DNA of 63,354 nucleotides, counting the filler, from Rozella allomycis CSF55 (Eukaryota): NCBI GenBank assembly GCA_000442015.1. It is 8 parts of 8 records of this genome, joined end to end, with 100 filler letters (N's around TTAATTAATTAA, not from the genome) between each part and the next. Parts side by side here need not be neighbours in the genome. Positions count along the whole stretch, not along the records: positions 11,056 to 36,968 come from KE561055.1; 7 more parts are not named here. One strand, given 5' to 3'. Below are positions 1-63,354 of the stretch, piece after piece (positions within the stretch are counted from its first letter, which is position 1; every line of letters starts with the position of its first letter). The position numbers and the translations under genes were made by a program. The notes under the pieces are model-generated. The model searched no databases, was not told the origin of the DNA, and saw only the letters and a list, made by a program, of their open reading frames with translations.

Positions 1-1176
1 GGAGAAAAGATTGAAGGCTATAAGATGCTGGTTAATAAGCTTGACAAGTATCAATATTATACATTGTATTATATAATCCAGCATTTGAGAGTGTAAAAGT
101 TTAAATAGGGGATGAAAGGGTTTGTACGCATCATCGGGATAATAAGATGACACCGGTGNCACTGCATTGTATAGTCGAAAGGATTAAGATCTGTTGGAGT
201 GTATAGTTTATCAGGGAGTGCGCCTAGGATTCAAAATTTGAAGCANTACTTGCATGGTATAGTCGATAGGATTAAGATCTGTGGGAGTGTATAGTTTATC
301 AGGGAGTGCGCCTAGGATTCAAAATTTGAAGCAAATGTTTGAGCAAGGTAAATACAAGTGTATTAATAGATAGAGTATGGGGCGATACCAATTGAGGATG
401 GTGAATTTTTGTCAGATATAAATTCGATTACAGGAGTGTTAAAGTTGTTTTTGAAGCAGTTACCCGAGGCATTGATATCAAAGCCTGGATATGAAGAGTT
501 TTTAGAGGTTTGTGGTAATTAATGAGTGGATTAAGAATAGTTAAAAGTTGTGAAATTGGAGAAAAGATTGAAGGCTATAAGATGCTGGTTAATAAGCTTG
601 ACAAGTANAGGATATGAAGAGTTCTTAGAGGTTTGTGGTAATGAATGAGAGGATTAAAAATAGTTAAAAGTTGTGAAATCGGAGAAAAGATTGAAGGCTA
701 TAAGATGCTGGTTAATAAGCTTGACAAGTATCAATATTATACACTGTATTATATAATCCAGCATTTGAGGGTGTAAGGATTTAAATAAGGGATGAAAGGG
801 TTTGTACGCATCATCGGGATAATAAGATGACACCGGTGGCGATGGGAAGTGTTTTTGCTCCGTTATTTTTCCGATCAGTTAAAGAAGAAACTAGCATACC
901 GTTTGCTGATCAGATAGTTGAAATATTGATTGAAAAAGCTGATGAAATATTTAGTGAAGTGAATTAACAATTGTAATAATAAAATAAAATCATTTTTAAA
1001 TTTGAATTTAATAAACTTTTTAAAGACTTTAAAATTNGACACCGGTGGCGATGGGAAGTGTTTTTGCTCCGTTATTTTTCCGATCAGTTAAAGAAGAAAC
1101 TAGCATACCGTTTGCTGATCAGATAGTTGAAATATTGATTGAAAAAGCTGATGAAATATTTAGTGAAGTGAATTAA
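1..1176 (+). CDS. RhoGAP-domain protein, 3' part, present as several overlapping near-duplicate fragments joined at single n's
   Basis: Manual translation gives LSGSAPRIQNLKQMFEQ, SITGVLKLFLKQLPEALI, LYYIIQHL and NKMTPVAMGSVFAPLFFR, all RhoGAP motifs. Stop at 965-967, with the end duplicated at 1038-1176. Confidence 0.85.
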
Positions 1177-1246
1177 CAATTTTAATAATAAAATAATATC
1201 ATTTTTAAATTTTAAACTTGAAAAGTCAAAACTTTGAAATTTATTT

Positions 1247-4200
1247 CTAGAATGATTTCATGTTTAATCTTCTGTTTAAAGAATTCACTTGATTTTCTAA
1301 TCTTCTGATTGTAAAGTGATTTGAGTAAGTTTGGTTATTTGAAGGAGTAAAAGATTGAATTAAATCTTCCAATTTTTTGACTTGAAGTTTTAAAAGTAAA
1401 GAAGATTCATCTGCAGAAGGGGAAGTTGCATGTATAGAATTACCAGTAGCATTGCCAGTAGAATTACTGAATGATTTACCACTAAAATTCTCTACAAATT
1501 TACTAAATGAATTTCCATTAAAATTCCTTCCATTATTTTTTAACTTTTTGTTTTCATTGTAGAGAGAATTCAATTGAAGATTAAGAGAATCAATTTGAGA
1601 TTTAAAGAAATTGTTTGAATTGTTTAAAATTTCAATTTCTTGAATTAAATTTTTAATTTTCTCATTTGAAATGTTTTCATTTTCATTTAAATCTTTTAAT
1701 GAATCTATTTTGTAAATTTCTAATTTTTCTTTTAGAACTTTTAGAGCCAATTGCGAATTTTCTAGATTAGATCTATAAAAATTTTCATTATTTTTTAATT
1801 CATCAAAAAGATTTTTCATAATTTCTCTTCTTTGATTTGTTTGAAAAATTAATCTTCCAAACAATTCAATCAATTCTGGATTAATATCGTTGGGAATTTC
1901 TCTTCCTTTATCATCTTTCATTTCCTTTTCTATTTTAACAACATCTCTTCCTCCTTCTACATTTGCTAGTTTATCTATTCTTTCTCTGTCCATAACCCTC
2001 TCCCTTTCAATCTTCTCTTGGAGCTCCCTTTCAATAACTCTCTCCCTTTCAAACTTCTCTTGCCTTTCTTTTTCAAACATCTCCTTCTTCTCTCTTCCAA
2101 GTCTCTCTATTTCACTTTCTAAAATACAAATTCTCTTTTCATATTCAATTGCCGTTTCATTAAAATTTTCTCTAACTTTTTCCAATTCCAAATTTAAAAC
2201 ATTTTTATCAAAATTTAATTTATTAATTTCGTTTGTCAACAATTCAAGACTTTCAATATTTTTAGTTTGATTTTCTCTATCAATTTCATTTTCTAATTTC
2301 AATGAATTAAATTTATTTAAAATATTTTCATTTTCAATTTTAATTTCATTAAAGATTATTTCTTGTTCATTAATTTCATTCTTTAAATTCAAAATTACTT
2401 CTTCAGATTCAATTTTAGAAATTTCCAGAATTTCTTTTTCTTCTTTTAAAACTTTTAATTCTTGATTCACCCACGAAAACTTTTCATTCAAAGATTCAAA
2501 ATTTATTTTATAATTTTCATTTTCACTTTTAACTTGACTTAGTTGTTTTCTTGTATTCTTCAATTCAACAGAAATTGTATTCAACTCTTCAGATGATTCA
2601 ATTTCTTTTGTTTCTAATTTTTCAATATAAATTTTCAACTTTTCATTTTTTTCTTTCAATAAATTCAAATTTCTTTTTTCATTTTCAATTTCATCTTTTA
2701 GATTTGAAATTTCTTTAATTGAATTTTCATTTTCTTCTTTTTTAATTTTTATTTCCTTTTGAGTTTCTTCAATTAAAGAATCTTTTTCTTTCAAATTTGT
2801 TTCTAAAAATAGAATGTGGCTGTGTAGATCATCTATTTTTATTTCTAGATCTTTTTTTATTTCATTTAAATTAGTTTGATTAATTTCAAGATTAGAAATC
2901 AAATTTTTATTTAAATTAATTTCTAAATCTCTCTTTTCCAAATCTGACGTCAAAAGTAAAATCTTTTCTTTGCTTGAATTTATTTCTTCTTTTAAAGATT
3001 TGATTTCTTGTTTTGAATTTTCTAAATTTTCTTTTAAAGATTTCAATTTTTCTTTATTTGAATTTATTTCATTTAAGAATTTGTTTTTTGATAAGTTTAA
3101 TTGATTTTTCAAAATTTCAGTAAAATTTACATTCTTTAACAAATTTCTTTCTTCTTCTTGAACTTTAAAATCTAAAAATAATTCTTCAACAAGAAATGGA
3201 CATTCCTCTTCTTCTTCCATTGGACACAAATTTGATGATTTATGCAACGTCCACCAATTTACACAATTTTCATAAACTATTTTTATATTTTTATTTCTTT
3301 CATTAATCATTTCATTCTCTTTAATCATTCTATTTATTTCTTCTTCATTCTCTTTAATCTTTACCAAAAATTCATTTTCTATTCTAAATTTCAACTCTTC
3401 CTTTTCTCCCTTTATTCTTTCATTCTCCTTCTCTATTTCTATTATTTGATTCGATAACACCAAATTCTGTCTCGTCCACTCCATTATTTCTTGATAATGA
3501 ATCTCATTCTTCTCCGTAGATTTCTCTAATATACTCCTCATCTCTTTCTCCAATTCATCATATTTATCTTGCCAACTCTTAATCTCTCCCAATTTCTCCC
3601 TTTCTTTTTCTAAAATACTCTTCTGAAATTTCTCAATTGTCTTTTCAAATTCTTCTCGCTCCTTTTTCATCGATTTTTCTCTTTGCTCACTCAACTCTTT
3701 ACTAATTATACTTTGTCTCTTTATATTTTCAATCTCATTCATAAATTCCATCTCTAGATGTTTTTTGGTAAATTTTATCTCGTCTTCCTTACTCTTACTC
3801 AAAAATTGATTTTGATGCTTTAAGTTTTCATTAGAAACATTCAAAAGGTTATAATCATTTTGTAATTGATTATATTCATTATTTAACGTCGATATTTTAG
3901 TAGTCATCATTGACATTTCATTCTTTAAAACTCCATTCTCATCCTTCAACTGATTATGCAAGCTCAACTCATTCTTTAAATGCCTTGATTCTCTACTCAT
4001 TGCATCATTATTCTTCTTTAATTCAACAATGGTGCTATTCAGCCTTTCCAGCTCTCCACTCTTACTGTCAAGCTCAGATTTGGCTTTAACGAATTCATTG
4101 TATACTTTTTCATTATCATCTTTGAACTTTTTATTTTCAATACTTGTCTTTTCATTTTCACTTTTAATCATTTCCAATTCCTTAGCCATTCTTTCAAGAT

Positions 4201-6154
4201 CCTTGGAATCTTTCTCATTCTGCAACGTTAATCTTTCTATCTCGCCCGTTTGTTTCGCATAAAGATATTTTAATTTCACAAGGTTCACCAATAATGATTT
4301 GCCTTCTCGTTCGCCCTCTTTGGATGCAGTCTGCGTTAATTCCGATAATACATCATTTATATCATTTGCAGCAATCTCATCGTCAACATATCTCCCAAGA
4401 CTGAAAATAACGTCTTGACTTTCTTTAAAGTATTTCTCCCTCTTTTTTTTCTCATTCTCATATTTTTGCTTCAATTCTTCATTCTCCCTTTGTATAGCCT
4501 CGACCGCTTTTTCATTCCCATTCAAGCTTTTCAAATTTTCATATTTCAGAATCATCTCGGCCAAATTTTCTTCAATCGATTTTCTCAACTTTCGTTCACA
4601 GTCTAAAATTCTCTCGATTTCATTTAAATTATCTTGCAGAAATACCAAAGAATCATTAGATTCACTCTTTTTTAATTCGCACATCCTACTCTTTGCATCC
4701 ATCGCAGAATCTAATGTAGGCAATGACGACTGTGAATTAGACAATTCATTCTTAAACTTATTAAAACTACTTTCGTTTCGTTTTTCTTTCTTTAGATTTT
4801 CATTCTCTTGCTCCAGTTTCTTGATTTCCATCTTCAATATTGACACTGTTGATTTCTCTATTGCCAACTCCTTTTCTGCAACAGATATCCCACGATCATT
4901 AATATGTTCAATCGTAAATTCACGTCCCTCCCTCTGCCTACTAAACTCGCTCATTAAATTCGAAATGTGATCCTCGTGTGACCTGCAAACTCGTCTTTCA
5001 AATTGCAACTCGTTTCTCAACTGCTCAACCAACTCATCCTTGCCGGTCGCTTTACTAATCTCATTTTTAATCATTTCCCTCAAGTTAAATTCTTCATTCA
5101 AGCTGCTTTGATATACTTTATTCATCAAAAATAGTCTCTCGTCCCTCTCATTCTCTTCACATTCTCTCTCCTTTGTAAACAATTCATTTGCCTTTATCAA
5201 CTCTTCGTTTTTTCTTTTCTCTTCTTGCAATTGAGTTTCAATCTTATTAATCTCTTCCTGCATGTCAAACACAATCGATTCCCTGCTTTCGCTTAATGAT
5301 TTCATTAAGCGGTTTTCATTTAAAGTCAAAGTTGCATTCATTCTACATAATCCATCTTTCAATTCTTTGTTTTGCTTGTCCATATCATTCACAGAAAGTT
5401 CTAATTTTTCAAATGAAGAATAATCGCTCAACTTTTTTATGCTTGGAAACTCCAGAGTTTTCAACTTTACATAAAATTCATCCATTTTATTTTGAATGCA
5501 ACTGGAATGTTCCTTTATCTTTTGAATGGTTAACTTGTACGCATTATTCGCCTTTACTAAATCATCTTTTTCTTTTCTCAACAATAAATTCTCGTTTCTT
5601 AGGCTTTGGATTTCCTCGTTGATATCAAAAGTCAAGTCATTTCTTTTCATTTCATCAACATCTCCTGTTTTCATCGAATTATCAACATTCCTTTCCATCT
5701 TCAAGTTTTTTATTTCATCCATAAGTTTTTTATTCAACTTTCTCAAACTTTCCAGATTATTGTTCAAAGCCAAGTTTCTATCGCCGTTCAATTGAATATC
5801 GGATTTGCTTCGACTAATGGCCACATGCAAATCTAAATTTTGGGATATGGCTTTCTTTACTATTGGATGACACAAATGCTTCATTTGTATCCACATCAAA
5901 ATTCTATCTTAAGTGGACCATCTTTTTTACTTTTTCTGGTTCCATAACAAAGCACTTTTTGTTGTTGGCAACTAAGACTGTCTATGAGAAGTTATAACGA
6001 GTAACAATAAAAAAATTAAGATTCGGAGACACATCTAAGTTTGACATCCCACTAGGCTTGAAATATCAAGAAAAAGCGGAATTTATTGTAAACTTCGCGT
6101 TTTAAGTTTGAGAGATGATGATAAAACAACCCATTTTCGCAGTTTCCGATAAGG
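1247..6154 (-). CDS. Very long coiled-coil protein (>1550 aa), copy/haplotype A
   Basis: 1550-aa E/K/N/L-rich ORF with heptad character and no recognisable catalytic motif. The 5' region is cut at n6155. Confidence 0.75.
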
Positions 6155-6155
6155 N

Positions 6156-8550
6156 GTTTTGATGCTTTAAGTTTTCATTAGAAACATTTAAAAGGTTATA
6201 ATCATTTTGTAATTGATTGTATTCATTATTTAACGTCGATATTTTAGTAGTCATCATTGACATTTCATTCTTTAAAACTCCATTCTCATCCTTCAACTGA
6301 TTATGCAAGCTCAACTCATTCTTTAAATGCCTTGATTCTCTACTCATTGCATCATTATTCTTCTTTAATTCAACAATGGTGCTATTCAGCCTTTCCAGCT
6401 CTCCACTCTTACTGTCAAGCTCAGATTTGGCTTTAACGAATTCATTGTATACTTTTTCATTATCATCTTTGAACTTTTTATTTTCAATACTTGTCTTTTC
6501 ATTTTCACTTTTAACCTTTTCCAATTCCTGAACCATTCTTTCAAGATCCTTGGAATCTTTCTCATTCTGAAACGTTAGTCGTTCTATCTCGCCGGTTTGT
6601 TTCTCATAAAGATATTTTAATTTCACAAGATTCACCAATAATGATTTGCCTTCTCGTTCACCTTCTTTACCTGCAGTCTGCGTTAATTCCGATAATACGG
6701 CATTTATTTCATTCGCAGCAATCTCATCATCAACATATCTCCCAAGACTGAAAATAATGTCTTGGCTCTCTTTAAAGTATTTCTCCCTCTTTCTTTTCTC
6801 ATTCTCATATTTTTGCTTCAATTCTTCATTCTCCCTTTGTATAGCCTCGACCGCTTTTTCATTCCCATTCAAGCTTTTCAAATTTTCATATTTCAGAATC
6901 ATCTCGGCCAAATTTTCTTCAATCGATTTTCTCAACTTTCGTTCACAGTCTAAAATTCTCTCGATTTCATTTAAATTATCTTGCAGAAATACCAAAGAAT
7001 CATTAGATTCACTCTTTTTTAATTCGCACATCCTACTCTTTGCATCCATCGCAGAATCTAATGTAGGCAATGACGACTGTGAATTAGACAATTCATTCTT
7101 AAACTTAAAGCTATTTTCATGTCGTTTTTCTTTCTTTAGATTTTCATTCTCTTGCTCCAGTTTCTTGATTTCCATCTTCAATATTGACACTGTTGATTTT
7201 TCTATTGCCAACTCCTTTTCTGCAACAGATATCCCCCGATCATTTATATTTTCAATCGTAAATTCACGTCCCTCCCTCTGTCTACTAAACTCGCTCATTA
7301 AATTCGAAATGTGATCCTCGTGTGACCTGCAAACTCGTCTTTCAAATTGCAACTCGTTTCTCAACTGTTCAACCAACTCATCCTTGCCGGTCGCTTTACT
7401 AATCTCATTTTTAATCATTTCCCTCAATTTAAATTCTTCATTCAAGCTACTTTGATATACTTTATTCATCAAAAACAGTCTCTCATCCCTCTCATTCTCT
7501 TCATATTCTCTCTGCTTTGTTAGCAATTCATTTGCTCTTATCAACTCTTCGTTTTTTCTTTTCTCTTCTTGCAATTGAGTTTCAATCTTATTAATCTCTT
7601 CCTGCATGTCAAACACAATCGATTCCCTGCTTTCGCTTAATGATTTCATTAAGCGGTTTTCATTTAAAGTCAAAGTCTCAATCATTCTACATAATACATC
7701 TCTCAATTCTTTGCCTTGCTTGTCCATAGCATTCACTGAATGTTCTAACTTTTCAAATGAAGAATAATCGCTAAACCGCTTTATGCTTGGAAACTCCAGA
7801 GAATTCAACTTTACATAAAACTCATCCATTTTGTTCTGAATGCAACTAGAATGTTCCTTTATCTTTTGAATTTTTAGCTTGTACTCATTATTCTCCTTTG
7901 CTAAATCATCTTTTTCTTTTCTCAATAATAAATTCTCGTTTCTTAGGCTTTGGATTTCCTCGTTGATATCAAAAGCCAAGTCTTTTCTTTTCATTTCACC
8001 AACATCTCCTGTTTTCATCGAATTATCAACATTCCTTTCCATCTTCAAGTTTTTTATTTCATCCATAAGTTTTGTATTCAACTTTCTCAAACTTTCCAGA
8101 TTATTGTTCAAAACCAAGTTTCTATCACCGTTCAATTGAATATCTGATTTGCTTCGACTAATGGCCACATGCAAATCTAACTTTTGTGATATGGCCTTTT
8201 TTACTATTAGATGGCACAAATGCTTCATTTGTATCCACATCAAAATTCTATCTAAAGTGGACCATCTTTTTTTACTTTTTCTGGTTCCATAACAAAGCAC
8301 TTTTTGTTGTTGGCAACTAAGACCGTCTATGAGAAGTTATACGAGTAACAATAAAAAGGTTAAGATCCAGATACAAATTAAGTTTGACATCCCACTAGGT
8401 TTGAAATATCAAGAAAAAGCGCAATTTATTGTAAATTTCGCCTTTTGAGTTTGAGAGATGATGATAAAACAACCCATTTTCGCAGTTTCCGATAAGGGTA
8501 ACACCTAATGATTGGGCAAATCTTCCTTGGATGTCTGATCTCATTCATAA
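6156..8550 (-). CDS. Second, diverged copy (probable allele) of the N-terminal half of the coiled-coil gene
   Basis: ORF 6102..8300 aligns residue by residue with the first ~700 aa of ORF 1247..5899, with scattered substitutions. It starts at a single-n junction. Confidence 0.75.
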
Positions 8551-9012
8551 ATAATATATGTGTAGAAGACGTGTACTAGAGGTACTACTTTTATTTTTGA
8601 GCGCGTAAAGTTATAAACTAGTTAGTTAAGGGCTTTTAAAAATTAAATTAAAAATCTTGACAACCTTTTTTAAGTATCCGTAATTAGAACAACAACAACT
8701 GAGATGCTTAGCCACCATATGGGAAGGAGAAAAATAGCTCCCCCGAAACCCAAAACGAAGAGTGTTTCATTTAAAAGAAAGACCTTACTTCACTATACAT
8801 TTTCGTCAAAAGAATATAATCGAAAACCTGCTATTTTACCCGCGTTTTCACGAAAAATGATCGGCATNCTTATAAATAATATTAATTAGTAGAAGAATTA
8901 TAATGTGAATACTACTTTTATTTTTAAATACGTAAAGTTGTAAACTAATTAGTTAAGTACTTTTCTTGACAACCTTTTTTAAGTATCCGTAATTAGAACA
9001 ACAACAGCTAAG

Positions 9013-9444
9013 ATGCTTAGCCACCATATGGGAAGGAGAAAAATAACTCCCCCGAAACCCAAAAAGAAGAGTGTTTCATTTAAAAGAAAGACTTTACTTC
9101 ACTATACATTTTCTTCAAAAGAATACAATCGAAAACCTGCTATTTTACCCGCGTTTTCACGAAAAATGATCGGCATTGTCAAATCAATAAGAAAAACCAC
9201 CGAAAAAAGATGTAAAATTAAGCAATTTTGGGATATAATGTTTCGATTTTATGAAGAACGTCGTTATAAATATGAATCATCAAATAAACATGCTGAAGTC
9301 AACATCTGTCAAGATAATGAAGAAATGGTAACTTCTTCAGATCCACTCATTAAAAATGGCCAAGTTTATCCAACATTCTCATTGATAGATCCAAATTTTT
9401 GCCATTTGGACACAGAAAGTGCTCGTACCGAAATTTTGGCGTAA
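9013..9444 (+). CDS. Small basic protein with a PP1-docking-like motif; partial duplicate at 8704-8867
   Basis: KKSVSFKRKTLLHYTFSSKEYNRK resembles the RVxF + TYS..EYDRR segment of Bni4/neurabin/Phactr PP1 regulators. Confidence 0.5.
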   Translation: MLSHHMGRRKITPPKPKKKSVSFKRKTLLHYTFSSKEYNRKPAILPAFSRKMIGIVKSIRKTTEKRCKIKQFWDIMFRFYEERRYKYESSNKHAEVNICQDNEEMVTSSDPLIKNGQVYPTFSLIDPNFCHLDTESARTEILA

Positions 9445-9877
9445 CAGTTTCATTGTAATTAATTATTCCCGTAATAAACACAAATTTTAAGAATCATCAT
9501 TTTTATGTGATCTTTAGTGAAATCATCATAACAACTTTACGAATTTCTGTTTGAAATGATGTTTTGGATGATATTGTTAATTGTTACCTATTTTTGCTTT
9601 ATTTTATACAAAAAGTTTAACGTACCACCTAAAGAANAATGATGTATTGGATGATATTGTTAATTGTTGCCTATTTTTGCTTTATTTTATACAAAAAGTT
9701 TAACGTACCACCTAAAGAACTCTCCAATATTCCTTTGGTACCTTTTTGGACCAGTACCAGGTTGCTTCTTTCTAAAGACTCTATGCCTATAAAATCGGCT
9801 TANAATAAATTTTAAGAATCATCATTTTTATTGAAATCATAATAACAACTTTACGAATTTCTGTTTGATACTTTGAA

Positions 9878-10954
9878 ATGATGTATTGGATGATATTGTT
9901 AATTGTTGCTGCTTTTTGCTTTATTTTATACAAAAAGTTTAATGTACCACCTAAAGAACTCTCTAATATTCCTTTGGTACCTTTTTGGACTAGCACCAGA
10001 TTGCTTCTTTCTAAAGACTCTATGCCTATAAAATCGGCTTATTTAAATGATTTAATATCTTCGATTAGACATTTATACCCAAAAGCAGAAGAAAGAAATG
10101 TTTTTTTGGTATGATGTATGTGTTTCACTGTAGGAGATGAACTTTTTTGGCAAATGGGTTGTTACGGTCAACGATAATGAGCTAATAAAGCAGATTCTTA
10201 ACAATACGTCTGTATACCAAAAATTTAGTTTTGGCGGGGAAAAAGAAGGCTCCATAAGTAACCGCCTTCTAGGTAACAATATTGTAATGGCAAACGGGGA
10301 CGAATGGAAAAGTCACAGGAGAATTGTCAATCCTGTCTTCAATAAAGGATGGAATACTAAAGGTTTTGGGGAAAAGGTATTAAAAATGATGAGTACATGG
10401 GAAATTTCGGGACATAATATGATAGATATATCAAAATGGACTCCCAGGTAGCCATTATGTTATTCTGTTGGACCTAGGCTTGCTCTTGATATATTTTCGT
10501 CCGAAATATTTGGGATTGATTTTAAAACTCTCGAAGGTGATTCAGAGCTGTATCAAAAGTACAATAAAGTCATCAGCGTTATGGACGAAAACTTACTATT
10601 GATGATTCCCTCTTTGAGCACAATGAATTTCCTGCCAAGAGTTCAGCGCTCACAAACATATATTGATGAATTCAATGAAATAATATACAGCTTAATTCGA
10701 GAAAAAAGAGCCAACCCGCCGGATGATGATACTTCTGCTGATTTACTCGACAGGCTCATTGCGGCATCAGACAAAGAAGAGGACGGACTTACTGATTGTG
10801 AACTTAGGGTAAATTTATTGACATTTCAAAAATAGGATGACATTTTCATATTTTTTATCGCTGGACATGACACAACANTGTGAACTTAGGGTAAATTTAT
10901 TGACATTTCAAAAATAGGATGACATTTTCATATTTTTTATCGCTGGACATGACA
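9878..10954 (+). CDS. Cytochrome P450, 5' two-thirds (truncated by contig end); 5' end duplicated at 9556-9800
   Basis: N-terminal TM anchor plus Pro-rich hinge, C-helix NGDEWKSHRRIVNPVF, DLLDRL, and I-helix IFFIAGHDT. Short introns. Confidence 0.9.
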
Positions 10955-10999
10955 CNNNNNNNNNNNNNNNNNNNNNNNNNNNNNNNNNNNNNNNNNNNN

Positions 11000-11011
11000 T
11001 TAATTAATTAA
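11000..11011. other. Artificial contig linker TTAATTAATTAA in N padding (also 37013, 38554, 47637, 50703, 52465, 57562)
   Basis: An identical 12-mer with stops in all six frames, always flanked by runs of N. Confidence 0.97.
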
Positions 11012-12371
11012 NNNNNNNNNNNNNNNNNNNNNNNNNNNNNNNNNNNNNNNNNNNNCCAGAATAGCAAATAAAACAATATTCAAGATTGTTCACACATGGA
11101 AATTGTGACTTAATCTAAAAATCAATCGATTCTGTTTCATTTTACCCCTTTCTTCTATCGCTTGACCTTCATCTACCGTTTTCCTCCTGTGAATCCCGAA
11201 TCTGAGTCTCCATAATCTTGTTCGAAAAAAACTGTATAAAAATTTTATCATTTAATTAATATAAATTATAATTGACAATTGATCGATTCGATTGTAAACT
11301 TTTCTACACCATGGCATTCAAACTAAGTGTAACAAGTGAATCTTATGGCTCTAAAGCGCCAATAAAGAAAATAAAATAACAAGTTATTATTTCAATTTAA
11401 TCTATTTATAAAAAGACACAAATGTGCCATATTAATGAGCAATTATATTGGGTGTTCCGAGTTCATAGACCAAATTTGGGAGAAAATGGAAGCAAGAAAT
11501 GGTTACATATACACACAACACTCGACAACCCCCCTGGCCAACGATGTAAATCCCTTAAAGTGAGTGTGTATTCGAGGCGAAAATGGTANAATCTTGTTCG
11601 AAAAAAACTGTATAAAAATTTTATCATTTAATTAATATAAATTATAATTGACAATTGATCGATTCGATTGTAAACTTTTCTACACCATGGCATTCAAACT
11701 AAGTGTAACAAGTGAATCTTATGGCTCTAAAGCGCCAATAAAGAAAATAAAATAACAAGTTATTATTTCAATTTAATCTATTTATAAAAAGACACAAATG
11801 TGCCATATTAATGAGCAATTATATTGGGTGTTCCGAGTTCATAGACCAAATTTGGGAGAAAATGGAAGCAAGAAATGGTTACATATACACACAACACTCG
11901 ACAACCCCCCTGGCCAACGATGTAAATCCCTTAAAGTGAGTGTGTATTCGAGGCGAAAATGGTATTAACTCAACTTGCCAATAATCGTTTCTGAAGTCCG
12001 GGTCGTAAACTCCCCGTCCGATATTGCTTGGTATATTGTATATTTTGAGTTAGTTCATGGGGAAAATAGGGAGGCGAAAAATTGTTTCATACACAACACA
12101 CACAGAAACCCCATGGTCAACGATGTAAATCCCTTAAAGTGAGTATACTATTCGAGGTGAATATGGTATTAACTCAATTTGGTCGGTTATGAAGTCCGGG
12201 TCGTAAACTCGGTCAGATAAGTTGCTACTAAATACTATGCATTAAAGTCTTTTTTATTTAAAATATATTTAAGAAATCCTTTGTTTTACTCTTTTCTAAA
12301 CTCCAAATCTGATAACGTTTCATAATTCATTAATTTATTTGATTTCGCCATCGATGAATAATTTCCAACGA

Positions 12372-12896
12372 TCAAAATTTTAGGACACAGTTTTTCCACT
12401 TAAGAAGAATATTTTTTACTACTTCATTTGTCATTCTATGATGTCTGCTGAGGCGCAACGACATCATGGATTGATACGAAAGGCTGTACTTCTTTACAAC
12501 AATGTCTTCTTTATCCTCGAAAAGATTTGTTTTTGTTTTATAATCGATTGTACCATCAGCCATAACAACTTCAATTTTGCATTGGGAACAACATTTATGA
12601 CAAAATAGAACTCTTCGTTCATTAAAAAGAAAAGTCTCGAAACCATAATCCCCTTGAATGACAACATGTGCACCTTTCCATTTCCTTCCATATCCCAATG
12701 ATTGAATTACCCATTGGCGTCTGCTAAGCACTAACACAATATCAGCGCCCATTAAATACCCGAGGTCTTTAAAATCATAATTATTTAAACCTTTGAAATC
12801 GTAGCATTTTTTAATAAAAGTATCATTCTCTACAACTCCTTCGATAAATACAATTATATGCTTTGGAGAGCCAACATTAATCGTAGTTTGCTTCAC
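12372..12896 (-). CDS. Hypothetical protein (174 aa, intronless, CxxC-containing)
   Basis: Open frame with FCHKCCSQC, GTG start only. No recognised family. Confidence 0.35.
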   Translation of the reverse strand: MKQTTINVGSPKHIIVFIEGVVENDTFIKKCYDFKGLNNYDFKDLGYLMGADIVLVLSRRQWVIQSLGYGRKWKGAHVVIQGDYGFETFLFNERRVLFCHKCCSQCKIEVVMADGTIDYKTKTNLFEDKEDIVVKKYSLSYQSMMSLRLSRHHRMTNEVVKNILLKWKNCVLKF

Positions 12897-13151
12897 TCGC
12901 CCCGAAATTCCAGCACTTTCAGTAGGTTCGCTTTTTGTTTTGGATAAAGATTNATCCGAGTGCTTTTATGGCGTAGACTTGGGCTAAAAGTCTTTAATCA
13001 TAATGGTTCATGTCTTGAATGTACAAAAGGTCAATCAGACTGTTATGGTGATNATAATGACTAAATGACTAATGAGTAACTCGGAACAGCACCATAATTT
13101 ACTAAATAAATAAAGACAAATTGAGAATTAAGATTTTTTTATTTTTTATTN

Positions 13152-13504
13152 GATAAAGATTTAAGAGCTTCACGAAATCGGTCACTGATTTTCTCCCGGA
13201 TCTTAAATATTCGCTTCGTTTGGAAACTCCCAGTTTCGACACTCTCTACTTGTTCACCTTCATTCAGCCAAGAAATATATGTCTTTGAGCTTTCAACAGT
13301 CACAATAACAGTAGAGCCAAGTAATTTTGATGTTGAATTTGAGTCGTCAGAAGGATCACCATCCCCAGGAGACCCTGGGGCACCTGGGCATGTTTCGTTG
13401 AATTCAATCAAGCTTAAAACAGGGGCAGTTAAACATACTTCCGTTTTTGTAGTAGTTGCCGACTTTACGATCAAAATCCAACAAAGAAAGAAAAAAGGTA
13501 ACAT
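13152..13504 (-). CDS. Small secreted orphan protein; paralogous 5' fragment at 14586-14706
   Basis: Signal-peptide-like MLPFFFLCWILIVKSA. The second copy reads MLPFFFLCWMLIVKSATTTITEVCLTAPVL. Confidence 0.55.
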
Positions 13505-15907
13505 CTAAAGAGGCTTGGCAAAGATGATGGTACTCAACAAAGCAGAATAGATCCCGTCTCAATTTATGGTTTTTATATCTATCTAGCGGATGTACTCGCT
13601 TCGCTCGCATTAAGAAATGGATTATGTTCGCTATTTTTCTCGCATAGATAAACTCAATAAAAAAGTTTGTTTCTAGGGTTATCCTCATAGATCGCATATT
13701 TTCATTCGCTCTGGGTTCGCACGCCAGTCGAGGGTTTGCGCTTCACTCGCTTTCACAATTCACATTGAAAAAGTGTTTTTTAATTGTGTACTGACTCTTT
13801 ATCCACATCCGAAAAGCTTAACGCTCGGACGACAACGTATAAGCATAATAAAAATTACTACTCATTATTGGCATCATGGAAGGTTCAATTTAATTCTTGA
13901 AAACCAATTAGTAATTACCATGCCAACTTCGCTTTTAGTAATACAGATGTTAAAAAACTTAATCAGGTACAGATCATGATAATTATTTGTTAGCAAAAAT
14001 AATCCATAACCAAGAATATATTTCCACAATTAGAAACAAGTTCTAAGAATAGTAAGACTNTAGCGGTTGTACTCGCTTCGCTCGCATTAAGAAATGGATT
14101 ATGTTCGTTATTTTTCTCGTATAGATAAAACCGATACCCCATACTTGCGCTTTATTAAAAAAAGTTTGTTTCTAGGGTTATCCTCATAGATCGGCATCGC
14201 ATATGTTTCATTAGCTCCGGGTTCGCACGTCAGTCGAGGGTTTGCGCTTCACTCGCTTTCAAATTGAAAAAGTGTTTTTATAGACTATTTTCCTGAGGAT
14301 AAGGCGAGATAAACAACTAACAAAGCGAAGCATTGTGTACTGACTATTTTATCCACATCCGAAAGGCTTAAAGCTCAGACGACAACGTATAAGCATTCAT
14401 AATAAAAAATACTACNCCACAATTCACATTGAAAAAGTGTTTTTTATAGACGATCTTCCTGAGGAGGATAATGCGAGATTAACAACTAACAAAGCGAATT
14501 GTATTGACTATTTTTTCCACATCCTGTCATACTTTACCTATTAGGGGGTCCTGGCACCCGTTTCCCGTAAAAATCCTGGTGATTTTTTCTGGTAATTTCC
14601 AAANCCTATCAAGCGTAAAACAGGGGCAGTTAAACATACTTCCGTTATTGTAGTAGTTGCCGACTTTACGATCAACATCCAACAAAGAAAGAAAAAAGGT
14701 AACATGTAAAGAGGCTTGGCAAAGATGATGGGGGTACTCAACAAAGCGGTTCAAGCAAAAACAATATTTCGTTTGAAACAAAGTGATATTTTTTAGAACT
14801 TTTTTTGTTGAAATAATTTCTTCATTTAGTATTCGGGGTTGTTAAGAATAGATTCCGTCTCATTTTATGGTTTTTATATCTAACTAGCGGTTGTACTCGC
14901 TTCGCTCGCATTAAGAAATGGATTATGTTCGNCGACAGACATCACAGAAACCATTCGACAACTTAAAGTAAGTGTGTAATCGAAGTGAAAATGATGTCAA
15001 CACGATTTTCAATAATCGTGTCTGGAGTCCGGGTCGTACCTCCCCGTCNCACCGGAACCCTCTCGTAAATAAATTTTCAAGAAAATAGAACATTTATCTA
15101 TTATTACTTAAATACTAATTAAAAAAAATCTTTGCTAAGCCATGGACAAACAGACATACATACACACACAGAAACCATTCGACAACCACTCCGATCAACG
15201 GTATAAATCCCTTAGGGAGTGTGTAATCGAAATGTGTTAACCCGATTTTCAATAATCGTGTCTGGAGTCCGGGTCGTACCTCCTGCTTTCTTATGCTTTT
15301 GTTTGTCTTTCCGGAATTCATATTACTAATATACTATACAAATATTTACTTTTCAAGAGTTTTTCGAATGTAATAGACTTAAAACCTCTTCAAATTTTCA
15401 CTTTACTAACTTTACTATGTATATCGAACGAGAAAAAGAGGCTAAAGACTAGAAAGAAACTTTCAATAAAAAATTTATTTTACTGACAAACCCCATTTCC
15501 TCTCATTTCCTGAATTTCTGGGCGCCACTTGCATGTCGAATTTCAAGGCATGGCTCGAGTCCAAAGGCTTTAAATTCATCCACAACAAGATCGAGTTTGC
15601 GCAAGGTACCTCCACATATATCCTATGATAGATACGACGCTATCATTATCCAAGTTTCCGAAAGATCTGTTCCTCGAGTTTATGCGTTGCGGCGAAGAGT
15701 TGGAGATACGAGCGCTGCTTGAGCCGTTTGACGATACGCAGGATTCTCTGTTTCTGGCGTTTATGAACAAGGAGAAGATCCAAAGAGAGATTTTTCGGGA
15801 GTGTTTGGAGTCGATGTTTGAGCGGGATGTGGAGATGGAGACGTTTTGTTTGGTAAGGGGCTTTGATGGGTGGAATAGTTTGTGGAGCAGTTGAGCAATG
15901 TGCAGAG

Positions 15908-15955
15908 TAGGGCTCCTATCAAATCAAATCAAATCAAATACAAATAGTTCCATCA
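15908..15955 (+). mobile_element. Isolated left end of the same hAT-like element, at a different insertion site
   Basis: TAGGGCTCCTATCAAATCAAATC... is identical to the end at 16342 but has a different upstream flank. Confidence 0.75.
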
Positions 15956-16341
15956 NCATCAACCAATCCATTAGTTGCTGGATTTAACAATAACTTTGAA
16001 TTGTTGATCCTCATAAAATTCTACTGTGACGATCCTCAAAGGAATATGGGCATTTTTCGCGGAATGTTACTTTTACATTTGATCAGCATCGATTTGACAA
16101 CGGATGGATGTTATATTATTCTCCCAGACAACTATGCCGGTAACGTTTTTAATTTTATTTCATTCTTTTACGGCCTGATCTTTTTTTGATTAATGTGCAG
16201 AATGAAATTCCTACATTTCACCTTTTTCAAGTTAAATTTACAAAAGCGCTTGATGACAAAAAGGCCTGCAAGTCAGTTACATAGTCTTAATTTTACTGGT
16301 CCTCTAAAACCAAGAAACCAATCAAAGGGTACACAAAGCAA

Positions 16342-17752
16342 TAGGGCTCCTATCAAATCAAATCAAATCAAATACAAATAGTTCCATCAAATACAAGTCA
16401 AATAGTTGGCGTAACTATTTGACTTGCTCGATATTTGCAAATATTTGCAAATAGTTTGCAAATACTTACAAGCCACTGAAACTGTTAATACATGTGTTTG
16501 AAAACCGTGAAGAGTGCTGATGAGACTCACAGTGAAGTTTGCGTTGCAAATGTAATAGTTATGTTGCTTTGAATATTGCAAGACCATTTTCTCAAAACAA
16601 GATCAACAAATGATTAAGAGATACGTGGTTCACCACGAAATGCTAGATAAAGAAATCAACGATCCTGGCGTTACATCGATATCAAAGAGTGAATGTCCAC
16701 ACTTTTTCGATTCCCTGGATATTCTAAGTGGTCCAGTATGGCCGAAATATTCAAAATTCACTTTTGAAACAAAACACTTGAGTTTCACTTTTCTTTCTTC
16801 TTTATGACCATTTTGATGGAAAGAGGATTGATTTCTTGATGAGCATGCGTGTTTTTGTTCACATCCTCAACAAGATCCCACGCACGCCCAAATTGTGTCA
16901 TTTCTCTGTACTAGTGTCTATTAGTAACGTTCACTCGTTCATTCTCTTATCGATGGTATGAAAGAACGCGGGATCGCATGTGAGCCAATGCAATTATGAA
17001 TGTCAATTCCATGTGAATCGCAATTCAAAATGAAAACCGGAAACGAGAGTCTAGAAAGTTGAAAACTTTAATTGATCTGCAGAACAAAGGTATCAACCTC
17101 CGGAGCAAGTTGTGAGAAAGATGCACGAACCACATAATGCATCACGTATAATTGAGGTATATATTTGTATTTTGGCTTGAGTTTTGTAAAAACCTAGGAA
17201 ACCTTGTAAACCTTCTATATAGATCACTGACCCCTAACCCCTGAAATAAATAATTTATGGCAACGACATCACCAATCGATCTTGAAGCAGTTCAAACGCA
17301 GTTAAATAAATTGCAGGATGAGATATCAAGCATTACTGCTTTACAGGAAAAGGAAGTCAATGAATGGACCCAGGAAGAGATAAGAATATATANACATTAT
17401 GCAGAGATAAATTCAAATATAACCCGCGTGTAAAGTCGAACTTGTTAAAATTTTCTAAGAAAGAGCACCATAAGGCTTTCCAAAGGTCACAGGAGCAATG
17501 CGAAGGAGTTCTAGAGGTACATAGAGTAAGTAGTGAGAAGACTCAAGTGACATCCGACCCATTCTAAGTCATTTTTTTGTGTAAATAAGCGAAATTTTAC
17601 ATATTAGGTATTTGATAACTATTTGCAAATAATTTGGACCTTTTGAAACTATTTGCAAATCAAATACAAATAGTTTTTGTGCTATTTGATTTGCAAGTAT
17701 TTGCACTATTTGCAAATCAAATACAAATAGTTACTATTTGATAGGAGCCCTA
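16342..17752 (+). mobile_element. Degenerate hAT-family DNA transposon with 17-bp perfect TIRs
   Basis: TAGGGCTCCTATCAAAT (16342-16358) and ATTTGATAGGAGCCCTA (17736-17752), with subterminal ATTTGCAAAT repeats at both ends. Internal remnants: CFEYCKTIF..KRYVVHH (BED-like) and HSLIDGMKERGIACEPM...HEPHNASRIIE (hAT-like). Confidence 0.8.
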
Positions 17753-17901
17753 NNNNNNNNNNNNNNNNNNNNNNNNNNNNNNNNNNNNNNNNNNNNNNNN
17801 NNNNNNNNNNNNNNNNNNNNNNNNNNNNNNNNNNNNNNNNNNNNNNNNNNNNNNNNNNGTAAACACTATGCCAATTACAATTGTGATCTATAGCAATTTA
17901 T

Positions 17902-18488
17902 TTAAATATTGAAAAAAGTGTCCATTTTTACATTACCGTAGTTTTGCCGGGCCAAGGACTTTTTTGCCACTTCAATATCAACGTTTATGTCATCTATTAG
18001 ATCCTCTAAATTATTATAGTAGCTCAATAATTACTGAGATTTGGATAGTTCTTTTCCTCTCTAATGTAGCCACAAACTGCTATTCGAATCTCATGACCGT
18101 AAAAATCGCGATCAAATTTATGGATTATATGGACCTCCTAAAATAAAAATATTATCATGTATTACTGCTGACTTTTTTTCATTTTTATAAAATGGATTCC
18201 AGCCAACACTCATTACCATAGGATAAACTTTGGATTCATCATTCAAACCAATAACCATTGCCCATCCATAATAGACCCCCAAGTTTTGCAGTCCTGATAC
18301 GATAATGTGTACACAACTTTCTTCCATATTCGCTTATTTGCGTCAATTTCTCGTAATTTACCTGTTGGAATTCCAAGTTCTTTACTTCCCCTACCAAACC
18401 CCTTAACAACACTACCAGATGCCAATAGTGGAAAAGGTTTTATTAATTTTTCAGGGCCAACTATTAATGGCCTCTGATTAATGGTCAT
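17902..18488 (-). CDS. FMN1: Riboflavin kinase
   Basis: [56 protein letters not shown]. Multi-exon. Confidence 0.95.
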
Positions 18489-18551
18489 TGTGGAATCTTC
18501 AAATTTCACAAATTTTGTTCTTTGAATGTTCAATTTATTTATTTATTTATN

Positions 18552-21500
18552 GGTGCAGAGGGTGTATCAGGTTGAGTGCTTGTTTGAGTGTTTGGAGGAT
18601 AAAGATAGTGGAAGGAGGAGTGAGAGAGCTCAGAGAGGAAAGAGTGGAATGATGGTCGAGAAGAGTAAAATTGTTTTGGAGCATTTTCATGAGTTGGTTG
18701 ATGAAACTAGTTTTGTTGTAAGGATTGTTTGTTGCGTGGATTAGAATCACTTTCAAGATTTCCAGAGATTGATATCAAATCCAGAGTTGTTTTTGCATGT
18801 TTTAAAAGTTGTATCAAAATATTTATTGCCAGAAGAATTAAATGTAAAAATTGTTGATAGAATTGAAAGGATAAACTGATAAAAGAATTATTGAAACAAA
18901 TACCAACTGTGAATCCAATAATGTTACCAGAACTGATTGAGAGTGTTTGTGAAATGGCAACAAAGTCGAATTGTAAAGTTATCATAGAAGAATTGAGAGA
19001 ATCAATTGACGTTGAAATTTTAAAGAAAGTTCCAAATTTCTTGCAACTTGAAGAGAGATTATTTGGTATTGAATTGAATGCGAGATGAATTTAGGTGGAA
19101 TAATAAGACAATTCAAAGTCCAGTCAAGTCTGAGGGATGCTTATCTAAAAGAATTTGAAACAGTTAATAAAATTTTGGATTTTGATTGGGTTTGCATTTC
19201 GCTTTTAATTTCACAGCCAACAATGAAAAAGAAGATTGAAAGTGCCTTGAAAAAGAAGGAAATTTCGGAAATAGATTTAGAATATTTGAAGAATGTTTTA
19301 GAGAATTGTGTGTATATTATTAAAGAGTAATAAGTGAATTGATTGTAGAAAGATTGAATGAAGGATGGATAAGAATTGCGTCATTAATTCTTCAATTGGG
19401 AAAAGAGTTGAATGAAAATGAAGTTTATGAGAAATTGTTTGAATCTGGAAATTTACAACAATGCCAAGAGATTGTTCATTCAATAATAACGTTGATTAGT
19501 TTGAATAATTTTAATATACAAGAAAAGGCACTGAATGTTTTAATTAATCTTTCAAAGAAGTATAAATTAAAAATGAAACCATTTTTTATGTTTATTAGAG
19601 GGTTATTGGAATATGTTGATTCAATACAGAGTGAATCAGTTCTTTACAAATTATTTTTTCTATTGTTTTATTTGGCTCAAGTAAAAAGATTTCTTTGAAT
19701 TAAAAGAATGATGAATCACTTGAAAATCAATTGCAGATATTTGTTAGAAAGAATTTATCAAGTCCCAAATTGGAATATAAAAAGATTGGATTAATTTCAT
19801 CAATGGCGTTTATTCAAGTGAACCAAGAAACAAAAGCCATAGATTTATTAGATCTTGTTAATTCATCGTGTAGATATTCTTCTGTTCATTCTGCAATGCT
19901 TTATGATTGTTTAGCACATTCAGTTGAACAAGATGAATTCCCTTTGAATGATGAAACAATTTCAATCATAAACAAACTGTTTTGTGGCTACTTTGGAGAT
20001 TTCTTTATTATGGACCATCAAGACATTCAAAGTTACTTACAAGATGAAAAATCAGACTTGCTGTATTCACTAAATGATGAAAATGAAATTAATGAAAATT
20101 CAATGGCAATTTCAATAATTCCAAATATTGTTTCATCTTTAGATTCAAGATCTATTGACCCCAGTTTTCGGATTGTCACACTTGCGCCATTTTTTAGATT
20201 GGTTGCTGCTTGTCAATTAAAAATAAACAAATCATTTAAAAAGATTGAAAAATTGTTGAGTGCTCCATTAGCTCTTTATAAAGATATGGATATGAATGAC
20301 AATAGTGATGAAATAGTGGGGCATGCGTTGTTTGCATCAATTCAATGGATAAGAGAATGCATCAGATGTTTCTCTTTAAACAAAGATTACAAAAGTAGTA
20401 TTGTTTCTCTTTTTCTTTAATAGATTTTATTTTCCAGAGATTGGAATTACTTGAAACGCTACAAACATCATTTGAATCATTTTTGAAATCTAATCCAAAT
20501 TTTAAACCTCTGGGAAATGATCTATCTGTGGCTTGTACATCTAAAGAAAAGTAAAAAAGATCTAAAAATCTAAAAAGGAAATCAAATTCAATTAATGAAG
20601 TTTACAAATTGTTTAGACCAATTTCAAATGTTTTAAATTTTCTAAAAGAAATAAAAGATGAATCTGATGATCTAGTAAATTTCATTTTGTCAATTTTTGA
20701 TGATTCAAAAGTTGAAATTAACAAATTTTCAAATGAATTAACAAAAATAGCCACAAGCGAGAAATTTATTAAAAGCAAAAGCAAATCGATTGAATTACTC
20801 GTCAAAGGAAACTGTAAAGTTGAAAACTACAAAAGTTTAATTGAAAATGTTTCTTCAATTGATGATGCAGTCAATCTAGTCAAATTACTAGAAAATGAAA
20901 TGGAAAAATCTGAATTGTTGAAATTTATTAATAAAATGATTGAAAAGGAGTGGGAATATTCATCTTCAGAAAAGATTATTTTTCTTTTTCAAAAANCAGA
21001 AAAGATCATTTTTCTTTTTCAAAAAGCTCTAACCCTTGCAGATCTAAATCTAAGCCACTTAAAAAAACAGATTGAAAATGTTTGTGAAATTCTAAAAGAA
21101 AAAGACAAGGAAGATTCATTTCTTTATACATTAAAAAATCTTCCATTTTTATACAAAGTAAATCAATTTCAATTCTTTAATAGATTCTGTTTCAGAGATT
21201 GTCAAGTCTTGTTGAAATTTGCTATGATCTAGATGATTTAGAAACAATCGTTGATTTATTCAAGAGTCTTGTAATGTTGGTCAAGAAGCAAAAATCATTG
21301 GCTCCGCATTGCATCAAACTAACAAGACCATTTGTAGAATCAATTTTAAAACACATCTTTCCATGGCTGCAAGATGCAATCCAAGCTGATTTGAATAAAG
21401 TCACTTTAATCTTACAATCATTCCAGCAAGCAACGCGATTTGTGAATTCCATTTGTTCGCAAATCAAATCAGAGAAACAAAATGCGATTGTTTCTAAAAT

Positions 21501-21740
21501 ACCGCCTTTGAAAAAAGTATTGGAAACTTTTATTATCAAAGTACAGCAATTGTATAGCAGCGGGGGATTTCAAGAAGCGTTTTGGATTGGTATGTGTTAT
21601 CATTGTGTGTGATCAAGGGACTTTGAAACATAGGAATATGGATGGCGATATCATGTGCTCTCAATATGTTGCCCAAGAGTCTAAAGAAGAGACTGTGCAA
21701 AAGTCTACAAAGAAGAGAGTTCTTGTGGCGCCAAGTGAAN
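18552..21740 (+). CDS. FANCD2: Fanconi anemia group D2 protein homologue (5' truncated)
   Basis: QIFVRKNLSSPKLEYKKIGLI matches the FANCD2 monoubiquitination segment (IRKQLSS..FKYK.IG). The C-terminus QQATRFVNSICSQIK..IPPLKKVLETFI..AFWIG/TLKHRNMDG matches the FANCD2 tail. Confidence 0.88.
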
Positions 21741-21813
21741 TTATGGACATATAACATATATTTTATTGTATACAACTAATTTAAATAAAGTGCATTTCAT
21801 TCCCAAGTGTAAT

Positions 21814-23008
21814 TTATTTAATTTGCAATAATTCTTCCCTGCGATTCAAAAAAAGATTGTTCAAGTATTCAATGTTATCAAAAGTAGCTTTCATGCTCGT
21901 TTTTTGACTGTCTGTTAGCGAATCACCTCTCCTCATTTCTGCTCCTTTGATCCTAGCCATTATTCTCTGGTTCGCTTCAATTCTTGCAGAAATTTGTTTA
22001 ATTACCGGCTCCACATCCGATTTGGACAGCTTGAGCGCTCTAGCAGAGTTTACTATGTTTTTCATTACTCTGGGTGCCCACGAACTTGTATATTCATGTA
22101 TAGATTGAGTTTCATCCGGGTTCGGAATTTTAACTCCTNTCATCTGGGTTCGGAATTTTAACTCCTCTTAGATATCTCTTGTACTGTGCGATTAGCTGCT
22201 GTCTGTCTTCAGGTTTCAAATCTTTAAGTTTTTCCACTGAGTACCAATCCTTTAAAGTAGTGGTTACATCACCATGTCCCTTGAAACTGGCGTACTCTGG
22301 AATTCTTTGGTAAGATCTCTGCCATTCCTTCAATTCGTCGGCATACTTTTTTGTTTCACGATACTTGCTCTCGTCATACGTTTTCGATTTCTGCATTTTC
22401 GCAAGCTCTTTATCCAAAAGCCCAATTTTCCAAGACACTTGATTTAACAGCGGCTCAATCTGCGGCTTTTTCAGTTTAAGAATATCATTGGACTCTCTAA
22501 TATTTGACAAAAACCTGCTGCCATCGCTGGGCGACAGTTTTTCGAGATTGAATTTTTTGAGGAATTTGCTGTACGATTCGTAAAGCTCGAGGCGGTCAGG
22601 CGGCTGCAATTTGTTGATGTTGTTTAAGCGGTACCAGTCTCCGAGCGTATCTGCAATTCGGCCGTTACTTGTGAAGCTGTTTCTGTGGGCGTAATAGTTT
22701 GGAGGAGGCGCAAGGAGGCTTTCTTGATAGCTTGGCGGATGCACTGATGATGGGCTGTAGGACGGTGGACGAGGAGCGTCATTGACAATGGACTGTTGCA
22801 CTTGATTACGGCTAGTTCCAGAATGTAAGGGTGTTTGTGTTGTCGAACGAGCTGGATCATATGGCTTTTTCTGGAATGTCGATTTTAGTCTGTTCCAGGA
22901 AAATAGTTTTGGTTTTGGTGTGTTTACCAGAGGTGAAGATGTTACTGTGTTGATGCAAAATATTGCAATCAGGAATGGAAAATAGAAATGTTTGCTTATT
23001 CCCCGCAT
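21814..23008 (-). CDS. Secreted orphan protein with PPxY cluster and a twice-repeated helical domain (effector candidate)
   Basis: Signal peptide MRGISKHFYFPFLIAIFCINTVTS-SP. ORFs 22130..23008 and 21814..22143 join across the n duplication (GVKIPNPD overlap). Intronless. Confidence 0.75.
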
Positions 23009-23272
23009 TTTTGATTTAAATGAAACAAGGGGACTAGGAGTCAGAGCCGAATATAGATTCTATTTTTACCACAATGAACTAGCCACTTTAAATGAAAAGT
23101 ATTGATATGGTAAATTTGAAGATATTAGACCTAGGTAATTGACACATCAAACCTGATCACTCTTTTTCGGTCACCCCCATTCGAATACTGAAGTGACCCA
23201 ATTTTCTTAAAATTTGATGTTTTGTTTAAAAAATGCATTCAATTTTTAATTCAAACGTATTGGAGACTAAAT

Positions 23273-24294
23273 CTATTTTATTTGCTGTAAATCTCGCTGG
23301 CGATTCGATAAGACGATGTTTTGGTGCTCGAGTTCAAAATAATCAAACTTCATGCTCTTTTTTTGACTATCTGTTAGAGATTCGGGTCTAGTTGTATCTG
23401 TGAGTTTGGCTTTGATCTTGTCCATAATTTTATCAATCGCTTTGATTCTTGCAGAGAGTTGATCAATTAGCGGTTCCACATCAGATGTGGACAGTTTGAG
23501 CGTTTTTGCAGAGTTCACTATATTGTGCATGACTCTGGGTGCCCAAGAGCTTGTATAATCGTTTACAAGCTGACTTTCATTAGGAATCTTAAGTATTCTT
23601 AGATACCTTTTGTACTCTGCAATTAAATATTGCCTGTCTTGTTCTTTCAAGTCTTCGAATTTCCCTGCTGAATACCATTCTTTAAGAGATTTCGTTACAT
23701 CCCCATTTACCATAAAACTGGCGTGCTCTGGAATCTGCTCATAAGATTTTTTCCATTCTTTTAGTTCATCGGAGTACATTTTTGTCTCCCGATATTTATT
23801 CTCGTCAAAAGTTTTTGATTTCTTCATTTTTGCAAGCTCTTTATTCAAAGTTTCAATTTGCTCAGATATTTTTTTTATCATTGGCTCAACAAGTGGTTTT
23901 TTCAGTTTCAAAATGTTATTGGACTCTCTGATATTCCATAAAAATTGGTTCCCTTCGCTAGGGGACAATTTCCCGAGATTGAAGTTTTTGATAAATTTGT
24001 TATATGATTCATACAGCTCGAGACGATCCGGTGGTTGCAACTTGCTGATATCATTTACCCTATACCATTGTCCAAGCGTATCAGCAATTCTACCGTTACT
24101 TTTGAAGCTTGTACTGCTTGCATAATAACTTGGGACAGGGGGCATTTCTTGGTTGCCAGTCCGTCTTGTATAATAGTTTGGGGAGGAATCATGGGGTTTT
24201 CATGATCGCTTTGTGATGATCTGTAACGAGGTAAAGTAGAGGATGGCCGTTGCTCATGTTGATGTTGTGCTATTTATGAAAAAAATAGCAAAAC
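23273..24294 (-). CDS. Tandem paralogue of the 21814-23008 protein; its 5' end is out of frame (possible pseudogene)
   Basis: Shares SNGRIADTLG.WYR..I.KLQPPDRLELYESY and YTSSWAPRVM.NIVNSA with its neighbour. A signal-peptide remnant FAIFFINSTTST* lies in another frame. Confidence 0.7.
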
Positions 24295-25039
24295 NTCTAA
24301 GACATCGGCCAATACAGAACATTAAAAGAATAACGGAACGGGAAGTAGTATTACTGCTTAATCAACACGTTACAAGATAATATACAACACATTAGCATCT
24401 GCCACCAGAATGTCGCACATTAAACCCCATCAAATTGTCAACTGTATTTTAAAAAACAATTTTCACATATTCACATGACTCTGTAGTATTTAACGCTTTA
24501 CCAAAACCTGACTCAAATTCAGTCCTTTCTCCGAGACACAGTCAATCATGCAGGACGACAAAAACTAACAACACATAGGCGTACTGATCAGTGTACACAC
24601 GTATCTTGTTAATTTTGTTCAATCCGTAGTGCGCTCAAGCTTCTACCGCAGCACGGTCCACTCTCATTACGGTATGATGAATTGCCTCCTTACGTCAATT
24701 TACTACCCAGCTGAAAGGCAACCACTTGACGTCGGACCACTAGAAAGTTAAATTATACGTAAGGCCGATATGACGGAAGATACAACATCTATAACTGTTA
24801 ACGATTGGAATTACAAATTGTCATTTATTTTCCTGAGTTATCTGTCAATTTGCTTTCTGTATCAATTGCATTTAAGAATTAGAATGTGTCGATGCAATTT
24901 AACAATGGTATTGGCACAATTCAACATCAAGGCAAAGCAGTTTTTATCGCACTTTAAACAAATTCCGTATATATTCTTGATTATCAGGTTGAAACAAACA
25001 GAGTCTGGAGAACGAACAAAATAAAAAATAGACATTACT

Positions 25040-25249
25040 TACTAAATTTATGGCATCAAAGATTGGGACATATAAGGGAAACATATCTAATGACGTCATC
25101 CACTCAACATATGGTTCGTGGAATTCCAGGCAGGCGAACATTTAGAGTTTTGTGAAATTTGGGCCAACGCGAGTGTCTTTCAAGGGAAACAGACCTGAAG
25201 CAAAAGACATTGGAGAAGTTTTGCACACAGATTTGTGTGCAGACAAATA
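25040..25249 (+). mobile_element. Ty1/copia pol fragment (GAG-pre-integrase and start of integrase)
   Basis: LWHQRLGHIRE...MVRGIPG..FCEI..RVSFKGNRPEAKDIGEVLHTDLC. Confidence 0.8.
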
Positions 25250-25544
25250 NGGTCGTCGACTGACTCGACACTGGACTCGACGCATCAAGAAGTTTGATAT
25301 ATAGATTGTTTTATTCAGTTCAGTGAGTTTAAGAACAGAAGTGAAGAAAGAAATCCAAAGATTCTAGATTTAAGGAATAGACATGCAGTGATAGGAGACA
25401 GAGTGATGAGGAAAGGGAAGCGAGGAATGCCTTTGAATCAAGCTCAAGTTCATGAATTTAACATTTTACATATAGATGATAATGAAATGACAATAAAGGA
25501 TGTTTGTTTTTGAAGGATGATCTTTCATGATGAAGTCTTAGCCC

Positions 25545-27125
25545 ACAGATCTCGCCACGGGCCCACGATATGCAAAACTCAAAAGAAAGAGTAACGTACC
25601 GTAGTGGTCGGTGTCTCAGCCGGTGGCTTTGTACCAAAATTCCAGGGTTCTGCTAGGGTCCTGGTCTTGGACTGCAGCATAGAAGCCTCGTAAGCTGCCG
25701 TCCAAAACCTATTATAAATAAATAATAAAATTTACAGAAATTTCTAGAAAGTTATTTACAAACAAATTCTGTAATTTTCTTTGTAAAAAAATTACATGAT
25801 TGCGTCTCAAAAACAGCACCGCAGACATTACTCTTTGCTTGATGAAACCGACGATATTGATTCACTGTTAGCGAATTTCTAAAAAAAATTAAAAACAATA
25901 AAATTATTTATTAATTATTATTTAAATATTTAAATTTATTTCAGCAATTCCAAACTTTGAGTACGCTTGTTGTCTAAGGAATGGATTGGAACTTTTATCC
26001 CTTATCTGAGCAACAATCCCCGTCATGCCATTAATGTTTGAATGTTTTGTAATTAATTCTTTAGGTAAAAATCCTACTCTACATGTTTCAGATTGCACCC
26101 CATTTTTGTTTTCCAGCCTCACTGCAAACACTGCAAGCTCCTCAGATTCAAAACAACCTTAAATTAATTAATAATTATGATTTAAAGTTTAAATNGCCAT
26201 ATCAGAGTGTTTTTACCATCTGGACTTTCACTGCAGCTTTACACATCTTTGTAGCTTAGGGAGATTTTAGGACTAAGCGTCGACCAGCCTATGACATCGG
26301 CCAATACGGAAATTCCATTAACAGATCACTTTTGGAAAGTTACAATCTCTTGTCAACTTGNGCAGATTGAAGACTCAAAGCGCTCAAATCGCTCAATTAC
26401 GTCGGGTCTCGAACGGTTGCCGACTGGCTCTTGGCCAACTCTATATTCAACTGAACTATGCCTTAATTAAGGAGTGGCCGAACTGTGCTGATTTACTATA
26501 ATATCTGATTAAAGCAACCGTTTAAAATATTGGCGCGGGACATTATGCGTCAAAATTTGTCATAACAACATTTTGGTCGATTAGTGCTGTTAGTCATTAA
26601 TGTATTANTAGCAAAACGTCAGGGCTCGAACGGTTGCCGGCTGGCTCATGGCCAACTCTATATTCAACTGAACTATGCCTGCCTTACTGAGTGGCCAAAC
26701 TGTGCTTATTTAATATGATATCNCTGTTATACATATAACACAGATCTAGCCACGGGCCCACGATATGCAAAACTCAAAAGAGTAACGTATGATCGTTTAT
26801 CATTGGAATGTACTAGGCTTTTATAAATTATATATAGTAATAGTCAATGCAATCATGAATAACTGATATAATGCATAAAATTTGACATAAAACATGAAAC
26901 AAAATGGTTCAGATGCCAGCCACNAATAAGTGCTGTTAATCATTGATGTATCAATATTTTAGACCATTTATTCATGAAAGAAATTAGAAAATAGACAAAG
27001 ACTAATTAGACTAGGATGATAACATTTCCTGTTATACATATAACATAGCCCTACAGATCTAGCCACGGGCCCACGATATGCCAAACTCAAAAGAGTAACG
27101 TATGATCATTTATCATTGGAATGTA
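25545..27125. repeat. Mosaic of dispersed repeat fragments
   Basis: cagatct(a/c)gccacgggcccacgatatg..aactcaaaag occurs at ~25547, 26741 and 27054. ctcgaacggttgccg.ctggctc.tggccaactctatattcaactgaactatgcc occurs at ~26408 and 26625. Confidence 0.75.
25922..26160 (-). CDS. HIRAN-like domain fragment (possibly transposon-associated)
   Basis: EELAVFAVRL...TCRVGFLPKEL resembles the HIRAN 'AI.V....VG(Y/F)LP(R/K)E' motif. Confidence 0.4.
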
Positions 27126-27228
27126 CTAGGTTGTTATAAAATATATATAGTAATAGTCAATGCAAAATGATTTACTGCTGTCTGCTATAATGATATAACG
27201 AAATGGTTCAGATGCCAGCCACCTAAAC

Positions 27229-27353
27229 CAGGGTATAATCTGCGGGTTGGGTCGCGGGTCGAGATTTTGGAAGTTGAAATTTAGTGGGGTGGGTCGCAAG
27301 TTACCTCTTCGGGCTGGTTGCGGGTCTTGAAATCCGACCCGTGCAGGGCTCTG
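27229..27353 (+). mobile_element. hAT-like transposon terminus or MITE remnant
   Basis: GC-rich island with repeated cgggt(c/t) subterminal motifs, ending GACCCGTGCAGGGCTCTG (reverse complement CAGAGCCCTGCACGGGTC, a hAT-type end). Confidence 0.5.
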
Positions 27354-28095
27354 GGTATACCCCAAACGCCAAGGAGGTAAATTTAAAGATAAAAGACGAC
27401 TTTAAAAAACTCATCGATTTTTTTCGATTGTCCTCATGGGCATCATTAGCAATTAAATGCTCTTGAAAGAACATTTGAACCTCTGTGGAGCGCTGAAACA
27501 TATCTAAGGCTCTTTCTTGACTTGGAATGCAGCTATCAATGTCTTGAAAAGTATGATTAACCTTTTAAACTAAATAAACGAATGCTTTGCCAAGAATTGA
27601 CCAGTACATAACCCATATTTGTCTGGATCCCTCGAGGCGATCCAAGCCTATGCAAAGAGGAAAATGGTTCCAGTCATCCATTAATCCATTTATTGAATCA
27701 TTGATGAATTCATTATCATCGGGAAGAGTCATATCGTCGCAAAGTGCCTTCATTAATGGGAAATTATCACAATGGCATACGTAACCTATTTCCCTTGTAA
27801 AATCGATTTTCNACCTACAAGTTAATAAAACAATCCATTCTTAAGCACACATTGTCCCATCAATTATTTATTAATAAAAGAAGCCCATTGATCAAAATAA
27901 TTATGGACTTACGCTTGCAAAAGAGTTGATGACTGAAAAAATAGGGCATTTATATCTATTTTGTACGAGTTGTAAGGTTGAATCATTAATATTATTCAAG
28001 AGCTTGTCGAAGGTTGATACAACAGATGTTTTAAATACTGATATATTATATGCTGTAAAGTGCTAATATTGTGTAATCTAGCCGAGCCACACAAA

Positions 28096-28893
28096 ATGTT
28101 TTTCAGATTTTTTGTTTTGTTTGCAGCCTTTCTGCTGCCTTCTTCTTGCCGTAAAATAGACGAGTTTCCAAATGTATTCTATGGCATTCAAAGAAACAAC
28201 GATGCTTCCGACAGTCAAGACAAGCTTACCGTTGTTGGCGACTCGGTTACATACAAAGTAGCCTTCCCTAAAGAATACGAGCTAAACGATTTAAATTTTT
28301 TCTACAACAATGAGCTAGTTTCAGTCGACGCCAATTCTATACATCAAGAAAACGGCCACAAAACCTTTACATTCACTGCAATAGTGAAGGAAGAGCCTAT
28401 CACCTTTACATTCAAAGATAATGTGTCTAGAAGTGCAAAGCCAGGCATCCCTCTGCACGTTTATTCACTCAGCCAGCTGGTAGCCAGTGACAGTTCCTCC
28501 GCGGTCGATAATGAGCTATCGTTTTCGATAAAAGCAGACTGCAAGACGAGAAAGTCGATTGATGGGTACTGGTACATTGACGGCCAGCGACTTGAAAATC
28601 CCTCCAATTTCTGTGACGGCATTGAATACACTTTTGCGGAAAAGGTTGCAAGAGGCTATCATAAAAAGATCCAGTTTGCAAGAGGTGATTTGTTGATGGA
28701 TGTTTTGGAGCTTCATGATGCGAGAATCGATGTTGATGAGATTAGGGATGCATTTGGCACGCTTGGTACGTGGTTTATTGTGGGAGCGGTTGCTGTAGTG
28801 CTCGTGATTGTTGTTTTGGTGGTGTGCTGTTGTAGAGTTTGTTGTGGTAGGAAGAGTGGCGATAAGATTAAGAGGTACCACAATAAAGTTTGA
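28096..28893 (+). CDS. Type I single-pass membrane protein (orphan)
   Basis: Signal peptide MFFRFFVLFAAFLLPSSC, beta-rich ectodomain, TM helix, then VCCCRVCCGRK and a short basic tail. Confidence 0.8.
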   Translation: MFFRFFVLFAAFLLPSSCRKIDEFPNVFYGIQRNNDASDSQDKLTVVGDSVTYKVAFPKEYELNDLNFFYNNELVSVDANSIHQENGHKTFTFTAIVKEEPITFTFKDNVSRSAKPGIPLHVYSLSQLVASDSSSAVDNELSFSIKADCKTRKSIDGYWYIDGQRLENPSNFCDGIEYTFAEKVARGYHKKIQFARGDLLMDVLELHDARIDVDEIRDAFGTLGTWFIVGAVAVVLVIVVLVVCCCRVCCGRKSGDKIKRYHNKV

Positions 28894-29225
28894 ATTTGAC
28901 AATAAATATTAACATAGTTTGATAACTTGCTAAAATGGGATTACAAAGACCATCTATTTTAATTGATTTGGTTATTAGTTTAGCACTTTGGAAAACAGAC
29001 CGTCGGCAACCACTTCACTTTGGTTGCATCCCTAGCCTAGCATCAAACTCATAGCATTTTTTGCAATTGTCTTTAATAATTCATTGGTTGAGGAATGCTT
29101 TTACCCAAAAACCTTTATATATTAGTGCCAGTAGAAAGTCATTAGATTTTTGGACTGGGTTGTTAGTTTAATACTATTCGAAATAAATCATACCAACATA
29201 TTAATTATTAACAAGAGATTTTATT

Positions 29226-30079
29226 TTACCAAAGTAAGGTGTCAATGAAATCGTTATGGTAAGAAGTAGGTTTGTCGGCCTCTTTTGGCACATTTTCTTG
29301 GTTTGTTTTATTGTTAAGTACAATTAAAGAACCTATCGGCAGACTTGAAAATCTAGTGTTGGAAGAAATGAAGAGATTTGACATTGTAGCACTCTTATTA
29401 CCTGCATGAATGGACGACCGCCTACAGATAAAGTTAATACAATATAAGCACCTTCTTTCTGGAGAAAATATTGAAAAGGCATTTGAACTCTTGTCGCAAA
29501 AGATCTTAACAGCTTCAAATAATGGTTGTTCCAGAATTTGAAAATCAACTGAATCTATCATTTCATCGACTGATTCGAGGGCTTTATTTAAGCTATCATT
29601 TAATCCAAAAATAGTTATGAGAAATAGCAAGTCAAAATGAAACTGAATGAAATGTTTTTGTGTCAATTTTAAGTTCTCGTAAACATTACCTACGCGTTGA
29701 ATGACTTGATTAATAATTGAATTCAAAATGTCCTTGTATTTAACACAAAGTGTTTTTACTTTATTTGTTTCTTCACAGCAAAGAAGATTATTTTTAAACT
29801 TGAATAAAAAGTCCAAAATAGTCAAGGATGGCTCATGTGGAATCTCAACTGTAAAGCTTTCTTCACCTTCTACTTGAATCAAATTTTCTAATATAAAGAA
29901 TGTTATTCTTTTTACCTTGCCAAGTAAATGAAATATTTTCCAATTTCTTTGAGAGTTCTTCAAAATCACAACAACTTAATATCCAATTTAGAAACGTAGA
30001 GCAATACAAATCTTTGGCTTTATTCATAAACAAAGACTGATTTTCCATTCCTTTCGTCATTGTCTGGTAAAGTTCAATG
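29226..30079 (-). CDS. COG1: Conserved oligomeric Golgi complex subunit 1, C-terminal part
   Basis: TWQ..IQVEGEE..VEIPHEPS..LDFLF, QFHFDLLFL, IDSVDFQIL and RFSSLPI parallel the COG1 C-terminal motifs. Confidence 0.6.
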
Positions 30080-30402
30080 NAGATCCATTTCTAACGCCCC
30101 GACAGACGACAGTAGTTGTACAGTTGCAAGTCCTCATTGTGAATTCGAACTTCTTGATAGAAAAGTGAGACGGAATAGAATACTCTCTGCCTGATGTGGC
30201 TCGTGTTTTGATGAAACATTTAATTTGGCTCCCCGTTGACCCGCTCCATGAATAAATTATTATTATTCTATTTCATATCGCATATTTTTAACAAGTTTAT
30301 AATTCTAAATCCTCACTTTGAAATGGCTCTATCAACAAACTAAAAATTGCTTGATTGTCAATTATATTATAAACATACATTGTTACTTAAGTAAATTGTT
30401 CT

Positions 30403-32023
30403 TTATTCATTCTTTGGAAGTGGCTTGTATTCCCCGCGTGAATACCTTTGAATTAAAATCAAAATTACAAGTATAATTGATCCAAAAATAACATAAAAAT
30501 TATCATAAAAGTATTTTTGGGAGACCTAGATTGTAAGAATAGAAATTAAGGTACCTTGAAAAATGTGGCCATCTTTCCCCTCATGCTAGTCCCCTGTAGT
30601 CATACTTATGGAAGAAAATTACAAATAAATCGCCAGATTTTGCTTTATGTAAATTTTCTTTTATATTTTCAATTTCTATTTCATCTATTTTATAGAACAT
30701 TTCATCATTTGGATTTAAAGCCAGAAGATTCCATTCATAAGAAGAATCGAAGTTGAAGACATTTGAAGAATATTGAGAATACAAATTGGCGTTCATGTAG
30801 CAAAATAAGACATCTCTATCAAAATTCTCTGCAATTGATTTGAATTTTAATTCCAATGAGTTTAAAATCTCTGAATTTTTAACAATCAACAAAACAATCC
30901 ACTTTTTATTATCTTCTAAAATGAATTGTGAAGTCTTAAAATTTAATTCGCTTACTATTGGCAAATAATGATCTTTAATCCAATTCTCTAATTTATTTGA
31001 TTCTTCAAACGTTATTGGATTCTTTCCTTTGTAAACGTTCAACGTTGATTTAGAATTGCTATTATTGAAAATGTAAAAGCTTGCCATCGTTCGATACTTT
31101 AGTGCTGTATTCTTAAATCTTCTCTTAAAATCCTCCGTTGGATTCACTAAAACAAATCTTGTTCCTTTTTCATTTTCAATCTCTTCTATTTTCGCCACAG
31201 ATTTGAAAAATGGTCTTTCGTCTTTGAATTAATCATTTACTTTGAATTTTCTTCAATAAATTTCAAAAGATCTTCCAATTTTCTAGCGCCACTATATTTG
31301 CTCTGATAATCCCTTTCAATGCTTTATTAGTAATTATTATCATTTACTATATTAAAGTTGGATATCCATTAATTCCATATTTTCTGCAAATATCTCCAAA
31401 TGATTCACAATCAACATCCCCCACGTTAACATTGGTAGCCTTCTCAGCCAATTCTGTCCACGTTGGCGCTAAACTTTTACAATGCCCACACCATGGGGCG
31501 AAAAATTTTATAAACCATCTGCCCTCTTTTATTTGATTAACATTCTTTGTATTTATTTCAATCAAATGTCCAGGATTAACAGGGAGGTCAGTATCACCGC
31601 CATCATGGTCTTCGTTGACATTCTTTTCAATAAATTCAGTCAATTTCTCAACAGTCCTGTAATCTTCAAATTCACTAACTGGTTTGCCTTGCTTATACAG
31701 AATTATTGTTGGCAACCCGTTGACATTCATTTGCCTGCAAAACTCTCTTACTCTCTCCCCAAATAATTACCATTGTGCAACTTGCAATTAACTTGATTTA
31801 GTTTCAATGTTGATGATAAAGACTCGTTCTTTTTGATTTTTTCGTCAAATTGCTCGTAAATGGGCCTGAATTCTTGACAGTGAATACAGTCGGGTGAATA
31901 GTACTTTACTAGATGGAATCTCTCTGATATCGATGATGAAAATGACTGAGGATCGATTTCAATTATTTCTGTGTATATGACTAGTATATGAAGTGCCCAG
32001 ACTATAAAAGTTAATGGCTTCAT
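30403..32023 (-). CDS. Membrane-anchored multi-thioredoxin-domain protein disulfide isomerase (Eps1-like)
   Basis: Signal peptide, YSPDCIHC and FAPWCGHCK active sites, GYPTL, a b-type domain, then a C-terminal TM and ...KPLPKNE. Confidence 0.88.
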
Positions 32024-32508
32024 TTTGTAATTTTAGAAAACAGCTTCAATTTCTTTTTCTAATTGTTATTAAAAGGAATTCGAAAAAAAGATTTATCATT
32101 TAGGTTGTCCGTTGTAGTGTTTTTTATGTGAACAAGGATACTTTGCGTAAAACTCTTCCTCAACAGGGAGGGTGCTCTACTCACGATACCGTTTTGGAGA
32201 ATCTAATATGTTTTTCCTGGGTAATTAGGCTTGATTCAACGCAGCCATCGAGAGTCAAATTGATCAGCAAAAGGAGCGTGCCGATGATTATGATCCTTTG
32301 AGTCATCAGAATGTCATGAGATATATTTAACAAGACCCAGTCTCTCGCTCATTCCATGCATTATGGAAAGAGAGACAAAGAAAAGAAATAAACCAGCAGC
32401 ATACCATGACATCAACGAAATATTAGCACTATTGTTTCCATTAGACAATAGTGCAGATGAATAGTATAATACATTTAATAACATATATAAATATATCTAT
32501 TCTATACT

Positions 32509-33123
32509 TTATTGATGAGTGAAGATATCTTCATACCTGGGCGGCGACATCAATGATTCATCATACGTTGGCGGTCTTTTCTTATCACATTGATTAAATT
32601 TTTCAATCATCGATTTCAGTTTTCTATTTGATTTCACAGATTTCATGTATATCGAAAGATACCCAGGGCTGTTTTCATGCAATGACCTTTGGCCATGGTC
32701 ACTGTGTAATGGATCTATTGCGTTCGCTGCAGTAGTTGCATTCATCCCGCCTGAGTCATCATTCCTTCGCGCCAACGCTCTAGCCAGTTTATGAGAAAAT
32801 TGGCCTTTTTCTATAATGCCTCTTGTTTCTTCAAGGACTGTAAAGTGCGATTTAGCCACCTCGTTTTCAAGCAATATACTAACAAGTCCATTAATTGTAG
32901 AATCCGCGAATGTTTTATGCCGCATTTTAATTTGAATTAATGCTACATTAAAACCCACGTTTGTGACCTTTCCTAAACGTATGTTCTCTTCGGTAAGAAT
33001 TGCGTCCAGGATGTTTGTGTGCGGGGAAATAGTGGGCTTTGAAAAAAAGTCTATCAAAACTCGGTCTAAATGAGAAGCTGCACTTAATGAAACAATGATA
33101 AAAATAAAACAGAAAAACTTCAT
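32509..33123 (-). CDS. Secreted orphan protein with two C-terminal PPxY motifs
   Basis: Signal peptide MKFFCFIFIIVSLSAA. Ends RPPTYDESLMSPPRYEDIF. Intronless. Confidence 0.75.
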   Translation of the reverse strand: MKFFCFIFIIVSLSAASHLDRVLIDFFSKPTISPHTNILDAILTEENIRLGKVTNVGFNVALIQIKMRHKTFADSTINGLVSILLENEVAKSHFTVLEETRGIIEKGQFSHKLARALARRNDDSGGMNATTAANAIDPLHSDHGQRSLHENSPGYLSIYMKSVKSNRKLKSMIEKFNQCDKKRPPTYDESLMSPPRYEDIFTHQ

Positions 33124-33269
33124 ACGACTTTGCCACCGGCACCCACATTAATATCTAATTCGGAATCATGGCCCGGTTATTTATATCTCGCAAAAAATCA
33201 TATTGTTTCGAAATAATCATTAAAAAAAGTCCAATTACCGCGACAAAATTTATTCCAACATTAACGACT

Positions 33270-35843
33270 TTACCTAGGAATATCTGATGATAAATATCGA
33301 ATAATGTCTTTCTTCGTTATGATACCTTTTCACAATTACTTTATAGCATACCTTGAAGTTGGCCGTCTTTAACAATCAACAAATATCGAATGCCCATTTT
33401 TTTAAAGAGATCAATACACATATCCATTGAAGTTCTTTCCGTTACACATAAAGGAGCCTTATATTAGCATGTCATCATATTTTACGTGATTGATCCAAGG
33501 ATTTAGATTTAATTCATTACAATCGCATTTTTCTTCACTTGTGACAAACATTGACGCATCATGGATTAAGGGATTCTGACGGGCTTTTTCTTTCAATAAA
33601 GTTTAATTTGGTTTACTGACTGCGTATCGTAACTCTGTTCGATTAATGTAGCCAATAATTAATAGCTCATTCATATTTTTAACGATTGGAAATCCTTTGT
33701 AGGTCGTCTCGGATAAAAGTCTCTCTTTTCTTTCACTTGAAGAGTACCTTACCTGTGTATTCAACTGTGGATCTTGAAACATCGAACAATGCCAAGTTGC
33801 AAACATGGGTCATTGCATTGGAAACCGGATGTGAGTATGGGTATTCCTTGTCAATGTTTAGAAATGGATATTCTTTTAAAGCAATAAAGCAGTCGACCCT
33901 AGAAATAAATAAACGTGTGGGATACATTGGATCTGGCTGAAGAAAATCCGATACAAATTTTGAAACCATTACAGCAATAATTATTGGTAAAATGTAAGTT
34001 AAAGCTCCCGTAATTTCGTACATGACAACTGCAATAGTAACTTGTGCAGATTTTCTTTAGAAATTACCTGTCATTCTAGTAACACCGGTGAGAAAACTCG
34101 CTGCTCCTATCAAGGCATACGCACCCGGTACAATACATACTTCACCGTCTGTGCAAGAACGGAACAAAAAGAAAGTTGGGTTTAATCTGTTAATTGAATT
34201 CAACTGGATTACTCTTGAATTTGCTGAAATACAATTCCTACCAACCTACCAACACATGCCCCAATTGCCAATGACGGAACAAAAATTCCAGCAGGAATTT
34301 TTATGCCATAAGTGAAAAATGTCAAAGCCATCTTTACAATAATTGTCCAAAGCAACAACATGCAAGTCTTGAGCACCAATGACTCACTAAAACAATAACA
34401 TAATGTTATTACTTGCATATTTCCATACCATCAGGGTCTTTACACTCTGAAAACAAAATACTAAGCAACTCTGGAGCATCAATCCTCATAAAGGAATTAG
34501 GAAAATTTATTAGCGCTGTAACAATAGCCACCATTCCGATTTCCATTAAGGGATTTTTCTGCAGAAGGAAGTTTGTTTTTCTATATTTGTGCCATCTTAC
34601 ATTGAGCTTCACAAGGAGAGAGCCCAAAGCGCCGCAGATAACGCCTATTAACAGAAATATAACAATTTGAAATGATTTCCATGAATAATCATATTTAGAT
34701 TGAAACATAACCAATTTTCCAGATCTAAATGGGTCAATCATTTGAAAAACTATGACCCTAACATAGAAGACATTCAATCATACGCTATCATTGAACAAAA
34801 GAAGCTTCTAAGCATTGTTTTTGTAGGAAAATAATAACTAACTTCTTCCAAGCTGTATAATACACCGGATATGGGAGATCCAAACGCCACAGCAATACCA
34901 CATGCACTCGCAGCAGATAAAATTTCTCGTTTTTTCCCTTCATTGGTAGAATATTTCTTGAAAAGCCGTAAAATAATATTTCCACAGCAACATGCAATAT
35001 GAACGGACGGGCCTTCCTTGCCCAACGAGAGTCCACTCGCAACAGCGAATATCAATCAATCAACGAATACAATCTTACCAACGATATAAATTTAATAATT
35101 AAAGTCTTCAAACCAAGGAACTTTCGTATAATGAATCCACCAAGAATGGTCTTGACCTCTGCTATTCCGCTACCTGCAGCATAAGGTGCAAAACTTATAA
35201 CAAACCAACTTCCGATAATTGCAAAAGCAACCTTTAATCATAAATGGAATTAATTACAGAAAACATAGTGTACACTAAATATTGTAATACATAATATTCT
35301 GAATAATTCTGCCATTTAGAGCATTCATCGTCTGAAATCTGCCAGCAACAAAATCTCTTGCTCAAATAGAAAGCGTCCGAACAGTATCCATGCCTCATAC
35401 CTACCAGCCATTCAATTGCCAAGGTAAGAAACGCCGAAATAACTCCCACGAACAGTCCAATCAAAAAAGTGATCAACCATGCCTGAGATGCATCAAAAGC
35501 CAGTATAAGAACACCTTTCAGACCATCTTTTTTAGCTAGTTCTTTCAATTTTCGTAGTCTAATTCTCTCTTTGGCAAAATCATGGATCCAATCTATATAT
35601 TTACACTAGTCTAAAGGTACCAATAGTCGAATAATCGTCATAAGCCGCTCTTTTACCTGTACCTTCCTTTTTCCATTCTATATCCTCCTGCTCTTCGTCG
35701 TCTTTTCGCCATCTTCTCCACCAAAATAACTGGCAACTATAACTATTTTATTGCAACAATTACTCGGGAGGATTGTTAACAGGTGAAGATGCACCGTATC
35801 TTAAAGGCAATAAAGTCTGCTGGCTAGAATGCTCCAACTGCAT
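33270..35843 (-). CDS. GEF1: CLC chloride/proton exchanger with CBS domains (Gef1/CLC-3 type)
   Basis: [36 protein letters not shown], and CBS-region YKGFPIV and GIITKKD. Confidence 0.93.
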
Positions 35844-36259
35844 AAACTACTAAAGAAATTTCTAAACTAAAAATGTCAAAAAGGGCAAAATTTATTGAAA
35901 CAAAAAAGACAACCTAAAATTAGATTCTGCTTTCAAAGGAGAAACAAAATGAAATGAGTATCAGTGCAATTTTCTCGATCAGAAGGTCAGAATTAGCATG
36001 AAAGCATCATATTATATGCAAAGCCAAATTTAAAAAGACATACCTACAGTTAGAAAAGTCCACAAAATAGAAAATAATGTAAATAGTTCAGAAAGTCCTG
36101 GCTGAGGACGCCTATCAGCATGAATATCTAAGCCTGGGGCGACAGCTTGTCATCATAAAAAAACAAAACTCAATAGCACAATATTTTACCTTGAAAATTT
36201 TTCAGTGGCTTGCCAAATTTCCGTATTTATGTCCTAGTTTCCGAATTTTCGAAATTGAA

Positions 36260-36946
36260 ATGAATTTCCTAAAGATAATAGAAAGCAGGCATAGTACTCG
36301 TGCTTTTGATCCTACTCGGCCAGTATCAAAGGCGGCCGTTCATAGTATTCTTCATGCGGCCAGAAACGCCCCATCTTCACAAAATAATCAACCATGGCGA
36401 TGCATTGTAATAACTGGCCAAGAGCGCGACAATTTATCAAAGTCGTTATTGCATGCCTATGACAACAATTTACCGACCTCCCCAGGCTACAAGAACAGGT
36501 CAAATGTTTTAGATTCTGCACAACAAGCAGGGATTGATGCAAGTGGGAAATGGTGGTATACGGATATACATGGTATACCACAGGAAGATAAAGATAAAAG
36601 AAGACCGATATATAGAAAGAATTATGAATTCTATGGTGCGCCGATACATGTATTACTTTGCGTTCCTGAAAAATCTGTCGAGGGAACATTTCTTGATGCA
36701 GGAGCATTTCTTCAAAATATCCTTTTGGGGTGTGCAGCCTTGGGATTAGGTGCGATCCCTCAGTTCTCTGTGGCCGCTTATTCGGAAGTAGTTAAAGCGA
36801 CCCTCAATATTTCAAATAATGATATAATTGTGTGTGGGATAAGCATTGGTTATCCGTCGTCACAAGCGGTCAAAGGTGGGCCTCCAAGACACGAAGTTGA
36901 TGATTTTACAAAGTGGATTGGGTTCGATAAAGAAAATACAGAATAA
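36260..36946 (+). CDS. Nitroreductase (PnbA/NfnB-like), intronless
   Basis: SRHSTRAF, ARNAPSSQNNQPW, FYGAP, DAGAFLQNILL...GLG, CGISIGYP. Confidence 0.93.
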   Translation: MNFLKIIESRHSTRAFDPTRPVSKAAVHSILHAARNAPSSQNNQPWRCIVITGQERDNLSKSLLHAYDNNLPTSPGYKNRSNVLDSAQQAGIDASGKWWYTDIHGIPQEDKDKRRPIYRKNYEFYGAPIHVLLCVPEKSVEGTFLDAGAFLQNILLGCAALGLGAIPQFSVAAYSEVVKATLNISNNDIIVCGISIGYPSSQAVKGGPPRHEVDDFTKWIGFDKENTE

Positions 36947-37068
36947 AGATAAAGATCGAAAATACTTTNNNNNNNNNNNNNNNNNNNNNNNNNNNNNNNN
37001 NNNNNNNNNNNNTTAATTAATTAANNNNNNNNNNNNNNNNNNNNNNNNNNNNNNNNNNNNNNNNNNNN

Positions 37069-38509
37069 AATCTCTTGCTGGCTCTGTAGTGTTTTCGAGA
37101 ATTGATCTAAAGAGTGGTTTTAATCAAATCCCGCATCAAGGCCAAAGATCGTGAAAAAACAACCTTTACATGGTGTGCTCAACAGTACCACTTTGTTTGT
37201 GCTCCGCTCGGATTTAAACCTATACCTTCTAAATTTCAAAAAGTTATAAGTCAAATCTTCCTTAAATATAGTTTTGTGAAAGTCTACAACGATGATATAG
37301 TCATTTTCTCATCAAGCTTCGAAGAACATCTTAGACATTTGAAAATTGTTATATAAGATCTAAATTCCTTTTGTTAAAATCAATTTTGATAAATGCGAGC
37401 TTGGGGTCGACGAAATGATAGTGCTTGGTAATCATATTAGTAGATTTGGTATAAAACTTGCTGAACAAAAACTATTGCAAATGGATGAATGGACAGAACC
37501 TAAGACGGGGTCTGAAAAACACAGACATCTTGGATTTTTTAATTAATTTCGAGATATGATCCCTATGTACTCTAAAATTGTGGGTCCGTTGGAGAAACTA
37601 CGTTGTCAAAGTGTAATTGAATGGAATGAAGAATATTGGGCTATTTATACAAAATTGCGAACTATTCTATCCTCAGAAATAATTTTATCATTTCCTGATT
37701 TTGATGTAATATTTGACGTAGGTACAGACGCCTCGGATAAAGGAATTGGAGCTGTACTTTATCAAACGATTAATGGAAAAACTAAATACATAAACTTTGC
37801 TGCTCGTAGTTTACACGACGGTGAAGAGGGATACGGAGCCACAAAGCGCGCATTACTTGCTTTTGTGTTTGCTCTACAAAAATTTAGACCATACTTATGG
37901 GGAACAAAGTTCAATCTATACACAGATCACAGATCGTTGACATACATGTATAGTCAAAAACATGTGAATCAAATGCTAAACAATTGGTTAAAAATTTTAT
38001 TAGAATATGATTTTAATATATACCACAAACCAGGATTCTTAAATATTCTACCTGATGCCATAAGTAGACTTTATGATGCCGACCCCGAAATCGAAGAAAT
38101 AGAATTAAAAGTATGGAGCACTACAGTGCAAAAAAATATTGAATGGAGATTAAATCCTAAAATATTTGAAAAATTAAATAAAGAACTTGGACCATTTGAA
38201 ATTGATGCATTTGCAAGTCCTATCAATCATCATTTACCTATGTACTACGCTAAAGACATAGATGCTCTAACACAAAATTGGAAAGACAAATATCTTTGGA
38301 TCTATCCACCAGAGAACTTAATTGATAAGGTGATTGATAAAATTTATAAAGATAAAGCCAAAGCGGCTATTCTTACTCCCTTTGATAAAACTAAATCATA
38401 TTTCACTAAATTGGAAGCTATTAGNAATCATATTTCACTAAATTGGAAGCTATTAGTAGAAAACAGCCTTTAATAATTTTCAATCAACCAGGTGTATTTA
38501 TAGCTCATC
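37069..38509 (+). mobile_element. Ty3/gypsy pol fragment: RT (disrupted), RNase H, then an in-frame Dam-like adenine methyltransferase domain
   Basis: RT: FSRIDLKSGF, KTTF, VYNDDIVIFS, with stops and frameshifts. Ty3 RNase H: TDASDKGIGAVL, YTDHRSL, KPGFLNILPDAISR. Then WRLNPKIF..GPFEIDAFAS..DALTQNW..WIYPP. Confidence 0.9.
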
Positions 38510-38609
38510 NNNNNNNNNNNNNNNNNNNNNNNNNNNNNNNNNNNNNNNNNNNNTTAATTAATTAANNNNNNNNNNNNNNNNNNNNNNNNNNNNNNNNNNN
38601 NNNNNNNNN

Positions 38610-40680
38610 TTTGATGCAGCATTCGGCCAAACATCTGGTCAATATGCTGTATATGAAATGGCCGCAAAGCCTATTATTGAGAGTGTCCTTGCGGGGTACA
38701 ATGGAACGATATTTGCCTAGTAAGATATATTGGTGTTAAAGATTAGTGGGCAAACTGGCACTGGTAAAAATAGTGGAATGGTGTTATAGGCAAGACGCAT
38801 ACAATGGAGGGCGACAAGGATGATGAGAGTATGAGGGGTGTGATTCCCAATGCGATTATCCATATATTCAATTATATTAATGAGAATGCGGCTACCGGAA
38901 GTAAATTTTTAGTGAGGGCGTCTTTTCTTGAGATATATAATGAGGATGTTTACGATTTGTTGGCCAACCAGGAGACAAAGTTGGAATTGAGGGAGAGGAG
39001 CGACATTGGTGTTTATGTGAAGAATTTGTCGTCGTTTGTGGTGAATTCAGTTGAGGAGATGTACAAGTTGATGACAGTTGGGAACAGAAACCGGTCTGTT
39101 GGGAGTACGATGATGAATGCGCGATCGTCGCGGTCGCATTCGATATTTACGATAACTGTTGAGATGAGTTTTAAGAATGCGGATGGACAGGAGCATATTA
39201 AAGTTGGAAAGTTGAATTTAGTTGATTTAGCGGGTTCTGAGCGACAGAGCAAGACTGGGGCTACTGGAGAACGGTTGAAGGAGGCTACGAGAATTAACTT
39301 GTCGCTGTCAGCGCTTGGGAATGTGATATCGGCGTTGGTGGATGGGAGGAGCAAGCATATTCCGTATAGAGATTCCAAATTGACGAGACTGCTGCAAGAT
39401 TCGCTGGGAGGCAATTCAAAAACGCTGATGATTGCAACGTTGAGTCCAGCTAGTTATAACTATGATGAGACCCTTTCAACTCTACGGTATGCATCACGTG
39501 CAAAGAATATAAAGAATAAGCCCAAAGTTAATGAAGATCCAAAAGTAAAATAGAATGAATTTTAAAATAGGATGCTTTGCTGAGAGAATTCCAAGAGGAA
39601 ATTAAGAGATTGAAGATGCAGTTGGAAGAAGAAGAACAAGAAAAAGAACGAATTCAAAATTTGGAAATTTCAGAAAAAGGCAATAAACAAAAAAGAAGCA
39701 AAAATGATATTAAAGATGAAAAGGAGAAGAATAATAAAAATGANAAAAGAATAATAAAAATTACAAAGAGAAGAATGAAAATAACACGAGTGAAAACGAA
39801 AAGAATGATGTGCCTGACTTTAGTGTGATAAATACTGAGATTGATAATGAGAGGAAACATAGAGAAGCGTTGATTAATAGAAAAAAGGTGTAAATGACTT
39901 CATTAAAAGGAAAACAAATTTTATGGCCATTNGAATTTAATTGAAGAAAAAGCGAAAGAGTTGGAGTATAAAGAAATAGAGCTTCAAGAAAGACGAGAAA
40001 AAGAAAAAGAATTGGAAATTGAATTAGAAAACCAATTTGAGAAGCAATTGAAATTTGAAGAAAATTATTCTTCCCTTCAAGATGAAGTCGTTTCAAAAAC
40101 TAAGAAATTAAAACAATTTTGGACTTTGTGGAATTCATTAAAAGTTGAATTGAGAGATTCAGAAAGAGATATGCAAATTGAAAGAGAAGATTTGCTTGAA
40201 ACAATTCGTTTGCTTTCTAGAGAATTGAAGTTGAAGAATTTGATTGTTCATTCTTTTGTTCCAGAGAATGTTTTAAATGAAATTGAAAAGCGTTCAGAAT
40301 ATGACAATGAAAATGACAAGTGGAGGATTTCATACATTGCCCATGCAGGGAACAACATTAGAGTAGAAGGAGGAGAGGGAAATAGAGTAAAAGAAAATAG
40401 CTTTGCAAGAGTAAAGTCAGTCAATAGAGATATCAAGAGCGTTGGAAACAAATCTAATTTAAATGAATGGATGGGATTCTCTAGTAATCCTCTATGGCAA
40501 ACAAACAGTGTCTTTCTCTCTTACAAGGATATTCTACCAGGCGTTTATGAAAACTTGATTGAAAAATCAAAAAAAGAAAACATTCCAGAAACAATCAAAA
40601 GAAAAAGTTCATCCAAGAAAACTTTAATCGAAACACCTCAACCAAGAGGCTTAGTCTCTAAACAAACAAGATTTGCATAA
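38610..40680 (+). CDS. KIF3A: Kinesin-2 motor subunit (KIF3A/FLA10-like), 5' truncated
   Basis: AYGQTGTGKT (spliced), [36 protein letters not shown], a coiled-coil stalk, and tail [11 protein letters not shown] like KIF3A AYTGNNMR. Confidence 0.9.
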
Positions 40681-40758
40681 ACAATAAATGTAAAGCAATA
40701 AATGTAAAGGCAATATATGGCTGTTTAAAGGATTTTATTACATTTCACATCTCCATAC

Positions 40759-42112
40759 CTAAAATGATGTGTGGTTTAAAATATAGTTTTTTATTCTCAA
40801 TTGAGACAAATATATCTTTGTTTTTGATCCATCTTCTCGTTTAATCCAAAACTAAATCATCTTTATTAATTCTGAAATTTACTAAATCAGGTGAATTCAA
40901 AGAAGTGATTATTCCTCTATACGATGGCCCATTCCTACATTCAACAAATATTTGATCATTCTTTTCAAATTTTTCTTCATTTATAATCAAAAGTCCATCT
41001 TCATACACAACTTTCGCTTCAACCTCCACTTCCTCATTCCTACCACTAACAGTCTTATTCGTCCTCAAAAACACAACATCTTCATTAATTTCATTATCCT
41101 TCAATTCATAATTCACCACAGGCCCATTCGATTTCTTGTTTCTGCCCTTCTCAATAGAACTCATCTCATTCGCTCTCTTTCTCAGTTTCCTTGCCCCTTG
41201 CACACTTCTATTAAATGATTCAACACTGATTTCTTTTAACCTTCACTATACTCCTTACCATTCGCAATATCATAAACATCCTTTTCTTCCTGCAATTTCT
41301 TCTTCTTTTCCAACAATTTTCCAATCATCTTCTCCCTCATTCCATCCTTCTCCATCTATTCCAATTACAACGCCCTTTTACCAAATATTCACTCTCCACT
41401 TGCTCCAACTCAGCTTCATACAGCGACTGCAAACACGCCAACTGGTACTCCTCCCACACTTGCGCCAACCACAATTTTTCCTTTTTCTTTCTCTCCAAAA
41501 CATTCAGCTGATCCAGAAATTCTTCATTTTCTCCTTTTTTCAATCTCTCCATTTCGGCCTTTATCTTTTCCACCTTTTCCGTAAATATTCTATTTTCAGC
41601 CAATAATCATCATACTGCTCTTTAGACTTTTTAAACGTCTCTTCAATCTCGGCTATTCTATCCTTGGTTTTTTGCCGAATGTCCTTTTCTTCTGCATGGT
41701 CGCCTTGCACTTGCTTGTCAGGGCGCTTGCTGCTTTCTGTGTCGTTGTTATCTTCAGTTTCATTGTTTTCTTCTTCCATATCATTGTTATTTTCATCCAC
41801 ATTCTCCGCTTGCGTAGGCACGGCATTTGTTCCAGTGTCGACATCGTTTCCCATTTCTTTTCTGTCCTCTGTATTCTCAACATCTTTGGGTATATTCTTT
41901 CCATTCTTTTCAATCTCAACTTCATTCAACTCAGACTCATCTTTATTAAAAGGCAGAGAATACACATCGTCGTCTTCATTCATCTCCTCTACCTTTTTCT
42001 CTGATTTTTCTTGCCCCATATTTTCACTCCCCGCATCTATGTCCATATTATCAACGCCTTCTTTATCACCTTCACTGCTAGCAAGTGGAAACTCTTTCTG
42101 ATCTGGGTCCAT
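40759..42112 (-). CDS. Sds3/BRMS1-family Sin3-HDAC subunit
   Basis: Acidic N-terminus, then IEETF..KEQIF.EK..L..G...EFL..L, EYQ...YEAE...EY, and a C-terminal DGSKTKIYLSQL. Confidence 0.8.
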
Positions 42113-42195
42113 TTGACAAGGGTTGAATGTATATTCAGAATACTCAACCTCACGCAAACATTACAATCACAAAATGAATTACATTTATAATTCTA

Positions 42196-44029
42196 ATGAC
42201 ATTTATTATTCATATCTTTGACCCGTGGCTGGCCCAAGTGGCTTGTGTGGGATGAATTTAGATGTTAGCACAAGTTCTCTATCATGTCCAAAAAATACAT
42301 CAGCTTCATCAAATACAGACACACAAGAAACTACCAAAGATAGAATAATAGTCCCAAGTTTCTTCTTCAGTGACTCCAAATCTACCGATCTCTGGCATGA
42401 CTCGAGCGACGCCGATTCCTTATTCAATAACAATGACGGCCTCGAAGACTTTGGCCCATGCTGTTCCGAAACAACGGATGCTAAATACTCGTTTGATTGT
42501 GGGTACACTGATTTGTCAGATTTGATGGACGAACGATCGGAAGCTTTGCATAAAGTTTTCAAACCAGAGTTTTCAGAACCCTTAGAATGCTCAGTAATTA
42601 AAGTTTTTAAGTAATTTTTATAGTCGGATTCAGAAGACGAGTTTGATATTGACACCAAAGGCATGTTCACACTTTCAGACTAGAAATCCAAGGCCGTAAT
42701 CAAAGGAGGCTTCGTTTGCAGAAAAATTCATAAAGAGAAAGGGAAAACTTTAAAATTTTCATCATGGAAAATGTCGTGGATGGAATTGCGTGACGATATA
42801 CTCTGCATATATGCCAGTGATTCGTCCGTTCCCAGTTTCCATAAGCAGCATCTGCAATCTATTAAAAATCAAAGCTTTACACTGAAAAATATTTTCAAGT
42901 TGATTAAGCATTCCAGAAATGCGCAACCTAAAGTAAATGTAAATGAACCTCCAAAGATGCCAGTAAACTTGGACGTAAAGAAACTCCTAAACGTAAATTA
43001 ATATCTTAAAGGAAATAGCCTTATTCCAAAGAACCTCTAAAGTATGTTATTCCACTGAAAGACTGTTCCCTCTCTTCCTCTGCAAATACAAACCGCCCTT
43101 ACACAGTCTGTTTAACGACAACGCAAAATTTTGAGATCTACATTTCATTTGAATCAGATATTTCAATTTCCGATTGGTCGCTTATGATTTCAAACTCTAT
43201 ACATAACGATAAGACACGTAAATAGTTTATCTTGGGTTAAAGATAGAGTCTAGGTATTTAACTCTCCACTCTGAGCGAATCTTGGAAAGCAAATATAAGA
43301 CGATATTCAAACGAAAATCCAAATCACACAAAGAAGTCTATAGGGAGCACATTTTTGGGACTTCTCTTGACGAATATCGAGAAAAGTATCATAGACCTTA
43401 TCCACCTTTTATTAAAGCATGCATACGTTACATAGAAAAAAGAGGTATCAATCGCGAAGGATTATATCGGATATCTGGCCACAGATCTCACATAATGCGT
43501 CTGAGAGAGTTGATAGAAATAGGTATTAGTTAATTTGGATTAAAAGCAGAAAACTTCAATTTTGATGTGCAAGATACTTTCTATTCAGTAGATGAGGCTT
43601 GTTCAATTTTGAAAATGTACTTTCGAGAGTTGAAAGAGCCCCTTTTGTTGTTTAAGAATTATGAATACTTGATGAGCATTGGAGGTATACCTTGTGAATT
43701 GAATTCAATAGAAATCAGGGATAATACCTTTAGACAAGTAGCCGCGTTGCAGGAAGTTGTTAAAGATCTCCCAGCAGCTAATGCTCGTCTTCTATATATT
43801 CTCATGAAGCATTTAAACTAGTAAATTTGCTTAAATTTTATGAATTAGTGTTCAATCTCGTCAAAATGAAAACAAGATGACCGCAAAGAACTTGGCGATG
43901 ATTTTTGGGCCCTCACTAGTTAGACCACCGGATGAAGAATCTTTAATCTTTTTGCAAGTGCCAAGTATTATTTCCACTATTTCATGCTTTATTTTACACT
44001 ACCATTTAATTTTGAATCAACAGAAATAA
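42196..44029 (+). CDS. PH + RhoGAP domain protein
   Basis: PH-like IKGGFVCRK..SWKMSWMELR. RhoGAP IFGTSL..PPFIKACIRYIEKRGINREGLYRISG, LKMYFRELKEPLL, NKMTAKNLAMIFGPSL. The start is uncertain. Confidence 0.88.
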
Positions 44030-44332
44030 AATAATTCTTCGATAAATATTTACTTTTAATTTATGAATGAGAAGATCGGATCTATAGTGGATGCTTCTGG
44101 AAGAACTGATGATCAGATGTTAAAATTTTCCGATCCAATATAAATCTGAGTCATCAGACTATAATCGCATGACCAAAATATCATCTAAGATACAAACCCG
44201 CTGTCTTCAAACGGTAATTGGCGACTAAAATATAACAGATTCATACCTTTATTGCAAGTGGAAACGTTAAACATCAATGTACTTTATTAGTACGAATGGA
44301 GAATATTGCAGTGGCTGGACTTCTAGGATCCT

Positions 44333-46899
44333 ATGCTTCAATGGCGGAAATTTGAATTCTTTTCTCCCGAACCAATTATTTCCGATATATTAGTACTTTT
44401 TATTATAGATAAATTTAGGTTGAAGATGTTATTTGTTGCTTTCATGCTTCCCATGGAGTCTTAGCACTTGGAACTGTTACAGGCGATATAGTTGTTGTTC
44501 AAAACCCAAAAAACGTTGGACAAGAGGTTATTAGAATCAAAACCTTATTGATTAAACTAGAAATTGTGCGTGTTAAAAATAACAATTATGTGTATTGTTT
44601 AGGGTTTGTAAAGTCTACATATATTGGTTATAGGATTCAGATAACAATGTAGAGCTTTTGGTGTTTAGTTTGAACAACGTTGATGTTCCTCATAGACATT
44701 TCAAAGTGACCAAACAAGCTGAAATGATCACCTGTTTTGATGAATATGAGAACACGATATGTATTGGAACATCGAACGGTGTTGTTATTTTATGCAAGAT
44801 CAACATGGTGAAAGACAAGCATGCCAAGTTTAAGGTTGTCCATCAAGATGAACTAGAAATTACAAATGTGGGCATAAAGAAAATTGATGAAGCAAGAGTA
44901 GCTGTGTTTATAACGACAAGAAATAAAATTTTGATTTTTAATGAGAGTGTTCATAGTGTGAACGCTGTGGATGATCAAGGGTGTGAAATAGGGTATGGAA
45001 GAATGAATTATTTAAGAAACTGTTTTTTGATGATTCGAAACGAGGCTGTTTTCTACTATGGAATTGATGGGAAAGGCCCTTGTTATGTTTTTGATGGTGA
45101 AAAGGAAGCCATCTGTGATTTTAATTCACAACTAGCAGTGTTGTACAAAAGGGAGGATTATCAATTAACAGTTTACGATATGGATCACAAATTTATTTCA
45201 TTTGTTTATAACATTAAATGCAATCCTTTATATCTTTTTTACGAATGGAATCAATTAAATATTTTGACCAGGGCCAATCATCTAATCCAGTTTCAAGAAA
45301 AAGACATGTCCAGCAAATTAGAAGTTTTGTTCAAAAAGAATTTATATTCGTTAGCTTTAAATTATGCCGAGTCATTGAATTATCCTTCCATTCATGAAAT
45401 ATATAAAAGATATGGCGATTTTTGTTTTAACAAAGGCGACAATGAAAACGCTATGAACCAATATTTAAAAACTATTGGATTTCTAGAACCTTCCTTTGTA
45501 ATTAAGAAATTTCTTAATGGCAAGGGACTTCCATTTCTTACTTTATATCTTGAGAGTCTTCACGAGAAATCACTCGCTAATCCCGATCACACCACTTTGC
45601 TAATAAATTGCTACACAAAATTGAATGAGTCTGAAAAGTTGGACAAATTTATTAAAAGTGAACTTGAATTCGACCAAGAGACGGGTATTAAAGTTTGTCG
45701 TCAATCTGGGTACTCTGAGCATGCTTTGCATTTGGCAAAGAAGATTAAAAATAATGGACTTGCTCTAAACATTCTTACAGAGGATTTAAACGACTATCTT
45801 AACGCTCTCCGTTTCATTGATACCCTGGCTAATGACAAGATTCAATATTTCAAAAAGTATTTCAAATCATTTATCAAATACATTCCAGATGAAACATGCG
45901 AGTTTTTTAAAACAAATATTCACACTGCACAGATGATTGAAGAGTTCCTTCAGCTGTCTTGCGCCTCGCCTGTGTTTGTAAACCTTTTGTCCAGTCTTTC
46001 AATGGACCTGACCCCAAAGATTTATCATTTCTTGCTTGAAAACCATCTAATAAATCAAGATTATGACAAAGCTATGGAAATTTTAAAATATAAGAGTATT
46101 GATATTGACCAAGCCATTTTGATTTGCCGCCAAAATAAATTTGAGAAGGGCGTCATTTATCTCTTGGAAAGTCAAAACAAGTAAAAGTTTTAAAATTTAA
46201 ATAAAAGTTTTCGTGAAATAATAGAAATCCATTTGAAAAATCATGATGAGGTTGGGTTGATTGACACAGTAAAGAAATATGAGACCATGATGATCAATGA
46301 AACGTGTATTTGGTGCGAGCTGCTTAATTATTTCACATTAAATTCCTCTTCATCATTTTCAAACTTGTCATTTATTATCTCGTTGATAAACTTGTATGAT
46401 ATAATCCCGATAGTTGAGATTATAAATATTCTATCTCAAAATCAGAATATTCCACTTTCTATTATAAAGCCAATGCTAATAAACAAACTAAAGTTGGAGC
46501 AAGAAAGAATAGAAAAAGACAATCAAGACATTCAAAGGTTTTCAAAAGAAGTTGCAGAATTAGAAAATGAAATCAAAGAACTGAAAAAGTAACATAATCG
46601 ATTAAAAGTAATCTAGCCCAATAACGTTTCAGGCTACGCGGTGCTCATCATGCAGCAACCCTTTAGATCTTCCCACTACCCATTTCTTTTGCAAGCATTC
46701 TTATCACCAACGCTGCTTGGGAGAAGAAGACGATCAGTGCCCCAAGTGCTTATCCAAATTTAATAAAATACAAACAAAAATGTCTAAGCTAGCTAAATCT
46801 CGTGATCACAAAGCTTTTATACATGATCTAGAGACAACTCCAGATGGTTTCTCATTAATTGCAAGCTATTTTAGTCAAAACGTGTTTTATAATAAATGA
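44333..46899 (+). CDS. VPS11: Vacuolar protein sorting 11 (HOPS/CORVET)
   Basis: MLQWRKFEFF start, KLEVLFKKNLY, YLKTIGFLEPSFVIKKFL, DHTTLLINCYTKL, and a C-terminal RING CSSC..LDLP..HFLCKHSYHQRC..CPKC. Confidence 0.95.
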
Positions 46900-46916
46900 G
46901 TTTTATAATTTATATA

Positions 46917-47265
46917 TTAATGATGTATAATCTGTATGCTTTCGCCTCTGATTTCCTTGAAATCCAACTTTTCCTCTATTTCTTCATCAACCAACCCAAC
47001 AACCGCACTATGAAAATTAATAGACGTGTTTACATGTTATCTCCTCTTATCAAGTACAAGCCAAGTTGAACAAACTCTACTGGCTCGTCTGTTGAATATA
47101 TTCTCTCGTGTGACCCTGCCAAAATTATATTCATCGCTTGGTCATAGCCTTTCAACGTTCCAACTAGGTTTCTACCATCGTTGGTTATAATAGATATTGT
47201 ATCTAGCTCACATCAACTATATTTTCATTACGGTTCACATATTCCATCAAAGGAGTGGTCGCCAT
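46917..47265 (-). CDS. LSM8: U6 snRNA-associated Sm-like protein LSm8
   Basis: Spliced translation MATTPLMEYVN..IITNDGRNLVGTLKGYDQAMNIIL..HERIYS..LGLYLIRGDN. Not in the ORF track. Confidence 0.92.
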
Positions 47266-47692
47266 TACAAACTATGCCACAAAAACTAATCATACGATTG
47301 ATACATTGTTTTTTAAAACTTCGAACGCGTGGGAATGAGCCATTTTTCCAAAGTACCTACTGAAAAGATTTATGTTAATTAAGTTTAATTTATTAAAGAG
47401 TTAATTTTATGCCCCTCATACGCAAGTAATTTGCGAATTTTTGAATGTGTTGTTCGTCTTTAAAGGAATTTCTAGTAAATTTCACATGCTTTATATTCGT
47501 TTTAGCCAACAACTTGGCCAATTCTTTAACATTTTCAATTTTTCTGCGAGGACGTGAAATTACATCGAGGTATTCCAATCGAGGTGAAACATNNNNNNNN
47601 NNNNNNNNNNNNNNNNNNNNNNNNNNNNNNNNNNNNTTAATTAATTAANNNNNNNNNNNNNNNNNNNNNNNNNNNNNNNNNNNNNNNNNNNN

Positions 47693-48012
47693 GGAAGAGC
47701 GAAAGATTTAACTCCAAAAGCAAAGTTTTATAGTACTTTTCTAGGGTAAACATGATATGAAAATAATAAAGAACGCCTGAACCTTTTGATAGACATGATT
47801 GGACGGTGAATAGATGCGGCAAGGAGGTTAGATATGTTATAGATTACTATGCTGGCGAATCCGTTCAAGGCATGCCATCATTTTACTGTGATGTGAGGCC
47901 TGCAGTAGATTCATTGCAAAGTGGACTAGATCGTTTAAAAATGATAGCTTCAGAGAATTGGGAGTCAATGAAATCGTATTGGAATAGAGAGTCAATAAAA
48001 CCATCAAATTAA
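47693..48012 (+). CDS. Holocytochrome c/c1 synthase (heme lyase), 3' fragment
   Basis: [41 protein letters not shown]. Confidence 0.93.
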
Positions 48013-48020
48013 ACAAACCA

Positions 48021-49648
48021 TTATTTAATTTTATATTCCTCAAAATTACAAGTATTGCCAATAATCCGCCATGCCTTTTTGGGCATCGTCCAAACGGCAC
48101 TTTCACTGAACCCGCTTCTGCTAATGACCAACGCATCAGCTCTGCATAAAATCCACCAATCTGTAAACAGCTTTAAATACAGATTCCTGTCTTGATTCTT
48201 CATTTTTGGCGCGTAATCAATGTGCGGCGCTGAGCCTTGAATGTATTTGATCTGAAACGTTTTTTGGTTGACTCTATCGTGAACAGCCGTGATACCTTCT
48301 TCCAGCAGCATGATTGCGTTTGGGGAATCTGACGTTATGAAATATATACAGTGTGACTTTGCTTGGTTCAAGCAGGTGGTGGTGCTTTGGGATATGAAGC
48401 ATTCGATTTGAGAAAGATGCTGTCTTTCTGTATTCTGTTTGCCATAAATTAGATCGCCTGATCTGAATTGGACTCCTATTATATAATTTTCATTTTCTTG
48501 GTGATTATCACTCTCATTATCAATCTGATTATCACTTTCATTTTCGTTTTCACTTTCTTCAATCTCATTCCCTTTATCATTTCTGCCATTTTTTAATTCA
48601 TTAATGTAAGAGTGCGTAGCATTCGATAAAAACGGTGTAGGTTCCTTGAACAAGTAGGACATTACATAATGCGCANGTAATTATCATTTTCTTGGTGATT
48701 ATCACTTTCATTATCAATGTGATTATCAGTATCCTTATCATTTTCGATTTCATTTTCTTCACTTTTATCCTTATCGATTCCTTTTTCATTTCCTTCATTA
48801 TCCTTTAATTCATTGATGTAAGAGTGTGTAGCATTCAATAAAAACGGTGTAGGTTCCTTGAACAAGTAGGACATTACATAATGCGCAGCCAATTCACTTT
48901 CAGCATTACGCAAAAACGGCATGAGCTCTTCCACTTTACCTCTATACCTCCACCCACGGAATATGGCTTCCCACATCTTGCTATTAGTTCTCAACCCAAC
49001 GGACTGACTGTCCGCCCACTCTTTATCAAAATCCGTATTCTTCAAGTACTTTTCCGTGACACTGACTTTTCCAACCATTGTAACCTGTGTGAGTATAGTG
49101 ACTGGATTACCTATAAAAAGCAAAGTACAACAGGTACCTTTTTGTCTGTATTGTTGACCATGTGAATGTTGAAATAGTGATCGAGTCTAACGGGGTAATC
49201 CCATTGAATGGCGAATTCGTAGCTGTTTAGGAGTGCGAGATAAAAAGTAGTGATGATGCCTCTGAATCTGTCTCCGAGACCGCCGCAGCCGCCTTCATGG
49301 CATCGGTAGGCGAGCAGTTTGCGTTTGCAGTTTGATTGTAGTTGGAGGGATTTGAGAGTNTCCGCAGCCGCCTTCATGGCACCTGTACGCGAGCAGTTTG
49401 CGTTTGCAGTTTGATTGTAGTTGGAGGGATTTGAGAGTGTTTGAGTATGAGTTGAAGTAGGAGTGGATTGATTGGGAGGGTGTGTAGGATGGGAGGAGGC
49501 GATGCAATGGCTTTTTGAAATGGTTGACGATGCATTGATCGAATTCGGAGAGGACTATTTTTGATGGAGGCGGGGGTGGAGGATAGAGAGTGATTATGGA
49601 GAGTGTGAAGAGAACGAGGAAGATGAGGTAGTGTGAAATGGAGTGCAT
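48021..49648 (-). CDS. Type II membrane GT-B fucosyltransferase-like glycosyltransferase (with n-junction duplications)
   Basis: N-terminal TM, GGLGDRFRGI..FYLALL, motif I IIGVQFRSGD, motif II YFITSDS, motif III DWWILCRADALVISRSGFS. Confidence 0.8.
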
Positions 49649-49939
49649 GAAATGTGGAATGCTGAATGGTAAACATTAAAAGATAAACAAACTCAAGATA
49701 ATCGATAATCGATAACCGATAAGAGAGATTAGTTATTGGATAAGAAACAATGAAATAATACAAGAATACATGAAGTAATAGTTGTCTAATCTTGTAATAA
49801 NTTCAAGATAATCGATAACCGATAATTGATAAGGGAGATTATTTGTTAAATAAGAAACATTGAAATAATACAAGAATACATGAAGTAATAGTTGTCTAAT
49901 CTTGTAATAAAAATTTATGAAAAATCATTGTCTATGAAA

Positions 49940-50658
49940 AATCAATGTTTGGTTGAAGAGTGAGATTTTTGATTTCCTTGTGTTCTTTAAGCCAATCAGA
50001 AAATGAAATATTATCTACAACAACCATAAAAGAAATTCATACTAGATTCCAAAAGATATCCAGCAAAACAGATGAGATAGAAATACCGCATTAAATAATT
50101 GATGCCTATAAAGAAAATGATTGACTGAATACCTCTTTGAAAGACTTGGTTGAATTTTGTGGATTTGTTGATTGACAGTCTAGTTTTAAAGTCGTAGATT
50201 GCCAAGCGTAGATTTTGAATGTGTTGGCAGTGATCGATTGTGTAGTCTGTTAACATTTTGGCTAGTCTGCCGAATGAAAGAACAGAGATTAGTTGGAGGA
50301 TTATTTTGTAGTCGCCGCGCATGAATGTGTATTCTTGGTGATCGTCGTTTGGAATTGACAAGGGATCGTTGTCAAAGTAGGGGCTAGAACAGATTCCAGG
50401 GTAGAGAAATCAGAGGAGCATTTTTGAACGATGGAGAGCATGAGAGTGATGATCATTCCAGTTGTGGTTCTTCCTCTTCCCATTTGACAGTTGAAGATTG
50501 AATCGTTTAGATTTAGATTGTTTGAAGCTAATTGATCAAACACAATAGGAATTGGGGCTTGTTCATCAGTTCTATTTATAAATAATTAATGTAATACATG
50601 GGTATTCTAATGTAAGATACGTTGAAGCCTTCTTGTTTAATTTCATCAAAGACTTGAG
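49940..50658 (-). CDS. Paladin-like / PTP-like inositol-polyphosphate phosphatase, fragment
   Basis: RIP.TDEQAP, IFNCQMGRGRTTTGM, HCQHIQNLR, YLMRYFYLICF..YL. Confidence 0.85.
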
Positions 50659-50758
50659 NNNNNNNNNNNNNNNNNNNNNNNNNNNNNNNNNNNNNNNNNN
50701 NNTTAATTAATTAANNNNNNNNNNNNNNNNNNNNNNNNNNNNNNNNNNNNNNNNNNNN

Positions 50759-63354: not shown

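What the first reader, a model, noticed from the sequence alone, without database searches (positions are those of the whole stretch)
21814..33123. Unrelated secreted orphan proteins sharing clustered PPxY motifs: candidate Rsp5/NEDD4-hijacking effectors
Seen: the signal-peptide protein at 21814-23008 has PPSY, PPSY and PPNY within ~25 aa (~22690-22775). Its paralogue has LPRY, SPNYY and VPSYY in the same region. An unrelated secreted protein at 32509-33123 ends in PPTYDES...PPRYEDI. Known: (L/P)PxY motifs bind WW domains of cytosolic Rsp5/NEDD4 E3 ligases, which a luminal or extracellular protein of a free-living cell would not meet. Inference: these proteins are exported into a host cytoplasm by an intracellular parasite and act as adaptors that redirect the host HECT ligase.
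Basis: partly seen in the sequence, partly recalled or inferred. Interest (0 to 1): 0.75.

Follow-up and report, generated by a model that had tools for sequence, protein, structure and literature searches.

The report
Rozella secreted proteins bearing Rsp5-docking motifs
A parasite that lives inside water-mould cells encodes unrelated exported proteins of unknown fold that keep, across their distant relatives, the short docking motif for the Rsp5/NEDD4 ubiquitin ligase, which suggests, untested so far, that it borrows its host's protein-tagging enzyme.

Summary
The motifs are real. Gene A (23008-21814) carries PPSY, PPSY, PPNY in a disordered stretch behind a predicted signal peptide. Gene C (33123-32509) ends in PPTY and PPRY. 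Near-identical named proteins are from Rozella allomycis, an endoparasite of Allomyces, which has three RSP5 genes in A. macrogynus.

The motifs persist in distant paralogues: a 26%-identical family-A member has PPSY, PPGY, LPGY, another has LPSY, LPRY, PPIY, and the 33%-identical paralogue of gene C ends in PPEY.

Genome-wide enrichment is modest (7 of 31 sites, P=0.0015; 4 of 28, P=0.07, without this window), and 0 of 23 sampled secreted-type ORFs carry PPxY. About 12 signal-peptide plus F-box-like ORFs fit the same strategy. No fold match was found. Binding, expression and passage into host cytosol are untested, and Rozella has its own Rsp5.

Best reading: exported PY-motif mimics that recruit host Rsp5 (0.55). 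An earlier scan note found PY-tailed membrane proteins elsewhere in this genome.

The parts
21814..23008 (-). Gene A: single-exon secreted-type orphan, about 388 aa; split in the assembly by the N at 22139
22937..23008 (-). Gene A predicted signal peptide (about residues 1-24)
   Evidence: hydropathy rule, best 8-mer 3.4; helix 10-23 in model
22862..22903 (-). Basic, aromatic segment (residues 36-49) shared by three family-A members; possible amphipathic membrane anchor
   Evidence: alignment A3; hydrophobic moment 1.36-1.63, not above the protein's own 90th percentile of 1.51 for P0001, so weak
22757..22768 (-). PY motif 1, PPSY
   Evidence: aligns with PPSY of P0002 and LPSY of L077
22727..22738 (-). 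PY motif 2, PPSY
   Evidence: aligns with PPGY of P0002 and LPRY of L077
22694..22705 (-). PY motif 3, PPNY (PPTY in P0001; VPSY in gene B)
21817..22675 (-). Helical region of gene A, two internal repeats of about 100 aa (27% identical), no known family or fold
22118..22166 (.). Assembly gap at N 22139 with a 21-nt duplicated overlap
23273..24145 (-). Gene B: tandem paralogue of A (about 65% identical), 290-aa frame with no signal peptide and no canonical PY motif; probably truncated or decaying
24173..24234 (-). Motif remnants upstream of gene B: LPRY (24234-24223) and SPNY (24184-24173), in different frames
   Evidence: same sequence in contigs of runs X1 and X4
32509..33123 (-). Gene C: 204-aa secreted-type orphan, small helical domain plus disordered C-tail
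33076..33123 (-). Gene C predicted signal peptide (about residues 1-16)
   Evidence: hydropathy rule, best 8-mer 3.58
32563..32574 (-). PY motif PPTY; aligns with the terminal PPEY of the paralogue P0009
32533..32544 (-). PY motif PPRY (absent from the shorter paralogue)

Best explanation
Genes A and C belong to two small, unrelated, Rozella-restricted families of exported proteins that carry functional PY motifs. Shown in sequence and models: signal-peptide-like start, no TM segment, canonical motifs in disordered segments, motifs kept while flanks diverge, and a helical domain of unknown fold. Inferred: they enter the secretory route, cross or sit on the host-derived membrane around the plasmodium, dock on the WW domains of the host's Rsp5 through two or three motifs, and use the helical domain to bring a host target or the interface membrane to the ligase. 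The likely outcome is ubiquitination and vacuolar sorting of host membrane proteins, or remodelling of the compartment.
For: Conservation found without using the motif: P0002 came from a profile whose best stretch covers the helical region only, is 26% identical to P0001, and has 3 canonical motifs in its N-terminal 140 aa (0 of 50,000 shuffles). P0009 and P0010, 33% identical to gene C, have a signal peptide and end in PPEY aligned to PPTY (153 of 50,000 shuffles). Position 1 toggles P/L and x varies while P2 and Y4 stay, as the (L/P)PxY consensus predicts (PMC6063350). Of 11 substitutions between gene A and P0001, 3 fall in or beside the motifs and none on a core residue. The motifs lie in low-confidence, unstructured segments, as typical PPxY do (PMC8509885). 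Mature P0001 and P0002 have no Cys and no N-glycosylation sequon (122 and 127 of 5,000 shuffles). The host species A. macrogynus has 3 RSP5 genes (PMC5913265 Table 1). About 12 ORFs pair a signal peptide with an F-box-like segment, a second ligase-recruiting module with no luminal use. Nematocida signal-peptide proteins reach host cytoplasm (PMC5423893).
Against: PPxY is not general among secreted-type ORFs: 0 of 23 in a 400-kb sample. Enrichment falls to 4 of 28 sites (P=0.07) without this window, 2 of the 7 signal-peptide calls look false, and there is no enrichment against the sample's Pro-Pro share (21 of 108, P=0.80; 17 of the 21 come from one doubtful ORF). Gene B lacks canonical motifs and a signal peptide. 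P0002 as annotated has no signal peptide. P0002 and L077 motifs are partly short internal repeats and not independent of each other, and L077 was first found by a motif search. The parasite lies in a compartment formed from host plasma membrane, and no translocation route is known to me. Rozella has its own C2-WW-HECT ligase. Soluble multi-PY proteins activate Nedd4 ligases poorly unless tethered (PMC5892558 abstract). A PPPNY also follows the signal peptide of a Cys-rich, extracellular-looking protein (L100).
Confidence: 0.55

Rival explanations
1. The motifs are functional but serve the parasite's own Rsp5: the hydrophobic start is an uncleaved anchor, or is skipped, so the PY region faces the parasite cytosol and acts as an ordinary adaptor or turnover signal.
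For: Rozella keeps an RSP5 gene (PMC5913265). Several PY-cluster ORFs in this genome are membrane proteins with PY tails (L048, L071 twice, L147). P0002 and gene B are annotated without a signal peptide.
Against: The segments in A, C, P0009 and L077 are short, start within the first residues and end in small residues, as cleavable signals do (sequence). P0002 begins at the segment that follows the signal peptide in L077, so its start may be called too late. Conserved housekeeping adaptors would be expected to have relatives outside Rozella, and none were found.
Confidence: 0.2
2. The proteins reach host cytosol and bind Rsp5, but as substrates or late-domain-like recruiters: they are ubiquitinated themselves to draw ESCRT to the interface or to time their own decay, and redirect the ligase to no third protein.
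For: PPxY-NEDD4 recruitment of ESCRT is the viral use of the motif (PMC10159163). Gene C's model has weak whole-domain likeness to VHS/ENTH/CID folds (best such row Z 6.7, rmsd 3.6, 117 aligned). Family A has a basic aromatic segment that could tether it to a membrane.
Against: Z under 8 is common for helical models (note) and the model is poor (pLDDT 63). Three motifs plus a two-repeat helical domain suit an adaptor at least as well.
Confidence: 0.15
3. The motifs are a by-product of Pro/Ser/Tyr-rich low-complexity repeats in fast-evolving secreted proteins and bind nothing.
For: 16.8% of human proline-rich proteins contain PPxY (PMC8509885). Short repeats copy the motif in P0002. Gene B has lost it. 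The L100 protein carries one in an extracellular-looking context.
Against: Gene C's family is not proline-rich, yet both members place PPxY at the same C-terminal column. Composition-preserving shuffles rarely give the clusters. In the three family-A N-termini 9 of 15 tyrosines are the Y of a canonical motif.
Confidence: 0.1

Closest known systems
Viral PPxY proteins that recruit NEDD4-family ligases (Ebola and Marburg VP40, RSV Gag; PMC6063350, PMC10159163)
   Same: A parasite protein carries a canonical PPxY that would dock a host HECT ligase.
   Different: Here the carriers are signal-peptide proteins of a cellular eukaryotic parasite with a fungal host; they must first cross a membrane, and binding is untested.
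Cellular PY adaptors of Rsp5/NEDD4: alpha-arrestins (ARTs) and NDFIP1/2 (PMC6063350)
   Same: Two or three PY motifs in a disordered segment next to a separate folded module.
   Different: No arrestin domain or TM segments; a signal peptide takes them out of their own cell's cytosol.
Toxoplasma GRA35, which recruits host ITCH to the vacuole membrane (PMC10936166)
   Same: A secreted protein of a vacuole-dwelling eukaryotic parasite engages a host NEDD4-family ligase.
   Different: GRA35 binding needs the C2 domain of ITCH, and the main text has no mention of PPxY; GRA35 sits on the vacuole membrane.
Salmonella SteD-TMEM127-WWP2 (PMC9993115) and Ehrlichia TRP120/TRP32-NEDD4L (PMC8112483)
   Same: Effectors that route host or own proteins to a NEDD4-family ligase.
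   Different: SteD borrows the PPxY of host TMEM127 and TRP32 lacks a PPxY; the Rozella proteins carry their own motifs.
Nematocida displodere NemLGF2 secreted RING-domain family (PMC4928854)
   Same: A lineage-specific secreted family in a related parasite clade, proposed to act on host ubiquitination.
   Different: RING domains in a very large family, against short linear motifs in families of 2 to 4 members.

Membership tests
PY-motif ligands/adaptors of Rsp5/NEDD4 | Canonical (L/P)PxY motif | tested here: met
   3 in gene A, 2 in gene C; none in the gene B frame
PY-motif ligands/adaptors of Rsp5/NEDD4 | Motif in a disordered, accessible segment | tested here: met
   pLDDT under 50 for residues 23-111 of P0001 and 186-204 of gene C; shallow alignments also lower pLDDT
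PY-motif ligands/adaptors of Rsp5/NEDD4 | Motif kept among diverged homologues | tested here: met
   3 of 4 family-A members and 2 of 2 family-C members; all from one species
PY-motif ligands/adaptors of Rsp5/NEDD4 | Tyr-dependent binding to WW domains | not testable with these tools
   needs pull-down or two-hybrid; a complex prediction was not run
PY-motif ligands/adaptors of Rsp5/NEDD4 | Separate module that binds a substrate | tested here: inconclusive
   helical domains present, no family or clear fold match
Alpha-arrestins (ARTs) | Arrestin N and C beta-sandwich domains | tested here: not met
   no Pfam arrestin hit; both models are all-helical
NDFIP/Bsd2-type membrane adaptors | Several TM segments with PY motifs on the cytosolic side (recalled definition) | tested here: not met
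   highest 19-residue hydropathy after residue 30 is 0.19-0.87
Host-translocated effectors of intracellular eukaryotic parasites | Organism is an intracellular parasite | tested here: met
   near-identical proteins named R. allomycis; endobiotic unwalled parasite of Allomyces (PMC6317583)
Host-translocated effectors of intracellular eukaryotic parasites | Cleavable signal peptide, no TM | tested here: inconclusive
   passes my hydropathy rule, which also makes false calls; SignalP not available
Host-translocated effectors of intracellular eukaryotic parasites | Lineage-specific, paralogous, fast-evolving | tested here: met
   only Rozella-named relatives, apart from one spurious low-complexity hit
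Host-translocated effectors of intracellular eukaryotic parasites | Expressed during infection and present in host cytosol | not testable with these tools
   needs infection-stage RNA and localisation
VHS/ENTH/CID helical domains (gene C) | Eight-helix superhelical fold | tested here: inconclusive
   several such rows at Z 5.5-6.7 on a pLDDT-63 model, none at Z 8; Foldseek best E 0.49

The most novel reading that the evidence does not exclude
Rozella exports a modular toolkit of ubiquitin-ligase recruiters into its fungal host: several unrelated orphan families carrying clustered PY motifs for Rsp5, alongside a dozen or more signal-peptide F-box proteins for SCF, each joined to its own target-binding domain. 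PY mimicry, known mainly from viruses, would then have arisen repeatedly in a phagotrophic eukaryotic endoparasite, and these proteins would mark a translocation route across the host-derived membrane.
Probability: 0.35. Interest if true: 0.82.

Novelty: new variant of a known kind. Interest (0 to 1): 0.62.

Why it matters
My paper searches turned up no described effector mechanism for Rozella, the earliest-branching relative of microsporidia and fungi. If these proteins dock host Rsp5, they give the first concrete and cheaply testable handle on how this parasite controls its host. The motif can be mutated, Rsp5 is conserved in yeast, and Rsp5 governs the transporters and membrane traffic that an endoparasite would gain from redirecting (established knowledge). 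It would also extend PPxY mimicry from viruses to secreted proteins of a eukaryotic parasite, and imply that soluble proteins cross the membrane around the plasmodium.

Tried and rejected
1. 'F-box swap' in family A. The third paralogue in G000 (L004) appeared to start with a signal peptide and an F-box-like segment in place of the PY region. Rejected: P0006 and P0007 show that this start belongs to a neighbouring 543-aa gene, and P0002 shows the helical part with a PY-rich N-terminus. The L004 frame is an assembly chimera across an N. That chimeric row was in alignment A2, used for the fold and the profile search.
2. Gene B's signal-peptide exon: not found by blastn or tblastn in 23250-28100 or any held locus. 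Contigs of three runs join 24284/24294 to 26362, into repeat DNA.
3. Fold and family searches led nowhere: Pfam, Foldseek (best E 0.084 and 0.49), VIA-align (best Z 9.1 and 7.7, generic helices), ESM Atlas. P0005 is a low-complexity repeat protein and was dropped as spurious.
4. Expression: no RNA holder listed, which is no evidence either way.
5. Raw DNA counts of tandem motifs do not exceed the reversed-pattern control: 8 vs 5, 14 vs 17, 11 vs 21. The signal appears only after restricting to open frames. The PPxY-then-stop pattern was too common to use.
6. A WW-peptide complex prediction was not run: only the parasite's own Rsp5 was at hand as a stand-in, and any PPxY would tend to pass by likeness to solved structures.
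7. LPxY-LPxY pairs and single LPxY sites were not searched genome-wide. Multi-exon secreted genes escape my ORF-based count.
8. No supplements were read; secretome tables of Rozella genome papers could bear on the novelty claim.
Full report
Observation. A six-frame scan finds 7 PPxY matches in the window, and 5 lie in two minus-strand genes: gene A (23008-21814; PPSY, PPSY, PPNY within 25 residues) and gene C (33123-32509; PPTY, PPRY in the last 21 residues). Both begin with a short hydrophobic segment, have no later TM segment (my hydropathy rule), match no Pfam family and are unrelated to each other. Shuffles that keep composition give 3 PPxY in 18 of 200,000 trials for residues 24-111 of A, and 2 PPxY in 5 of 200,000 for mature C. 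These figures are post hoc.

Gene structure. Gene A looks split at N 22139, but the gap carries a duplicated 21-nt overlap. One contig of run X7 spans it with 28 gap letters, and P0001 is an unbroken 389-aa form differing by 11 substitutions and one insertion. Gene B (24145-23273, about 65% identical to A) has no signal peptide. Its LPRY is in a different frame from SPNYY and VPSYY, and the motif that aligns with A's PPNY is VPSY. Contigs of X1 and X4 show the same sequence there; one X5 contig has 20 gap letters at a place not shown. Database forms of B also start at the same Met (P0003, P0008).

Organism. Near-identical proteins are named Rozella allomycis. [quoted passage not shown] A. macrogynus has 3 RSP5 genes and Rozella 1 (PMC5913265, passages and Table 1 rows). 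I found the Rozella gene: three WW matches on C611 followed by a HECT match.

Conservation, the strongest evidence. A profile search returned P0002 through its helical region. It is 26% identical to P0001 and carries PPSY, PPGY and LPGY in its N-terminal 140 residues (0 of 50,000 shuffles). A further member, L077 on C769, has a signal peptide and LPSY, LPRY, PPIY; it was first found by motif search and then tied to the family (45% to P0002, E 1.9e-5). Across these, position 1 toggles between P and L and x varies, while P2 and Y4 stay. So 3 of 4 family-A members have three canonical motifs. Gene C has one paralogue, 33% identical, with a signal peptide, ending in PPEY-stop aligned to PPTY (153 of 50,000 shuffles). 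All relatives are from one species, so conservation between species is untested.

Structure. The AlphaFold model of P0001 is unstructured over 23-111, which holds the motifs, and helical over 112-389 (mean pLDDT 70), with two repeats of about 100 residues (27% identity, E 9e-14). The gene C model is a small helical domain with a low-confidence tail (pLDDT 63). Neither has a clear fold match. Several VHS/ENTH/CID domains appear for gene C at Z 5.5-6.7, a lead only. Mature P0001 and P0002 have no Cys and no sequon (about 2.5% of shuffles each), a weak hint of a cytosolic working place.

Enrichment. I listed all PPxY[DE] (53) and PPxYx[DE] (66) DNA sites in G000 and held DNA for all but one, an apparent duplicate. 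Of 31 distinct sites in frames of 100 aa or more, 7 lie in signal-peptide, TM-free ORFs and 3 in signal-peptide ORFs with a TM segment. The background is 40 stretches of 10 kb that I spread over large contigs: 423 ORFs, 23 of them signal-peptide and TM-free, 5.7% of residues. This gives P=0.0015, or 4 of 28 and P=0.07 without the window's sites. Two of the 7 calls (L063, L070) look false. Against the sample's Pro-Pro share there is no enrichment (P=0.80), though 17 of those 21 dipeptides come from one doubtful ORF. None of the 23 sampled ORFs has a PPxY. Among 10 held ORFs with two PY motifs within 40 residues, 4 are signal-peptide and TM-free (P=0.002; 2 of 8, P=0.07, without the window) and 2 more are type I membrane proteins. 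PY clusters are thus a feature of a few secreted families, not of the secretome.

Context. The genome has 54 F-box-like matches. Among the 30 best and 10 further regions examined, about 12 ORFs place an F-box-like segment right behind a signal peptide (15 rows less 2 duplicates and 2 false calls, plus 1). All 8 scanned match Pfam F-box models at E 0.0003-0.07, below the curated cut-off; two passed the cut-off in the genome search. An F-box works with cytosolic Skp1 (established knowledge), so this is separate support for export of ligase recruiters, though equally untested.

Mechanism. Most likely (0.55) the proteins are secreted, reach the host side of the interface and bind host Rsp5 through their PY clusters, with the helical domain supplying the target or site. 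Shown: anatomy, motif conservation, host and parasite Rsp5. Inferred: cleavage, translocation, binding, target. Soluble multi-PY proteins activate Nedd4 ligases poorly unless tethered or polymerised (PMC5892558, abstract), so membrane attachment would be needed; the shared basic aromatic segment of family A could supply it, on weak evidence. Rivals are use of the parasite's own Rsp5 (0.2), self-ubiquitination or ESCRT recruitment without a third-party target (0.15), and a low-complexity by-product (0.1).

Comparison and novelty. PY motifs bind WW domains of NEDD4-family ligases and are used by cellular adaptors and viral proteins (PMC6063350, PMC10159163, PMC8509885; passages). Toxoplasma GRA35 recruits ITCH through its C2 domain (PMC10936166, passages). 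SteD borrows a host PPxY and TRP32 has none (PMC9993115, PMC8112483; passages). Nematocida secretes RING-domain and other orphan families, some shown in host cytoplasm (PMC4928854, PMC5423893; passages). Searches for Rozella effectors, Rozella F-box or Rsp5, microsporidian PPxY and PPxY effectors (listings only) showed no report of this case; the library lacks most subscription papers and no supplements were read. An earlier scan note, e1-7125803, describes PY-tailed membrane proteins elsewhere in this genome; it is an unchecked lead. The proteins work like PY adaptors but are not arrestins or NDFIP proteins. Verdict: a new variant of a known kind, interest 0.62.

Noticed in passing
G000 C119, C723, C93, C387, C442 (L038, L154-L158, L160, L162); P0006: About 12 ORFs with a signal peptide followed at once by an F-box-like segment and then LRR, ankyrin or orphan domains: candidate exported SCF adaptors.
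   Followed up: partly
L021, L022, L026-L037, L039, L040, L044: A large family of F-box plus ankyrin-like repeat ORFs without signal peptides.
   Followed up: no
L123:1008-1994 (-), G000 C645: Signal peptide, a J-domain-like stretch with HPD (recalled likeness; no Pfam hit), then repeats with PPNY and PPKY.
   Followed up: partly
   Followed up: partly
L098:1029-2363 (-), G000 C36: Signal peptide and C-terminal TM segment, with PPAY plus acidic flank on the outer side of the membrane.
   Followed up: no
L153 (G000 C769:189100-193800): A tandem array of family-A genes alternating with signal-peptide F-box-like genes, scrambled into chimeric frames at single-N gaps.
   Followed up: partly
L141:3-236 and 327-674 (+), G000 C822: Two small duplicated ORFs with PPSY near the start and a Cys-rich C-terminal segment, like membrane-anchored Rsp5 adaptors (recalled likeness).
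   Followed up: no
window 24296-26361 and 27812-30080: Contigs of up to three runs skip these stretches, so they may be misplaced scaffold pieces or haplotype-specific insertions; the second holds the type I membrane protein gene 28096-28893.
   Followed up: no
window 37556-38473 (+): RT RNase H plus Dam-methylase domains, typical of a DIRS-type retrotransposon remnant (recalled classification).
   Followed up: no
window 1247-5896 and 6102-8240 (-): Two near-identical tandem copies of a long coiled-coil orphan without Pfam match.
   Followed up: no
window single-N gaps at 20996, 22139, 38425, 52103: Several single-N gaps have duplicated flanks of 18-31 nt that create false frame breaks or false repeats.
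   Followed up: partly
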